DNA of 64,000 nucleotides. It comes from Candidatus Hydrogenedens sp. GTDB taxonomy: Bacteria > Hydrogenedentota > Hydrogenedentia > Hydrogenedentales > Hydrogenedentaceae. The position numbers and the translations under genes were made by a program. The notes beneath the pieces were generated by a model. It was not told where the DNA came from, did no database searches, and saw only the letters and a program-made list of their open reading frames with translations. How positions within the stretch are numbered: position 1 is the stretch's first letter; each line of letters starts with the position of its first letter. Of the stretch, positions 1 through 64,000 are shown in pieces. The DNA lies in NCBI GenBank assembly GCA_035361075.1, contig DAOSBX010000016.1, positions 5,917-69,916 of the forward strand. The letters run 5' to 3'.

Positions 1-1787
1 CCTAAACCGAATCCAATAACAACAGGGATTACAATGGCTAAAATACCGGGGACCATCATACCTTTAATAGCGGACTGTGTAGCAATATCTACACATTTCT
101 TGCTATCAGGCATAACATCTTCTTTACCTTCTTTTAGTCCCGGTATTTCTTTAAATTGCCGTCTTACTTCAGCGATTATCGCATAAGCATTTTTACTTAC
201 AGCCCCGAATAATAACGAGCAAAAGACGAAAGGTATCATACCTCCAATCAAGCATCCTGCAAGGATTTTCGGGTCAATCAAGGATACTTTTGAAGGGTCT
301 AATTTAGCAGATAACATAAACGCACTTAATAAACCAATAGCTGCAAATGCAGCACTACCAATAGCGAAACCTTTCCCGATAGCGGCTGTAGTATTTCCGA
401 CAGCATCTAAGTTATCTGTAATTTTACGGACACTGGGGTCAAGGCCTGACATTTCCGCAATACCACCTGCATTGTCTGCGATGGGTCCATAAGCATCTAC
501 GGATAAAACCATTCCTGTTGTTGCAAGCATACCTAAGGAAGCAAGGGCTACACCATACATACCACCCACTTTGTATGCAAGGATAACAGCAAGAGCAAGA
601 ACAACCGTAGGAATAGCAGTGCTTAACATACCTATAGAAGTTCCACCGACCACTGCAACAGCCGGACCAGATTGTGCTTCTTCTGCTAATTTCTGGACAG
701 GTTTATATTTCCCAGAGGTAAAATATTCACTTGTAAATCCAACAATAACTCCTGAAATAATACCGAGAATACACGCTATTGGAGGTCCCCACCATTGATA
801 TGAAGTTCCATCTAATGTAAATTTTGTTCCAATCATATAACCCAATAAAAGAACACCGATAATTGTAAGTCCAGCACTTACATAGGTTCCCCACATCAAG
901 GCACTTTGAGGGTCATTTTTAGCAAAGAATTTAACATAAAACACACCTATAACAGAGGCAACAATACCAACTGCTGCGGTAAGGAATGGGAACGAAGTAA
1001 CATACATCGATTCACTCGCAGAGGCTTTAATAGTAATTATACTTGCTACCGCTAAACTCGCAATGATTGATTCAACATACGATTCTAATAAGTCGGCACC
1101 CAAACCGGCAACATCGCCTACATTATCACCCACATTATCTGCGATAACCGCAGGATTACGTGGGTCATCTTCAGGAATACCTGCTTCTACTTTACCGACA
1201 AGGTCAGCACCCATATCCGCACCTTTGGTATAAATACCACCACCAGACCGTGCAAAAAGTGCTACTAATGAGGCACCCATTGCATATCCATTAACAATTT
1301 GTGCTTGTCCATTAAATAATTTGTAAACGACAACTAAAAGAAAGGTCGCAATCCCAACTACACCTAATCCCATAACGGAACCACCACTGACAGCCACATC
1401 AATAGCCGCTTTTACGCCACCGGCACGAGCCGCTTCTGTGGTTCTGGCATTGGAACGGGTAGCAATAAACATACCTAAGAAACCCGCCATTGCACTGGCT
1501 ACCGCACCTATGATAAATGCGATAGAAGTTTTCCACCCTAATGGCAAATCGGGTCTCATCTCACCCACAATGGCAATTAATACCGCTATTATCAACACAG
1601 TAGCCATCACATAGCGATATTCGCGTAACAGGAAAGCGAGGGCACCTTCCTGAACCGCTTTTGAAATTCGCGCCATTTTTTCATTGCCCTGTGATTTTGT
1701 CAGTACATACTGAATCATATAGGCAACGACTAACAATGCAAGAACTGACGCCGCTCCTGCAATTTTTAAATAACCTAATCCCATCAT
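1..1787 (-). CDS. hppA: H+-translocating membrane pyrophosphatase; N-terminal part present, C-terminus beyond window start; K+-dependent type
   Basis: Absent from the ORF track (no stop in window). Manual reverse-complement translation gives MMGLGYLKIAG... with hallmark motifs GGIYTKGADMGADLVGKVE and AVIADNVGDNVGDVAGLGADLLESY, plus GNTTAAIGKGFAIG (Ala at the K+-dependence position). AGGAGT sits 8 nt upstream of the ATG at 1785-1787. Confidence 0.85.
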   Translation of the reverse strand, partial: MMGLGYLKIAGAASVLALLVVAYMIQYVLTKSQGNEKMARISKAVQEGALAFLLREYRYVMATVLIIAVLIAIVGEMRPDLPLGWKTSIAFIIGAVASAMAGFLGMFIATRSNARTTEAARAGGVKAAIDVAVSGGSVMGLGVVGIATFLLVVVYKLFNGQAQIVNGYAMGASLVALFARSGGGIYTKGADMGADLVGKVEAGIPEDDPRNPAVIADNVGDNVGDVAGLGADLLESYVESIIASLAVASIITIKASASESMYVTSFPFLTAAVGIVASVIGVFYVKFFAKNDPQSALMWGTYVSAGLTIIGVLLLGYMIGTKFTLDGTSYQWWGPPIACILGIISGVIVGFTSEYFTSGKYKPVQKLAEEAQSGPAVAVVGGTSIGMLSTAIPTVVLALAVILAYKVGGMYGVALASLGMLATTGMVLSVDAYGPIADNAGGIAEMSGLDPSVRKITDNLDAVGNTTAAIGKGFAIGSAAFAAIGLLSAFMLSAKLDPSKVSLIDPKILAGCLIGGMIPFVFCSLLFGAVSKNAYAIIAEVRRQFKEIPGLKEGKEDVMPDSKKCVDIATQSAIKGMMVPGILAIVIPVVIGFGL

Positions 1788-1827
1788 ACAATATACTCCT
1801 TTCATCGTTTGTGTTTTTGTTTATACT

Positions 1828-2679
1828 TTATCTACGTTCTTTAAAAGACTTTCCTACTTTATCTCTATATTTTTCTTCATCCTTTTTTATTACTTTTTTA
1901 TTATTTAGTGTCATTTGGTAAAGAGCCATCGCATTCTGGGCTGCATTATGAGATGCTATCTTCTTTGACTTACCTTCTCCAAAAGCAATCGGCTCATTAT
2001 TTATAAAAACAACGACCTTAAATAATTTCTGATGTTCGGGTCCTTCTTCTTCAATAACCCTGTATTCAGGATTAGAAAAGTGATATTTATGACAGAATTC
2101 TTGAAGAACCGTTTTTGAATCTTTCTGCACCTCCAAAACCTTTTCTAACTGACTACGAAAAATTTTGTAAATAAACTTTTTAACCCGTGCCCAGCCTTGA
2201 TCAATATATAAAGCTCCAACAAATGCCTCTAATGCATCTTCAAGGATAGAATCCTTATTTCTCCCACCTGAAGATTCTTCTCCCTTACTCATCAGGATAA
2301 TATCCGAAAGTTTAATCTCTCTGGCTATATTACTTAAGGATTGACTTTTAATAATTGCAGTGTGCATCAAAGTCAATTCACCAGGAGATGAATTGGGTTT
2401 TAGTTTATAAATATATTCTGCAATTGCTAATCCCAAAACGGCATCACCTAAAAATTCTAATGATTCAAACATACATCTACCTGATAGATTTTTATTTGCA
2501 TATAAAGAACTATGTGTAAGTGCCATCTTAAATAAGTTTACATCCTTGGGTTTGAATCTCAATTTTCTTGCCCAAGATAAAAATAAAGATTCCCAATTAC
2601 CCTCGTTCTCTATTTCCATAATATTAATACTTATGAGATTAAAAACATAACTTCTATATTTTATCAGATTTAGATACAC
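1828..2679 (-). CDS. rnc: Ribonuclease III
   Basis: ESLEFLGDAVLGLAIAEY catalytic signature and a C-terminal dsRBD (GPEHQKLFKVVV...GEGKSKKIASHNAAQNA). Track start 2679 is GTG; the first ATG (MEIENEG) is at 2619 but lacks a clear SD. Immediately downstream of acpP on the same strand. Confidence 0.9.
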   Translation of the reverse strand: MYLNLIKYRSYVFNLISINIMEIENEGNWESLFLSWARKLRFKPKDVNLFKMALTHSSLYANKNLSGRCMFESLEFLGDAVLGLAIAEYIYKLKPNSSPGELTLMHTAIIKSQSLSNIAREIKLSDIILMSKGEESSGGRNKDSILEDALEAFVGALYIDQGWARVKKFIYKIFRSQLEKVLEVQKDSKTVLQEFCHKYHFSNPEYRVIEEEGPEHQKLFKVVVFINNEPIAFGEGKSKKIASHNAAQNAMALYQMTLNNKKVIKKDEEKYRDKVGKSFKERR

Positions 2680-2766
2680 ATATCCAACTTGGAAAACGAA
2701 TACAAAATAAAATTGCCTGTGAATATCTATTCACAGGCAATTTACTTAACGTAAGATATATAACTT

Positions 2767-3009
2767 TTACTTCATTCTGGATTGAACATATCTAATCGCA
2801 TCACCTACTGTAATAATCTGATTAGCATCATCATCCAATTGGATGTTAAATTCTTCTTCCAGTGTCATTAATAATTCAGTCAAATCGAGCGAATCCGCTC
2901 CAAGGTCTTCTATGAAACGCGCCTCATCCGTGACCTCGTCAAGTGAACGGTTCAAACGGTTGGCGATAATTTCCTTTATCTTACCAATCAAAATAGTTGT
3001 ATCCGCCAT
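2767..3009 (-). CDS. acpP: Acyl carrier protein
   Basis: 80 aa: MADTTILIGKIKEIIANRL...EDLGADSLDLTELLMTLEEEF, with the phosphopantetheine-site DSLD motif. Perfect SD AAAGGAGGTG lies 6 nt upstream of ATG at 3007-3009; the track start 3027 is an upstream in-frame ATG that overlaps the SD. Confidence 0.9.
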   Translation of the reverse strand: MADTTILIGKIKEIIANRLNRSLDEVTDEARFIEDLGADSLDLTELLMTLEEEFNIQLDDDANQIITVGDAIRYVQSRMK

Positions 3010-3314
3010 CCTTACACCTCCTTTCATACTCTTTTAAGTTAAATAGGTTTAATCATAAATGCCCGTAACTATTCTAACATGGATATATGTTAAATGTCAA
3101 ACATTTTAGTTTCTAACAATAATAATATTCATCACCTATTTGAACCTCAAATAAACAAAAAGGTTTCATTAAAATTCTGCTGATTGCTCGTTATTTTGTG
3201 TTATAACCGACTCTTATAAAACAATTAGGAGAGAGAGGTTGCATATTCACTTATTATTTAGTATTATTGTAATAACAAATTTAATTTAAACCCTCAAAAA
3301 ATAAGGAGAATTTT

Positions 3315-4565
3315 ATGAGCAATTTCAAATTAGGGTTTATCGGTGCAGGTTTTATTGCCCGTTTTCAGACAAAAGCATTACAAAGCGTTCGCGATGTTGA
3401 ACTTGCTGGAGTTTATGCATTAAAAGGTGCCTCTGAACTTTCTACATTATCAAAAAGACTCGGAGTCGGAGATTGTAAAGTATATAAAAATATAAAAGAC
3501 CTCTGCTTTAATGCAGATGCGGTGGCTATTTTTGCCCCCAATTTTGCAAGGTTAGAAATTATGGGCAACATTGCCGAAGCTGTAAAAGCGGGCGCACCCA
3601 TTAAAGGAATTATCTGCGAAAAACCATTAGGAAGAACGGTCAAAGAGGCTGTGGAGTTAGTATCTATTGCTAAATCAACCAAATTACCGACTGCTTACTT
3701 TGAAAATCAACTACATATGAAAGCAATCCGTAGTCAAAAATCACAATTAGCCCATGTAGAATCTGTAATGGGACCTATTGCCTTAGCACGTTCATCTGAA
3801 GAACATTCTGGACCTCATGAAGGATGGTTCTGGGACCCAACAAGACAGGGTGGTGGTGTCCTTTGTGATATGGGTTGTCACAGCATTGCTTGCTGTTGGT
3901 ATGTTTTAACACCTCAAGGAAAACCTGTTACATATCTTAAACCCATTAGCGTCTCCGCAGAGGTAGGTTTACTTAAATGGGGTTTGCCTTATTGGCGTAA
4001 ACAATTACTAAAAAAGACAGGCGTTGATTACAGCAAAACACCTGGCGAAGATTTTGCAACAGGCATTATTACCTTCCAAAATCCAAAAACAGGTCAATTA
4101 GTTAAAGGGCAATTTACGAATTCCTGGATGTATGACAAACAAGGGTTAAGACTTATGATGGACGGTTTAGGTCCAGGATATGCTTTTGAATTTAATTCAC
4201 AAATGTCATCTTTGCAAGTATTCATTGGAGACTCTGCAGCAGAAGCAGTGGCAGATGCAGAATCAGCCCTTGAAAAATCCACTGCAAGCCGAGGCCTATT
4301 AATTGTAGAACCCAATGAACCCGACTTATACGGATATGTAGACGAAATTTGTGACGCTGTAAATGCATTTCAAAAAGGAAAGGACGCCTTCTTAAATTTC
4401 GAGTATGGATTAGAAATAACTAAGCTTTGCCAAGCGGCCTATATGTCTGCAGAACAAAAACGAGTCATCGACCTTACAGATAAAAATACCCAAAAAGACC
4501 TACAAAATTACGTCTCACTTATCGCACAGGGAAAAGGTAAAGAAGTGTTACCTATCATTGATTAA
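3315..4565 (+). CDS. Gfo/Idh/MocA-family NAD(P)-dependent oxidoreductase
   Basis: N-terminal Rossmann motif KLGFIGAGFIARFQTKAL, EKPL motif (ICEKPLGRTVKEA), length 416 aa. AAGGAG SD 8 nt upstream. Confidence 0.65.
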   Translation: MSNFKLGFIGAGFIARFQTKALQSVRDVELAGVYALKGASELSTLSKRLGVGDCKVYKNIKDLCFNADAVAIFAPNFARLEIMGNIAEAVKAGAPIKGIICEKPLGRTVKEAVELVSIAKSTKLPTAYFENQLHMKAIRSQKSQLAHVESVMGPIALARSSEEHSGPHEGWFWDPTRQGGGVLCDMGCHSIACCWYVLTPQGKPVTYLKPISVSAEVGLLKWGLPYWRKQLLKKTGVDYSKTPGEDFATGIITFQNPKTGQLVKGQFTNSWMYDKQGLRLMMDGLGPGYAFEFNSQMSSLQVFIGDSAAEAVADAESALEKSTASRGLLIVEPNEPDLYGYVDEICDAVNAFQKGKDAFLNFEYGLEITKLCQAAYMSAEQKRVIDLTDKNTQKDLQNYVSLIAQGKGKEVLPIID

Positions 4566-4921
4566 AATATTTCTTATTTAATCACTAACTCTAAAAATAA
4601 TAATTTAAAAAATTATCGATATAAGACATCAACATACAACCCAATAAGTAATAGAAGATTTACATTTTTTTGTGTTCATTCGTTTGTTACGAATAAAGCT
4701 ATATATCCAAAGTTTACAAATGTTTTTAACATTGATAAACAAATCGTAGTTTAGTTCCATATATTCCTAAAATCCTTACAAAGATGTAATTTAAACTACA
4801 AATAAAAACAGGCATTCAACAGTGAGGATGTATCTATTTAATAGTTGAAATGTTAAGAAATTGATTGTTTATAATATAACTGTTAGGTGTCAAACTATTG
4901 TTAATTTATAAAGGATATGTT

Positions 4922-5542
4922 ATGGTCAAGGCACGTACGGGAAAAGTGAATATCATATTATGTCTTGGTGCACGGTTTATATTGTGGTGTTTAGGTTGGA
5001 AAGCTCAAGGTCCTCCACCTCCCTATCCAAAATATGTCGCTATTTTTGCACCACATACATCAAATTGGGATGGTATTGTAGGAATTTTGTGCACATTTGC
5101 GTTACGAGTTCGTGGCAACTGGTTAGGAAAAGGTTCCCTGTTTAAAGGTGTATTTGGATGGTTTCTTAAAAAAATAGGTGGAATTCCTGTTGAACGTTCT
5201 TCTCCTCATCGGCTGGTAGAGGTTGCAGTAGAATTGTTTAATAACAATGATAATTTTGTTTTAGGTATTGCACCAGAAGGAACCCGTTTTTTTAGTGACC
5301 ATTGGAAAAGTGGATTTTATCAAATAGCATACCAGGCAAAGGTTCCTATTGTATTAGGCTTCTGGGATTACCGAACAAAACGAGTAGGAAATTCTGGCAT
5401 TGCATTCATTCCAACAGGAAACGTTGAAGAAGACCTAAAAATTATCCGCGAGACATATGACAAATTTCTTCCTAAATATCCAGAACATCGAAGTATTATT
5501 CAATTCAAAGACATTTCAAAAGATAAGCCAAAAGAAACGTAG
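4922..5542 (+). CDS. PlsC-like lysophospholipid (1-acyl-glycerol-3-phosphate) acyltransferase
   Basis: Acyltransferase HX4D motif (FAPHTSNWDG) and PEGTR motif (GIAPEGTRFF). Track start is TTG at 4898; ATG at 4922 follows an AAAGGA SD. Confidence 0.7.
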   Translation: MVKARTGKVNIILCLGARFILWCLGWKAQGPPPPYPKYVAIFAPHTSNWDGIVGILCTFALRVRGNWLGKGSLFKGVFGWFLKKIGGIPVERSSPHRLVEVAVELFNNNDNFVLGIAPEGTRFFSDHWKSGFYQIAYQAKVPIVLGFWDYRTKRVGNSGIAFIPTGNVEEDLKIIRETYDKFLPKYPEHRSIIQFKDISKDKPKET

Positions 5543-5648
5543 TCTTATTTTCCACAAACTAAAAACTCAATAAAAACTTGTAAAATTAGTTATAAATTTG
5601 TAATATTATTACTCTGTAAAACCAATTTTAATTAAAAGGAATCAGATT

Positions 5649-6452
5649 ATGAGTGTGACCACCTGCCCTTTTTGCAATACTGATTCACAGAAACTTAATA
5701 CGGACAGTATAAAAGCATCTCTTTATTTAAGGGCTATATTTCCTGGCTTATCTGACCTTGTTAATCTCGACAGTAAAGCAAAAGAGATTATTGCCAATGC
5801 AAATCAAAAAATTTTATTTTCCCTTCGTACCGGTGAAAAGGCATTTTTAAAAATTAAAGATGGGACTGTAACATATTCACCCGAGAAAGATGAGAGTCCG
5901 ACCATTCATCTCCTCCTTCTCAATCCGACGCATGCAGTTCAAGTTTTTGAACAGGGTAAAATACCTATTCCCTTAAAAGGTTTCACCCATATTTCATTTC
6001 TCAAAAAGGGCTTTGATGCTCTAACAAAAAGATTAGAATATTATCTAAAAAGTGGACAAAATTATTCAGAAGAGGAACGGAAAATATATGCGATACTTCA
6101 ATTAAAAACCGCATTAAGAGCAGCAGAAGTTCTTGCTGAAAAAGATGACATTTCAAAGAAAATTCTTGCAGGCACTCCCGCAGGGATACTTAAAATTTCC
6201 ATTGAAAGTATTGGTTTTTCTGCTTATTTTGGATATATTCAAGGTCGCTGGCAATTTATAGATGAAATATCTCCTCAAGGAGTTACATCAACATTAAGTT
6301 TAAACGACTTAGAGACTGCCGAGCTTCTACTCAACAACAAATTAGACACCTTTGCAGGATTAGGTCTTGGAAAGATTCATATTTCAGGGATAATCCCAAT
6401 TATTGACAATGTTGGTCTTGTATTAGGAAGAATCACAGAATACATTTCATAG
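5649..6452 (+). CDS. Hypothetical protein with N-terminal SCP2-like (sterol-carrier/lipid-binding) domain
   Basis: Segment KILFSLRTGEKAFLKIKDGTVTY...AVQVFEQGKIPIPLKGFTHISFLKK resembles the SCP2 fold signature (GKLnp..Af..GKlkikG). Paralogous to the 9636-10415 product. AAAGGA SD. Confidence 0.45.
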   Translation: MSVTTCPFCNTDSQKLNTDSIKASLYLRAIFPGLSDLVNLDSKAKEIIANANQKILFSLRTGEKAFLKIKDGTVTYSPEKDESPTIHLLLLNPTHAVQVFEQGKIPIPLKGFTHISFLKKGFDALTKRLEYYLKSGQNYSEEERKIYAILQLKTALRAAEVLAEKDDISKKILAGTPAGILKISIESIGFSAYFGYIQGRWQFIDEISPQGVTSTLSLNDLETAELLLNNKLDTFAGLGLGKIHISGIIPIIDNVGLVLGRITEYIS

Positions 6453-6472
6453 ATGGATAAGGAGCCTGATTT

Positions 6473-7711
6473 ATGCAAGTATATGAATATCATCAAAATC
6501 AAACGTGGTTTGAACGAGCAGTTCGTGTTATTCCATGCGGTGTTTATGGGCATTTCAGCCCTGCACCCTGTGTTCCCACCAATGCCTATCCCTTTTTTAG
6601 TACGAAAGCTGATGGCTGTCGTTTTTGGGACGTAGATGGAAATGAATTTATTGATTATATGTGTGCTTATGGTCCTATGATTCTTGGCTACCACAACCCC
6701 GTAGTAGACGAGGCATTCATTAACCAATTAAAGCAAGCAGATGTAAATAGTATTGCCTCAACCAAAATGGTCGAGTTAGCCGAACTTTTGGTTGATTTAA
6801 TACCCGTTGCAGATTGGGCATTCTTTGCCAAGAATGGTGCGGATGTAACAAACTATGCTGTAATGATAGCACGTGCTGCTACTGGTAGAAAGAAAATCAT
6901 TGCTATTAAAGGTGGCTACCACGGAACCGCACCATGGATGCAAGGCATAGGACATCCTGGCGTTACGGAGGAAGATGTGGCAAATGTGATTCGTATTCCA
7001 TGGAATGATATTAAAGCGTTGGAGCAGGTATTAGAAGAAAATTATGGTCAAGTGGCAGGTTTTATATCATCTCCTTATCATCACCCAGTTTTTGCGGATA
7101 ATGAATATCCTGCAGAAGGATATTGGTCTGCTGTACAAAATCTACTCCGAAAACATGGTGTTATTCTAATATGTGATGATGTTCGGGCAGGTTTCCGTCT
7201 CCATTTAGGAGGTTCCAATGAATTTTTCAAATTTAAGCCCGACCTTATCTGTTTCTGCAAAGCCATCGCAAATGGCTATCCTATCTCCGCATTGGTCGGC
7301 AAAGAAGAACTAAGGGTTACCGCATCCAAAGTCTTTCATACAGGTAGTTACTGGTATTCTGCGGCATATATGTCGGCAGCTATTGCTAATTTACAAGAGT
7401 TAAAACGATTGAATACACCAGAACATTTGTATAACCTCGGTGTAAAATTTAATGATGGTTTGATTAAAATAGCAAAAGACCATGGCTTTAACTTAAAAGT
7501 TACTGGGCATCCTGCAATGGCATATTATCGCATAACAGATGACCCAACATTTCAACTTCACCAAAAATGGTGTGCAGAATGCACGAAACGAGGTGCCTTC
7601 TTTACATCTCATCACAATTGGTTCTTATCTATGGCTCATACTGAAAGTGATATTCAAAAGACATGGGAAATTTGTGATGACGCTTTCAAATCCATAAAAT
7701 CATCTATGTAA
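6473..7711 (+). CDS. Class-III (PLP) aminotransferase, glutamate-1-semialdehyde aminomutase-like
   Basis: FWDVDGNEFIDYMCAYGPMILGYHNPVV, CDDVRAGFRL and Lys-containing CFCKAIANGYPISA, typical of the GSA-AT subfamily. AAGGAG SD 9 nt upstream. Confidence 0.75.
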   Translation: MQVYEYHQNQTWFERAVRVIPCGVYGHFSPAPCVPTNAYPFFSTKADGCRFWDVDGNEFIDYMCAYGPMILGYHNPVVDEAFINQLKQADVNSIASTKMVELAELLVDLIPVADWAFFAKNGADVTNYAVMIARAATGRKKIIAIKGGYHGTAPWMQGIGHPGVTEEDVANVIRIPWNDIKALEQVLEENYGQVAGFISSPYHHPVFADNEYPAEGYWSAVQNLLRKHGVILICDDVRAGFRLHLGGSNEFFKFKPDLICFCKAIANGYPISALVGKEELRVTASKVFHTGSYWYSAAYMSAAIANLQELKRLNTPEHLYNLGVKFNDGLIKIAKDHGFNLKVTGHPAMAYYRITDDPTFQLHQKWCAECTKRGAFFTSHHNWFLSMAHTESDIQKTWEICDDAFKSIKSSM

Positions 7712-7743
7712 AATAAACCATAAATAATAAGGAGTTGTAATCT

Positions 7744-8589
7744 ATGCCTTTATCGGAACATGAACATAATGAACTACGTAAGATTGCAAAAAAAATTAGA
7801 AAAGATATTGTAGATGTCACACACTGGTCGGGTGGCTCTCATATTGGTGGGTCTTTAAGTATGGTTGATTTTATGGTGGTATTATATTGGAAATATCTCC
7901 GTATTGACCCTAAAAATCCGAATTGGGAAGACCGGGATCGCTTGGTTCTAAGCAAAGGGCATGGTGGTGTTGGCCATGCAGTTATTTTAGCGAATCGTGG
8001 TTACTTTGATTTTGAACTTCTTAAAGAATTTAACCAATTTGGTTCCCCTTTTGGTATGCATTTGGATTCTAAAAAAGCCATTGGTGTTGAGGCTTCTACG
8101 GGCTCTATGGGACATGGTCTTTCACAGGCGTTAGGGATGGCATTAGGAGCAAAGGTATTGAAAAAAGATTGGAGAATATATGCAGTTTTAGGTGATGGTG
8201 AATGCAATGAAGGTTCCATCTGGGAAGCGGCAATGGCTGGAAATCACTATAAAGTAAATAATCTTATTGCATTTTTAGACCGCAATCACATGATGATTGA
8301 TGGACCTACCGAATCTGTAATGAGTTTAGAGCCGTTAGATAAAAAATGGGAAGCCTTTGGGTGGTTTACTCAAGTCATAGATGGGCATAATATGCCTCAA
8401 ATTTGTGAAGCCATCGATAAAGCACTCGCCTATACTAATGGCCCATCAATGATTATTTGCGATACTGTCAAAGGCAAAGGTGTAGATTTTATGGAAAACA
8501 ACCCTGCATGGCACTATGGTGGCTTGAATGCGGAGTTGGCAGAAAAAGCCAAAGCGTCAATAGATAAAATGTATGAAGATTTAACATAA
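7744..8589 (+). CDS. Transketolase, N-terminal (TPP-binding) subunit of a split transketolase
   Basis: GGSHIGGSLSMVDFMVVLY, GHGGVGHAVILA, GSMGHGLSQALGMALGAK, YAVLGDGECNEGSIWEA. AAGGAG SD. Confidence 0.9.
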   Translation: MPLSEHEHNELRKIAKKIRKDIVDVTHWSGGSHIGGSLSMVDFMVVLYWKYLRIDPKNPNWEDRDRLVLSKGHGGVGHAVILANRGYFDFELLKEFNQFGSPFGMHLDSKKAIGVEASTGSMGHGLSQALGMALGAKVLKKDWRIYAVLGDGECNEGSIWEAAMAGNHYKVNNLIAFLDRNHMMIDGPTESVMSLEPLDKKWEAFGWFTQVIDGHNMPQICEAIDKALAYTNGPSMIICDTVKGKGVDFMENNPAWHYGGLNAELAEKAKASIDKMYEDLT

Positions 8590-8619
8590 ACATAACCTTA
8601 ACATGATAGGAGAAAAACG

Positions 8620-9636
8620 ATGAGCCCTGTGGGAGGACTTACATGGACAGTATATGATGCGGATAAAATGACCCAAGCAGAAACATATGGACTTATTTTG
8701 AGTGAGTTAGGCAAAATTAATCCTAAAATTGTAGGCTTGTCCGCAGATCTGGCAAAGTCGACCAAAATAGGCAAATTTGGAGAAAAGTTTCCAGACCGAT
8801 TTTTCAACTTAGGTATAGCAGAGCAAAACATGTTTGGCGTAGCAGCAGGTTTGGCAAAAGTGGGGTTATTACCTTTTGTCTCTACATTCTCAGTATTTGC
8901 CTCGATGCGTGCGGTAGAATTTCTCAGAACCGACGTCTGCTACCAAAATTTGAATGTCAAAATCATTGCTACTCATGGAGGTACCTCTTTTGGCTCTGCT
9001 GGTACAACCCACCATTCCATTGAAGACCTTTCAATTATTCGTGCGATTCCCAATATACAATTAATTGTTCCTGCGGATGCGGTCGAAACTGCTTTAGCGG
9101 TACAAGCCTGTGTAGAAGTGGAAGGACCTGTTTATATACGTATTGGTCGTAGTTTTGAACCTCGTGTATACGAAACAGACCAATATGGTTTCACCATTGG
9201 CAAAGCGGTAGAAATGGCATCAGGAACAGACGTAACAGTTATCGCCTGTGGTGCGGTAGTTTATCATGCAGTGGAAGCGGCTAAAATATTAGGACGTGAA
9301 GATGGAATTTCAGTTCGAGTCCTCAATATGCACACCATAAAGCCAATTGACCGCGAAGCTATTATTAAAGCGATAACTGAGACACGACGAATTGTAACAT
9401 TTGAAGACCACAATGTAATTGGAGGTTTAGGTAGTGCGGTAGCCGAAGTTATTGCAGAAAGTGGGAAAGCTTGTGCCTTTACCAAGGTTGGCATACCTGA
9501 CCAATTTACACCCCATGGTTATCCAGAAGATTTGATGCATTACTATAAAATTGATACAGATGGTATTGTAGAAAAAGTAAGAGAATTATTGGGCAAAGAA
9601 TTTGAAAAAGAAGAGGACTGGGAGGACGAATACTAA
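8620..9636 (+). CDS. Transketolase, C-terminal (pyrimidine-binding) subunit
   Basis: FNLGIAEQNMFGVAAGLAKVGLLPFVSTFSVFASMRAVEFLR and the C-terminal transketolase domain. AGGAG SD. Stop overlaps the next start (TAATG). Confidence 0.9.
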   Translation: MSPVGGLTWTVYDADKMTQAETYGLILSELGKINPKIVGLSADLAKSTKIGKFGEKFPDRFFNLGIAEQNMFGVAAGLAKVGLLPFVSTFSVFASMRAVEFLRTDVCYQNLNVKIIATHGGTSFGSAGTTHHSIEDLSIIRAIPNIQLIVPADAVETALAVQACVEVEGPVYIRIGRSFEPRVYETDQYGFTIGKAVEMASGTDVTVIACGAVVYHAVEAAKILGREDGISVRVLNMHTIKPIDREAIIKAITETRRIVTFEDHNVIGGLGSAVAEVIAESGKACAFTKVGIPDQFTPHGYPEDLMHYYKIDTDGIVEKVRELLGKEFEKEEDWEDEY

Positions 9637-10415
9637 TGACCACGAATGAAAAAGAACTGCTGATTTCTCAGATTATCTTTCGTGCTGTTTTACCCGTGAT
9701 TAAGGTTCTATTAGAAGACCATCCTACGTTCCGTAAACGTTTTGAAAATATTCAGGGAACGGTACAGTTTACAGCACAAAATGGCAACCAGAAAATTGGT
9801 GCTCATATTAAATTTGATAATCTTGATTTTCAAGTAATTCAGGAGATAATAGATAATCCTGATATTACATTCCATTTCTCTTCTCTCAAAAAAATGATAA
9901 ATTTTTTTACAGGGAAATTAGTATTACCCAAAATAAAAGGTTTAAAAAACGTCTCTTTACTTTGGAGAGTATTTAGCGTATTGTTAGCCATGAAACTTCT
10001 TATGCCCGATGCAAAACCTAAAAATGAGATAGATAAAAAAGTAAAGGTAAAAATGACGTTGTATATGGTATCAACTGCATTAAGTCAATTGAATAAAGCG
10101 GGCGACCCAGATATGGTAAAATGGACATCCAAACAACCCGAACGGATCTACCAATGGTCTGTAGATAATGAAGATATAGCATGCTGGTTAAAGATTAAGG
10201 CAGGCCAAACGAAAGCAGGTAGAGGTATGTATACATTACGAAAACCTTTTGTGCATATGCGATTCCCTGATATTGATTCCGCTTTGCCTGTTTTGACAAA
10301 TTCTATAGATACGGTACAAGCAATGGCACAAGGCTTAGTTATCACAGAGGGGTCGCCAGAATACGCAGCCAAATTAGGGGATTTTATGTTAAAAATAGCC
10401 GAACTCCTTACATAA
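9636..10415 (+). CDS. Hypothetical protein with SCP2-like domain, paralog of 5649-6452
   Basis: GTVQFTAQNGNQKIGAHIKFDNLDFQV...FFTGKLVLPKIKGLKNVSLL (SCP2-like). Translationally coupled to the transketolase C-subunit via an ATGA-type overlap. Confidence 0.45.
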   Translation: MTTNEKELLISQIIFRAVLPVIKVLLEDHPTFRKRFENIQGTVQFTAQNGNQKIGAHIKFDNLDFQVIQEIIDNPDITFHFSSLKKMINFFTGKLVLPKIKGLKNVSLLWRVFSVLLAMKLLMPDAKPKNEIDKKVKVKMTLYMVSTALSQLNKAGDPDMVKWTSKQPERIYQWSVDNEDIACWLKIKAGQTKAGRGMYTLRKPFVHMRFPDIDSALPVLTNSIDTVQAMAQGLVITEGSPEYAAKLGDFMLKIAELLT

Positions 10416-10550
10416 AACACTTGATTATTAAAAGACAAATCACATACTCCGTATTATTCCCCTCTTTTTCAAGTTGTAAATTTATCTAAAAAAACACTAC
10501 TATAAATACACTTTTTTATCAAAAGATGTAATTAAACATAATAAAGTCTC

Positions 10551-12032
10551 ATGAAAGAAAATGCAGTAACATTAAAATTAGCACTCCTACCCTGTATTTT
10601 ATTGATTGTCCTTTTGGTAATTAACGTCTGGCTGTTTGGAGATGAAGCCACTTCAGGTCCCTGTCAAGTAGCCTTGCTAATTTCCTCTATCATAGGAGGA
10701 ATTATTGGACATACAAAATTAGGTTTATCCTATCGAGACATCGAAAAAAAGGCAATTCACTCTATCGTACTGGCAATGGAGGCAATCATTATTCTATTAA
10801 TTGTCGGGGCAACTATTGCATTATGGATACAGGGAGGTATTGTACCCACGGTCATTTACTATGGAGTAAAAATACTTACGACAAAATCGTTCCCTATTGT
10901 GGCGTGTATCATTTGTTCTATTGTCTCTTTAGCAATTGGTAGTAGTTGGTCTACGATGGGAACTATAGGTGTGGCGCTAATGGGGATTGGCAAGGCTTTA
11001 GGATATTCCGAACCACTAATCGCAGGGGCAATCATTTCAGGTGCTTACCTCGGAGATAAGATGTCTCCCCTATCTGACACGACCAATCTTGCGCCAGCAG
11101 TAAGTGGGACAAATCTTTTTGTACACGTAAAGAATATGTTAAATACAACGGTTCCTTCTTATATCATCACTTTAATTGTTTTTTTAGTTATTGGCTTACT
11201 TTATAATGCAGGTAATCAAGATATACATCAAACAGATGCTATCATCAAAGGATTGGAGCAAAATTTTACAATTCACTGGGCATTCTTTGCAGTCCCTATT
11301 ACGGTTATTTTTTTAGCGATGAGAAAAACCCCAGCCATACCTGCGTTAACTATAGGTTGTATTTTAGGTGGAATTTTATCATTTATTTTCCAAAATGGCA
11401 CACCTAAAGAGTTATCACAACTTCCCATCTTCGTATCCCAGAACTATCAGAGAATTATTCATGTTGCCTATCATGGATATGTCTTACAAAGTGGTATTCC
11501 CGTATTAGATGACTTATTATCCACAGGGGGTATGGAAAAGATGTTTTCAACCATTTCCTTAATTATTATGGCAATGCTTTTTGGAGGTGTTATGGAGGCA
11601 ACAGGAATGCTCCAGAAAATAGCCGAGACCATGTTACACTATGTGCATTCCGCAGGGCAATTAATGGCATCTACCGTTGTAACCTGTGTTATTTTCAATG
11701 TCTTTGCTGCAGAGCAGTATTTAGCCATAATCATTCCGGGGCGTATGTTTCGTGCCTCCTATGTGGCAAGGGATTTGGATATGCGTAATTTATCACGTGT
11801 ATTGGAGGATGGTGCAACAGTTACATCTGTATTAGTTCCTTGGAACACATGTGGAGCCTTCGCAAGTTCTGTATTGGGCGTTTCAACCTTTCACTACCTT
11901 CCCTTTTGCTTCTTCAACTGGATTACACCTTTAATATCTATTTTTATGTCCTTAATCAATTATAATATTATTCCTGCAAAACCACAGGAAAAAGAAGATA
12001 TAAATGCACAATCAACAAACCAACAATCCTAA
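10551..12032 (+). CDS. nhaC: NhaC-family Na+/H+ antiporter
   Basis: 493 aa polytopic membrane protein with the NhaC-like GAYLGDKMSPLSDTTNLAP motif. Confidence 0.7.
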   Translation: MKENAVTLKLALLPCILLIVLLVINVWLFGDEATSGPCQVALLISSIIGGIIGHTKLGLSYRDIEKKAIHSIVLAMEAIIILLIVGATIALWIQGGIVPTVIYYGVKILTTKSFPIVACIICSIVSLAIGSSWSTMGTIGVALMGIGKALGYSEPLIAGAIISGAYLGDKMSPLSDTTNLAPAVSGTNLFVHVKNMLNTTVPSYIITLIVFLVIGLLYNAGNQDIHQTDAIIKGLEQNFTIHWAFFAVPITVIFLAMRKTPAIPALTIGCILGGILSFIFQNGTPKELSQLPIFVSQNYQRIIHVAYHGYVLQSGIPVLDDLLSTGGMEKMFSTISLIIMAMLFGGVMEATGMLQKIAETMLHYVHSAGQLMASTVVTCVIFNVFAAEQYLAIIIPGRMFRASYVARDLDMRNLSRVLEDGATVTSVLVPWNTCGAFASSVLGVSTFHYLPFCFFNWITPLISIFMSLINYNIIPAKPQEKEDINAQSTNQQS

Positions 12033-12038
12033 TTAAAT

Positions 12039-13022
12039 ATGAAAACAGAAGCAGGAATAAGTTTATCAGAAATATATGAACCTATTCAGAGTCCAATAAA
12101 AAAAGTGGAACAAGAAGTCCAGTCGATATGGGAAGAAGCACTAAACTTAGTGGAAATAGACCCAGCAACAGCCCCAAAGGCAAAAGGGAAATTATTACGT
12201 CCAGCAGTATGTTTGCTATGTGCAGGTGCCATAGGTAAAGAGGATTTGGATTCCTTTGTATATCTAGGCACTTCCTTTGAATTACTCCATTTAGCATCCC
12301 TCACTCATGATGATGTAATTGACCGTGCAATATTACGAAGAGGTGGGCAATCATTAAACACGTTGTGGGACAATCACGCTGCTGTTTTAGGGGGCGATTA
12401 TTTAGTGGCTCGAGCCATAGAACTTTTAGGGAGTTATAAAAATTATGAGATTATCCTTCACTCTGTCCGCTGTGTTCGGGAAATGGCAGAAGGGGAATTA
12501 AAATTCTTTGCAAAACCCATTGAATCATTTTCAATAGAAGATTGCACTGAATTAGCCCGTAATAAAACAGCAATGTTGTTTGCTCGTTCCGCTTCTTCAC
12601 CTGCATTTATTAACAACCTACCAGAAAAAGATGCCTTGTTTTCTTTTGGAGAAAATATAGGGATTGCATTTCAATTTATTGATGATTTATTAGACCTTAC
12701 TCAGGACACAACTATATTAGGAAAACCACGATATAGCGATATTACTGAACAAAAAGTGACATTGCCTATCTTATTGCTATGGGACAATTTAAATACTGAT
12801 GAGAAAAGATTCTTCAAGGATATATTCGGAAAAACATTGTCATTAGAAGAACAATGTTGGATTCAAAACATGTTGGAAAAGTATAAAATTGAAAAAAGTG
12901 TACTTGATTATGCAGAACGGTTGGGAGTTACAGCGATAGACCAAATAAAAGAACTTCCAGAAACGAAATTCAAAAAGTCATTAATAAAACTTTGTAAATT
13001 TATTATTTATCGACAAAATTAA
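12039..13022 (+). CDS. Polyprenyl diphosphate synthase (trans-isoprenyl diphosphate synthase family)
   Basis: First DDxxD (LTHDDVIDRA) and second DDxxD (FQFIDDLLDLTQD) motifs. 327 aa. Confidence 0.85.
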   Translation: MKTEAGISLSEIYEPIQSPIKKVEQEVQSIWEEALNLVEIDPATAPKAKGKLLRPAVCLLCAGAIGKEDLDSFVYLGTSFELLHLASLTHDDVIDRAILRRGGQSLNTLWDNHAAVLGGDYLVARAIELLGSYKNYEIILHSVRCVREMAEGELKFFAKPIESFSIEDCTELARNKTAMLFARSASSPAFINNLPEKDALFSFGENIGIAFQFIDDLLDLTQDTTILGKPRYSDITEQKVTLPILLLWDNLNTDEKRFFKDIFGKTLSLEEQCWIQNMLEKYKIEKSVLDYAERLGVTAIDQIKELPETKFKKSLIKLCKFIIYRQN

Positions 13023-13035
13023 TTGAATAAATAAT

Positions 13036-13641
13036 ATGGATTCTTCGTCTATGTTAAATAGAGATAATAATCCGATCTCACATGAGATATCGGATAAAAA
13101 ACTCATTGAACAGATAAAAAACGGCGACGAACAAGCATTCGTCACTATTATGAATCGGTACTACAATATGGTATTTTATGCATGTCTAAAAAGATTACAT
13201 AACAAAGAGATTGCTAAAGAGGCAGTTCAGGAAGTTTTTTTGAAAGTATGGAAAAATATCAACAGCTGTTCAGAAGAAACTTTTTTTACGTCATGGTTGC
13301 TTACAATCACACAGAACCATTGTATTGACTTAATACGGAAAGATAAAAGTCGGAGAAACCACGAGCAGTCCATGGAAGAAATAGAGAATATAGATAGTTT
13401 TTTATCAAAACACGATGCGATTCAAAATAAACTTGAAACAGAATATATATATCACCTCATTGAACAACTTCCTGAACCACAACGTTTCGTGCTTAAAAAA
13501 AGATTAGAAGGCTGGAGCGTTCAAGAAATTGCAGAACATTTAAATTGCCCATTAGGCACCGTTTTAAGCCGTTTTTCATTGGGAAAAAGGAAAATTTACG
13601 AACTTATGAAAATATCAAATATAACATTGAAAGATTTGTAA
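13036..13641 (+). CDS. ECF-type RNA polymerase sigma-70 factor
   Basis: Region 2 (VFLKVWKNI...WLLTITQNHCIDLIRK) and region 4 HTH (LPEPQRFVLKKRLEGWSVQEIAEHLNCPLGTVLSR). Confidence 0.8.
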   Translation: MDSSSMLNRDNNPISHEISDKKLIEQIKNGDEQAFVTIMNRYYNMVFYACLKRLHNKEIAKEAVQEVFLKVWKNINSCSEETFFTSWLLTITQNHCIDLIRKDKSRRNHEQSMEEIENIDSFLSKHDAIQNKLETEYIYHLIEQLPEPQRFVLKKRLEGWSVQEIAEHLNCPLGTVLSRFSLGKRKIYELMKISNITLKDL

Positions 13642-13696
13642 AAGATGGATATACTTTAAAGAAGAACAAAGATATTATGATAATAAAGGATAGAAT

Positions 13697-14188
13697 ATGA
13701 AAAAGTTGAAAATAATTACTCCTTCAGTCAATCAATGCCCTCTGTTTGAGTCTGTATGTGAGCATATCGAAACCAATGGAGGCAACATATCAGAGGAAAT
13801 AGCTACACATATAAAATCATGCCCCTCATGTAGAGAATATTATGAGTTTTGGCAGGAGTTTGAACTGTTCATTGAAGCCTCACCTAAGGAAACCGATGAA
13901 GACGTTATATCAGAATGGGAAAAACAAATTTCAATACAAAAAGTTCGACACCAAATACATCATAGGGCAAAACAGAAAAAAATAATAGTGTGGGGTCTTT
14001 TAACAGCAGTAGCAGGGATAGTGTTTTTAATCTTGGCATTATTCTACTTCATCCCTTCAACTCAGGCACCATCTGTTCAGGCAATCGAACAACCCTCAAT
14101 AATAGAGAAACCAAGTTCTGATTATTCAGGGAACTCCATACCTTATAACACGACCCCTGAAAAAAGACTTCCCGACAAAGATATGTAA
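13697..14188 (+). CDS. Putative anti-sigma factor (zinc-finger, single TM)
   Basis: Directly follows the ECF sigma gene. CPLFESVCEH...HIKSCPSCREYY Cys/His cluster, then a TM segment (IIVWGLLTAVAGIVFLILALFYFI). AAGGA SD. Confidence 0.5.
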   Translation: MKKLKIITPSVNQCPLFESVCEHIETNGGNISEEIATHIKSCPSCREYYEFWQEFELFIEASPKETDEDVISEWEKQISIQKVRHQIHHRAKQKKIIVWGLLTAVAGIVFLILALFYFIPSTQAPSVQAIEQPSIIEKPSSDYSGNSIPYNTTPEKRLPDKDM

Positions 14189-14219
14189 TCTATAAATAAA
14201 TTTGTAACCCCTTAAACAT

Positions 14220-15167
14220 TTATACAAGTGGAATTGTAAAATGTCGGTCTTCGGGAGCACCTCTTACCATCTCTCTACCGTGAATAAGTGATTTTTCTGC
14301 AAAGCTTTTATCTGACAAACCTAATGTCTCAACTTCCATGTATTCTGGGCTAACAATTATCCTGCGAAATTCTATCGGATACTCACACAAAGCAGACGTG
14401 GTTATTTGAACTACATTTTTATTCTGGACGATATAATTCATGTGCATATGACCAGATAAAACGACACAGGTTTTGGGATGTTGATAAAGTATATCCAAGA
14501 CCTCTTCTGCATTGGTCAAAATTCCGCTGTCTCGATATCCATCATATTTGCATCGATCTGGAATAGGAAATAGAGGACAATGAATAGATACAACGACAGG
14601 TTTATCCCTGCATGTTTTAAGTTCCTCTTTTAGCCATTCCGCATGTTCCTCAGCCAGAACCCACTGGATACCGCTATGGGTTTCCTTCATATTCTTAATT
14701 TGAGAAGGGTCCCGAATTGCGTGCACCGTCAAATCATCCCAAACCCAACTTACTTCTAACATACAAAAGTGAAGATTCTTATATGTGAATGAGTAGGTAA
14801 ATCGAGAGGTTGGAAAATGTTTATCAAAATATTTTAAAACACGAGATCGTGATTGATGTGTTTTTAAATCATGATTTCCACCCAAAAGATAGAATGGAAT
14901 ATTGATTGTATCAAATATTTTACGTATTTCCTTTTCCAACGATTCATCTTCGCAAGAACATACATCACCAGTAACAATAATAAAATCGGGATGATATTGA
15001 ACAACATCTTTAAGAAAACATCTCAGAATATCAAATGAAATAGATGTTAAAATACGATTATTCCAAATCCCGTCGGGGTCATAACCAAGATGAAAATCCG
15101 AACTGTGTATTAAATTCCATTTCTTCATATTGAAACTCAGTATAAAAATGTAAAATACATTCCTCAA
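14220..15167 (-). CDS. Calcineurin-like metallophosphoesterase
   Basis: SDFHLGYD, IIVTGDV, LLGGNHD, GHMHMN motifs. Confidence 0.75.
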   Translation of the reverse strand: MRNVFYIFILSFNMKKWNLIHSSDFHLGYDPDGIWNNRILTSISFDILRCFLKDVVQYHPDFIIVTGDVCSCEDESLEKEIRKIFDTINIPFYLLGGNHDLKTHQSRSRVLKYFDKHFPTSRFTYSFTYKNLHFCMLEVSWVWDDLTVHAIRDPSQIKNMKETHSGIQWVLAEEHAEWLKEELKTCRDKPVVVSIHCPLFPIPDRCKYDGYRDSGILTNAEEVLDILYQHPKTCVVLSGHMHMNYIVQNKNVVQITTSALCEYPIEFRRIIVSPEYMEVETLGLSDKSFAEKSLIHGREMVRGAPEDRHFTIPLV

Positions 15168-15176
15168 AAAGTATGT

Positions 15177-15353
15177 TTAGTCATGGGGTCTTCTATTTAA
15201 GTATGCCATCACTGCACCCACAATACCAACGGCAAAATAAATCCATAGGGGTTGTTTCGTAAGAGCACTCATAGACTCTGGCAAAATCCCCATAAACACA
15301 GCAATGCCAAAACCAAATCCCAAAATCATTAGCAACAAAGCTATTATCGTCAT
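15177..15353 (-). CDS. Small (58 aa) two-TM membrane protein, hypothetical
   Basis: Below the ORF-track size cutoff. Manual translation gives MTIIALLLMILGFGFGIAVFMGILPESMSALTKQPLWIYFAVGIVGAVMAYLNRRPHD. AAGGA about 9 nt upstream; ends 10 nt before the metallophosphoesterase start on the same strand. Confidence 0.3.
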   Translation of the reverse strand: MTIIALLLMILGFGFGIAVFMGILPESMSALTKQPLWIYFAVGIVGAVMAYLNRRPHD

Positions 15354-15485
15354 ATATTATTCCTTAATAATATATTTACATATAGAAAATCATAAACATT
15401 ATAAAATACAATATTTGTTAGTTCAATTTACAAATTACTATAAAATTATTTATCTATAAAATTACTATTTCCTGAGGTAACCAGA

Positions 15486-18026
15486 GTGGGTAGAAACGAT
15501 AAACGGATTAAAGAGTTAGAAGAACAGATACGTCAATTGACAGAACAGTTAGAATTCCTAATTCGGAATAAAGAAGAAACGACTGACGAGCCAGCAAATA
15601 TAAATAACAACGAAACGCAGGTATCATCTGATTTTGATATTCGTTCTTCACCGTCTCCAGATAGAGCACATATTTTTCCTTCAATTCAACCACTCATCTC
15701 TGCGATAAAGACGGCATTAAAAATAAATTCACACCAAGATTTAGAGCAAAAAATAGGTTCTATTTGGGCAAGTCGCATTGGGGCTATATTAGTAATAACA
15801 GCTGTTGTATTAGGTGCACGAACAACATTTTATACCTCAGGAATCAATGAGTGGGAAAAAATCGGAATAGGATATTGTTTTTCTGTAATCCTTATTCTAT
15901 GGGAAAGAATAAGCCGAAAAAAAAATATCTTCACAGATGTCATTTTAAGTTCTGGCTTAACTGGAATTTACTTTACCACCTACGCAGCTCTTTTCATTAA
16001 TGAGACTAAGTTATTACCCATCTTTAATAACAACACCCTTCTTTTCTGGGTAGGATTGCCTGCCTTACTTTTATGCCTTGTTCCTATGATTATGATCGCT
16101 CATAAAAGAGAAAGCACTACTATAGCGGGAGTAGGTTTATTCCTCACCTATTATAGTGTGGCTCTTAGCTGTTATAACGAACCTAACATAACGACGCTCA
16201 TCCATGCCCTTTTTACAAGTATTACCATTGCCATCATTACTTTTATTTTCTATCTTCTTCACAATTGGCTTTTACTTTCATGGTCAAGCGTTCTTGCTTC
16301 GTATGCCACTTATTTATACGTTTTTTTATATCTCAATCCTCACACCTATTTTCAGATTCCCGAAAAAATATATTTCTGGATATCTTTCATATTTTTAACC
16401 ACGTGCTTCGTCCTATTTTCTATCACATGTATTCTTGATGCACGAAAACGGGGAGAATATCGTAAAGGAATCGCACCTCTTGTTGGTTGTAATTCTGCTA
16501 TTTATTTTTGTCTAACTTTTTATGCAGTTCGAACGTATTACCTTCCTTATGAATATTTGTTTCGCTCAGGCTTTGCATTAATGCTACTTCTTTTTACAAT
16601 ACTCTCCCATCTTTTAGGCCCTCGCAATAATTACATATTTAAAATTTTTATTATTAAAACCATCATCATGAGCACACTTGCTATTCAAGCATATTTCTCA
16701 GGTGAAAAGCTTCTAATAGCTCTCAGTATTGAATGTCTTGCATTGGCATTAGCACATAAAAGAAGTGGGTATCTTGTTTATCGAGTTATGAATTTTTTCT
16801 TATTATGGGTCACTTTCTTCTGGGGCATTTTTTATTTAGGTTTACGTGGAGAAATTTTTCTGTTTGGGATGAATATCCCAACCAAATGGTTCGCTATTTA
16901 TGGGACTGCTCTATTCCTTTTTGTTGTTTCATGGTTCTATGAGCATTTTGTCACCTCTAATCATGGGCATTCTGAAATCGACCTTTCATTGTCAGTTCGT
17001 TGGCAGTTTCCACCCCTGATGATGTCCATATTGCATGCCTGTATTGCTTCAATCCTCATATTATTAATAACCCTCGTAGACTTTATGGATGACCCACGAT
17101 TGCCTCTTATCTTAACAACAGAATTGCTTTTCATCTTAGCATTAGGCATCATTACATCGACACCTGCTATTGATTTTAGTAGTGTATTATTACTTCTCTC
17201 AGCCCAAGTATGTTATTTACTTTACTATTTTACTCAACGTGACATCATTATAAACGTTCCCTATTTTCTCTCTACAAGCCTCCCTCTGGCTTTTATATCC
17301 TTTATCGGGGCTTACGCATGGGAACAGTATTTAGAACACATTCGGCACCATAAACAGGACCTAACTCACTTTATTCTTTCGTTGTTTCCCTATATAACAA
17401 GTGTATTCATTACCATCATTGTTATAAATGAAGTTCTATCTCCATTAAAGGTTATAACGATTACTTCGTTATTAGGACTTGCTATATATACCTTTGGAGG
17501 TGCGAGCCGACTGCCATCCTTTTCCATCTCAGGAATTATTTTTATCGTTATTGCCTCATTAAATTATATGTTATACTTATCAAAAATACCTCAAAATCAA
17601 TACAATCTTCCCGTCCTTTCACTTTCAATCGCTCTATTTCTTATCGGGATCTTTGCAGAAAGGATTACCTACATAACACAAAAAAATGTATTTGGGACAG
17701 GTACGCCCAATATGCTTATACGGATATTGTTTTTACTCATAATAGCAAATACGGCTCTCTTTGCTGGCTACACATGTTTGCCAAAAAATATGATTATTTT
17801 TTATTGGCTAACTGTCTCTCTTTTTATCATCCTATTGGGGATTCTACTACACGAGCCACTGTACCGATGGACTGGTTTTTACATTCTTTTCATTACCTTA
17901 ATGCGAACCTTCTTTGCTTTCCAATATATTTCTTCTGAAATATATCGTGTTTTAAGTTTTGCCGTTTCAGCGGTTGTACTTCTTCTAATAGGTTGGATAT
18001 ATTCTCGAAATCAAAGTTCTATATAA
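15486..18026 (+). CDS. Large polytopic membrane protein with N-terminal coiled-coil (DUF2339-like)
   Basis: GTG start preceded by GAGGT. N-terminal KRIKELEEQIRQLTEQLEFL coiled coil followed by more than 20 predicted TM helices across 846 aa. Confidence 0.5.
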   Translation: MGRNDKRIKELEEQIRQLTEQLEFLIRNKEETTDEPANINNNETQVSSDFDIRSSPSPDRAHIFPSIQPLISAIKTALKINSHQDLEQKIGSIWASRIGAILVITAVVLGARTTFYTSGINEWEKIGIGYCFSVILILWERISRKKNIFTDVILSSGLTGIYFTTYAALFINETKLLPIFNNNTLLFWVGLPALLLCLVPMIMIAHKRESTTIAGVGLFLTYYSVALSCYNEPNITTLIHALFTSITIAIITFIFYLLHNWLLLSWSSVLASYATYLYVFLYLNPHTYFQIPEKIYFWISFIFLTTCFVLFSITCILDARKRGEYRKGIAPLVGCNSAIYFCLTFYAVRTYYLPYEYLFRSGFALMLLLFTILSHLLGPRNNYIFKIFIIKTIIMSTLAIQAYFSGEKLLIALSIECLALALAHKRSGYLVYRVMNFFLLWVTFFWGIFYLGLRGEIFLFGMNIPTKWFAIYGTALFLFVVSWFYEHFVTSNHGHSEIDLSLSVRWQFPPLMMSILHACIASILILLITLVDFMDDPRLPLILTTELLFILALGIITSTPAIDFSSVLLLLSAQVCYLLYYFTQRDIIINVPYFLSTSLPLAFISFIGAYAWEQYLEHIRHHKQDLTHFILSLFPYITSVFITIIVINEVLSPLKVITITSLLGLAIYTFGGASRLPSFSISGIIFIVIASLNYMLYLSKIPQNQYNLPVLSLSIALFLIGIFAERITYITQKNVFGTGTPNMLIRILFLLIIANTALFAGYTCLPKNMIIFYWLTVSLFIILLGILLHEPLYRWTGFYILFITLMRTFFAFQYISSEIYRVLSFAVSAVVLLLIGWIYSRNQSSI

Positions 18027-18036
18027 TGGGCTTGTT

Positions 18037-19368
18037 ATGATAAAAACACATAAAAAAAATAACGATTTATTAGAAAAAGGGGCACGAAAAATCTGCCATA
18101 TTTTAAGTAATAATGGCTATATTGCTTATTTTGCTGGTGGTTGTGTTCGAGATTTAATCATGAAGAGAACTCCCATAGACTATGACATCGCAACCAATGC
18201 TGTTCCAGATAAGGTTGGCACATTATTCCCACATTCCATAACCTTATGGAAAAATTATGGGGTTGTCCGTGTCCTTCTTCCCGAAGGCGAATTTGAAGTG
18301 ACAACCTTTCGTTCTGACGCTCCTTATTTTGATGGGAGACATCCTTCATCTGTCACATTTTCAACACCAGAAGAAGATGCTAAACGAAGAGATTTCACTA
18401 TTAATGCCCTGTTTTACGACCCAATACACGAGAAAATTATTGATTACGTAGGAGGTCAAGAAGATATTAAGAAAAGAGTTATAAGGACGGTAGGTAACCC
18501 TTACCAACGTTTTTCTGAAGATTATCTTCGCTTACTTAGGGCAGTCCGATTTTCTGCTCGCTTTAACTTTGATATCGAAGAAGAAACATTACAAGCCATG
18601 AAAGCACTTCATGAAAATATAAAAAACGTATCTGCGGAACGGATTCGTGATGAAATAACAAAAATTCTAACGGAGGGAAATCCAAAATTAGCATTTGAAA
18701 TTTTAAGTCAAACGGAATTACTACGGGAAATACTTCCTGAAATAGCAGATTTGCAAGGGGTTCAACAAGATAATGAGTTTCACCCCGAAGGGGATGTTTG
18801 GACACATACGCTTTTAGCCTTACAAGAATTAAAGCAACCACCAATTGAATTAGCGATGGCAGTGCTATTACACGACGTAGGCAAAAAAGAAACATTTACT
18901 GTTGCGGACCGTTTTCGTTTCCCAAAACACGAATCCGTAGGCGCACATATTACAAAAAACATATTAGAACGGTTACGATTTTCCAACATTGAGACAGAAC
19001 ATATCGTTTGGTTAGTAAAAAACCACATGACCTTACTTCAATATCCACAAATGAAAGAAAGTACTCGAAAAAAACTATTTAGAAATCCGATTTTTCCATT
19101 GTTATTAGAATTGGTTAAAACAGATATTAAAGCAAGCCATGGCGACATGTCCCCTCTTTTACAAATTGAAACAGACTATAAAGCCTTTTTAAAAGAGCTA
19201 CCAAAACTAAAACCGTTACTATGTGGAAAAGATTTGATTGCTTTAGGTTATACCCCTGGACCTGTATTTAAAACGATTTTATCTGAAATTGAAAATGCTC
19301 AATTGGAAGGAACTTTAAAAACAAAAGAAGAAGCAGTTCAATACGTTCTAAAACATTGGCACAAATAA
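18037..19368 (+). CDS. cca: CCA-adding tRNA nucleotidyltransferase with HD domain
   Basis: GYIAYFAGGCVRDLIMKRTPIDYDIAT, RRDFTINALFYDP, and HD motif VLLHDVGK. Confidence 0.85.
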   Translation: MIKTHKKNNDLLEKGARKICHILSNNGYIAYFAGGCVRDLIMKRTPIDYDIATNAVPDKVGTLFPHSITLWKNYGVVRVLLPEGEFEVTTFRSDAPYFDGRHPSSVTFSTPEEDAKRRDFTINALFYDPIHEKIIDYVGGQEDIKKRVIRTVGNPYQRFSEDYLRLLRAVRFSARFNFDIEEETLQAMKALHENIKNVSAERIRDEITKILTEGNPKLAFEILSQTELLREILPEIADLQGVQQDNEFHPEGDVWTHTLLALQELKQPPIELAMAVLLHDVGKKETFTVADRFRFPKHESVGAHITKNILERLRFSNIETEHIVWLVKNHMTLLQYPQMKESTRKKLFRNPIFPLLLELVKTDIKASHGDMSPLLQIETDYKAFLKELPKLKPLLCGKDLIALGYTPGPVFKTILSEIENAQLEGTLKTKEEAVQYVLKHWHK

Positions 19369-19483
19369 CGTATCCCCTACACGATGGGAGTATTGGTTTA
19401 ACATATCTTTTTAAAAACTCGTTTTCCAGATTCCTTCCATCTAATTTTGATAAAATTAATAGAAGTAAGGAATATATGCGATT

Positions 19484-21796
19484 ATGAATGTAGCACAGAT
19501 AATAGACCAACTCCAAAAAAACAAGCAATTTAAACAGAATCTAACCGCGTGGAACGTTATACCAGCAGAGCCTGCCCGTTATGCCAGTTTCCCTCCTGAA
19601 TTAGATAAACGCTTGATACATGCCCTGTCAAAAAATGGTATTTATCAACTCTATACACATCAAGCAGAGGCTGTTGAATCTGCTTTTCGTGGAGAGAATT
19701 TATGCATTGTAACGCCAACAGCCTCTGGAAAAACTCTTTGTTATAATCTTCCCGTCCTGCAGGAAATCTTAAAAAATCCATCCTCACGTGCTCTTTATTT
19801 ATTTCCTACCAAAGCATTGTCTCAGGACCAAGTCCACGAACTGAAAGACATAAGTGAAAAATTAGAAATAGGGATAAGAACATACACCTTTGATGGGGAT
19901 ACCCCTACCACAGCACGCCAAGCCATTCGTAGTGCTGGACAAATAGTTGTTACGAATCCCGATATGCTCCACACAGGCATTTTACCTCATCATACCATCT
20001 GGATTCATTTATTTGAAAACTTGAAATATGTTGTTATTGACGAAATCCATTACTATCGGGGTGTATTAGGTAGCCATTTAGCAAACATTCTGCGCCGATT
20101 AAAACGTATTGCATCATTTTACGGTTCCAACCCGCAATACATTTGCTGTAGTGCCACAATTGCCAACCCAAAAGAATTAGCAGAAAAACTAATTGAAGCA
20201 CCTGTAACCCTTATTGACAAAAACGGGGCACCTCGTTCAGAAAAACATTTTTTATTTTATAACCCCCCCGTCATCGACCGCGATTTAGGTATCCGCAAAT
20301 CCTCAACAAAAGAAGCAACTCGTATCGCTTCTGAACTTATCTCAAAAGACATTCAGACCATTATTTTTGCAAGAAGTCGTCTTCAGGTAGAAATTGTAAC
20401 CACGTATTTAAAGGACATGGCACGACATAAAAATATTGCAGAGCATCGGGTATGTGGGTATCGTGGTGGATATTTACCAACAGAACGTCGAGCCATCGAG
20501 GAGGGACTTCGCAAAGGAGACATCCTATCCGTGGTCAGTACCAATGCTCTGGAATTAGGCATTGATATTGGCTCGTTGGACGCATGTATTATGGTAGGTT
20601 ACTCTGGAAGTATATCCAGCACATGGCAACAGGCAGGTAGAGCGGGTAGAAGACAAGGAACGTCCTTGGTTATCTTAGTTGCTTCCAGCTCTCCATTAGA
20701 CCAATTTATCGTAACCCATCCCGAATATTTCTTCAGCCAAACCGCAGAAAACGCAACTCTGGATCCCAATAACCTTTATATCCTTACAAGCCACTTAAAA
20801 TGTGCAGCCTTTGAACTTCCCTTTATGGAAGGTGAAATATTTGGCTTGGATGAACATTCAACTCAGGCTATTTTAGAGTTCTTAGAAGAACAACACATTT
20901 TACATAAAGTCAAAAAGCAATGGCATTGGAGTGCAGAGTCATATCCAGCCCAAGACATTAGCCTTCGCACAGCAGCCCCTGGAAATGTTGTCATTCTTGA
21001 CAGTCAGAATCAGGGAAGGGTTATAGGAGAGGTAGATTATTTCTCCGCACCATCCGAAGTTTTCGAGAATGCCATCTATATTCATCAAAGCGAAACCTAC
21101 ACCATTGAACATCTTGACTTAGAAGACCGCAAAGCATACGCACGAGCAGTAGAAACAGACTACTACACCGATGCAGAACTTAAGGTAGATTTGGGCATTT
21201 TGAATCCTTGTGAAGAAAGGGAAGAACCTCTTCATACCTGTATTTGGGGTGAACTCAAGGTAACATGGCTACCAACCATTTATAAAAAAATTAAATTTGG
21301 TACTCATGAAAATGTAGGCTGGGGGGAAATTCATCTTCCAGAACAAACCATGCATACCCTCGGGTACTGGATAGAATTATCCGACACACTTATTCAAGAA
21401 GCCCGTATACCAGAAGAACATTTAAGCGATGCCTTGGTTTCGCTCGTTAATACGCTTCGTCAGGTGGCTCCAGTACAGGTGTTGTGTGACCCTGCTGATA
21501 TTCGTGCACATGCCATGCTAAAAGCACCCATCTCACAAAAGCCAACGCTCTTCCTTTATGAGAGGTATCCTGGCGGTGTTGGACTAAGCGAAAAATTATT
21601 TCATCACCACTACGAACTCATCAAAGCCAGCCTTTCACTTCTTGAAAGCTGTCCATGTAGAAATGGTTGTCCAAGTTGTGTAGGTCCAGCCATTGAGATA
21701 GGAAGCCTTGGAAAACAACATGCTTTACAGTTAGCCCAAGCCTTACGTCATGCCCAAGAGCAACGAAATGTAATCCCTTTTCAAAAACGGAGTTAA
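19484..21796 (+). CDS. mrfA: DExH-box helicase with C-terminal DUF1998 four-Cys domain (MrfA/YprA-like)
   Basis: Walker A TPTASGKT, DEIHYYRG (DExH), helicase C motifs (QQAGRAGRR), and C-terminal CPCRNGCPSCVGP DUF1998 signature. Confidence 0.85.
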   Translation: MNVAQIIDQLQKNKQFKQNLTAWNVIPAEPARYASFPPELDKRLIHALSKNGIYQLYTHQAEAVESAFRGENLCIVTPTASGKTLCYNLPVLQEILKNPSSRALYLFPTKALSQDQVHELKDISEKLEIGIRTYTFDGDTPTTARQAIRSAGQIVVTNPDMLHTGILPHHTIWIHLFENLKYVVIDEIHYYRGVLGSHLANILRRLKRIASFYGSNPQYICCSATIANPKELAEKLIEAPVTLIDKNGAPRSEKHFLFYNPPVIDRDLGIRKSSTKEATRIASELISKDIQTIIFARSRLQVEIVTTYLKDMARHKNIAEHRVCGYRGGYLPTERRAIEEGLRKGDILSVVSTNALELGIDIGSLDACIMVGYSGSISSTWQQAGRAGRRQGTSLVILVASSSPLDQFIVTHPEYFFSQTAENATLDPNNLYILTSHLKCAAFELPFMEGEIFGLDEHSTQAILEFLEEQHILHKVKKQWHWSAESYPAQDISLRTAAPGNVVILDSQNQGRVIGEVDYFSAPSEVFENAIYIHQSETYTIEHLDLEDRKAYARAVETDYYTDAELKVDLGILNPCEEREEPLHTCIWGELKVTWLPTIYKKIKFGTHENVGWGEIHLPEQTMHTLGYWIELSDTLIQEARIPEEHLSDALVSLVNTLRQVAPVQVLCDPADIRAHAMLKAPISQKPTLFLYERYPGGVGLSEKLFHHHYELIKASLSLLESCPCRNGCPSCVGPAIEIGSLGKQHALQLAQALRHAQEQRNVIPFQKRS

Positions 21797-21799
21797 GAC

Positions 21800-23197
21800 G
21801 TGGAGAAAAAGCCATTATCGATAGAACAACTCGCTGAAAAGTTAGGATTAAAAAAAGCATCTCTTTTATCACCACCTAATGTTCCCAAAAAAGAATCCAA
21901 ACAAGATGATACCCCAAAAGATTCAATTCTGAGTGAAGAAACTGTTAAAAACCCGTCTTCCGCCCCATCATCAATAATTCAAAAATTACGTGAAAAATTG
22001 AATGAAACAGTCTCTATCACTTCTTCACCGATATCCCACGGAGTAAAGGGGAAGAGAGACACGGATTTCTCCAGTGGAACTATTATCGGGACAGAAGACA
22101 GCCAATGTTTATGGTTTTCTGAAATATATCCACACCCCTATACCTATGGTGAGGTTGTGCTTTCTGATGCCTTACATTTTTCAACCCATGAATTAAAAAT
22201 TTCTTCTGCAGGTACAGAATCTTTAGATTTCGAGGTTGAAAAAGCCCTTTTTATAGATACCGAAACAACCTCATGCTTTGGAGGTACGGGAACTGTTGCC
22301 TTTTTAGTCGGAATTGGATATTTCAAAGATAACGATTTTTATTTAGAACAGTTTTTTATGAGAGATTATGATGACGAACCCGCCCTTCTCTTAGCATTGG
22401 ATGAACGGATTAAGAATGCCTCGCTTTTTATAGGTTATAATAGTAAATGTTTCGACCTACCTCTGATTCGAAACCGCTATCGTATGAACCGCCTTCCTTT
22501 CCATGGCGAACATCTTTTTCATTTCGACCTTATGCATGTAGCACGTCGTTTTTGGAATCGAAGACTTCGTGATTGTTCTCTAAATACAGTTGAAAAAAAT
22601 ATCTTAAAAATTAGAAGATATGGCGATATCCCAGGCGCTGTAATTCCACGTCTCTGGTTAAATTTTATAGAGACAGGAAGAACCCACTACATTCCTCAAA
22701 TATTAGAGCATAATCGAAGAGACATTCTTTCCCTGGCAGGCCTTATGGCTTGGCTGGCACAACGTGTCCAAATTCCAAAAGGACAAGGATTCGAAGAGTT
22801 CTTAGACCGGTGTGCCTTAATTCGTTTGCAGATGAAATGTAATCAACACCTTCAAGCAGTAGAAATAGCAGAAGACTTACTCCAACAGACAGACTACCCT
22901 CCCATTCGTTCTGAATGTTGGAAAGCCCTTTCTGATATTTATCGAAAAATAGAAAAACCAGAAGAACGGCTACACATCCTTCTTCAATGGGCAAAAGAAG
23001 ATAAAGAGGTAATTTATCCACGAATTGAATTAGCTAAAATCTATGAACATCAGCAAAAAGATATTGAACAGGCACTATATTGGACCAACCAAGCTTTAGC
23101 TATCGAACCTACCAACATTGAACTTTCAAAACGAAAAAAAAGATTAGAGAAAAAAATGGAAACCATTAAAAATCGTGAATCGTCAGATTGGTTCTAA
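21800..23197 (+). CDS. mrfB: DEDDh (DnaQ/RNase T-like) exonuclease with C-terminal TPR, MrfB/YprB-like; low-complexity N-terminal extension
   Basis: GTG start 4 nt after the mrfA stop. Exo I motif LFIDTETTSCFGGTGTVAFLVGIGYF, later H-x4-D region, C-terminal TPR-like helices (ELAKIYEHQQKDIEQALYWTNQALAIEP). Confidence 0.7.
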   Translation: MEKKPLSIEQLAEKLGLKKASLLSPPNVPKKESKQDDTPKDSILSEETVKNPSSAPSSIIQKLREKLNETVSITSSPISHGVKGKRDTDFSSGTIIGTEDSQCLWFSEIYPHPYTYGEVVLSDALHFSTHELKISSAGTESLDFEVEKALFIDTETTSCFGGTGTVAFLVGIGYFKDNDFYLEQFFMRDYDDEPALLLALDERIKNASLFIGYNSKCFDLPLIRNRYRMNRLPFHGEHLFHFDLMHVARRFWNRRLRDCSLNTVEKNILKIRRYGDIPGAVIPRLWLNFIETGRTHYIPQILEHNRRDILSLAGLMAWLAQRVQIPKGQGFEEFLDRCALIRLQMKCNQHLQAVEIAEDLLQQTDYPPIRSECWKALSDIYRKIEKPEERLHILLQWAKEDKEVIYPRIELAKIYEHQQKDIEQALYWTNQALAIEPTNIELSKRKKRLEKKMETIKNRESSDWF

Positions 23198-23213
23198 TAC
23201 GTTTACCCTATTC

Positions 23214-24656
23214 TCACCACGTCTCCTCATCTTCTTTTTTCAATGGACAATCCAAACACTCAGGATGGGTTGCACAACCGTTTTTATACCATTGAATCAA
23301 AGCTTGCTGTTCATAAAACATTAATCTTTTATGTGGAAATAGAAATTCGGTATGGGTTTTCATCCTCCTTAAAATCCAATGGGTATTTTCTCCTGGCAGT
23401 AAATAAAAGAAATTCCACAATTGTCCTTCTCGCATGCCCCATAAACCTTCTTGTATACAAAAAATACAGAAAGGAATTACAATATTGCCTAATAAGGAAT
23501 ATATCCGTTCTTTCCCGAGAAGTTTTTTCGGGTACTGTTCCCTTTTCATCTCCCATGTTGTGTAATATGACCAATAAAAATGATAAACAGACAAGAAAGA
23601 TTCCCATAGAGACCATGGTTGGTCTAATCGTATACTTTTCTCAGCTATAGAAAGAAAGGTATCTGTAAGAGAATCCATTAGTTTGCACAAAATACCCGTT
23701 AACCACGCTAACTTAATAGGGGGTAACGCCGATGGATAGACAGAAGACACACAGGATGAGGTGCTTTCTAATTCTACATCATGCTTTATTACAGAACCTA
23801 AATATTCAATAAGGGTTTGTTCCAAAAGTAATGCGTATGGATTTTTTAATTGAATCCCTTTTTGCAAATACCCTGTCTGAGCCAAAAATACAGCCTCGGG
23901 AATTCGAGGGTCTTCTTGAACCCACTTTTTTATCATAGAATATGGGAACCGTCGACCCAACTCCATATACATCGGTCCATACTTAGAACCTGCTCCTAAA
24001 CCGTATAACATAAATTCATATAGGACCTGATCTAAAGAAACATTTTTAAATCGTGAACGTATCTGTTCTATCCGTTGCATCACTCGTTGCTGGGCTAACA
24101 TTTTAATTACAGATTGGTAATCAAAAGATATCTGCGAAACACATGGAGGTATACTCATGTTATTGCTTTTTTTAAAACTCTTCCCTGCTGTAAGGGGTAG
24201 AGTTTTCACCGTTTCTCGGCTCAACAATAACGTGGGTATGGTATTACCAAGAGAATTTACAGCCCCTGTAAATCCAATATCTACAGTTTCAACGATATGC
24301 AATAAAACACGATTATACCGTGCATCTAAGTGATGTCCATGGTGATACCATTCCTTTCCATCACGATGTATTTCTATATCCCCACGAAAAGGAACTCCAT
24401 TAATTTCAATCAATGCATCCTTAAAATCAGGTCCACTATATGGATTTTTATACCCCTGTGTTAAAATATTTATTCTCTGTCCTTCAAGAGTTACCCATTG
24501 TTTTTTTATATTTAATGTCTCAAGCCAAAGGTTTTGGAGTTCATATTCTGAAGATGTTTCGTGAAGGATATCGTGAATAGGTTCGAACCCCTTCGTTCTT
24601 CTTACATAACTAAAATCCTGTTCCACTGCCCTTGTCGCCATTCCACTCTCTCGCAT
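23214..24656 (-). CDS. DUF2851-family protein (function unknown)
   Basis: Recalled DUF2851 signature: LEGQRINILTQGYKNPYSGPDFKDALIEINGVPFRGDIEIHRDGKEWYHHGHHLDARYNRVLLHIV. The 5' end overlaps the upstream metallophosphoesterase gene by about 40-55 nt. Confidence 0.5.
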   Translation of the reverse strand: MRESGMATRAVEQDFSYVRRTKGFEPIHDILHETSSEYELQNLWLETLNIKKQWVTLEGQRINILTQGYKNPYSGPDFKDALIEINGVPFRGDIEIHRDGKEWYHHGHHLDARYNRVLLHIVETVDIGFTGAVNSLGNTIPTLLLSRETVKTLPLTAGKSFKKSNNMSIPPCVSQISFDYQSVIKMLAQQRVMQRIEQIRSRFKNVSLDQVLYEFMLYGLGAGSKYGPMYMELGRRFPYSMIKKWVQEDPRIPEAVFLAQTGYLQKGIQLKNPYALLLEQTLIEYLGSVIKHDVELESTSSCVSSVYPSALPPIKLAWLTGILCKLMDSLTDTFLSIAEKSIRLDQPWSLWESFLSVYHFYWSYYTTWEMKREQYPKKLLGKERIYSLLGNIVIPFCIFCIQEGLWGMREGQLWNFFYLLPGENTHWILRRMKTHTEFLFPHKRLMFYEQQALIQWYKNGCATHPECLDCPLKKEDEETW

Positions 24657-25498
24657 TGTATTTGTTTAGAGGTTATTTCATACAGCAAATAATGATGAAC
24701 CTGACTTTCTTCCGATAAACGTTGTTCTAATCGTGCACCACCACCTGCTGTTATTGTATATCTTACTCCATCTATGTTCCTTGAAACAAACCCATGTACA
24801 TGCCCCATAAAAACCTCTGTGACATGATACTCTTTCATAAGAGCATAAAACGTTTTCGTTCTCCAACGTACCCCTCTACCTTCTTCTGTTTTTACAAAAC
24901 TTGGCAGGTCTTCAGGTGGCTTATGCATAATGACAAAACGATAACTTACCCCTTGTTTCTGTAATGAATCTTTAAGAAATGTAAGTTGTGCATTGGTAAA
25001 CGACCAAAATGAGTTATTATTTATCCCAACAAACCGTGCAGGACCAAAATCAAATGTAAAGGTATCCACCCCATATATCTTTAAAAAAGCAGTATACTTT
25101 CGGTCTGGACCTTCTTCATGATTGCCTGGCACAGGAATAACAGGGATAGGTTGAGCCAATTCTGCCATGCGTAAATGATGTGCCAAATATTCCTCTACCC
25201 TTCCTCTACGCACGATATCCCCTGTCATTAGAATAAAAGCAGGTTGGTCCTTTACTACGGAAAGAATGATATCCCGTGCTACTCTATAATCACCACGTGT
25301 ATCACCAAATACAACAAATCGAAACCGTTTCCCTTGTGCTACTGATAAATTTTGCAACCGTTTTATCACATTTGGAATATTATGTCGGGACACATAGGGT
25401 TCTAATTTCTTCAAATCAACATCTGTCAAGGGTTCCTTTTTTCTACTCCACGGGAACCCCCTTCTAAAGAAATCTGTCCATCTTGACCATCTGTCCAC
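24602..25498 (-). CDS. Calcineurin-like metallophosphoesterase
   Basis: FVVFGDTRGD, LMTGDIV, PGNHE, MGHVHGF motifs. Confidence 0.75.
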   Translation of the reverse strand: MDRWSRWTDFFRRGFPWSRKKEPLTDVDLKKLEPYVSRHNIPNVIKRLQNLSVAQGKRFRFVVFGDTRGDYRVARDIILSVVKDQPAFILMTGDIVRRGRVEEYLAHHLRMAELAQPIPVIPVPGNHEEGPDRKYTAFLKIYGVDTFTFDFGPARFVGINNNSFWSFTNAQLTFLKDSLQKQGVSYRFVIMHKPPEDLPSFVKTEEGRGVRWRTKTFYALMKEYHVTEVFMGHVHGFVSRNIDGVRYTITAGGGARLEQRLSEESQVHHYLLYEITSKQIQCERVEWRQGQWNRILVM

Positions 25499-25528
25499 GT
25501 AGATATTGCCTTTGTCGGATGTTACCTA

Positions 25529-27202
25529 TCAATCTTCAAAGACAGCGCCTGTATCTGCACTGGTAACAAATTTTTGATACCGTTTTAACCAACCTGTAAG
25601 TTTGCGGTCTGGAGGAGGGGGTAAGCTTGCTTTTCGCCGTTGCAACTCCACATCATCTACCAATAAGGTTAACCTTCGAGCTGGAATATCAATTTCAATC
25701 ATATCCCCGTCCTTCACCAGGGCTATCGGTCCTCCTGCTGCTGCCTCAGGGCTCACATGCCCAATACAGGCACCTCGAGTCCCTCCTGAAAATCTACCGT
25801 CGGTAATTAAACTTACCGAAGTTCCCAACCCTTTGCCCATAATCGCAGACGTAGGGGCTAACATTTCACGCATTCCTGGACCACCTTTAGGCCCTTCGTA
25901 TCGTATCACAACAACATCCCCAGGTTTTACCTTATCCCCTAAAATACCCATCATTGCCTCTTCTTCACTCTCAAACACAACTGCTGGACCTTTATGCCGA
26001 AGGATAGATGGGTCTACTCCAGCCTCTTTTACAACAGCACCTCGGGGTGCAAGATTTCCAAATAAAATTGCCAACCCACCCGTATTGCTATATGCGTTTT
26101 CTAACGTGCGTATTACTTCTGTATCTTTTGAATGGCACCCCTGAATATTTTCTCCTATCGTCTTTAACGTCACTGTTTTACAGTTCAGATGAAGCGTTCC
26201 CTCCTTCCTTGATAATTCGCCTAAAATAGCAGAAATTCCACCTGCTCTATCTACATCTTCCATGTGATACTTCGAAGATGGCGATACTTTACAGAGATTG
26301 GGAACCCGTGCTGACACCTCATTCAAACGCTCTAAGGGATATTGAACCCCTGCTTCATGAGCCACAGCTAAGGTATGTAAAACGGTATTGGTTGACCCAC
26401 CCATAGCCATATCCAATGCAAATGCATTATCTATAGACTCAGGAGTAATAATATCCCTGGGCTTCAGATCTGCCTCTATAAGTTTTAAAATTTGAGCCCC
26501 GGCTTTCCGGACCAATTCTCTCCGTTCCGGAGTATCGGCAAGAACTGTTCCATTTCCTGGTAGTGCAATACCAATCGCCTCACACAAACAATTCATAGAG
26601 TTCGCTGTGAACATTCCTGAACATGAACCACATCCTGGACAGGCAGAACGTTCTAACACCTCTAACTCTTCATCTGTTAATTTCCCTTGCTTATATGTGC
26701 CTACCCCTTCAAACACACTTATAAGGTCTACTACTCGTCCATCCTTTAACCGACCCGCTCTCATTGGACCACCAGAGACAAAAATAGTTGGAATATTACA
26801 CCGCACAGCCCCCATAAGCATTCCAGGTACAATCTTGTCGCAATTCGGAATACATACCAAACCATCAAATGGGTGTGCCTTGACCATCGTCTCCAACGAA
26901 TCCGCAATTAATTCGCGGGAAGGAAGACTGTACTTCATACCTGCATGTCCCATGGCTATTCCATCATCGACACCTATCATATTAAATTCAAACGGAATGC
27001 CTCCAGCCTGTTCTATCGCCTCTTTCACAAGTCGACCAAGTTCATTCAGATGAACATGTCCAGGAATAATTTCCACAAAGCTGTTACAAACACCAATAAA
27101 AGGCTTATTAAAATCAGATGGAGATTTAATTTTACCTGTTGCCCATAACAAGGAACGGTGAGGTGCTCTTTCAAATCCCTTCTTAAAAATATCACTACGC
27201 AT
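25529..27202 (-). CDS. ilvD: Dihydroxy-acid dehydratase
   Basis: 557 aa with [24 protein letters not shown] [Fe-S] motif; full-length IlvD/EDD family similarity. Confidence 0.95.
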
Positions 27203-27497
27203 AACTATTTTCCTTATTTTTAATTACTCTTTGACTTTACAATGTTCAAATTTTATCATATACAGGAACCCCAAATAAATTGTCGCTTCTATCTCTATTA
27301 AATAGATGCTACAGATATACACCTAAAACCTCTGATTAAATTTTTGAAATACATTCCTCTGTTCTAACTATAAATAGCAAATAGAAACTTAAATTAAGTA
27401 AATACAAAAAAAAGAACTTAAGTATAATAATGTCAGATTAAAAAGATTCAACAAACATGATATTATAAATGCATATCAAATAAAAGGTAAATATGTA

Positions 27498-28445
27498 TTG
27501 GTGCTAAAAAATATTAAACCTTCTCATATCTTAATTATCTGTGGACTTATCCTTTCGTTGTCTCTTTCTTTCTATCTATACGTTTATTCATCTTTTTCAA
27601 AGGCAACAGGATATAAATATTTCGTTCAGGATAATACCGTCGGCTATGTAATTACTCAACCTTCTCATATTCAGGCTTATATTCGAAAATTGGCTCCTTC
27701 AGCTACTCGATGGATAAAACAAGTTCCAAGATTCACATCCCTCCAACCTGTACCGATACGACTGGACTGGTTCCATAACCTACCTCGAGAAGCCTCTTTA
27801 GTATTCCATTACATCCCGTCCATGGGCTTTGAAACGCGCTTTATTATTCGAGAAAAACGAAATAGTTCCGCCTTCATTGAAGAACTTCATGCCTCTCATT
27901 TCGTAAAAGAGCTACGATTTATCCAATGGAAAAGCCATCAGTTTGCTAATATCCAAAGAGACATATGGCTCAACGAAGGCTTTATCTATGGGAAACCGCC
28001 ATATGCTCAGGATGTATCAATACAAACCTATACTTTGCCTTTACAAAACAATCATCTTGTCGAGATTTTTTGGTTAAACACAGACCAGAACTTATCTATT
28101 CTATTAGACCAGATATATCAGTCCTTCCCATCTCTACTCCGAAACTACTTGATAGATTGGCAAACAGCCATCGAAAACATATATTGGATTCACAGCACCT
28201 TAGATTTAAAAGAGGACAATTTATGTCAAGGTGTACTAAATATTCAGGCAACCAATCCCATAAAAATCGATGAAATTCGACAAGGAGTTCAGTCCTTTAA
28301 TGAATGGCTTCAATCCCAACTCCCGTCATCAATGAAGTTTGAACTTACAGAGGAAAACAATTTTGAAACTTTAACATGGAATATCCGTTTCTATGATTTC
28401 GAACCCCAATTAAAACGAGCATTAGGGAACTTCTCCAATGAATAG
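27498..28445 (+). CDS. Hypothetical N-terminally membrane-anchored protein
   Basis: 315 aa with TM near the N-terminus (ILIICGLILSLSLSFYLYVY). No recognisable domain. TTG/GTG start uncertain. Confidence 0.4.
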   Translation: MVLKNIKPSHILIICGLILSLSLSFYLYVYSSFSKATGYKYFVQDNTVGYVITQPSHIQAYIRKLAPSATRWIKQVPRFTSLQPVPIRLDWFHNLPREASLVFHYIPSMGFETRFIIREKRNSSAFIEELHASHFVKELRFIQWKSHQFANIQRDIWLNEGFIYGKPPYAQDVSIQTYTLPLQNNHLVEIFWLNTDQNLSILLDQIYQSFPSLLRNYLIDWQTAIENIYWIHSTLDLKEDNLCQGVLNIQATNPIKIDEIRQGVQSFNEWLQSQLPSSMKFELTEENNFETLTWNIRFYDFEPQLKRALGNFSNE

Positions 28446-28532
28446 AATATTCCAAGTTGGATTAAAACAAATTTCTTATGTAAAATGTATCATCAAAATA
28501 GACAATGAAATAAAAAAATAAGGAACAAAACA

Positions 28533-29534
28533 ATGTCACCAAACATTAAGAAGGGTTGTTTAATTTCTTTTCTTCTATTTCTCGTAGTTGTTATTGTGGT
28601 AATCCTTATTGTAACATGGCACGTTAGTAAAAGTTATGGACTTACTAAAGCACCGTATATCCCTATTCCAACTAAAATACCACCCAATGCAAACTGTCAA
28701 ATTGTTTTGCGAACTGACCCTGCCCTGCCTATTTTGGAAAGAGTTCTCCCTTGGGAACAACTAAAGAGTCAAACACCTATTCCTGCTCCTCAAACAACCA
28801 TACCCATGGCTTTACCTTATGAATTGGGTTTCTGGGCTGTTACAGAATTCGCCCGAAGTCACGTTTCCTTTTCGTTAATTATTAATGAAAAACGTTTAGG
28901 TCCAATTGCTTATGAGATACTTCAAACTGAGCGACCCTGGGAAAACATCAAACAAATCATCTGGGATAAAGAAGGCTTAACATTCCCACAAAGAGGCTTA
29001 CTTTCCATCACAGGAGCCCTAAAAATTCCAGAAGGTGTTGAGGAACAAGTTATTAAAGACTGGGGAACTCAACAAAAAGGAATATCTGCACGTCTTTCTT
29101 CGGAATCAAAGCATTTATTAGAGGCATACCTCGACCTTAAGAATGGAGAGATATTAGTATGGACTGCAAGTATCCTCAATGCTCAAGGCGTTGCTTGGGA
29201 AGAAGAGCTAAGAAACAATAAATTTGCAGGCATGGCATATGAAATCGCCAAGAAATTAGAACAATTACATATCCAGGCAGACCCATCAACCAAACCCGAC
29301 GAACTCATCTTGAAAGCAGTGTTACAAGCCCGTCCTGATGCACAAGGTGCCCTCGAATTCTTCATTAAAGGGATGGGCTTACCAATGGCTCAGGATTATT
29401 TAAAAACTCAATTTGGAATCCTTCTCGAAGGAAATTTTGCTTGGGATAGTAATCAAAGTGCTCTCGTTGGAGATTTTGTACTGAAAAATTACGAAGGCTT
29501 TCTAAAAACAAAATTAGCCACTCTCATTAAATAG
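28533..29534 (+). CDS. Hypothetical N-terminally membrane-anchored protein
   Basis: 333 aa with N-terminal TM (CLISFLLFLVVVIVVILIVTW). No recognisable domain. Confidence 0.4.
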   Translation: MSPNIKKGCLISFLLFLVVVIVVILIVTWHVSKSYGLTKAPYIPIPTKIPPNANCQIVLRTDPALPILERVLPWEQLKSQTPIPAPQTTIPMALPYELGFWAVTEFARSHVSFSLIINEKRLGPIAYEILQTERPWENIKQIIWDKEGLTFPQRGLLSITGALKIPEGVEEQVIKDWGTQQKGISARLSSESKHLLEAYLDLKNGEILVWTASILNAQGVAWEEELRNNKFAGMAYEIAKKLEQLHIQADPSTKPDELILKAVLQARPDAQGALEFFIKGMGLPMAQDYLKTQFGILLEGNFAWDSNQSALVGDFVLKNYEGFLKTKLATLIK

Positions 29535-29550
29535 ATACCAATTTCAATCA

Positions 29551-30153
29551 TCAATCCAAAGGTTTACGCCATTCCAATGCTTGTCGTAAGGTGTATTCAT
29601 CTGTGAGTTCCAACCCTGCTCCCATAGGTACACCATGGGCAATACGGCTGACTTTTATCCCTAATGGCTTTAATTGATGTGCAATATATAAAGCGGTTGC
29701 TTCCCCTTCACTTGTTGCACCCGTAGCAATAATCACCTCACGAACACCTCCTGATTTTACACGATGGAACAATCGCGATAAGCCTAACTCTTCCGGACCA
29801 ATTCCATCCAACGGACTTACTAATCCATTTAACACATAATATTTCCCCCGATAACCCCCTGAACGTTCAATTGCAACAACTCCAGATGGTTTTTCGACAA
29901 CACAAAGTAATTGTCCATCTCTATCTGTGGATAAACAAATAGAACATGGGTCGGTCTCACTAAAATCCTGGCATTCTGAACACCGTTTTATCTTGCTACG
30001 GACATCCGAAACGACCCTTACAAATTCAGACACATCTTCTTCACCAGAAGACAGAATATATAAAGCATAACGCTCTGCTGTTTTTTTACCTACCCCAGGT
30101 AATCGGCGGAATGTATTCACTAAGTCTTCAAAAAGTTTATTATGGAGTAACAT
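29551..30153 (-). CDS. recR: Recombination protein RecR
   Basis: HhH N-terminus, C4 zinc finger CSECQDFSETDPCSIC, Toprim domain (VVEKPSGVVAIE...). Confidence 0.95.
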   Translation of the reverse strand: MLLHNKLFEDLVNTFRRLPGVGKKTAERYALYILSSGEEDVSEFVRVVSDVRSKIKRCSECQDFSETDPCSICLSTDRDGQLLCVVEKPSGVVAIERSGGYRGKYYVLNGLVSPLDGIGPEELGLSRLFHRVKSGGVREVIIATGATSEGEATALYIAHQLKPLGIKVSRIAHGVPMGAGLELTDEYTLRQALEWRKPLD

Positions 30154-30195
30154 GAACTATAACTTTGAAATATGTTAACTACAACATAAGCCTAT

Positions 30196-30711
30196 TTAAT
30201 CTTGTTGTATCTCGGAGAAAAGTTTCTTCCGAATCTCAAACCATTCCTGATACTTTTCTTCACGGGTAATAATGTCAACTCGGTCAAGGAACATTAGCCC
30301 CTGTAGATGGTCATACTCATGCTGGATAATCCGAGCTAAAAAATCCTCCGCTTCAAACTCTAATTTTTTCCCTCGAGGGCTATATGCTTTGACTTTAATA
30401 CGGGATGCTCGAGGAACTACAGCATATATCTTCGGAAGACTAAGGCAACCTTCTTCACTTTCAATCCGTTCCCCTTGAATAATAAGAGACGGATTAATTA
30501 GACACATAGGCTTACTTTCGGGCTCATGAACAACAATAATCTGTTTCGAAATACCTACCTGTGGACCCGCAAGCCCAACTCCTTCATACGCCACCATTGT
30601 CTCAAACATGTCTTGGGCTAAGTCCATAACTTCTGAGTTAATACGGTCAAATGGTTCCGCAACAGATGTTAAAGGCTCATCAGGGTATAAAACTAAATCT
30701 AAAATCGCCAT
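30196..30711 (-). CDS. def: Peptide deformylase
   Basis: GVGLAGPQVG, EGCLSLP and HEYDHLQG motifs. Confidence 0.95.
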   Translation of the reverse strand: MAILDLVLYPDEPLTSVAEPFDRINSEVMDLAQDMFETMVAYEGVGLAGPQVGISKQIIVVHEPESKPMCLINPSLIIQGERIESEEGCLSLPKIYAVVPRASRIKVKAYSPRGKKLEFEAEDFLARIIQHEYDHLQGLMFLDRVDIITREEKYQEWFEIRKKLFSEIQQD

Positions 30712-30878
30712 CTTCGCTCACCTCTTCATTAATTTATTAAACCATTGTTCAATTGACTATATATCTCTATCAAAAAATTCCATATATTATACCAAAATTA
30801 AACTCTAAATTCAATAACCTTAAATTTTTTTTGTTTATTTCGTTTTTTAAGAATTTTTATTCTTTTTTTATTGAATTT

Positions 30879-32258
30879 TCACTCACCTTTTAATTTCTTT
30901 AATAACGATTCAACAGCCTTCCAAGTTTCACCTTTCTTTTGGAGTTCTTGTTCAACCCGTTCACATGAATGAAGTACCGTTGTATGGTCTTTGCCACCAA
31001 ATAACTCGCCAATATAACTTAAAGACATACTTGGAATGAGCAATCTACATAAATACATCCCAACTTGCCTCGGTAATACATACTGTTTCTTACGACACCT
31101 TCCTTTTAAATCTACTAATCGCACATCAAACGTCTCTGCCACCGCACGAAGAACCGATTCTGGTGTTATACACTGTGTTCTGGTACGGTCTTCTATATCA
31201 CGAACAACTTGTTCTGCTTGTTCTAAAGTAATTCGATCCTTTCCCCGTAATTTCATCAAAGCAATCACACCCGTTAACGCACCTTCCAATTGACGAACAT
31301 TAGAGGTCACCGACCGTGCAATATATTCCAATATTTCGTCCTCTAATTCATACCCCTTCTGAATTAGTTTACTCCTCAAAATTGCAACACGGGTCTCAAA
31401 ATCTGGAGGCTGAATATCCGTAACTAATCCCCACTCAAACCGTGAAACCAATCGACTTTCTACACCTCGAATTTCTTTAGGACTACGGTCTGATGAAAGT
31501 ACAATCTGCTTATGCTGGTCAAACAATTCATTAAATGTATGGAAAAACTCTACCTGCGTCGCCTCCTTCTCCGCTATGAAATGAATATCATCAATAAGCA
31601 ATACATCCACTTTCCGATATTTCCCCCGAAACTTAGACTGGCTTCCCTCAGTAATACTCATAATTAATTCGTTTGTAAATTCTTCCGAAGTAACATACAT
31701 CACTTTCTTTGAGGCGTCCTTCCGTAACAACTGATGTCCAATTCCTTGCATTAAATGTGTTTTACCTAATCCCGTCATTCCATAAATAAAAAGTGGGTTG
31801 TAATTTTTCCCTGGACTCTCTGAAACCGCCTTCGCTGCTGCATAAGCAAACTCATTTCCATGTCCCACTACAAAATTTTCGAAGGTATATCTCGGATTCA
31901 AACGGACAGTGTTATGAGATACATTATCTCTCTTTTCTACTCTCTTCTCTTGAATATCCAAATCCAGCGTCATTCCATCTCTCGGAGGCTGTTTCCTTCT
32001 CTCCTCTGGCCGAACCAAAAAATCAATAGTGATATCTCTTTGTAAAACTTGCCGTGCAACTACACCTAATACCTCTCCATAACGTTCTCGAAACCATGAA
32101 AGGAAAAACTCATTGGGCACCGTAAGAACCAGCCGATTCCCATCAAAGCTCTTAAATGTAACGAAAGAAAACCAGTGCTCACAAACATGAGGTTCCAAAA
32201 CCTTCTCTAAACAACTTAACATCTGCGTCCACAACGTCTCTTCCGTTTGAAAAGCCAT
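30879..32258 (-). CDS. dnaA: Chromosomal replication initiator DnaA
   Basis: AAA+ Walker A GLGKTHLMQGIGH, Walker B LLIDDIHF, and C-terminal DNA-binding domain (YIGELFGGKDHTTVLHSCERVE). Confidence 0.95.
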   Translation of the reverse strand: MAFQTEETLWTQMLSCLEKVLEPHVCEHWFSFVTFKSFDGNRLVLTVPNEFFLSWFRERYGEVLGVVARQVLQRDITIDFLVRPEERRKQPPRDGMTLDLDIQEKRVEKRDNVSHNTVRLNPRYTFENFVVGHGNEFAYAAAKAVSESPGKNYNPLFIYGMTGLGKTHLMQGIGHQLLRKDASKKVMYVTSEEFTNELIMSITEGSQSKFRGKYRKVDVLLIDDIHFIAEKEATQVEFFHTFNELFDQHKQIVLSSDRSPKEIRGVESRLVSRFEWGLVTDIQPPDFETRVAILRSKLIQKGYELEDEILEYIARSVTSNVRQLEGALTGVIALMKLRGKDRITLEQAEQVVRDIEDRTRTQCITPESVLRAVAETFDVRLVDLKGRCRKKQYVLPRQVGMYLCRLLIPSMSLSYIGELFGGKDHTTVLHSCERVEQELQKKGETWKAVESLLKKLKGE

Positions 32259-32310
32259 ATAATTTCCTCCTTAAACTCAATCTTCAATTTATAATTACTT
32301 TAATTTATAC

Positions 32311-32721
32311 TCAGAAAAAATCCGTCTCCTCCTGCTTCACCTGTGACCATAGCCGTTCCAAATATTCAAGTCTTTCCTCCGGCACCTCCGGAACATCCGT
32401 AGCCAACAATTGCACTTTTTCCCAGCGACGCCGAAACGTTTCATAAGAAATATAAAGACATTCTAAAGGGTCTATTCCCAAAAATTGGGCAAGATGCAAA
32501 GACACTAAATACAAATCTCCTACCTCCTTCTTCACCCGCTCTATATCCCGCCGAGAAATCTCTTTTTCTATCTCCTTTACCTCCTCACGAATCTTCTCTA
32601 ATATCCCTCCTACCTCAAGCCACTCAAATCCAAACTTACTTGCCTGGCTCTGTATATTCAATGCATTACACAAAAGAGAAACACACTCCTCACTATTTTC
32701 AAATTTTTTATATGAAGTCAT
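32311..32721 (-). CDS. MazG-like nucleoside triphosphate pyrophosphohydrolase (single domain)
   Basis: 136 aa with MazG-type helical motif (KIREEVKEIEKEISR...EVGDLYLVSLHLAQFLGIDPLECL). Sits only 52 bp upstream of the dnaA start. Confidence 0.55.
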   Translation of the reverse strand: MTSYKKFENSEECVSLLCNALNIQSQASKFGFEWLEVGGILEKIREEVKEIEKEISRRDIERVKKEVGDLYLVSLHLAQFLGIDPLECLYISYETFRRRWEKVQLLATDVPEVPEERLEYLERLWSQVKQEETDFF

Positions 32722-33247
32722 CTAAAAGTACCTTTCTTCCCGATTCTAAAATCGTTACTCTGTCTTTTGCTTTACCCATCATTGAAAGTTCCCCAAAACC
32801 CAAAACGTTCAATTAAAAATCAACATATTTAATACCTCAAATATACCATGTCAAATTCCAAAATTCAAGACTCCCTTTTTTTTAACCATAAATATTTGCT
32901 TAACAATAACTTACGAAATCCACTCCCAAACAACTCAAAAAAGAGACTATATTGCAAAATACAGATAATTATCGATATATATAATAAATAACAAATATAT
33001 AACATTACAAACAAATAAGTATAATTAAATAAATATGTCGCTTTGTATCTGTTAACGACTGTTTATGTTATATACACCTAACACATAACCTGTAACTATA
33101 AATACATATGTGTATACATATAGAAAAAAATTTTGTGCCACGAACAATATGAATAAGACAGAGATATAATACTGAAAACATATAGCTACATGTAATCACT
33201 GATATCTTACATTTACTTCCAATCTACAAATTTACTGTTTTTTTGTC
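32722..33247. other. Candidate oriC / DNA-unwinding region: 0.5-kb very AT-rich non-coding gap between the mazG-like gene and dinB, near dnaA
   Basis: No ORFs. Long A/T tracts and (AT)n runs. Only degenerate DnaA-box-like 9-mers seen by eye (AAATCCACT, TTATCGATA). Proximity to dnaA. Confidence 0.3.
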
Positions 33248-34414
33248 TTATTCTTGTAAAGCAGAAGCATGACATATTGATGAAAATCCATAACGTTCCC
33301 TTATCTTATCAATACTCCTTAATCGTCTTTTTTCCTTTATCTCATCAGAAGAATAAAAAAGTTCCAATTGTTCATTTATAGGTCGTAATTCAGATAACAT
33401 GACTCCGACCAATCGCACCCTGTATTTCCGCGTCTGTGCCTTAGTTAATAATACAAATAATGCAGATAGAAACTTTGCATCGGAAAAGGTAGGTTCAAAG
33501 AAGGAATAAGAAAACGTTGGTGTAATAAAATCGGCATAACGCACTTTCAAAGTCAACCTTCGTGCTTCCATGCCTTTTTGCCTCAGCTCGTAGGTGCATG
33601 CTTCTAACAATCGCACAACACGGGGCGTTATCTCTCTCCAGTAAATCAAATCATTTTCAAACGTAATCTCTCTTGAAATAACCCTCGGCATGTCAAAACG
33701 AGGAGACCATTCCACATCCCTCCCACGTGCCCATTGAAATAAATGATATGCATAAGGCTTTCCAAAAATCTGTTCTAACTGTACCAAAGAAAATTTTTGA
33801 AGCTGACCTACGGTATAAACTCCCAAGGAATGAAATATTTTCTCCGCATTAGAACCTATCCCTGGAATACTTCTTATAGGCAACGGAGAAAGAAATTCCA
33901 ACTCCTTTCCCGATGTCACAGAACAATATCCATTCGGTTTCTTCTGTTTAACTGCAATTTTTGAAACAATATATGTCGAGGCAATCCCCACGGTACATGG
34001 TAAACCTAATTTCTCATGAATCTCCTTTTTTAATCCCAGTGCCAATCTCTCTTCTGAACCGAATAATCCAACACAACCCGTAATATCTAAAAAAGACTCA
34101 TCTATGGATGCTACTTCTACAGAAGGTGAAAACTGATGCAATAATGAAACTACCTTCTCCGAAACATACACATACTTTTCGTAAACCCCAGCAATTAAAA
34201 TAATATTTGGACATCGTCTCCGAACTTCACCAATCGACATTCCCGCAGTAACTCCATAATACCGTGCTTCATAAGAAGCGGAAGATACCACACCACGTGG
34301 ACTATCTACCTTTGTAACTACAGCCACAGGCTTGCCTTGATATTCCGGATGCTCTACCAGTTCCACTGACACGAAAAAGGAATCCATATCCACATGAAGA
34401 ATTCTCGTTCCCAT
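33248..34414 (-). CDS. dinB: DNA polymerase IV (Y-family)
   Basis: ILHVDMDSFFVSVE, SIDESFLD, and the little-finger domain. AGGAGA SD 6 nt upstream. Confidence 0.9.
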   Translation of the reverse strand: MGTRILHVDMDSFFVSVELVEHPEYQGKPVAVVTKVDSPRGVVSSASYEARYYGVTAGMSIGEVRRRCPNIILIAGVYEKYVYVSEKVVSLLHQFSPSVEVASIDESFLDITGCVGLFGSEERLALGLKKEIHEKLGLPCTVGIASTYIVSKIAVKQKKPNGYCSVTSGKELEFLSPLPIRSIPGIGSNAEKIFHSLGVYTVGQLQKFSLVQLEQIFGKPYAYHLFQWARGRDVEWSPRFDMPRVISREITFENDLIYWREITPRVVRLLEACTYELRQKGMEARRLTLKVRYADFITPTFSYSFFEPTFSDAKFLSALFVLLTKAQTRKYRVRLVGVMLSELRPINEQLELFYSSDEIKEKRRLRSIDKIRERYGFSSICHASALQE

Positions 34415-34426
34415 AAAGCATCTCCT

Positions 34427-34454
34427 TATATAGTGAAAATATTTTCACTATATA
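34427..34454. promoter_or_regulatory. Perfect 28-bp palindrome TATATAGTGAAAATATTTTCACTATATA, 13 bp upstream of the dinB start codon; candidate repressor operator (possibly SOS-type)
   Basis: Left half is the exact reverse complement of the right half. Position overlaps the expected promoter/5'UTR of dinB. Confidence 0.45.
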
Positions 34455-34871
34455 ATTATAGCCTCTTCCTCTTCCCTACTGTCAACCCAAAATTATCTCA
34501 CAAAAAATTAAAATAGGATTAGGCTATCGCCTCATTGTGATGTATGGTATTTGTTTATAAATAGAGTCATCAGAGTTAGGTGGTAAAACGGAATACACAT
34601 TACCTCTATAAATCATTAATACAGGCACTACTGTATATGTTAAATAATATCGCCAGCGTTTCTACTAATGAAACAAAATAAGTACAATACGTGGAAAAAT
34701 TCTCTGGAGAATATGATTTTAATTTGGTTTTTAAGTAAGACGATATTTCTTAAAAAAATTTTCCCCTTTGCAAGGTTGAAAATGACCCCTCCGTTGCGAT
34801 ATTCTTTTCGCTACTTTACAAAAATAATTTGTTAGAAAATTGAAACAAACATCAGGAAAGAGTTTAATTCT

Positions 34872-35252
34872 ATGCCGACTATTAAATATTATTGTCCTAA
34901 TTGTGGAAAAAAATTTGTAGAGTGGGGGGCTCAAAAATTCAATTTTAAATGTCCTCATTGCCGTGATGTTCAACTTGAACGAATTGGGATCAGTAGTGAC
35001 CAAATTATTTCCACTCCAAAAACACGTAGAAAGCCACGAATAAGTGAAGATGATGTAGATATCGAATTTCCGGAAGGTTATGGGCAGGAAGATGAATTAG
35101 ACGATTTTGGTGGTGTTCCTGATGTCCCGATTCTTGAGGAAGAAGAACTACCTCTTGATGAAGAAATGCCACCGGATGAAACCCTTGCCGATACAGAACT
35201 CGGTGAAGATGCCTTACCTCCAGATGAAGAACTGGACATCGAGGAAGAATAA
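34872..35252 (+). CDS. FmdB-like zinc-ribbon protein with acidic C-terminal tail
   Basis: MPTIKYYCPNCGKKF...FKCPHCRD (CxxC...CxxC), followed by a D/E-rich tail (EEEELPLDEEMPPDE...). Confidence 0.5.
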   Translation: MPTIKYYCPNCGKKFVEWGAQKFNFKCPHCRDVQLERIGISSDQIISTPKTRRKPRISEDDVDIEFPEGYGQEDELDDFGGVPDVPILEEEELPLDEEMPPDETLADTELGEDALPPDEELDIEEE

Positions 35253-35303
35253 CTTAACTATTCCGTTAAAACAACCTCCAAATTTCAAAGAATATTTTAA
35301 GGG

Positions 35304-36608
35304 CTATTCTTTTAGGTGCAATTCTGGATGAAGGTATAATGTTTGAGCAGGGTCTAAACGAACAGATTTCTGCCGTTTTACCCATCCAACAATAAGTACA
35401 GATAGCCATTCCGCTCCATACTTAAAACCAAATCGTTCCCATACAATTACGACCCCATGCCAGAAAAGAAGTACAAGCAAAATGAAGGGAATAATATACA
35501 ATGGATGTTTTGGAAATTCTGAAGGTGAACCTATAACCCATAAATAAACACGCCCTAAACTCACTGCCACAGGTCCTTCCAATAAAAATATTGTTAACGC
35601 AACCATACTGATACGACGAATCGCCGTTGTATGTTTCATCCACCACATCCTTCTCTCTGAATCTGTGTATTCCATAACACCTATTAAAAATGCTGAAACA
35701 ATGAGCATCAAACCGACATCCAGAAAGTGGATTTTAATTGGCAACGGTGATTGTGCAAATTCAATTGGTTTCAAACCGTATTGAATCATAAGCCATACCG
35801 CTAACGAAACAAAGGCAACACCTAAACCATATCCATAACCACGTATTTTATCTAATGACACCTGTTCTGATAAGGCTATACCAAATACCGCCCCCAAATA
35901 GCCATACGCCATATTGGGTAAAGGAGCTAACAAAAACTTAAGTAGCCACGCAAGACCCCATTTCTCTTCTTGAATGGCTTGGTAAAATACTCCATCCAAC
36001 CCCTTATGAATAGACGGCGAAATAAACAGCAATGTCAACGCTATTCCTGTAAGAATACGAAATGTGTAACGACGGTCAAAGAGCTCTCCTGAACGCCATA
36101 AAGCGTACAAGGTAATATGAAGGAAAAACAAACTGATACCGATATTCCCTAACGCATCTGTGTAAAACAAAATGTCAAATGAAAAATCAGGGAAAGAACC
36201 TTTTTGAATAAACCCAGTTATCAATGTTTCATAAAAACGGCCATTAAATGGCATACGATGGTGAAAGAACATCATATTCATAAAAGAAAAACAGATTAAT
36301 AAAAATGAATTAACTAACCCTCCTAAAAGCAGTCTATTTAATTCCGGAGTAATTTTGGTCACTCCTTTATACTTAAGCAAGCTCCGATGCATAGTATACG
36401 CATGAGCGGTTCCAGATAATAAAACAAAAATAGGTGCCCACGTCGCCAAAATAATCAACGGAGCAAAAATAATAAAAATCCATGGATTGGCTTTCTCAAT
36501 AGACTGCGGATTATTTTGATAAACCACTGCATTAAAAGCATGCAACCAAAGAATGTACCCAATAAAAAACCCTCTGAGGCAATCTACGTATAGTAATCTC
36601 TTCTTCAC
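35304..36608 (-). CDS. Acyltransferase-3 family (or DUF1624-like) integral membrane protein
   Basis: N-terminal YVDCLRGFFIGYILWLHAF motif typical of acyltransferase_3; about 10 TM helices. Confidence 0.5.
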   Translation of the reverse strand: MKKRLLYVDCLRGFFIGYILWLHAFNAVVYQNNPQSIEKANPWIFIIFAPLIILATWAPIFVLLSGTAHAYTMHRSLLKYKGVTKITPELNRLLLGGLVNSFLLICFSFMNMMFFHHRMPFNGRFYETLITGFIQKGSFPDFSFDILFYTDALGNIGISLFFLHITLYALWRSGELFDRRYTFRILTGIALTLLFISPSIHKGLDGVFYQAIQEEKWGLAWLLKFLLAPLPNMAYGYLGAVFGIALSEQVSLDKIRGYGYGLGVAFVSLAVWLMIQYGLKPIEFAQSPLPIKIHFLDVGLMLIVSAFLIGVMEYTDSERRMWWMKHTTAIRRISMVALTIFLLEGPVAVSLGRVYLWVIGSPSEFPKHPLYIIPFILLVLLFWHGVVIVWERFGFKYGAEWLSVLIVGWVKRQKSVRLDPAQTLYLHPELHLKE

Positions 36609-37050
36609 TTCTTTTATTCCTTTCTCTTCCTGGTTTACTTACTTTCAAAAAAACCATATATAACTACAACTTATTTCCTATTTCATAACAAAAATTTATA
36701 AAAAATCTTGGCTATTTTAATATTAAGAATCTGTGTCATTTTCCTCTTAATCTTTTAAACCTTAGGTTCTCTTGTGTTGTTCATGTCTAAAAAATACTCA
36801 CCGATATTAAACAAATTTTTGTGGATAAACAAAACCTCTCCCCTATGTCTATCTCAATTTGAGTTATACTACCCCCATGACTGTTTCTTCCGTTTTTTTA
36901 CTACAAAGATACCCTCATTAGATAATAGTTATAAAATTTAAGAAGAACCTTTAATGACAACAAATCCAACAACAATTTAAAAACTTAATAAAGTAATAAA
37001 TAAGAACCCTTCCTCCTTGTCGGATTACAATAGAAACTCAAAAACCAAAA

Positions 37051-37188
37051 TTAAAAGAATTCATTAACCGCTGCAAAAACAATCAGAAAAAGTCCTACAA
37101 ACCACATAAAAACCGTCGTAGGTGTTATTATCAAGTAATCATCCAAATCATCATTTGTCTGTTTAAATAAATTTTTTAACTCCTCCAT
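37051..37188 (-). CDS. Small (45 aa) single-TM protein, hypothetical
   Basis: Below the ORF-track cutoff. MEELKNLFKQTNDDLDDYLIITPTTVFMWFVGLFLIVFAAVNEFF. AGGAGA SD 7 nt upstream of the ATG. Confidence 0.35.
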   Translation of the reverse strand: MEELKNLFKQTNDDLDDYLIITPTTVFMWFVGLFLIVFAAVNEFF

Positions 37189-37249
37189 ATATATCTCCTT
37201 TCATTCAGAATTCATTATTTCATACTTTATTAATACCTAAAATTAGCTT

Positions 37250-39661
37250 TCAGTTCAATTGTTTTAATAACCACATTTCACAAATCCTTGACTGTTGCCT
37301 CCAATTCTTCCGTAAATCTTCAGGGGGTAGACTCCATCGTATTGTAATTTCCCTATCTGAAACACACTCTTTCGGGACAACATACTCCTTCAATTCTCCC
37401 AATTCTTTCATACCTTCCCCCGAATCAGAAATTTTCTTTCCGTCAATCACAATCTGGGGTTTTCCATATCCTGAAATACGTAATACATACTCCCCATTCG
37501 GTTCTAACCCTTGATACAACACTTCCCCTTTATCTAACGAACTTAACCATGAGGTGCGTTTTCGGCTCTTACCATTATCAAACCACCATAAGGTAGGTTC
37601 AGGCCATGCTTCTTCCGCAGGATTTGTATATGGGGCTTCACAACGTCTCACATGAGGCGATTTTGCAGTATTTCCAATATCATCATAAAAAGAACCATAC
37701 CCTGGTTCTTCCCATGTTCCGAGCTCCTTTAATCGGGTTATTTTTTCATTCTCATTACTTAATTTCTGTATTTCACTAAGCCTATCCTCTAACCACCACC
37801 GATTATTCAACGGTATATCTATATAGTCAAGCGAGGCTCCACGTTCGCCACCACTCGCACCATATTTCTCGACACTGGATTGAAGCCCGATACTATGGAA
37901 TAATTGGTCATACAACATTATCACCTTATCTTTTAAATCCTGTGCGATCGATTCTGTAACACCCCTATTCAGGATCGCTAATACCTCTTGAATAGTATGT
38001 TCTGAGCCTAACTTATTGGAATTGCATAACACTTGATTTGCTTTGTGCTCCAATTCCTGTTCATAAATAAGTTTCCTTCGAATATATGCATCGTAATAAG
38101 CACGAACCAAACACATTTGCCATCGCCAATTTTCTTTAAGTTGAGGTGATTGCTGTTCCAATTCCTGCCATAATTTTAACGTCCCCTCAATGCCACCATT
38201 ATCAACAACACTACCTCGCCAGTTCCTCTCCAGGGCTAAAATTCCATCTGCCGAAGCAACTGCCACATCTGTTGCAAAAAACACATTTGCATACTCAATG
38301 AGAATATCACGAACGTTTTGCTCTGGATCCCAGCTTAATACACTCCAAATTATTTTATTTACATCATCATGAATTCCATCTGAATAAGAAATAAACCCAT
38401 CACAATAAGGTTGAAACCAGTTGTGAATGTATGCATATTGGACAGGCCGAGGATTAATGGCTTCTCTACCCAGGACAGAAGCAAAAGCGATATCCCACCA
38501 AGGTACTGGGTATTGACATAACTTATTATGTGTAATATCAGGATACATTCTGAGTTTATACTCTGCTGGCAAATTCTGTCGCAAATATGCTATTGGTGGA
38601 CTGGAGGGACCTTCACAAAGACCACCAAGCCATTTCGGTTTCTCATCTTTCAGATAGTTAAAAACATACCTCGCTTGCTCAAGAGAAAAGCCTTGAAGGG
38701 ATAACCATATCTTTGCCTCCGGGTGCAATGGCATAAGCCGTTTCGATAACTCCTCCAAAAAGGGTAGAACTAATTCAGGTGGATTATCCCCAGGGTCACC
38801 ACCAGGGAAGAACACACCTGTTAATACAGGACAATCCCGATATAACGCTTCATGCTTACTAATTAAATCTGCCTTTTTGGTCTCATCCCTTAAATCAAAG
38901 TCTGCAGGTGTCCATACCCAATAATCCAAACCATATTTTTTACATATTTGACTTAAACCTTTATTTATCTCATCACGAGAAAGCCGAAAATGTGGAGATG
39001 GTCGGTTATCTTGAAACGGTATATTTTCAATACTATTAACTCCAAAAAACGTTAATTCTCGAATATATTTTTCATATTGGGCTAAATCCCAAGCATCATA
39101 TGAATTCGCCTGTGCTCGATATCCTAATTGATGTCCCCGAATCGGAGAAATTGGAGAGGTCACAATTTGTATTGGTACTGATATACTCAAAAAACCCTGT
39201 GAATATCTTAATATACGAAGCAATTTTCCTACACCATAGAGTAATCCTCTATTATCATTACCTATAATCCAAACATTTTGTGGTTGTTTAGAACTTTCTT
39301 TCGTAAAAATAGCAAATCCTTCCGACCTTAATTGCTGTTCTATCTCATCATAGGAATATCCATTCACATATTGCCTTAACCCCGAATGTTTTAAATAATC
39401 TTTCATTGTAAGAATAATATAATTTCCATTTTTATCAAACGTGTTCTCTCTTTTTAGTTTTATACCTGTTCGCTGGGCTATTTCCTCTATTAACATGGAT
39501 ATTACAATTTCTTGAACCTCATTAACGGGCTCACATGCAAGGTAAACTTTAAACCTACTTATATCCAAAAAATTAGCATTTTCAGCCGAATTAGATGAAA
39601 CATTCAGAATTAAAAAACCAATCAGAAAAATTAACAAACCTCTATTTGTCATATTTAACAA
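37250..39661 (-). CDS. Secreted 803-aa protein of unknown function (possibly glycoside-hydrolase-like)
   Basis: N-terminal signal peptide (LLIFLIGFLILNVSSNSAENA). Large globular protein with no motif I can assign confidently. Confidence 0.45.
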   Translation of the reverse strand: MLNMTNRGLLIFLIGFLILNVSSNSAENANFLDISRFKVYLACEPVNEVQEIVISMLIEEIAQRTGIKLKRENTFDKNGNYIILTMKDYLKHSGLRQYVNGYSYDEIEQQLRSEGFAIFTKESSKQPQNVWIIGNDNRGLLYGVGKLLRILRYSQGFLSISVPIQIVTSPISPIRGHQLGYRAQANSYDAWDLAQYEKYIRELTFFGVNSIENIPFQDNRPSPHFRLSRDEINKGLSQICKKYGLDYWVWTPADFDLRDETKKADLISKHEALYRDCPVLTGVFFPGGDPGDNPPELVLPFLEELSKRLMPLHPEAKIWLSLQGFSLEQARYVFNYLKDEKPKWLGGLCEGPSSPPIAYLRQNLPAEYKLRMYPDITHNKLCQYPVPWWDIAFASVLGREAINPRPVQYAYIHNWFQPYCDGFISYSDGIHDDVNKIIWSVLSWDPEQNVRDILIEYANVFFATDVAVASADGILALERNWRGSVVDNGGIEGTLKLWQELEQQSPQLKENWRWQMCLVRAYYDAYIRRKLIYEQELEHKANQVLCNSNKLGSEHTIQEVLAILNRGVTESIAQDLKDKVIMLYDQLFHSIGLQSSVEKYGASGGERGASLDYIDIPLNNRWWLEDRLSEIQKLSNENEKITRLKELGTWEEPGYGSFYDDIGNTAKSPHVRRCEAPYTNPAEEAWPEPTLWWFDNGKSRKRTSWLSSLDKGEVLYQGLEPNGEYVLRISGYGKPQIVIDGKKISDSGEGMKELGELKEYVVPKECVSDREITIRWSLPPEDLRKNWRQQSRICEMWLLKQLN

Positions 39662-39707
39662 CTCCCTAAATAATACTAAGTTTTATTTATTATCATCTAT
39701 AATTAAA

Positions 39708-39907
39708 CTGTTTTGTCAATCCCTTTTTAAATCCTGTTTTCGGCTTTTCGATATAAAGTATACACCCAACAAAAGTCCCCCTAAGAGTATACAAGGGATA
39801 GAGAATAAATTCACACTTAAACCATAGTGAACATTCAAATAAACCTTTTGTGTCTCAACGACATAAAAATCATCGGATACCTGACACCAATACCAACCAG
39901 AATCTTC
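39708..39907. repeat. Direct repeat copy A (200 bp, 100% identical to 40924-41125): orphan duplicate of the last 64 codons plus stop of the surface-protein gene
   Basis: Base-by-base comparison of the two segments. In copy A an in-frame TAA lies immediately upstream, so it is a non-functional remnant. Confidence 0.9.
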
Positions 39908-40030
39908 ATATTGTAATTACTTAATCCATTTAGATATAAAAGATCGAGAAAACGTCAAAACGCCATGCTATATTACAGAAAATAATTATGCCGTTTCCAG
40001 TTGCCATTGTACGAGATGTACCCAAATTTA

Positions 40031-40065
40031 ATAAAAAAATCGGATCCCATTTAATAGTGGGAGCC
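40031..40065 (-). terminator. Rho-independent terminator of the cassette gene
   Basis: 8-bp stem (one mismatch) GGAUCCCA/UGGGAGCC with 7-nt loop, followed on the minus strand by UUUUUUUAU. Contains a GGATCC site. Confidence 0.5.
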
Positions 40066-40082
40066 CTTTATTCCTAATGTTT

Positions 40083-40598
40083 TCACTCAATGACGCCGAT
40101 TTTTTTTAAGGTCTTAATTCTAGTGGCAATAGAATTACCATCAGACTTATGACCGAGACTAATAATGGGATGGTTTTTATCCATTCCGCAGTAAATCCAA
40201 GGTCCCCATGTACAATTATGTTTCTTAACCTGACAGTCATCTTTAACAAAGTAAGGTAAAGTAAATTCATAAAGATCAAGTGGTTGATCTAGTTGCATAC
40301 AAATAACCTCGTTGTCGTCTAGAAAAATTTTATAATGAGCAATTTTAATTCTAGCTTTTGGCTGTTTAACTGCTTTAATCTGACTGACTGGAATGGGTTT
40401 AGCTATGAACACAAGCTCTGGTCCCCAAACCGGCGGAAGTTCACACGGATTCCTGCCACTGTAACGCAGTTTCACCGTACCTGTCTGCAGTACGGGAAAC
40501 TCTTTGTTAAATAAGCTAACTGTCATTTTACTACTAGTCTGGCAACTTAAATCAAGTGCGACTATTAATATAAAGATAATAGTTATAAAGTACTTCAT
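40083..40598 (-). CDS. Secreted/lipoprotein-like 171-aa hypothetical protein carried on the inserted cassette
   Basis: Signal peptide MKYFITIIFILIVALDLSC. AAAGGA SD 7 nt upstream. Own terminator downstream. No recognisable family. Confidence 0.5.
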   Translation of the reverse strand: MKYFITIIFILIVALDLSCQTSSKMTVSLFNKEFPVLQTGTVKLRYSGRNPCELPPVWGPELVFIAKPIPVSQIKAVKQPKARIKIAHYKIFLDDNEVICMQLDQPLDLYEFTLPYFVKDDCQVKKHNCTWGPWIYCGMDKNHPIISLGHKSDGNSIATRIKTLKKIGVIE

Positions 40599-40739
40599 GA
40601 TTCGTCCTTTCGCGGCGCGGCCGCAGTTTCAGTTGTTTGTTATACTTCAATTTTTACACATATACCTCTACATGTTCAATTACTAAAATGGCTACCGCAT
40701 GCTCTTCCCTACAGGACTACGGTTGGATAATACGGTAAA

Positions 40740-40840
40740 CATAGCCTATCCCATGAAGCTCCGTAGGAGCGAAATTATGGTAGATTATGATTCCATCAAG
40801 CATAGCCTATCCCATGAAGCTCCGTAGGAGCGAAATTATG
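40740..40840. repeat. Two tandem 40-bp direct repeats (CATAGCCTATCCCATGAAGCTCCGTAGGAGCGAAATTATG) separated by 21 bp, each with an internal GCTCC-GTA-GGAGC hairpin; related TCCCTAC(A/G)GGA motifs flank them
   Basis: Copies at 40740-40779 and 40801-40840 are identical. They lie upstream of the cassette gene, between it and repeat copy B. Confidence 0.8.
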
Positions 40841-40923
40841 ATAACAGGCCATCCCTACGGGATTATTATATGGTTGGTGGCAATAATATCTACTTACGGT
40901 GCGGTGATGGCTAACATATAGCT

Positions 40924-41125
40924 ACTGTTTTGTCAATCCCTTTTTAAATCCTGTTTTCGGCTTTTCGATATAAAGTATACACCCAACAAAAGTCCCCCTA
41001 AGAGTATACAAGGGATAGAGAATAAATTCACACTTAAACCATAGTGAACATTCAAATAAACCTTTTGTGTCTCAACGACATAAAAATCATCGGATACCTG
41101 ACACCAATACCAACCAGAATCTTCC
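40924..41125. repeat. Direct repeat copy B (200 bp), the functional 3' end of the surface-protein gene
   Basis: Identical to 39708-39907. Confidence 0.9.
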
Positions 41126-43521
41126 ACCTCTACATGTTCAATTACTAAAGACTGAGATGCAATATCATGGAATATTACAGGAGACGAACAATTGAACTCC
41201 TTACAATAATACCATTGATAATTGATAAGTCCATGTGCATCCTTTATCTGAACTGAAAAGACACAATCTTCCCCTACAACCTTGTTTATATAATCCCCTT
41301 CCTCAATCCATGCGGAAAGCATAGGTTCTCCTTCATTACAACCTTCCCCTTCAACATTCCCTTCTTGTCCCTCAGTATTTCCCTCATGATAACCTTCCAT
41401 TGACCCTTCTCCCTCATCAACTCCTTCTTGAAAGCCTTCTATAAGACCTTCCCCTTCGACAATCCCTTCCATTACCCCTTCTATCACTCCTTCTGATGTG
41501 CCTTCCATGGTCCCCTCTGAAAATCCCTCCACCATTCCTTCTAAATAACCTTCAACGACACCTTCTCCTTCAACAGTTCCTTCTTGAGAACCTTCTACCA
41601 ACCCTTCCCCCTCAACAAGACCTTCTCCTTCAATGACCCCTTCCGAAACCCCTTCCGTTATACCTTCTCCCTCATTTATACCTTCACTTATTAAAATAAA
41701 ATATGCTGTATAATCTCTACTCTCCGTTACATTTAATTCACTTCTATTGGATGTTAATACTCCATCGGACCAATGGTCAAAAATATAACCTGAATCAGGA
41801 ACTGCTACAACCTCTGTTCCATTATCACCCCGCATTATAATTTGCGTTTCATCTCCAGAAATACTACCCCCTATCCCTGTAAAATAATGAATTGTATATG
41901 AGGGTGGTTTTTTGAGTTTGCCTATTTTATAACTCTCTATTCCACCAACAGTATAAAAATTTCCGCCCACATATAAATTTTCAGAAGAATCAACTGCTAA
42001 ACCTTTTATATAATGAGAACCTCCACTTACTCCAGAGGTTATACTACGCCAATCACTGTCATACCACCATGCCAACGAATTCGATGGGATACTCCCTCCT
42101 GCAAAGGTAAAATCTCCACCCACGAAAATAGAACCCTCTGATGGGGTAACAATTGAATATACAATCCCGTTGATACCTCCATTTAAAGGTTCCCAGATGG
42201 AACCATCCCAGACTGCGATTTTACCAGCACTTACACCCCCTGCAATTGTAAAATTACCACCTGCATAAACTTTACCTGCTGAGCTTACCGCTAAAGCATT
42301 TACAGGTCCATTCACGCCACTACCCATTGCATGCCAATTAGTCCCGTCCCAATAAGCTATGTTAGATACAGAAAGGCTCCCTGCACTTTGAAACTCCCCT
42401 CCAACATATACATTCCCATTAGAATCTGTAGCAAGAGCAGTTACACTCGGGTTGCTACCTCCACTTACTCCAAAGTAAGGCTCACTCCAAACTGACCCAT
42501 TCCAAAAAGCAATTCGACTAAAATACATAACTGGTGACCCTCCTGATTGTGTAAACTTACCACCTGCAAACAACCTACCATCACTCGTTACTGCAACCGC
42601 ATAAACAACATCGTTAAACCCATTTCCAAGAGTCGTCCAATTTGAACCTGTCCACTTTGCAATACGGTTAAAGTATGTCGTCCCAGAACGAGTAAACGAC
42701 CCACCTGCATAAATAACTCCACCCTGACCTAAAACCATCTTTTCTACCGCACCATCGTCAAATCCATTCCCCATTTGTTGCCATTGAGTTCCATTCCATT
42801 TTGCCACTCTCTTTGCAGGAATATTATTAATCGATGTAAAACTACCTCCACAATAAATGTTACCATTGGTATCAGCCACAATTGATGTTACAACTCCATC
42901 AGTCCAGTTGGAACTCAAAGATTCCCAATCTCCATCCAAGTAAGTAGGGTCGACATACAATGGATAACAAGCTTCATTGTCCTCAATTTCAATACTCACC
43001 ATACCAGCATCATCATTCATAACGAACTTAGCAGGAAGTTTACGCCCAAACACATCAAAGACATAAAGCCTTGAGTACATAGTATTTTTACAATTAAGAA
43101 TAGCCACTGTTCCAGAATTGGTTTCTACTTTCTGATTTAACGTTAACAAGTTTAACCTAAGAGGTCCCTCTCCATAAATTCTTTCATAAATAACAAAATC
43201 TTGACGAATCCCGTCCATTGTAGAAAACACAAATTCGCTTATGCCGAAATACTTTCTGACGAAAAAATGACCATTGACATTATTTATGTCTCTACATTGA
43301 AATTTAAATTCGGCATTGGCACGGGATAAGGAAAAAGGCAAAAAAACATCAAATTGCCTATCTAATTTGCCTTTATAAAATTCTTCACTACCTGCAAACA
43401 AACAAAAATTAAAAAAGAGAGCAAAAAGTAAGAACGGCAGATATATTATCCTATTAACATATAAGAAATAAAACATCTCCTTCCTTCCTCTTATATTAAT
43501 TTTTATTTCGCTTAAAAACAT
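40933..43521 (-). CDS. Large cell-surface protein: signal peptide, beta-propeller-like repeats, (X-X-E-G)n tetrapeptide repeat, Ig-like domain, C-terminal TM anchor
   Basis: 862 aa in the track. Likely true start is MFYFLYVNRIIYLPFLLFALF at 43476 (GGAAGGAAGGAG upstream). Contains repeated G(G/N)xFTxAGG-type units, about 125 aa of xxEG repeats, YQWYYC...WYWCQV Ig-like region, and a C-terminal hydrophobic anchor plus KSRKQDLKRD. Confidence 0.6.
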   Translation of the reverse strand: MFLSEIKINIRGRKEMFYFLYVNRIIYLPFLLFALFFNFCLFAGSEEFYKGKLDRQFDVFLPFSLSRANAEFKFQCRDINNVNGHFFVRKYFGISEFVFSTMDGIRQDFVIYERIYGEGPLRLNLLTLNQKVETNSGTVAILNCKNTMYSRLYVFDVFGRKLPAKFVMNDDAGMVSIEIEDNEACYPLYVDPTYLDGDWESLSSNWTDGVVTSIVADTNGNIYCGGSFTSINNIPAKRVAKWNGTQWQQMGNGFDDGAVEKMVLGQGGVIYAGGSFTRSGTTYFNRIAKWTGSNWTTLGNGFNDVVYAVAVTSDGRLFAGGKFTQSGGSPVMYFSRIAFWNGSVWSEPYFGVSGGSNPSVTALATDSNGNVYVGGEFQSAGSLSVSNIAYWDGTNWHAMGSGVNGPVNALAVSSAGKVYAGGNFTIAGGVSAGKIAVWDGSIWEPLNGGINGIVYSIVTPSEGSIFVGGDFTFAGGSIPSNSLAWWYDSDWRSITSGVSGGSHYIKGLAVDSSENLYVGGNFYTVGGIESYKIGKLKKPPSYTIHYFTGIGGSISGDETQIIMRGDNGTEVVAVPDSGYIFDHWSDGVLTSNRSELNVTESRDYTAYFILISEGINEGEGITEGVSEGVIEGEGLVEGEGLVEGSQEGTVEGEGVVEGYLEGMVEGFSEGTMEGTSEGVIEGVMEGIVEGEGLIEGFQEGVDEGEGSMEGYHEGNTEGQEGNVEGEGCNEGEPMLSAWIEEGDYINKVVGEDCVFSVQIKDAHGLINYQWYYCKEFNCSSPVIFHDIASQSLVIEHVEVEDSGWYWCQVSDDFYVVETQKVYLNVHYGLSVNLFSIPCILLGGLLLGVYFISKSRKQDLKRD
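41320..41700. repeat. 12-bp-periodic coding tandem repeat (GAAGG-rich on the coding strand) encoding about 30 X-X-E-G units
   Basis: Visible nnnCCTTCnnnn periodicity on the plus strand. Protein segment GINEGEGITEGVSEGVIEGEGLVEG...NVEGEGCNEGE. Confidence 0.8.
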
Positions 43522-43529
43522 TCCTCAAA

Positions 43530-44672
43530 CTACTTGACTTTCTTCTTATTTCCATATATTATTTGTAATAAATTAAGCATTTGTCTATCCAACTTATGTC
43601 CTTCCCAATCCTCATACTGCACATCTTCCCTTCCAGAATCAACAGGACCAAATGGACCTATAAAATTCCATAACGACCAACCCCATCCTGCCTCGTGAAA
43701 TAAAGAAAGGCAATCCTCCATCCATTTTAATACCGCTTTATGAGGTGTCTTATTATATGCCCCAAATTCACCTACAAATATAGGTATGCCTTTTTCTTCT
43801 AAAGATTTCCATGGCTTTATTATCTTCTCTCTTAATCTATCTTTATCCCAAACAATCTCACCTTCTTTATATGGATAATCAGGAACTGGAACCCCATCCC
43901 ATTGTCCAGCCCAAGAAGCCTTATAGTGCGTAATTGTAAAAGGTTGGTACATATGTAAATTGGCAACAATACCAAAATCAGCCAGTTCAACAGGAGGAAA
44001 TGCTCCCCATAACCTACCATCACAATGAATAGGTCGAGTTTCATTTACTTTACGAATTTCTTCAATTAATTTACCGACCACCTTTTTATGTTTTTCAGCA
44101 GACACATTACCTGGTTCATTAAAAAGATTAAAACTCAATTCATTGGAGGGAATATCCTTATACCTTTCCGCAAAAATACGCCAGTGATAAGCACATAGAT
44201 TTAACGCCTCTTCCTCCTCCCATAAATTTAATTTTTCCTCTGGTTTTGCTACAGTCCACCCTGGCGCCCGATGAAAATTTAAACATACATGAATCCCATA
44301 GTTCTTACCAAATTCTATCGCTTTATCTATCCCCTGCAATACTTCCTCTTTAATATTATAGGGAGAATTCTCCTCTGTCCAACAACGATAATCCATAGGC
44401 AAACGAACAAAGTTAAAACCCAATTTATGTATTGCTAAAAACTCTTCCTCCTTAAATGGCGTCATTCCATGAACCATAAAATAATTTAACAAATTAAAAC
44501 CGTGATATTTACCCCATTGACCTGAGATAGATTTATTCGATACCAACAAATCTTTTTTTTCTACATCCCCACTTCTTTCCGCAAATAACAGGTTTCTCGT
44601 CCCTATCAAAAAAGTAGGGAAACACACAGATATACTCTTTAAAAATGTTCTTCTATTCACTTTTATACCCAT
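43530..44672 (-). CDS. Glycoside hydrolase family 5 (cellulase/mannanase-type) with Tat signal peptide
   Basis: RRTFLK twin-arginine motif, NEP acid/base (FNLFNEPGNV) and GEFG nucleophile (IFVGEFGAY). Confidence 0.8.
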   Translation of the reverse strand: MGIKVNRRTFLKSISVCFPTFLIGTRNLLFAERSGDVEKKDLLVSNKSISGQWGKYHGFNLLNYFMVHGMTPFKEEEFLAIHKLGFNFVRLPMDYRCWTEENSPYNIKEEVLQGIDKAIEFGKNYGIHVCLNFHRAPGWTVAKPEEKLNLWEEEEALNLCAYHWRIFAERYKDIPSNELSFNLFNEPGNVSAEKHKKVVGKLIEEIRKVNETRPIHCDGRLWGAFPPVELADFGIVANLHMYQPFTITHYKASWAGQWDGVPVPDYPYKEGEIVWDKDRLREKIIKPWKSLEEKGIPIFVGEFGAYNKTPHKAVLKWMEDCLSLFHEAGWGWSLWNFIGPFGPVDSGREDVQYEDWEGHKLDRQMLNLLQIIYGNKKKVK

Positions 44673-44733
44673 TAAAAAATGGCTTGTAGAAAATTTTCTC
44701 TACAAGCCATATAATAATATTACCTTAAAAAAA

Positions 44734-44859
44734 CTACTCTTTTTCAGGTTCTTTACCCGTTAAACCAGAAAAGAAACCTGTCAATATTTTGGTAACTAAT
44801 CCTGTGAAATATTCCACAACTTTTACAATAATTTGTTTTAATAATAAATTAAAATCCAT
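44734..44859 (-). CDS. Small amphipathic peptide 1 (41 aa), hypothetical
   Basis: MDFNLLLKQIIVKVVEYFTGLVTKILTGFFSGLTGKEPEKE. GGAGGG SD 7 nt upstream. Paralogous to the adjacent peptide 2. Confidence 0.4.
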   Translation of the reverse strand: MDFNLLLKQIIVKVVEYFTGLVTKILTGFFSGLTGKEPEKE

Positions 44860-44884
44860 AATTTTACCCTCCTATGGTTTATTT

Positions 44885-44995
44885 TTATGAACTACTTGAA
44901 ACACCAAACAAAGACAAAAGCTGTTGTGTGAGCCAGCTGGCAAAAAACTTTATCACCACGCCGACAATAATATTAATTAAATCAGCCAAAATCAT
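44885..44995 (-). CDS. Small amphipathic peptide 2 (36 aa), hypothetical
   Basis: MILADLINIIVGVVIKFFASWLTQQLLSLFGVSSSS. AAGGAG SD 8 nt upstream. Shares an LI..IIV.VV..F core with peptide 1. Confidence 0.4.
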   Translation of the reverse strand: MILADLINIIVGVVIKFFASWLTQQLLSLFGVSSSS

Positions 44996-45464
44996 TTTTT
45001 ACTCCTTTCATTTACGGATGAAAACACATTTATAAAATAACTCCTCACCTTGGAGTTAAAAAATACCTTACTAACAAAATTATATAAACTCAATAATTGT
45101 TCGCAAATTATATATCACCTCTCTCTTAAAATGCAAATAACAAATTTTTACAAAATTAATTTAAAATAAAAATTTATTATTTTACACATAATATTTAATA
45201 TTTTTAGTGCATTCCTAAATTTCTATATAGCTGCCTTTACATATGATATTTTGTTATAGTAGGTTAAATTAAAGTATATTTTTTAATTAAATATCGTTTA
45301 ATTATGAATTAGCAGAACATATTAGTAAATTTTTGCTTTTATATTTATATTAATCGCATTATAGCACGCTTATTGAATGAAACTTATAAATTGATACACA
45401 TAAAATAACCTTAGAATCAAAGTGTAATCAAAACCTTTAATATTCTTAAAGAAAGGGTCAAAGA

Positions 45465-47462
45465 ATGAGAAGCATAAAAGTAAAAATAACTATTTTTTTC
45501 TTATTCCTATTTTTATCTCTCTGTGAAATATGTTTGGCAGATGCTCCATCGAAAACAATACAATATGAACCCATAAAATTTTTACCCGACAATCCGCCTC
45601 TTTACTTTTCAAATACAAACTTTAAAGACCCTTATTGGGAAATAGATTTCTCTAAAACGGACATCGCTGTCTTTAACCATCCATCTTTATCTTTGTTTGG
45701 TTCACCAAAAAAATTCATACTACATCTGTGGTCAAGTTCTTCTGGAAGCGAATTAAACTTTATTTTTGCTTCACATTTTCAGTTTTTCCAAAAAAGCATA
45801 GGTCCTCTACGTTTTGGCGAACAGATAATAGAATTCAATGCTCCCCCTGAGGGATGGAATTTTCACTCTGGTGAGAACGACGGCAGGGTACGTCTACCCC
45901 TAAGATTCTTAAGTTTAGAAATAAGAAAATCAGCATGCCCAAGCGATATATTACATCTACAAATATTAGATTTCAAATGTGAGACAGAAATTACGCCTAA
46001 TCAAGAATGTGTTCTTATTCCCAAAAATGAGGAGAACAACAAAGACAGCATTTTCTCTTCATGCACTTTTATAAATCTTCTACCTCAAAATGTTTGTGGC
46101 AAATTAACTGTCCATTTAACAGATTGGGAACAAAATATTATCTCCTCATATTCGCAAGACCTAACATTACCCCCGAATGCTCAACCTATAAATATAAAAA
46201 TACCAGCACACATTCCCATCGAAAAAAATGTCATCGAAATAAACTGGATTTTTGAAAGAAACGATTTGCAAAGTTTCAATGTGAATACAACATACTGCAG
46301 AAACCTCGATTATCCAATTAATAGAAAAATAGCCCCAGATTCCCCATGGGGCATGGGATTATATTTACTTCGTTACGGTTCTGACCAAAAAAGCCGTGAA
46401 TTATCCGCAGAAATTGCTTCCAGAGCAGGCATCAAATGGACAAGAGAAGATTTTGTGTGGGCTCATATAGAACCTGAACCCGGAAAATTTCAATTTGATT
46501 ATTATGACAATCTTGTAAATACAGCATTAAATTATGGCATTAGTGTGTATGGCATTCTTTGTTATTGGTCAAACTGGACAGAACCCTATACTCTCAAAGG
46601 GATTGAAGATTTCGTTCGCTATACTGAAGCTACAGTAGAGCATTTTAAGGACAGAGTTAAGTTTTGGGAAATTTATAATGAACCCAATATATTCTTCTGG
46701 CAGGGACCCAAAGAACTTTATCCAGAATTAGTAAAAAGGTGTTATGAAACCATCAAGAGAGTTGACCCTTCAGCACAGGTCCTTGCAATTTCTACATCAG
46801 GAATTGATTTCAATTTTATAGATTTCTGTATGAAAGCTGGTACTCCGTTTGATATTCTAACCATACATCCTTATCGAAGAGTTCTTGATGAAGAAAAATT
46901 TATATTCGAATTAAAAAGGGTGGCAAATCAAGTTCAAAACCGCCCTGTATGGATAACTGAAATGGGATGGAGTAGCCATCTATGGCAAAACGGTGTAACT
47001 GAACGAGAACAAGCATTACTCCTGGCACGTTCTTACCTATCAGCCATTGCTTCAGGTGCCGTTCAAAATATCAGCTGGTATGATTTCCGAAATGATGGTG
47101 ATGACCCATTTTATTTTGAATCCAACTTCGGGATCATCAAAAATAACTTTGCACCCAAACCTGCATTACATGCATGTGCTAATATATGTAATTTACTGCC
47201 TGATAATAAAATAAACAATTGTGATAATCTTGGAAATAACATCATCGCATTTAAACAAGGTGAAACCATTGTCCTCTGGCCTACAAAAGAAGACACACAC
47301 TTAACCGCCAGAATTATCTCCCCTCCTGTAAAAATTCAAAATCTCATGGGTGAAACAATGTCAGAATACAACAAAAAAGCAATTATAACATTAAATCTAC
47401 GCAAGGGCTATCCAATATTCATACTCGGTGGCTCTGTAAAGTTCCTCAAACCTAAAAATTAG
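45465..47462 (+). CDS. Secreted glycoside hydrolase, clan GH-A TIM-barrel (family unassigned) with N-terminal accessory domain
   Basis: Signal peptide. FWEIYNEPN (acid/base) and VWITEMGW (nucleophile ITE) in the C-terminal half. Confidence 0.6.
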   Translation: MRSIKVKITIFFLFLFLSLCEICLADAPSKTIQYEPIKFLPDNPPLYFSNTNFKDPYWEIDFSKTDIAVFNHPSLSLFGSPKKFILHLWSSSSGSELNFIFASHFQFFQKSIGPLRFGEQIIEFNAPPEGWNFHSGENDGRVRLPLRFLSLEIRKSACPSDILHLQILDFKCETEITPNQECVLIPKNEENNKDSIFSSCTFINLLPQNVCGKLTVHLTDWEQNIISSYSQDLTLPPNAQPINIKIPAHIPIEKNVIEINWIFERNDLQSFNVNTTYCRNLDYPINRKIAPDSPWGMGLYLLRYGSDQKSRELSAEIASRAGIKWTREDFVWAHIEPEPGKFQFDYYDNLVNTALNYGISVYGILCYWSNWTEPYTLKGIEDFVRYTEATVEHFKDRVKFWEIYNEPNIFFWQGPKELYPELVKRCYETIKRVDPSAQVLAISTSGIDFNFIDFCMKAGTPFDILTIHPYRRVLDEEKFIFELKRVANQVQNRPVWITEMGWSSHLWQNGVTEREQALLLARSYLSAIASGAVQNISWYDFRNDGDDPFYFESNFGIIKNNFAPKPALHACANICNLLPDNKINNCDNLGNNIIAFKQGETIVLWPTKEDTHLTARIISPPVKIQNLMGETMSEYNKKAIITLNLRKGYPIFILGGSVKFLKPKN

Positions 47463-49390
47463 AGCTTCGCCTTTTTAAGTTCTTCAATCTCACTATCAAT
47501 ACTTTGAATAACTGGAAAACGAAATCCTGTTTTGGGGTCAAAATCAGGTTCAAGCACCTTTAATGAAACGGGATGCTGGTCACGTTTCCATTGATTTGCA
47601 ACAAACCTCTTTGCAAAGTCTTCTGTCCATTTTTTCAATTGTCCCGATGTATATTCTGGAAATCTTATACATATAACCCGCCAACAGTCTACAAGCGAGA
47701 ATCTCTGCTTTGCAAACAAATATATTAATTCATCTAAAACCCTATACGGCATAAGGTCACCCTCATCTGTCTGATTTGGGGCTAATTCTGCCGTCGGTGG
47801 AATCTTAAGAATTTTTTCTAATGACTTAATGCCTCTTGTCTCCGCAAGATACTCAAGTAGTGAAGATATAACCGTCTTTGGCACGTTTGCAATTGGAGAA
47901 AATCCTCCTTCGTTATCTCCACCCGTTGTGGTATATCCCACCGCCGACTCACTTAAATTAGATGTAACCAATAATAACCCATTCACATTATTAGCCCAAT
48001 TAAGCATCATAGCACCACGAATACGCGCTTGAAGATTCTGTCGTGTTAACGGTTTGATATTCTTACCAGAACCTACAATTTCTTCCGCCTTTTTAAGGGC
48101 TATCTCCGCCTCCTCATGAATAGAAACCAACTTAAATGGCACTTCTAATTCCTTAGCTAACGCTTCTGCGGATTCCCTTGTTGCTGTGCTACTATATTCT
48201 TTATGTGGCAAATAAATACACGCAACCTTCTCTCTATACTTCTCTGGATGTTTACCTTCATTTAAATTCTTTCCCGCCTCAACAGCAAGAAGCAAACATA
48301 ATGCACTATCTCTACCCCCTGAAAGAGCGACCAAAAACGTTTCAAATATGCCTACCTTCTCATAATAATCCCGCAATCCTAATGATAACGCCTTATACAA
48401 TTGCTCAAAATAATTATTACTTATTGATTTGTCATCCTCTTCTGCTTTTTCTATAACATAAAAACTTTTCGGCAATTCCTTAACCCATTCTTTTAAAGGA
48501 GACGGTTTATATTGAGATAATCCTACAATAACCTTCTTTGACTCCCCTTGCTTCTCATATTGAAGGGATTCCATTTTCCATGTTGAATTCTCTTTACGAA
48601 CTCGTGTAACTTCATCCAAATCTATAACAGTTGATGTTAAAACCCATCTCCGATTCGATAAAATAGCCCCCTCGACCACATGCCCCTCAGGAGTAGCAAT
48701 TATACCTCCCCCATCAAAAACAAGACGGCTATTATCACAGCCTAACAAATTAGAATAAATATATATCACTTTTAGTCGCATTGCATTTGCAAGTATTAAC
48801 TGCTTCCTCAATTGGTTCTTCAGCGGATTAAAAGGAGATGCACTCAAATTACAAATAATTTCCGCACCATGAATAGCACGATCCACAGACGGAGAATATG
48901 ATGACCATACATCTTCACAAATTTCAGCAGAAACTTTTCCAAAAGGTAATTCAAAAATTAAATCCCCAGCAGGCAAATCATAAATTTCTGTAATTCCTGA
49001 ATCCCACGAAGACCAATACCTCGCCTCATAAAATACTTGATATGTCGGCAAATATTTCTTCAGCACAAATCCATGTATCAAACCATCACATAAAAAAGCA
49101 CCTGCATTAAATAAATGCGATTCCTTCTTCACAGGCAAACCCACGAAAACACCTATCCCTCTGGTATGCTCTGCAACCCTTTTTAGCTCATCCCAACTCC
49201 GTACTACAATTTCATCCCAGAATAAACGGTCTTCCAAACTATACCCGCTTACCGCCAACTCCGGCGTAACAAGCAAATGAACACCTTCCTTTTTAGCAGT
49301 TTCGATAACTTCACATAACGTATCCGCATTCCTCTTAAAATCACCAACTTTAACCGATACAGAAGCGGTTGCAACACGAATTAATCTCAT
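47459..49390 (-). CDS. nadE: Glutamine-dependent NAD+ synthetase (two-domain form)
   Basis: N-terminal CN-hydrolase domain and C-terminal synthetase PP-loop (VALSGGRDSALCLLLA). Start MRLIRVA at 49390 follows an AGGAGA SD; the track start 49417 overlaps pncB. Confidence 0.9.
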   Translation of the reverse strand: MRLIRVATASVSVKVGDFKRNADTLCEVIETAKKEGVHLLVTPELAVSGYSLEDRLFWDEIVVRSWDELKRVAEHTRGIGVFVGLPVKKESHLFNAGAFLCDGLIHGFVLKKYLPTYQVFYEARYWSSWDSGITEIYDLPAGDLIFELPFGKVSAEICEDVWSSYSPSVDRAIHGAEIICNLSASPFNPLKNQLRKQLILANAMRLKVIYIYSNLLGCDNSRLVFDGGGIIATPEGHVVEGAILSNRRWVLTSTVIDLDEVTRVRKENSTWKMESLQYEKQGESKKVIVGLSQYKPSPLKEWVKELPKSFYVIEKAEEDDKSISNNYFEQLYKALSLGLRDYYEKVGIFETFLVALSGGRDSALCLLLAVEAGKNLNEGKHPEKYREKVACIYLPHKEYSSTATRESAEALAKELEVPFKLVSIHEEAEIALKKAEEIVGSGKNIKPLTRQNLQARIRGAMMLNWANNVNGLLLVTSNLSESAVGYTTTGGDNEGGFSPIANVPKTVISSLLEYLAETRGIKSLEKILKIPPTAELAPNQTDEGDLMPYRVLDELIYLFAKQRFSLVDCWRVICIRFPEYTSGQLKKWTEDFAKRFVANQWKRDQHPVSLKVLEPDFDPKTGFRFPVIQSIDSEIEELKKAKL

Positions 49391-49400
49391 ATCCGGTCTC

Positions 49401-50882
49401 CTATTGTAAAACAACACCTGCTTCAGGATTTTGCCACAAGTGATTCTTTAATTCACCTAATTGTTTAGAAAGAAGAACTCGATATACTTCGGGATTCCGA
49501 AGTCGTTTATATTCCTCAGGGAGTGCTTGCATTTGCTTTCTAACTCTCTCCCTAATAACATGAACAGAATCCAGCGGTATAATAATCTCGCCGTCTCGGA
49601 ATACCTCCTTCAATAACGGTTCAGCATAATATATTCCTTCTATCTTCTGTCCAATATGTGGAAAAAGTCTTGACCGTGCATCTACTGTTCCACCCTTCGG
49701 ATAATCTTCTCCTTCCAAATACATAACATCGCCTAGTAAATACCCATCCTCATTATAATACCTAACAGGAACTTTTCTTCCAGGGTCTGTACTTTTTTCA
49801 ATATTCCCTGTTATTTTTATCCGAGACTCCCATGCTCCTTCCCTTAAAACAGCCACAAGTTTATACACACCATTTAAAGCTGGACAATCATAAGAAGTAA
49901 TTAAATGGGTTCCTACACCCCACGCATTAATCCTCGCCCCCTGTCTCCTTAAATCCGCTATCAAATCCTCATTAAGGTCATTTGAACCTATAATAGTAGG
50001 ATTTTCAAAACCCGCTTCCAACATCATTTTATATGCAACCTTGCTTATCCTCGCTAAATCACCCGAATCAATTCGAATAGCAGGCTTTACATCGAACCCT
50101 TGTTCACGTAATTCTTTAAACACCTGTATTGCGTTAGGAATACCACTTTTTATCGGGTCATACGTATCGACCAATAGCACACACCTTTGCGGATAGAGAC
50201 GGGCAAAAGCACGAAATGCCTCCAACTCTGATTGATAACTCATCACCCAACTATGTGCATGAGTACCCGTTACTGGAATGCCATATATCTTCCCTGCCAT
50301 TACATTTGAACTCGCAACACATCCCCCAATATACGCAGAACGCGAAGCAATCGTACCCCCATCCGGTCCATGTGCCCTACGCAGTCCAAACTCAATCACT
50401 GGATCAGGCTCCGCTGACAAACAAACACGGGCAGATTTGCTCGCGATTAGTGTTTGATAATTCAAAAAATTTAAAAGGGCTGTTTCCACCAATTGTGCTT
50501 CTAATAACGGTCCTTCTACTTGAACAATAGGCTCAAATGGAAAAACAAGCGTTCCCTCCGGAACGGATGTTATCTTTAAGTGCACCCTAAACTCTTTTAA
50601 AAATGCCAAAAAATCTTCATCAAACAATTTAAGGCTTCGTAAGTAATCTATATCATCTTTCGTAAACTTCAAATTTTTTAAATATAGTAAAAACGATTCT
50701 AAACCCGTAAAAATAGCAAAACCCGAATGAGGTGGCAAACTACGGAAAAAGTAATCAAATGTCACCGGAATTTGCCCCCGACCTTCTTTAAAATATCCTG
50801 CCATCATTGTTAATTGATACAAATCCGTTAACAATGCAAGATTCTTTCTCTCAAACCACGGTGCAATATCGAATGTGTCCAT
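49401..50882 (-). CDS. pncB: Nicotinate phosphoribosyltransferase
   Basis: LTDLYQLTMMAGYFKEGR N-terminal signature; 493 aa. Confidence 0.9.
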   Translation of the reverse strand: MDTFDIAPWFERKNLALLTDLYQLTMMAGYFKEGRGQIPVTFDYFFRSLPPHSGFAIFTGLESFLLYLKNLKFTKDDIDYLRSLKLFDEDFLAFLKEFRVHLKITSVPEGTLVFPFEPIVQVEGPLLEAQLVETALLNFLNYQTLIASKSARVCLSAEPDPVIEFGLRRAHGPDGGTIASRSAYIGGCVASSNVMAGKIYGIPVTGTHAHSWVMSYQSELEAFRAFARLYPQRCVLLVDTYDPIKSGIPNAIQVFKELREQGFDVKPAIRIDSGDLARISKVAYKMMLEAGFENPTIIGSNDLNEDLIADLRRQGARINAWGVGTHLITSYDCPALNGVYKLVAVLREGAWESRIKITGNIEKSTDPGRKVPVRYYNEDGYLLGDVMYLEGEDYPKGGTVDARSRLFPHIGQKIEGIYYAEPLLKEVFRDGEIIIPLDSVHVIRERVRKQMQALPEEYKRLRNPEVYRVLLSKQLGELKNHLWQNPEAGVVLQ

Positions 50883-50918
50883 ATATCTATTCTTCCACTT
50901 AATAATAAACCAAAATCG

Positions 50919-51386
50919 CTATTTCCTCTCAGATAGAACCTCTTTCTGTAACCATTCTTCAGCACAATCAATAATCTCGGCATGGTCAAACGCCAAATCT
51001 GGAAGTTCATCCAATACAAACCAATTAACATCTCCTGCATCATCTGACGGACGCACAGCCATATCTGTTTTTCCGAGTACCCCTACAAATGCAATACTTA
51101 TCGTTCTACCTCTTGGGTCTCGTCTTGGATTACTAAATGCCTTTAGTTGTGATAACTTCACTCCTTTCAAACCTGTCTCTTCAAAAAGTTCTCTCTCAAC
51201 AGCCTGTTCTAACGTCTCTTCCTCGTCCACAAAACCCCCAGGCAACGCCCAATAACCTTCAAAAGGAGAATTAACACGTTTAACTAATAATACTTCCCAA
51301 TCCGTATCTCGTTTTCGAAACACTACTGCGTCCACAGTTACCGCAGGTCTTGGATATTCATAGATAAAATGTCCTTTATGTTTCAT
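50919..51386 (-). CDS. NUDIX hydrolase (probably ADP-ribose pyrophosphatase)
   Basis: NUDIX box GGFVDEEETLEQAVERELFEETGL. Start MKHKGH at 51386 follows an AAGGAG SD. Confidence 0.8.
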   Translation of the reverse strand: MKHKGHFIYEYPRPAVTVDAVVFRKRDTDWEVLLVKRVNSPFEGYWALPGGFVDEEETLEQAVERELFEETGLKGVKLSQLKAFSNPRRDPRGRTISIAFVGVLGKTDMAVRPSDDAGDVNWFVLDELPDLAFDHAEIIDCAEEWLQKEVLSERK

Positions 51387-51489
51387 ACATATCTCCTTTT
51401 CATAAAAGGTTAACACTTATGATATACTATTTCACAACTTCGGAAAATAACCTCTATATAATCATTATAAACCTTCAAAGGAATTTCCA

Positions 51490-52830
51490 ATGAACTATCC
51501 TTCTATCATCAAAAAAACTATTAAATGGACTTTATATAGTATATCAATCATTATAGTCCTTATTTTAATTGGATTTTTATACCTCTTTCGAACTGCTATT
51601 CATCATAGGTTTATAGATTTCCCACGTGAAAAGAAAGCATGGGAAGAATTGCGGAAACAATATCAACAACCTGTATATGACGACGGTTGGAATGATTACG
51701 CTGGTGTCTGTCATAGCCATTCCGAACTGTCGCATGACAGTATGGTTCCATTCCCTGAAATATTATCAGCGTTAAAACAAGAACACCGACAATTTATCTG
51801 TTTATCTGACCACTGTGATAACGGCAAAGCTGATTATTCAAAGCAATGGCGAGGTGAACATGATGGCGTCATCTTTATCCCTGGTTTTGAAATGAATTAT
51901 GGATTCATGCCCTGGGGACTTCCTCCTGATACTGTACTTGACTGCAAAAAAGATCCAGAATCACTTGCCAAAGAAATTAATGAAAAAGGAGGTTTACTTT
52001 TCTTCGCTCATTCCGAAGAACCACGTGAATGGAATCTTCCCCAACTAAACGGAATGGAAATTTACAACATACATACAAACTTCAAAAGTCTTGATAAAAA
52101 ATTCTTAATATATCAACTCGTACCCGATATCATTCTAAATCTCAACAAATATCATGAACAATTGCTACGAAGCATTTTTAGTCCCCTTACCGAAGTGATT
52201 CAACGGTGGGATGAAATGAACATTAGTCGGAAAATTGTAGGAATTTCAGCAAACGATTGCCATCAAAACACAGGTTTTGTTGGAAAAATAACTCCTCAAG
52301 GAACTCTATATATAGAAGACACAAGCCCTCACAAAATAGGCGAATATAAATTAAATTTCTTCTCTCGTCTCCTATTACGTATGCTCTTCGGAAAATTGGA
52401 ACCAGGCAAAACTTTATTCCATATTCAATTAGATCCGTACCCAACAATGGTTCGATATGTTGCTACTCATATCTTAGCAAAAGAATTGTCAGAACAATCT
52501 ATCCTTGAAGCACTAAAAGAAGGTAGAGTGTTTGTTGGCTTTGATATGCTTGTTGACACCAAAGGTTTTGTGTTCTTTGCTGAGGATAACAACATGAAAG
52601 CGGTATTTGGTGAAACATTACCTTTAACATCAAACACAATCTTAAAAATGGCGTCACCAGTACCTTGCAAATTTATCATCTATCGGCATGGTGTTCCCGT
52701 TCAAGAACATGAAGGCAGAGATTTTTCCTGGCAACCTACAGAAAAAGGAAAATATCGTGTCGAAGCACAACTTAAAATAAACGACAAATGGGTCCCATGG
52801 GTATATACAAACCCTATAGAACTAAACTAA
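51490..52830 (+). CDS. PHP-domain protein (metal-dependent phosphoesterase-like), N-terminal TM
   Basis: GVCHSHSELSHDS PHP motif. N-terminal TM helix. Confidence 0.5.
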   Translation: MNYPSIIKKTIKWTLYSISIIIVLILIGFLYLFRTAIHHRFIDFPREKKAWEELRKQYQQPVYDDGWNDYAGVCHSHSELSHDSMVPFPEILSALKQEHRQFICLSDHCDNGKADYSKQWRGEHDGVIFIPGFEMNYGFMPWGLPPDTVLDCKKDPESLAKEINEKGGLLFFAHSEEPREWNLPQLNGMEIYNIHTNFKSLDKKFLIYQLVPDIILNLNKYHEQLLRSIFSPLTEVIQRWDEMNISRKIVGISANDCHQNTGFVGKITPQGTLYIEDTSPHKIGEYKLNFFSRLLLRMLFGKLEPGKTLFHIQLDPYPTMVRYVATHILAKELSEQSILEALKEGRVFVGFDMLVDTKGFVFFAEDNNMKAVFGETLPLTSNTILKMASPVPCKFIIYRHGVPVQEHEGRDFSWQPTEKGKYRVEAQLKINDKWVPWVYTNPIELN

Positions 52831-52848
52831 ATATCTCATAAAAATATT

Positions 52849-52877
52849 AAGCCCATCTTTAACTAAAAGATGGGCTT
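52849..52877. terminator. Bidirectional rho-independent terminator between convergent genes
   Basis: Perfect 12-bp stem AAGCCCATCTTT/AAAGATGGGCTT with a 5-nt loop, flanked by a T-run on the plus strand and an A-run upstream (T-run on the minus strand). Confidence 0.65.
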
Positions 52878-52904
52878 AATGTTTTTTCAACCAAACAGAC
52901 AATC

Positions 52905-53621
52905 TTACAATGCCAATCCTTTCAAAGCCTCAAGATTTTTTTGTACTTGACTCCAATTCACAACATTCCACCAAGCCTTCACATATTCAGCACGGTTATT
53001 TTGGTACTTCAAATAATAGGCATGCTCCCAAACATCAATTCCTAAAATAGGAAATGTGCCCCATGATGTCAGTTTATGCTGATTCTCTGCTTGAAGAACA
53101 ATAAGTCGTCCATCCGCAGGTCGATAATGTAACAACGCCCATCCACCACCTTCTACCGCATTCGCCGCAGAAGAAAATTGATTCTGAAAGGCATCATATG
53201 AACCAAAATCACGCTCAATCAATTCCAGAAGTTCACCAGAAGGTTTTCCACCTCCACCATTTCCCGGCGAAGCCATAACCTTCCAGAACATACTGTGAAG
53301 AAAATGTCCACCTCCATGGAACGCTGCCTGCTTAGACCAATGTTGAATCAATGTAAAATCATTCTTTGCCCTTGCCTCCTCAAGAGCCTTTTCTGCTGTA
53401 TTTAGCCCCTTAACATACCCCGCATGATGTTTTGAATGGTGCAATTCCATTGTCCTCGCATCAATATACGGCTCCAATGCATCATATGCATACGGTAATT
53501 CTGGAAGTTTATGCTCTCGACTCCCGTTCCCTGTCTGAGCAAATACTGGGGCTCCAATAATCGAACTGGCAGTTATTATTGAACTGCTTGCTAACAAAAA
53601 TTCTCTACGTGAAGTACTCAT
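52905..53621 (-). CDS. sod: Fe/Mn superoxide dismutase with Tat signal peptide
   Basis: SRREFLL twin-arginine signal, HHSKHH and DVWEHAYY metal-ligand motifs. Start at 53621 follows a GGAGA SD. Confidence 0.9.
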   Translation of the reverse strand: MSTSRREFLLASSSIITASSIIGAPVFAQTGNGSREHKLPELPYAYDALEPYIDARTMELHHSKHHAGYVKGLNTAEKALEEARAKNDFTLIQHWSKQAAFHGGGHFLHSMFWKVMASPGNGGGGKPSGELLELIERDFGSYDAFQNQFSSAANAVEGGGWALLHYRPADGRLIVLQAENQHKLTSWGTFPILGIDVWEHAYYLKYQNNRAEYVKAWWNVVNWSQVQKNLEALKGLAL

Positions 53622-53858
53622 TGTTTTCTCCTTTATCTTGTTTTTTAAGTTACTTGTTTGAAATTTCGTTTTACATAACATAAAGTACTCTGCCAATATT
53701 CCCAAAAAAATTTTTATATCTCATTTATTAAATTAGGTGTTCTCTTTATAAATAATTTTCTCCAACTCAATTTGACAATTGTATATATTTTAGATATAAT
53801 ATATCTATAATATATATTTTGTCTGTAAGTTTAACCTTTAAATGTAGGAGAAAAAATT

Positions 53859-55169
53859 ATGTCTAACATGTTTTGCGACCAATGTGAACAAACCTTCAAC
53901 GGTACTGGTTGTACTGTAAAAGGTGTCTGTGGTAAGGATGCTGATATGGAATCCTTACAAAAAACTTTACTGTATGGCTTAAAAGGAATGTCCGCATATA
54001 AGCATCATGCACGTCGCTTAGGTAAAACAGACCCTGAAATTGAAGAATTTATCGAAAGGGCTCTATTTGCAACAATGACCAACGTTAATTTCGATATGCA
54101 ACACCTTCTTGAATTAGTTCTTGAATGTGGGCAAATGAACTTAAAAACAATGCAACTTCTCAATGATGCCCATGTCGAAACTTTCGGCACACCATCACCA
54201 ACAAAAGTAAAAGAAGGTATCCAAGAAGGTCCTGGAATTCTGATCACAGGACACGACTTATTAGATTTGAAACAATTATTGGAACAAACAAAGGGCACTG
54301 GAATTAAAGTATATACTCATGGTGAAATGTTACCAGCCCACATGTATCCAAAATTACGAGAATACCCCCATTTTGCTGGTCATTACGGCGGTGCATGGCA
54401 ACTTCAACGGAAAGAATTTGAAAGATTCGGCGGTCCCATAGTTGTCACTACAAACTGTGTGCTTATTCCTACAAGTCATAATACCTATCTTGACCGATTA
54501 TTTACACTTCATTGCACAGGTGTTCCAGGTGCCCCTCGTCTTAATGACGGAGACTTCTCCACCGTGATAAAAAAAGCACTTGAAATAGGTCCTCTTCAAC
54601 CAACTGAAATAAAGGAAAGCACGGTTGGCTTCCATTGGACATATATCCTCTCCATTGCAGACAAATTAATCGACCTTATAAAAGCAGGTAAAATTAAACA
54701 TATATTCCTTATTGGCGGTTGCGACGGTGCAGAACCTGGTCGCAACTATTTCGCCGAGTTTGCACAAAATACCCCTAAAGAATCCCTTATTCTTACATTA
54801 GGTTGTGGAAAATATCGTATCCGCAATTACGACTATGGAGAAGTAGAAGGTATCCCAAGATTATTAGATATGGGACAATGCAACGACTCTTATGGAGCCA
54901 TTCAAACCGCTCTTGCCCTTGCAAAAGTCTTTAATTGCAGTGTAAATGATTTGCCACTAACTCTTGTTGTTAGTTGGTTCGAACAAAAAGCAGTTGCTGT
55001 ATTATTAACTTTATTATCCTTAGGCATAAAAGGCATCCGATTAGGTCCTGCCCTACCTGCTTTTATCACACCAAATGTATTGAAAATGTTACAAGAAAAA
55101 TACGACTTAAAGCCGATTGGTGCTAACGCCAGCGAAGATGTAAAGCAAATACTCCAAAAAGTATTATAA
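53859..55169 (+). CDS. hcp: Hybrid-cluster protein / hydroxylamine reductase (short form)
   Basis: MFCDQCEQT N-terminus, GHDLLDLKQLLEQTKGTGIKVYTHGEMLPAH, LGCGKYR, GQCNDSYGAI and SWFEQKA blocks matching Hcp throughout. Confidence 0.9.
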   Translation: MSNMFCDQCEQTFNGTGCTVKGVCGKDADMESLQKTLLYGLKGMSAYKHHARRLGKTDPEIEEFIERALFATMTNVNFDMQHLLELVLECGQMNLKTMQLLNDAHVETFGTPSPTKVKEGIQEGPGILITGHDLLDLKQLLEQTKGTGIKVYTHGEMLPAHMYPKLREYPHFAGHYGGAWQLQRKEFERFGGPIVVTTNCVLIPTSHNTYLDRLFTLHCTGVPGAPRLNDGDFSTVIKKALEIGPLQPTEIKESTVGFHWTYILSIADKLIDLIKAGKIKHIFLIGGCDGAEPGRNYFAEFAQNTPKESLILTLGCGKYRIRNYDYGEVEGIPRLLDMGQCNDSYGAIQTALALAKVFNCSVNDLPLTLVVSWFEQKAVAVLLTLLSLGIKGIRLGPALPAFITPNVLKMLQEKYDLKPIGANASEDVKQILQKVL

Positions 55170-55179
55170 AATGAAATCG

Positions 55180-55210
55180 GGGAAGGTCTCCACCGTTGAG
55201 AGACCTTCCC
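55180..55210 (+). terminator. GC-rich hairpin (11-bp perfect stem) after hcp; possible terminator or attenuator
   Basis: GGGAAGGTCTC-N9-GAGACCTTCCC. The downstream tract is only weakly U-rich. Confidence 0.4.
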
Positions 55211-55241
55211 TAAACAAAAATTTAAATACAGGATATATATT

Positions 55242-55742
55242 ATGTTTAGCAAAACTACAATTACAGCCATACAAGCCTTAGCATATATCGCAATTCACCA
55301 GAAAGAGAAACCTGTATCCCATATCGAACTTACTAAGTATATACCTGTATCGACGTCCTACCTATCCAAAATCATGACCCTTCTAACAAAAGCCAGGTTT
55401 TTAAATGCACATCGCGGCCCCTCTGGTGGGTTTATGTTAAGTGTCCCCCCCGATCAGATTACACTACTCGAAATTGTCGAAACTTGTGAAGGTAAAATTT
55501 TAGGTGATTACTGCAAAGACACCGATGACTTAGACCATGTTTGTGCATTTCACAAAGCAATGTATCAAGTACGTTCATCCTTAATATATACATTAAAATC
55601 ATGGACATTAGAGAAAATAATTCAAAAACCCTTACCAGATGGACAACTCGCCAATATCCCTAATTGCAAAATGAAATGTGTATATCCAAACCACCTGCAC
55701 CAAAAAAGAATGTCAATACATAAAAAAATCAACAAATCCTAA
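55242..55742 (+). CDS. Rrf2-family transcriptional regulator (NsrR/IscR-like)
   Basis: Rrf2 HTH (ISTSYLSKIMTLLTKARFLNAHRGPSGGFML). Directly downstream of hcp. Confidence 0.8.
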   Translation: MFSKTTITAIQALAYIAIHQKEKPVSHIELTKYIPVSTSYLSKIMTLLTKARFLNAHRGPSGGFMLSVPPDQITLLEIVETCEGKILGDYCKDTDDLDHVCAFHKAMYQVRSSLIYTLKSWTLEKIIQKPLPDGQLANIPNCKMKCVYPNHLHQKRMSIHKKINKS

Positions 55743-55938
55743 AACACCAATTTATAATCATCGCAAAAAAAATAAATACATTTAAATAACTCTTACTTTT
55801 CATAACTACCCAATAAAATCATCTATTCCTGATAATTTTCTTTCATTTCTATTTATACGTATTCATTGTCTTAAGGAACAACAATGACTGTATAATATTA
55901 TCCAAATCCAAAAATATACTACCAATAGGAAATTTAAA

Positions 55939-57069
55939 GTGAAAAAGAAAAAATTAGAGAAAAGGAAAAGGTCTGAAACACGAATAAAAAACTGGGAAGA
56001 CCGTTATGATGACTCATTTTCAAAGGACTCATTCCGCCTTAGAAAAGCCACTGTGCATCTTCCAGACAATCAACCCGAAATAAATCTTCCTCAAGACTTT
56101 GAACCGAATGCAACAGTAACGTCCCATTCGAAAAAATGGGCTTTTGTTTTTTTAGACTTAGCCAATGGAACGGAAGAAACGTTATGTAAAATAGATGAAC
56201 GCTTGAAAGAGAAAGATTCAAGTCTTATCGCCCCAGGTGACCGCGTTTTGGTGGAATTTGAAGACAACGGGGAAGCTATTATTCGTGGGATTGCCCCTCG
56301 AAAATCAAAATTAAGCCGACTTTCCGTAGACCGAGAAGGTCCACCAGAACAGGTCATTGCCGCTAACGTAGACATCTTGTTTATTGTCGCATCCATAAAA
56401 CAACCTACATTTAAACCTGGGCTTATTGACCGATTCCTTATCGTTGCTGAAAATGGAAAGGTTGAGCCTATCCTTGTGATAAACAAAATTGACCTCGCCA
56501 ATACTTTGCCAGAAGAAATCGATGTTTACAAAAATTTAGGGTTAAAAATTATTTTTACCAGTTGTGTTACAAAACAAGGTATAGAAGAGATTGTCCGTTT
56601 ATTAGAAAACAAAACAGGCGTCTTATCTGGACATAGCGGTGTAGGAAAAACTTCATTATTGAAGTGTATTTGTCCTGAAGTAGATGCGATAACCCTCGAA
56701 ATAAGCAAAAAAACAGAAAAAGGGAAACATGCCACAACATCAACCAAATTATACCATCTCCCTAATGGCGGAAAATTAATTGACACCCCAGGAATACGGT
56801 CCCTCGGATTTTGGAATATTGACCCTGCCTCTCTTGACTATTACTTCCCCGAAATATCCCAGTACGCCGATTCCTGTCGCTTTAATGATTGTTCACATAC
56901 CCATGAGCCAGAATGTGCTGTACGTGAAGCCGTAAAGAACAAAGAAATACCCCTTATTCGTTATGAATCCTACCTCCGAATTCGGAAAAGCATCGAACAA
57001 GACGGCATTACCCCAGGTCGGTTACGAAAAGAAAATATTTTACCCCAAGATATTCTTCCCAATAAATAG
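55939..57069 (+). CDS. rsgA: Ribosome small-subunit-dependent GTPase A
   Basis: Circularly permuted GTPase: NKIDL, GHSGVGKTSLL, DTPG, and C-terminal zinc knuckle CRFNDCSHTHEPECAV. Lys-rich N-terminal extension. GTG start with AGGAA SD. Confidence 0.85.
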   Translation: MKKKKLEKRKRSETRIKNWEDRYDDSFSKDSFRLRKATVHLPDNQPEINLPQDFEPNATVTSHSKKWAFVFLDLANGTEETLCKIDERLKEKDSSLIAPGDRVLVEFEDNGEAIIRGIAPRKSKLSRLSVDREGPPEQVIAANVDILFIVASIKQPTFKPGLIDRFLIVAENGKVEPILVINKIDLANTLPEEIDVYKNLGLKIIFTSCVTKQGIEEIVRLLENKTGVLSGHSGVGKTSLLKCICPEVDAITLEISKKTEKGKHATTSTKLYHLPNGGKLIDTPGIRSLGFWNIDPASLDYYFPEISQYADSCRFNDCSHTHEPECAVREAVKNKEIPLIRYESYLRIRKSIEQDGITPGRLRKENILPQDILPNK

Positions 57070-57146
57070 AAACTATTTCTTATTCATATAAGTCTCTATT
57101 AATACTTACATTAATTCATTAAAAGATTAACCGAAGGAGAACTGCT

Positions 57147-58514
57147 ATGACAAATCGACAGATTTACATCACTACTACTATCTCTGTTTTAATAGTTTTT
57201 CTGGCTACTTCATTAATCTCTTATGGAGACCTAAAAAGTTACGTCTCAAAGCCTGACCCATCATATAAATATGAAATCATCGAAGTAAAAGAGATTGAAG
57301 GTTGTCAGGCAAAAATCATACAACTTACTTCCCAAACTTGGCAAAATATAGTCTGGACACATTGGCTCATTCTACTTTGTCCACCAGACTCAAAAAATTC
57401 AGATATTGCTATGCTAATCATCAATGGCGGTTCAAATAACCAAAAAGAGCCACGATTAAATTCTATGGAAGTAAAAATTGCCTCAATGGTCGCTAAAAAA
57501 ACCTCCTCTATCATTGCAGTTCTCTTTCAAGTACCGAACCAACCCTTGTTCGACGGAAGAAATGAAGATGAAATTATTTCTTACACCTATGATAAATATC
57601 TCAATGGTGAAGGTGATGATTGGCCTCTTCTCCTTCCAATGGTCAAAAGTGCAGTCCGTGCTATGGACACAATCCAGGCAGTCCAAAAAAATAGCGACAA
57701 CCATGAAATAAAACGTTTCATCCTTACTGGTGGTTCAAAAAGAGGATGGACAACATGGTTAACTTCCGCAACTGGTGACCCACGAGTAGTAGCCATTGCT
57801 CCCGTAGTTATTGATGTCCTTAATATGAAACAACAAATGTTACACCAACTCGAATGTTATGGTACATTCAGTAGTGAAATTGAAGATTACACCCGATTAA
57901 AAATTCCCCAAAGAATGCACACTCCAAAAGGTGAACAACTTCTAAGTATTGTTGACCCTTATAGTTATCGTAATTCCATGACATTGCCTAAACTAATTAT
58001 CCTCGGAACAAACGACCCGTACTGGACTGTAGATTCCGCAAATCTGTATTTCCCAGACTTCCCCCCACCAAAATATTTATGTTACCAACCCAATACTGGA
58101 CATGATATACATCCCACAGGAGTTGCCACGTTAGCTGAATTCTTTATGACTATTAAAAACCACGGAACCTTCCCCACAGTAACATGGAACATTTCCAGAA
58201 ATAACACCATTACCGTGAAATGGGATAACCCTCAAGGGACAGCCTATTTATGGAAAGCAGATTCCAATAATCGCGATTTTAGAAATTCCAAGTGGGAAAG
58301 TATGCCAATAAAAGGGAAACAAAAGGCAAAAGCAAAATTAAAGCCCCCCAAAGACGGCTGGACTGCTTACTACATTGAAGTTCGTTTCCCAGGCTCCTTT
58401 GACAATCCATTCAGCATTTGCACACAGATGAAAGTTTTACCAGACAACAAATATCCTTTCATTGTTGACAAAGAAAACATAAAAGCGATACCTGCTACTA
58501 CAGCGTCAAAATAA
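57147..58514 (+). CDS. Secreted PqaA-like (PhoPQ-activated pathogenicity-related) family protein / putative hydrolase
   Basis: N-terminal TM/signal. Recalled family motif ILTGGSKRGWTTWLTSA. GAAGGAGA SD. Confidence 0.45.
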   Translation: MTNRQIYITTTISVLIVFLATSLISYGDLKSYVSKPDPSYKYEIIEVKEIEGCQAKIIQLTSQTWQNIVWTHWLILLCPPDSKNSDIAMLIINGGSNNQKEPRLNSMEVKIASMVAKKTSSIIAVLFQVPNQPLFDGRNEDEIISYTYDKYLNGEGDDWPLLLPMVKSAVRAMDTIQAVQKNSDNHEIKRFILTGGSKRGWTTWLTSATGDPRVVAIAPVVIDVLNMKQQMLHQLECYGTFSSEIEDYTRLKIPQRMHTPKGEQLLSIVDPYSYRNSMTLPKLIILGTNDPYWTVDSANLYFPDFPPPKYLCYQPNTGHDIHPTGVATLAEFFMTIKNHGTFPTVTWNISRNNTITVKWDNPQGTAYLWKADSNNRDFRNSKWESMPIKGKQKAKAKLKPPKDGWTAYYIEVRFPGSFDNPFSICTQMKVLPDNKYPFIVDKENIKAIPATTASK

Positions 58515-58621
58515 CAATAAACAAACCCCTTACATTAATAATTTTAATCATCTTGCTTAAAAAACAAAATTTGAAAATAAAGAACCAAACTGTTATAATT
58601 TTATTACTTCAAAATAGACGT

Positions 58622-58698
58622 GGGCGATTAGCTCAGGTGGTTAGAGTACTTGCTTGACATGCAAGGGGTCACTGGTTCAAGTCCAGTATCGCCCACCA
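58622..58698 (+). tRNA. tRNA-Val (anticodon GAC)
   Basis: Cloverleaf by eye: acceptor GGGCGAT/ATCGCCC, D-arm GCTC...GAGT, anticodon stem CTTGC/GCAAG with loop TTGACAT, T-arm ACTGG TTCAAGT CCAGT, encoded CCA. Confidence 0.9.
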
Positions 58699-58915
58699 TT
58701 TTTTTATACTTCATTTTGTTTTACCAAGAGGGAGGGATGGGTAGTTTTTATATCACTTTTACACCCCTAAAATACCCCAATAAAATCTTTACACATTATT
58801 TCATCTATCTAAAATATATGAATTTATATTGCCCCTTATTATCATAATTTGATATAATAAACTTACCTAAAAATCCTTTCCAACGAAGTGATTTTCCCCA
58901 TAATCAGATAGAAAG

Positions 58916-61363
58916 GTGGAGCAAATGAAAGAAAATTCTAATCACGCTTATACTGCAGATGCCATTGGTGTACTTGAAGGACTTGAAGCCGTCCGAAAAC
59001 GCCCTGCAATGTATATAGGTGATACTGGAGTCCGTGGTCTACATCATCTTGTATACGAAGTTGTTGACAATAGTGTCGACGAAGTCATGGCAGGTTACGG
59101 AGATACAATACATGTTACTATACATATAGACAATAGTGTAACAGTTATAGATAATGGCAGAGGGATTCCTGTCGACCCAATGAAAGAAGGGTCACACAAA
59201 GGGAAATCTGCCCTTGAAGTGGTTATGACCGTTCTCCATGCAGGTGGCAAATTTAACCATAGCGTTTACAAAGTTTCTGGGGGACTGCATGGTGTAGGTG
59301 TTTCATGTGTTAATGCGTTATCTAAATGGTTAGAAGTTGAGGTAAAAAGAGACGACAAAATTTATTACATGGCTTTTGAACGGGGCAAAACCATTACTCC
59401 TTTAGAAGTACGTGGCAAAGCAAAAGGAACAGGAACACGAGTCACTTTCTTACCAGACCCAGACATCTTCGAAGAGGTAGTCTTCCAATCCGAAATACTA
59501 ATAAATCGTCTAAGAGAACTCGCATTCTTAAACGCGGGGCTTAAAATTATCTTTACTGACGAACGAACCGAAGAAGCACCTATCACCCTTCAATATAAAG
59601 GCGGATTGGAAGAATTTGTCAAACACTTAAACAAAGGCAAAGAACCTATCCATAACAAACCTATTTTCATCTCAAAAAGTAAAGATGACATCCAAGTTGA
59701 AGTTGCTATTCAGTATGTAAAAACCTACTATGAACAAGTGATTAGTTTCGCAAACAATATTCACACGCCAGGTGGAGGAACTCATATCACAGGTTTCCGT
59801 AGTGGATTAACCCGAAGCATTACAGACTGGATAGAAAAAAACAACCTGAATAAAAAAAAGAACTTTTCTGTCTCTGGTGATGACACCCGCGAAGGATTAA
59901 CTGCTGTCGTTTCAATTCGACATCCCAACCCTCAATTTGAAGGACAAACAAAAGATAAATTAGGAAACAGCGAAGTTCAAGGATTAGTAAACTCCATCGT
60001 ATACAGCGCTCTTCAAGAATATTTTGAACAAAATCCACGCGTCGCAAATCAAATAGCAGATAAAGTATTAGAAGCCGCAGAAGCACGTGAAGAATCACGA
60101 AAAGCCAAAGAACGAGTCCGTAGAAAGTCAGCCCTTGATATATTGGGACAGGCTTCCAAATTAGCAGATTGTTCTGAACGAAACCCAGAACTTTGTGAAT
60201 TATTCATCGTCGAAGGTGATAGTGCAGGTGGTTCTGCTAAACAAGGTAGAGATAGAAGGTATCAGGCTATCCTTCCACTCCGTGGTAAAGTCCTTAACGT
60301 CGAAAAAAGCAGACTACACAAAGTCCTCGAAAATAGAGAATATGCATCGTTGCTCAGAGCCTTAGGTATCGATATAACAAAAGAAGAACTATCTCTCGAT
60401 GATTTGCGATACCACCGTATTATTATCATGACCGATGCTGATGTAGATGGTTCTCATATAAGAACATTACTATTAACCTTCTTTTTCCGTTATACCCCAG
60501 AGCTAATCCGCAAAGGACATCTTTATATCGCATTACCTCCTCTTTACCGCATTACACGAAATAAAAAATCACGTTACACCCATTCCGAACATGAGTTCGA
60601 AGCATTCATTCTTGAAACGGTAATGGAAAATGTCCGCGTCGTTGCAAGCAATGGCGAAAGTAGTAATGATGAAAAACAGATTCAGGTTCGTACGCTTATC
60701 AAAACAATTGAAGCCATACGAAACCTCGAAAAGGTCATTAATCGATTAAATAAAATCTACGGAGTAACAATAGAAGACCTCAAGAAAATTAGAGAACTCC
60801 CCCGTGAAAAAATTATCTACCCCGAAGCAATTACACAAAAAGAATGGAAACGTATCTTTGGTGAAGAAAAAGAACTTATCAACACCTCCATCACACCAAA
60901 AAATGATAACGGTGACACAGATTCAACACCTCCCGTAAAAATAACCCGATTACCAAACCAAGTAGACATTGCTTTCATGAAAAGTCCCGATTTCTCTTCC
61001 TATCTTCATTGGTATGAATCAGCAAATGCCCTTGGAAACCCACCATTCCGAATTTTCAGCAAAGATAACAAAGAAAACAATTTGTTATTCGAAACAGATT
61101 CACCAATGGAACTGAGAAATTTCCTAATGGAATTAGGGAAAAAAGACCTCGTAATACAACGATACAAAGGACTGGGTGAAATGAATGCAGAACAACTCTA
61201 CGAAACAACAATGGACCCAGAAAAAAGGACCCTGCTAAAAGTTGAAATTGCCGATGAAACTTCCGTAGAGCAAATATTTACCGTATTAATGGGTGACGAA
61301 GTTGAGCCACGTCGACAATTCATAGAAAAACATGCACTCGAAGTACAAAACCTTGATATTTAA
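58916..61363 (+). CDS. gyrB: DNA gyrase subunit B
   Basis: GHKL ATPase (LHHLVYEVVDNSVDE, GLHGVGVSCVNALS), Toprim (EGDSAGG, DADVDGSHI) and C-terminal domain. Track start 58916 is GTG; ATG at 58925 (MKENS) follows GGTGGAG. Confidence 0.95.
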   Translation: MEQMKENSNHAYTADAIGVLEGLEAVRKRPAMYIGDTGVRGLHHLVYEVVDNSVDEVMAGYGDTIHVTIHIDNSVTVIDNGRGIPVDPMKEGSHKGKSALEVVMTVLHAGGKFNHSVYKVSGGLHGVGVSCVNALSKWLEVEVKRDDKIYYMAFERGKTITPLEVRGKAKGTGTRVTFLPDPDIFEEVVFQSEILINRLRELAFLNAGLKIIFTDERTEEAPITLQYKGGLEEFVKHLNKGKEPIHNKPIFISKSKDDIQVEVAIQYVKTYYEQVISFANNIHTPGGGTHITGFRSGLTRSITDWIEKNNLNKKKNFSVSGDDTREGLTAVVSIRHPNPQFEGQTKDKLGNSEVQGLVNSIVYSALQEYFEQNPRVANQIADKVLEAAEAREESRKAKERVRRKSALDILGQASKLADCSERNPELCELFIVEGDSAGGSAKQGRDRRYQAILPLRGKVLNVEKSRLHKVLENREYASLLRALGIDITKEELSLDDLRYHRIIIMTDADVDGSHIRTLLLTFFFRYTPELIRKGHLYIALPPLYRITRNKKSRYTHSEHEFEAFILETVMENVRVVASNGESSNDEKQIQVRTLIKTIEAIRNLEKVINRLNKIYGVTIEDLKKIRELPREKIIYPEAITQKEWKRIFGEEKELINTSITPKNDNGDTDSTPPVKITRLPNQVDIAFMKSPDFSSYLHWYESANALGNPPFRIFSKDNKENNLLFETDSPMELRNFLMELGKKDLVIQRYKGLGEMNAEQLYETTMDPEKRTLLKVEIADETSVEQIFTVLMGDEVEPRRQFIEKHALEVQNLDI

Positions 61364-61389
61364 AAGAACCTAAACCATAAAAAAACTTT

Positions 61390-63930
61390 TTGGGAGAATT
61401 TCTAATGGCGGTGAATGAAAATGTAAAGCCAGTCCCTATTGAACAAGAAATGCAATCCGCTTTCCTCGATTACTCGATGAGCGTTATTGTAAGTCGTGCT
61501 CTACCCGATATACGAGATGGACTTAAACCTGTCCAGAGACGAATCTTATTTGTAATGCACCAATTAGGATTAACTCCAAACCGTCCATTCCGCAAATGTG
61601 CCACTATCGTAGGTGAATGCCTTGGTAAATACCATCCCCATGGAGATCAGGCAGTCTATGATGCTCTTGTTCGTCTTGCACAAGACTGGAACATGCGATA
61701 TCCAATGGTTGATGGACAGGGAAACTTCGGCTCCATCGATGGTGACAGCCCTGCAGCATACCGATACACCGAAGCACGGCTAACACCCATCGCTCTCGAA
61801 ATGCTCACCGACATTGAGAAAAATACCGTCGAGATGAGACCCAACTTCGATGGCCGTCTCGAAGAGCCTACCGTCCTACCTTCAGGTTTCCCAAACCTAT
61901 TGGTTAACGGTTCCTACGGCATTGCCGTCGGAATGGCTACCGATTGTCCTCCCCATAATATCACAGAAATTTGTAACGCTATCATTTATTACATCGAAAA
62001 TCCATCCGCACCTGTAGAAGATTTTATGGAAATTGTTCCCGGTCCCGACTTCCCAACAGGTGCTATTATTTGCGGAAAAGAGGGAATTCGTAAGGCTTAC
62101 CGTACTGGGACAGGACAAGTAAAAATCCGAGCCCGCATTAAAGTTCTATCTCAGGAAAAAACAAAGAAAAAAAGTTTGCTCGTTGAAGAAATTCCTTATC
62201 AAGTAACAAAACAGAATGTTATTGAATCTATTGCAAAAGCAGTAGAAAACAATAAAGTCCAAGGAATAACAGACCTCCGAGACGAATCAGATAAAGAGGG
62301 TATGCGTCTCATCATTGAACTCAAAGGTGATGCCAACCCTCAAGTCGTTCTAAATCAACTATACCAACACACACAATTACAGACTACCTCTCGAATCCAT
62401 TTCTTAGCCCTCGTTAACAATATCCCTCGTGTGCTGAACCTTAAAGATATGATTCAGCACTATGTCCAGTACCGTGCCGAGATTGTCGAACGTAGAACTC
62501 GCTACGACTTACAACAAGCAGAACATCGCGCACACATTCTTGAAGGGCTCTTAAAAGCCATTGACCAAATTGATGCCGTTATTGACCTAATTCGGAAATC
62601 AGCAAATCCAGAAGAAGCACAAACACGACTTTGCAAAAAATTAGAAATATCCCAAGAACAAGCCAAAGCCATCCTTGCTATGCCATTACGACGCCTTACA
62701 GGCTTAGAAAGGAAAGAACTTCTTGAAGAATATAAGAACTTATTAGAAGAAATAAAACGGCTAAAACATATTTTATCCAGTCGCGAAACCATACTCGCCG
62801 AAGTTAAAAAAGAAGTCGAAAAAATTCGCGAAAAATATGGCGACGAACGAAAAACCGAAATTTTAGAATCCATTGAAGAATTTGATATCGAAGACCTAAT
62901 AGCTGATGAAGCAATGATTATTACCGTATCCAATCAAGGATACATCAAAAGAATGCCCCAAACGACCTCACGCAAACAACGTCGTCGCGGACAAGGTGTA
63001 ATGGGCATGGAAACCCCAGAAGACGACTTCGTAAAACATGTATTCACTGCAACCGCACATGAATATTTAATGTTCTTCACCAATGAAGGCCGTGTGTACT
63101 GGCGTAAAGTACACGAAATCCCCGAAGCAGGCAGAACAGCACGTGGAAGAAATATCAAAAACCTTCTTGCCCTCGGCGATAGAGAAAAAGTAACCGCATT
63201 CCTTTCAATAAAAAATCTACACGACGAAAGTAAATTTCTATTTATGGTGACCAAAAAAGGAATGGTAAAGAAGACACCTCTTACGTCTTATAGCAAACCA
63301 CGATCCACTGGAATTCAGGCAATCACATTAGAGTCAGGTGATGAACTTATCGATGTCCTTGTAACCTCTGGCACCGACAATGTACTTCTCGCTACACGTT
63401 CTGGCCTGGCTATCCGTTTCCCAGAAAAAGACGTGCGTCCCATGGGGAGAACCGCACAAGGTGTTGTAGGAATACGATTAGAGAAAGATGACTATGTCGT
63501 GGGAGTCTCCGTAGCAAAAGATAACCTTACCATACTCACCGTTACAGAAAATGGTTATGGAAAACGAACAGAAGTCAAAGAATATCGCCTACAACATCGC
63601 GGTGGTAAGGGCATTATTAATATCCAGACTCAGGAAAGAAATGGTAATGTTGTCGCAATGCTTACTGTCAGCGATGATGAAGATATTGTAGTCGTTGCCA
63701 CCGATGGAAAAATGCTACGCATCCCTGTTAAAAGCATTCGAGTCATTGGTAGAAACACAAAGGGTGTTCAGTTAATGAACCTACGTGAAGGTGCAAAAAT
63801 CGCCTCTGCTGATAAAGCCATCAAAAAAACCGAGACGGAAGAAGAACTCCCTGATAATATAATTATTGAAGAAGAAACAGAAGAAGAACAGACACCTGAC
63901 CTTTTTGACGAAGATACAAATTCCGAATAA
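61390..63930 (+). CDS. gyrA: DNA gyrase subunit A
   Basis: [25 protein letters not shown], active-site Tyr region [11 protein letters not shown]-terminal beta-pinwheel repeats and acidic tail. Track start is TTG; ATG at 61405 (MAVNEN) follows GGGAGA. Confidence 0.95.
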
Positions 63931-64000
63931 TTAAGAAAAAACAAATTCCAAAAAACAATTCATTCTTCTACGTCTTTATTAAGTTCGAAAAAAATGTCTT

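What the first reader, a model, noticed from the sequence alone, without database searches (positions are those of the whole stretch)
39708..41125. 1-kb cassette with an orphan secreted-protein gene, flanked by 200-bp perfect direct repeats duplicating the 3' end of a surface-protein gene
Segments 39708-39907 and 40924-41125 are identical over 200 bp and correspond to the last 64 codons plus stop of the 862-aa surface-protein gene. Copy A is preceded by an in-frame stop, so it is a dead remnant; copy B is the live gene end. A 23-bp fragment (CCTCTACATGTTCAATTACTAAA) of the sequence that natively follows the repeat is also duplicated inside the cassette at 40665-40687. Between the repeats lie: a 171-aa signal-peptide protein gene with its own SD and rho-independent terminator; a 14-nt GC-only motif CGCGGCGCGGCCGC (very atypical for this AT-rich genome) 13 bp upstream of its start; two tandem 40-bp direct repeats each holding a GCTCC-GTA-GGAGC hairpin and flanked by related TCCCTAC(A/G)GGA half-sites; and a 35-aa hydrophobic ORF on the plus strand (MKLRRSEIMITGHPYGIIIWLVAIISTYGAVMANI, 40814-40921). 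Insertion at the 3' end of a gene with restoration of that gene end is the classic signature of a site-specific integrative element. No integrase is present, so this could be a cis-mobilisable remnant, a small satellite-like element, or a recombination-generated cassette. The repeat array with nested palindromes looks like recombinase or regulator binding sites, or a structured RNA.
Basis: seen in the sequence. Interest (0 to 1): 0.7.

Follow-up and report, generated by a model that had tools for sequence, protein, structure and literature searches.

The report
Patchwork gene relocation with duplicated gene end
A small secreted-protein gene was cut out of its old neighbourhood and pasted behind a surface-protein gene in an uncultured Hydrogenedentota bacterium, together with a cluster of REP-like hairpin repeats and a duplicated gene end: a real but ordinary scar of illegitimate recombination, not a mobile element.

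Summary
A perfect 201-bp direct repeat (39707-39907 and 40924-41124) and a 24-bp repeat flank a 171-aa gene, and at least 10 independent metagenome assemblies reproduce the arrangement. Four related lineages have an empty site, where the surface-protein gene runs straight into the glycoside-hydrolase (GH) gene 48-89 bp downstream. So the 1,217 bp are a lineage-specific insertion.

It is not a discrete integrative element. It has four parts:
- A 226-bp duplication of the gene's 3' end (24 bp + 1 nt + 201 bp), with the distal copy split.
- The splitting segment V (756 bp). It is homologous end to end with another chromosomal locus in a relative. It carries the 171-aa gene, its conserved 5'-UTR GC hairpin, its terminator and the last 40 codons of its former convergent neighbour.
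- A 236-bp cluster of REP-like hairpin repeats. This family occurs in many phyla and brackets IS200-like Y1 transposase genes.
- No integrase, transposase or reverse transcriptase anywhere in the 64-kb window.

The best reading is gene relocation by illegitimate recombination (template switching), followed by gene conversion between the two 201-bp copies; two haplotypes exist. The 171-aa gene is under purifying selection (dN/dS 0.15), but its function remains unknown. Interest is low to moderate.

The parts
40933..43521 (-). 862-aa surface-protein gene: beta-propeller repeats, InlB B-repeat, (x-E-G)n linker, Ig-like domain and C-terminal TM anchor. It is intact.
   Evidence: Pfam matches to Rax2, Reg_prop, DUF5122, Flg_new_2 and Ig_3. 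All orthologues keep the same C-terminal Ig + TM tail (alignment A1).
41126..41149 (-). 'a1': the native 24 bp of coding sequence just upstream of the 201-bp repeat (encodes LVIEHVEV).
   Evidence: Exact 24-nt repeat with 40664-40687.
40924..41124 (-). R_B: the live 201-bp gene end (63 codons + stop + 9 nt).
   Evidence: 100% identical to 39707-39907. In haplotype H2 (L001, L003, L004, L012, L014) it differs from R_A at 41062, 41023, 41020 and 41019: three synonymous changes plus S835P.
40688..40923 (.). U: a 236-bp cluster of REP-like hairpin repeats. Two forward units lie at 40737-40782 and 40798-40843, one inverted hairpin ATCCC-TAC-GGGAT at 40851-40863, and a degenerate one at 40706-40716. 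GC is about 43% against about 34% nearby.
   Evidence: No similarity elsewhere in the window or in related loci. The 20-mer GAAGCTCCGTAGGAGCGAAA has 73 exact hits in 69 stretches from many phyla. The only 3 hairpins of this type in the 64 kb are all here; 0.02 are expected. Folding is not significant and there is no Rfam hit. Composition.
40664..40687 (-). 'a2': the second copy of the 24-mer, joined on one side to U and on the other to V. It is the proximal piece of the split distal copy of the 226-bp duplication.
   Evidence: Its last 8 nt lie where the -10 box sits in the L009 promoter (alignment).
39908..40663 (-). V: a 756-bp segment relocated from another chromosomal locus.
   Evidence: blastn matches window 40662-40006 and 39989-39910 to L009 9927-10583 and 10642-10721 (72-82% identity). 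The match covers the whole of V and stops within 2 nt of both junctions (sequence).
40605..40629 (-). Conserved 5'-UTR element AAACTGCGGCCGCGCCGCGAAAGGA: a 6-bp GC hairpin 3 nt before the Shine-Dalgarno sequence.
   Evidence: Identical (25/25) in L009 although synonymous sites are saturated (dS about 1.4). Hairpin fold.
40083..40598 (-). 171-aa gene: N-terminal hydrophobic signal with a conserved Cys19, four conserved Cys residues, orphan family.
   Evidence: No Pfam, NCBIfam, PHROG, PADLOC or PDB match. Homologues are only P0002 (67%), P0139 (43%) and an ORF in L096 (40%). dN/dS is 0.15 against L009. Intact in all 12 contigs that carry it. The AF2 model is unusable, pLDDT 38.
40045..40062 (-). 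Intrinsic terminator, bidirectional in the donor context.
   Evidence: Terminator-like on both strands. It lies at the same position as the L009 terminator GGCTCCTAC-TATTG-GTAGGAGCC.
39909..40031 (+). Dead stub: the last 40 codons plus stop of the gene's former convergent neighbour, a Cys-rich 791-aa protein in L009.
   Evidence: BLASTP of the 40-aa translation against residues 738-790 of the L009 protein gives E = 1e-13, with CNYLIHLD identical. The same convergent gene pair is present in L096.
39707..39907 (-). R_A: the dead 201-bp copy. It is followed by the native intergenic sequence and the GH gene.
   Evidence: It is identical in every strain. The region before the GH start codon resembles the L015 empty site (GGAGTT(A/G)TT(G/A)AA.ATG).
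37250..39652 (-). 800-aa glycoside-hydrolase-like gene, the native downstream neighbour of the surface-protein gene.
   Evidence: 67% identical to the L015 gene that directly follows the orthologous surface-protein gene.

Best explanation
The 1,217 bp between the surface-protein gene and the glycoside-hydrolase (GH) gene are a lineage-specific patchwork insertion made by illegitimate (non-site-specific) recombination. They are not a discrete mobile element.

Reading in the gene's direction, the layout is X - a - G - R_B - U - a - V - R_A - D. X is the gene body, a the 24-mer, G a single nucleotide, R the 201-bp repeat, and D the native downstream sequence.

Shown:
1. The ancestral state is X-a-G-R-D, with the GH gene 48-89 bp after the stop codon.
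2. The 24-mer and the 201-mer are two pieces of one 226-bp duplication of the gene's 3' end. The proximal copy is continuous and keeps the gene intact. The distal copy is split between a and R.
3. What splits it is V, a 756-bp piece of a different chromosomal locus. It was cut inside that locus's promoter on one side and 40 codons inside the convergent neighbour gene on the other. V brought the 171-aa gene with its 5'-UTR hairpin and terminator.
4. The two copies are separated by U, a cluster of REP-like hairpin repeats of a cross-phylum family linked to Y1 transposases.

Inferred:
- All pieces were joined at one stalled fork or break by serial template switching (MMBIR/FoSTeS-like). The nascent end copied G-R, then U, then the nearby 24 nt, then V, and then re-annealed at R.
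- A short templated filler taken from 226 nt upstream is typical of this kind of repair.
- Hairpin-rich REP DNA is a plausible trigger for stalling.

Afterwards:
- The dead copy R_A overwrote a 4-difference patch of the live R_B in one haplotype (gene conversion).
- The 171-aa gene stayed under purifying selection. That would explain why RecA-mediated deletion between the 201-bp repeats has not removed the cassette.
- V did not bring its old -35/-10 promoter. The gene is therefore presumably transcribed by read-through from the surface-protein gene or from a new promoter in U or at the a|V joint.
For: Empty sites:
- L015/L016: 824-aa gene, 89 bp, then a 791-aa GH 67% identical to the window's GH.
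- L097: 55 bp gap.
- L017: 49 bp gap.
- L018-20: 48 bp gap.
- Orthologues read continuously through a-G-R (A1).

Origin of V:
- V is homologous to L009 9927-10721 over its whole length, and the match stops at both junctions.
- The stub of the neighbour gene matches at E = 1e-13.
- The convergent pair (171-aa homologue facing the Cys-rich gene) is conserved in two relatives, L009 and L096. That context is therefore ancestral and the window context is derived.
- L009 has a consensus promoter, TTGACA-18-TATAAT, just upstream of the point where the homology begins.

Nature of U:
- 73 exact hits of a 20-mer across phyla, against about 1 expected.
- In a tail-anchored test, 35 of 48 instances have a perfect 5-bp stem with at least 8 covarying stem variants; the control gives 0 of 48.
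- The hairpins bracket Y1_Tnp genes.

No mobility genes: no integrase, transposase or reverse transcriptase in the 64 kb.

Gene conversion:
- In the 11 kb around the cassette, the only SNPs between haplotypes are 4 within 44 nt of R_B.
- R_A is invariant.

Selection: dN/dS is 0.15, and the gene is intact in all contigs.
Against: - No intermediate state was found, so one step versus several steps cannot be decided. The state would be U without V, V without U, or a same-species empty site.
- The source of U is unknown.
- The donor locus of V in this species could not be retrieved. No orthologue of the Cys-rich gene was found for it. 'Copied' and 'moved' therefore cannot be separated, and junction microhomology cannot be scored. 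L009 is only 72% identical; the a|V joint shows a weak 8/11 resemblance.
- Four switches in one event is complex, and such events are poorly documented in bacteria.
- The 4-SNP patch could in principle be an imported tract, because homologous import does occur in this population (21 clustered SNPs in L007).
Confidence: 0.6

Rival explanations
1. Stepwise origin. First came a simple 226-bp tandem duplication of the gene end (a-G-R twice). Then two independent neutral insertions hit the dead part: the REP-like cluster at the join point, and V between a and R of the distal copy.
For: - The a...R geometry is exactly that of a 226-bp duplication.
- U has 7-nt direct repeats (ATGGCTA) at 40688-40694 and 40908-40914 that could be a target duplication of a later insertion.
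- REP clusters are known to accumulate at the 3' ends of genes (PMC3733652).
- Small tandem duplications are common in bacteria (general knowledge).
Against: - It needs three independent rare events inside 226 bp.
- A bare 226-bp tandem duplication is unstable and gives no benefit.
- Y1-type elements make no target duplications.
- No intermediate was seen in 17 contigs of the species.
Confidence: 0.2
2. Remnant of a site-specific integrative element (CIME-like or satellite-like). It would insert into the 3' end of the surface-protein gene, with the 201-bp repeats acting as attL/attR, and be mobilised in trans by an integrase encoded elsewhere.
For: - Direct repeats that duplicate a gene's 3' end and keep the gene intact are the usual footprint of such elements.
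- Empty sites exist in relatives.
Against: - The interior is not element-like. V is a chromosomal segment with a truncated neighbour gene and a truncated promoter.
- The 24-mer shows the duplication is 226 bp, interrupted, rather than an att core.
- Homologues of the cargo gene lie in non-mobile context without any of the flanking features.
- No integrase in 64 kb.
- No viral or satellite relatives.
- The arrangement is fixed in all sampled strains.
Confidence: 0.06
3. Gene capture and relocation driven by the REP-like repeats and a Y1 (HUH) transposase acting in trans. V would have been carried as a passenger next to the hairpin cluster, by analogy with one-ended or composite single-strand transposition.
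For: - U belongs to a hairpin family that brackets Y1 transposase genes in REPtron-like fashion.
- U sits directly upstream of the relocated segment.
- U is GC-richer than its surroundings.
- It is the only place in the window with such hairpins.
Against: - Hairpins lie on one side of V only.
- A 24-bp piece of target sequence separates U from V.
- No Y1 gene is present in the window or in the related loci.
- The donor context in L009 has no such hairpins.
- HUH peel-and-paste transposition does not produce 200-bp target duplications (established knowledge of IS200/IS605).
Confidence: 0.06
4. Assembly artefact (a collapsed or chimeric repeat), or a diversity-generating retroelement with a template/variable repeat pair.
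For: - A 100% identical 201-bp repeat in a metagenome assembly can arise from mis-joins.
- The repeat covers the C-terminus of a surface protein, as variable repeats do.
Against: - Independent assemblers and samples give the same joins. Haplotype H2 has two distinguishable copies traversed in single contigs.
- No reverse transcriptase is present.
- The 4 differences are G>A, A>G, C>T and T>C, not adenine-specific.
- The repeat covers Ig strands and a TM anchor, not a C-type lectin fold.
Confidence: 0.01

Closest known systems
Complex templated insertions and duplications from replication- or repair-associated template switching (FoSTeS/MMBIR-type events; illegitimate recombination in bacteria)
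   Same: - A patchwork of segments from nearby (24 nt, 201 nt) and distant (V, U) templates, joined without long homology.
- A duplication of the sequence next to the breakpoint.
- The host gene is preserved.
   Different: - The mechanism is inferred from anatomy only.
- Donor sequences in the same genome are not available, so junction microhomology, the defining signature, could not be scored.
REP/BIME clusters and REPtrons (RAYT or Y1 HUH transposase systems)
   Same: - U is built from short GC-rich hairpins with a conserved flanking tail ending in (G/A)TAG, in direct and inverted orientation.
- It is extragenic and lies at the 3' end of a gene.
- The family is multi-copy in many genomes and brackets Y1 transposase genes.
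   Different: - The stem is only 5 bp, and the GTAG lies 9 nt 3' of the hairpin rather than 0-2 nt 5' of it.
- The associated Y1 proteins match NCBIfam IS200 and fall below the cut-off for REP_Tyr_transpos.
- They carry the Y---Q--HH signature of subclass 1.2, for which no REPs were reported (PMC6006769).
- In this window the family is not dispersed; it occurs only in U.
Integrative elements that restore the 3' end of their target gene (tRNA- or gene-end-targeting islands, CIMEs)
   Same: Direct repeats duplicating a gene's 3' end, an intact target gene, and empty sites in relatives.
   Different: - No recombinase.
- The cargo is a cut-out chromosomal segment with truncated flanks.
- The repeat is an interrupted 226-bp duplication.
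- Nothing indicates that the unit occurs anywhere else.
Pseudogene- or silent-copy-templated gene conversion of surface-protein genes (pilS/pilE-type)
   Same: A dead partial copy next to a live surface-protein gene appears to have donated a sequence patch, changing P835 to S in one haplotype.
   Different: A single silent copy with 4 differences in the anchor region. There is no repertoire, no recombination signal and no evidence of programmed variation.

Membership tests
Site-specific integrative element / CIME | A tyrosine or serine recombinase in the element, or att sites shared with an autonomous element that could act in trans | tested here: not met
   No integrase or recombinase domain in any ORF of at least 120 aa in the 64-kb window. 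No related unit in viral contigs. The rest of the genome could not be searched.
Site-specific integrative element / CIME | The same bounded unit recurs (other genomes or sites) with the same ends | tested here: not met
   The cargo gene's homologues (L009-L011, L096) lie between uvrA and a convergent Cys-rich gene, with no 201-mer, 24-mer or hairpin cluster.
Site-specific integrative element / CIME | Empty target site in relatives | tested here: met
   Four related lineages have the surface-protein gene followed after 48-89 bp by the GH gene. No empty allele was found within the species. The metagenome scan was uninformative because its positive control failed.
REP / BIME (REPtron) repeats - for segment U only | Short palindromic hairpin with a conserved flanking tetranucleotide, multi-copy, with the stem maintained by compensatory changes | tested here: met
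   73 exact 20-mer hits. 35 of 48 tail-anchored instances have perfect 5-bp stems with at least 8 stem variants, against 0 of 48 in the control. Unit 1 in U has GTAG at the family's spacing.
REP / BIME (REPtron) repeats - for segment U only | Association with a Y1 (RAYT-type) transposase gene flanked by inverted repeats | tested here: inconclusive
   - In other phyla, 8 of 69 loci carry a Y1_Tnp gene (Pfam E = 3e-26 and 3e-29), and 6 of those 8 are bracketed by inverted hairpins.
- The proteins score below the NCBIfam REP_Tyr_transpos cut-off (34 against 80 bits).
- No Y1 gene was found in this window or in related Hydrogenedentota loci.
REP / BIME (REPtron) repeats - for segment U only | Dispersed in many copies in the host genome | tested here: not met
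   Only 3 hairpins in 64 kb, all inside U, and none in 75 kb of related loci. No Hydrogenedentota record is among the 69 genome hits. The complete genome could not be searched.
Diversity-generating retroelement | Reverse transcriptase plus a template/variable repeat pair differing at adenines | tested here: not met
   No reverse transcriptase. The differences between copies are G>A, A>G, C>T and T>C.
Template-switch (MMBIR/FoSTeS-type) rearrangement | Microhomology at each junction between the templates | not testable with these tools
   The donor sequences for U and V in this genome are not available. The nearest donor-like locus (L009) is only 72% identical.

The most novel reading that the evidence does not exclude
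The hairpin cluster is not a bystander. A trans-acting Y1 (HUH) transposase of the little-studied subclass 1.2 would use these REP-like hairpins to capture and relocate adjacent chromosomal genes, and the long duplication would be a by-product of replication-coupled single-strand insertion. That would make this a first footprint of REP-mediated gene shuffling.

A second, weaker novel reading: the dead 201-bp copy serves as a silent donor for gene conversion of the surface protein's anchor region.
Probability: 0.06. Interest if true: 0.65.

Novelty: new member of a known kind. Interest (0 to 1): 0.27.

Why it matters
It is a clean, well-bounded natural example of how a bacterial gene changes neighbourhood. 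The before state (empty site and donor context in relatives) and the after state can both be read, and the breakpoints are resolved to within about 2 nt. The example also shows a partial gene duplicate being used afterwards in gene conversion.

It is a caution for genome scans. 'Direct repeats that restore a gene end' need not mean an integrative element.

The side observation may be of more general interest than the cassette itself. A REP-like hairpin family shared by many phyla brackets subclass 1.2 Y1 transposase genes.

None of this opens a long-standing question, and the 171-aa protein remains of unknown function.

Tried and rejected
Structured RNA
- Rfam over the whole window at gathering threshold, and over 39600-41200 at E <= 1, found only a tRNA-Val far away.
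- Folding U on either strand gave z-scores of -1.6 and -0.75. A structured-RNA reading is therefore rejected.
- Rfam over 12 REP-rich loci found no family.

The 171-aa protein
- Pfam, NCBIfam, PHROGs, PADLOC and PDB searches found nothing.
- The AlphaFold2 model from a 2-sequence alignment has pLDDT 38 and is unusable, so no fold search was run.
- An exhaustive HMMER search of 1.84 billion representatives added only one homologue, P0139.

Same-species empty allele or intermediates
- Two metagenome-contig scans for a same-species empty-site allele and for the 24-mer both returned 0.
- The 24-mer is known to be in JGI contigs L003, L004 and L012. That collection evidently lacks these samples, so the negative result says nothing.
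- An exact-protein look-up of the GH gene found 17 contigs. All carry the cassette or break inside R_A.

Donor locus in this species
- The search with the L009 Cys-rich protein found only a more distant relative, P0124/L096.

Hybrid promoter at the a|V joint
- TTGAAC-17-TAAAAA fails the consensus scan, so it is kept only as a possibility.

Is long flanking duplication a general property of the REP-like family?
- No. Only a few unrelated repeats turned up in the 69 loci.

Other readings considered and rejected
- Type III toxin-antitoxin (tandem RNA repeats followed by a 171-aa toxin). The homologue in L009 has no repeats, the protein has a signal peptide, and the repeats belong to a cross-phylum DNA repeat family.
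- Integron cassette. There is no intI and no attC-like site.
- Engineered construct, suggested by the NotI-like GCGGCCGC. The motif is conserved in a natural relative.
Full report
**1. The observation**

- The repeat finder gives a perfect 201-nt direct repeat at 39707-39907 (R_A) and 40924-41124 (R_B).
- An exact 24-nt repeat ('a') lies at 40664-40687 and 41126-41149.
- A 46-nt tandem pair lies at 40737-40782 and 40798-40843, 40 nt of it exact, with a 61-nt period.
- Shuffled controls give no chance matches for the 40-mer, the GCTCCGTAGGAGC hairpin or TCCCTACRGGA.
- R holds the last 63 codons, the stop codon and 9 further nt of the 862-aa gene at 40933-43521 on the minus strand.
- That gene encodes a beta-propeller / InlB-B-repeat / Ig-like protein with a C-terminal membrane anchor.

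In the direction of the gene the layout is X - a - G - R_B - U(236 bp) - a - V(756 bp) - R_A - D. D is the sequence leading into an 800-aa glycoside-hydrolase-like (GH) gene.

**2. It is real, not an assembly artefact**

- Exact-protein look-ups recover the same arrangement in contigs from at least ten independent samples and three assemblers.
- Several short contigs end inside a repeat copy, as expected for a 201-bp repeat.
- Contigs L001, L003, L004, L012 and L014 traverse both copies. In those contigs R_B differs from R_A at four positions (41062, 41023, 41020, 41019).

**3. It is an insertion**

- The organism belongs to the Hydrogenedentota. One orthologue is labelled Candidatus Hydrogenedens.
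- The orthologous surface-protein gene was found in four related lineages. In each it is followed directly by the orthologous GH gene:
  - L015/L016, 89 bp gap. Its GH is 67% identical to the window's GH.
  - L097, 55 bp gap.
  - L017, 49 bp gap.
  - L018-L020, 48 bp gap.
- All orthologues read continuously through the a-G-R segment and keep the Ig + anchor tail (alignment A1).
- X-a-G-R-D is therefore ancestral, and the 1,217 bp are derived.
- Within the species no empty allele was seen among 17 contigs.
- Two metagenome scans returned nothing. A positive control failed too, so those scans are uninformative.

**4. What the insert is made of: V**

- The 171-aa protein has only three detectable relatives anywhere. 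The closest is P0002, 67% identical.
- P0002 lies in a different place, after uvrA and convergent with a 791-aa Cys-rich protein gene (L009-L011). A more distant relative, L096, has the same convergent pair.
- blastn shows that V as a whole (window 40662-39910) is homologous to L009 9927-10721. The match stops within 2 nt of the a|V and V|R_A joints.
- V starts at the last base of the -10 box of L009's consensus promoter, TTGACA-18-TATAAT.
- V then runs through the 5' UTR, the gene and the terminator, and ends 40 codons inside the convergent neighbour.
- The dead stub of that neighbour (window + strand 39909-40031) matches the C-terminus of the L009 protein at E = 1e-13.
- V is therefore a piece cut out of an ordinary chromosomal locus, with both ends falling in the middle of functional units. 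That is not how a mobile element ends.

**5. The GC-only motif**

- It is identical in L009 although synonymous sites between the two genes are saturated (dS about 1.4).
- It forms a 6-bp GC hairpin 3 nt before the Shine-Dalgarno sequence.
- It belongs to the gene's own leader.

**6. What the insert is made of: U**

- U has no similarity to anything else in the window or in the related loci.
- It does not fold better than shuffles and matches no Rfam family.
- A 20-mer from its tandem unit has 73 exact matches in 69 stretches of GTDB species representatives. The phyla include Acidobacteriota, Bacteroidota, Verrucomicrobiota, Ignavibacteria, Planctomycetota and Cloacimonadota. About one match is expected by chance. 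Several copies often occur per genome, as inverted pairs or tandem arrays.
- The family consensus is a 5-bp GC-rich stem, a 3-nt loop and the tail GAAAT-N4-(G/A)TAG.
- Anchoring on the tail alone, 35 of 48 instances have a perfect stem, with at least eight compensatory stem variants. The control gives 0 of 48.
- Eight of the 69 loci carry an IS200-like Y1 transposase gene (Pfam Y1_Tnp, E = 3e-26 and 3e-29). In six of the eight, forward hairpins lie 22-31 nt before the start codon and inverted ones 8-66 nt after the stop. This is a REPtron-like arrangement.
- U contains two forward units, one inverted hairpin (ATCCC-TAC-GGGAT, 40851-40863) and a degenerate one. It is a REP/BIME-like cluster.
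- These are the only three such hairpins in the 64-kb window (0.02 expected). Related Hydrogenedentota loci have none.
- U is GC-richer than its surroundings, so its origin may be foreign.
- The 35/44-aa ORF is just an open frame across these repeats.

**7. No mobility genes**

- Every ORF of at least 120 aa in the window was scanned, either here or in the precomputed gene tables.
- The window is a housekeeping region. It holds dnaA, recR, def, dinB-like, nadE, gyrB, gyrA, rnc, ilvD and sodB.
- It has no integrase, transposase or reverse transcriptase.
- The cargo gene and the 24-mer are absent from the viral contig collection.

**8. Mechanism**

- The 24-mer natively lies 1 nt upstream of R. 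The two repeats are therefore the two ends of one 226-bp duplication, whose distal copy was split by V with loss of the single G.
- The simplest description is: a 226-bp duplication of the gene end, a hairpin cluster between the copies, and a relocated chromosomal segment inside the dead copy.
- I consider a single repair or replication event with serial template switches most likely. Short templated filler from a few hundred bp away is typical of such events, and hairpin DNA is a plausible trigger.
- This step is inferred, not shown.
- A stepwise route (tandem duplication, then two insertions) is the main rival.
- Junction microhomology could not be scored because the donor sequences in this genome were not retrievable. 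The a|V joint shows only a weak resemblance to the L009 -10 region.

**9. After the insertion**

- Strains differ from the window by only 4-10 SNPs per 20 kb.
- In the 11 kb around the cassette, the only differences are the four SNPs within 44 nt of R_B. Three are synonymous and one changes S835 to P. R_A is invariant.
- A cluster confined to the duplicated segment is what intrachromosomal gene conversion predicts. In the window haplotype the dead copy has overwritten the live one.
- An imported tract is a less likely alternative, although import does happen in this population (L007, 21 SNPs in 2.5 kb).
- The 171-aa gene has dN/dS 0.15 against L009 and is intact in every contig. It is functional, and selection on it would counter deletion between the 201-bp repeats.
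- V lacks the donor promoter. Transcription is presumably by read-through or from a new promoter; a TAGATA-16-TATAAT site lies in U at 40892-40865.
- The protein's function remains unknown. There are no family, defence, phage or PDB matches, and the AF2 model has pLDDT 38.

**10. Verdict**

- The 'integrative element' reading is not supported.
- The 'recombination-generated cassette' reading is supported.
- It is one more instance of a known kind of event, unusually well resolved.
- The side observation is a cross-phylum REP-like family around Y1 genes. These carry the Y---Q--HH signature of subclass 1.2, which PMC6006769 lists as lacking REPs.

Noticed in passing
L021-L089 (e.g. L071 2229-2714, L044 6086-6544, L079, L031, L081, L082); window 40737-40863: A hairpin+tail repeat family occurs in many phyla: a 5-bp stem, a 3-nt loop and GAAAT-N4-(G/A)TAG. 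It brackets Y1 transposase genes in REPtron fashion. These Y1 proteins carry the Y---Q--HH motif of subclass 1.2, for which PMC6006769 reports no associated REPs. No Rfam family covers it.
   Followed up: partly
window 40605-40629 (minus strand); L009 9972-9996: A 25-nt 5'-UTR element, AAACTGCGGCCGCGCCGCGAAAGGA, is perfectly conserved between two genes whose synonymous sites are saturated. It forms a 6-bp GC hairpin 3 nt before the Shine-Dalgarno sequence. It is likely a leader element for mRNA stability or translation.
   Followed up: partly
window 50607-53107 versus L007: 21 of the 23 SNPs between this strain and the ERZ795060 contig cluster in 2.5 kb (the NAPRTase-to-SOD region). This looks like an imported homologous-recombination tract.
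   Followed up: no
window 42457-42475 (and 42019-42037): This is an assembly-unstable spot inside the surface-protein gene. L004 has an 11-nt deletion (42463-42473) that splits the gene into 336 + 518 aa. L005 has Ns there, and the L006 and L014 contigs start at 42465/6. It lies next to a 19-nt internal repeat.
   Followed up: no
window 40688-40694 and 40908-40914: U is bounded by a 7-nt direct repeat, ATGGCTA, with CCGCA/TGCGG just inside. This could be a target duplication of a separate insertion, or chance.
   Followed up: no
window 41330-41690: A long (x-E-G)n low-complexity linker in the surface protein varies in length between orthologues (alignment A1 columns 650-800). It is the source of most short direct repeats reported in the region.
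   Followed up: no
window 30879-32258 (dnaA), 58916-63930 (gyrB, gyrA): The cassette lies about 8.7 kb from dnaA, in a housekeeping region probably close to the origin. GC skew stays negative across 36-45 kb.
   Followed up: no
The DNA search scope metagenome contigs: A 24-mer known to be present in JGI contigs fetched by the look-up of encoding contigs (L003, L004, L012) returned zero hits. Negative results from that collection should therefore not be read as absence.
   Followed up: yes
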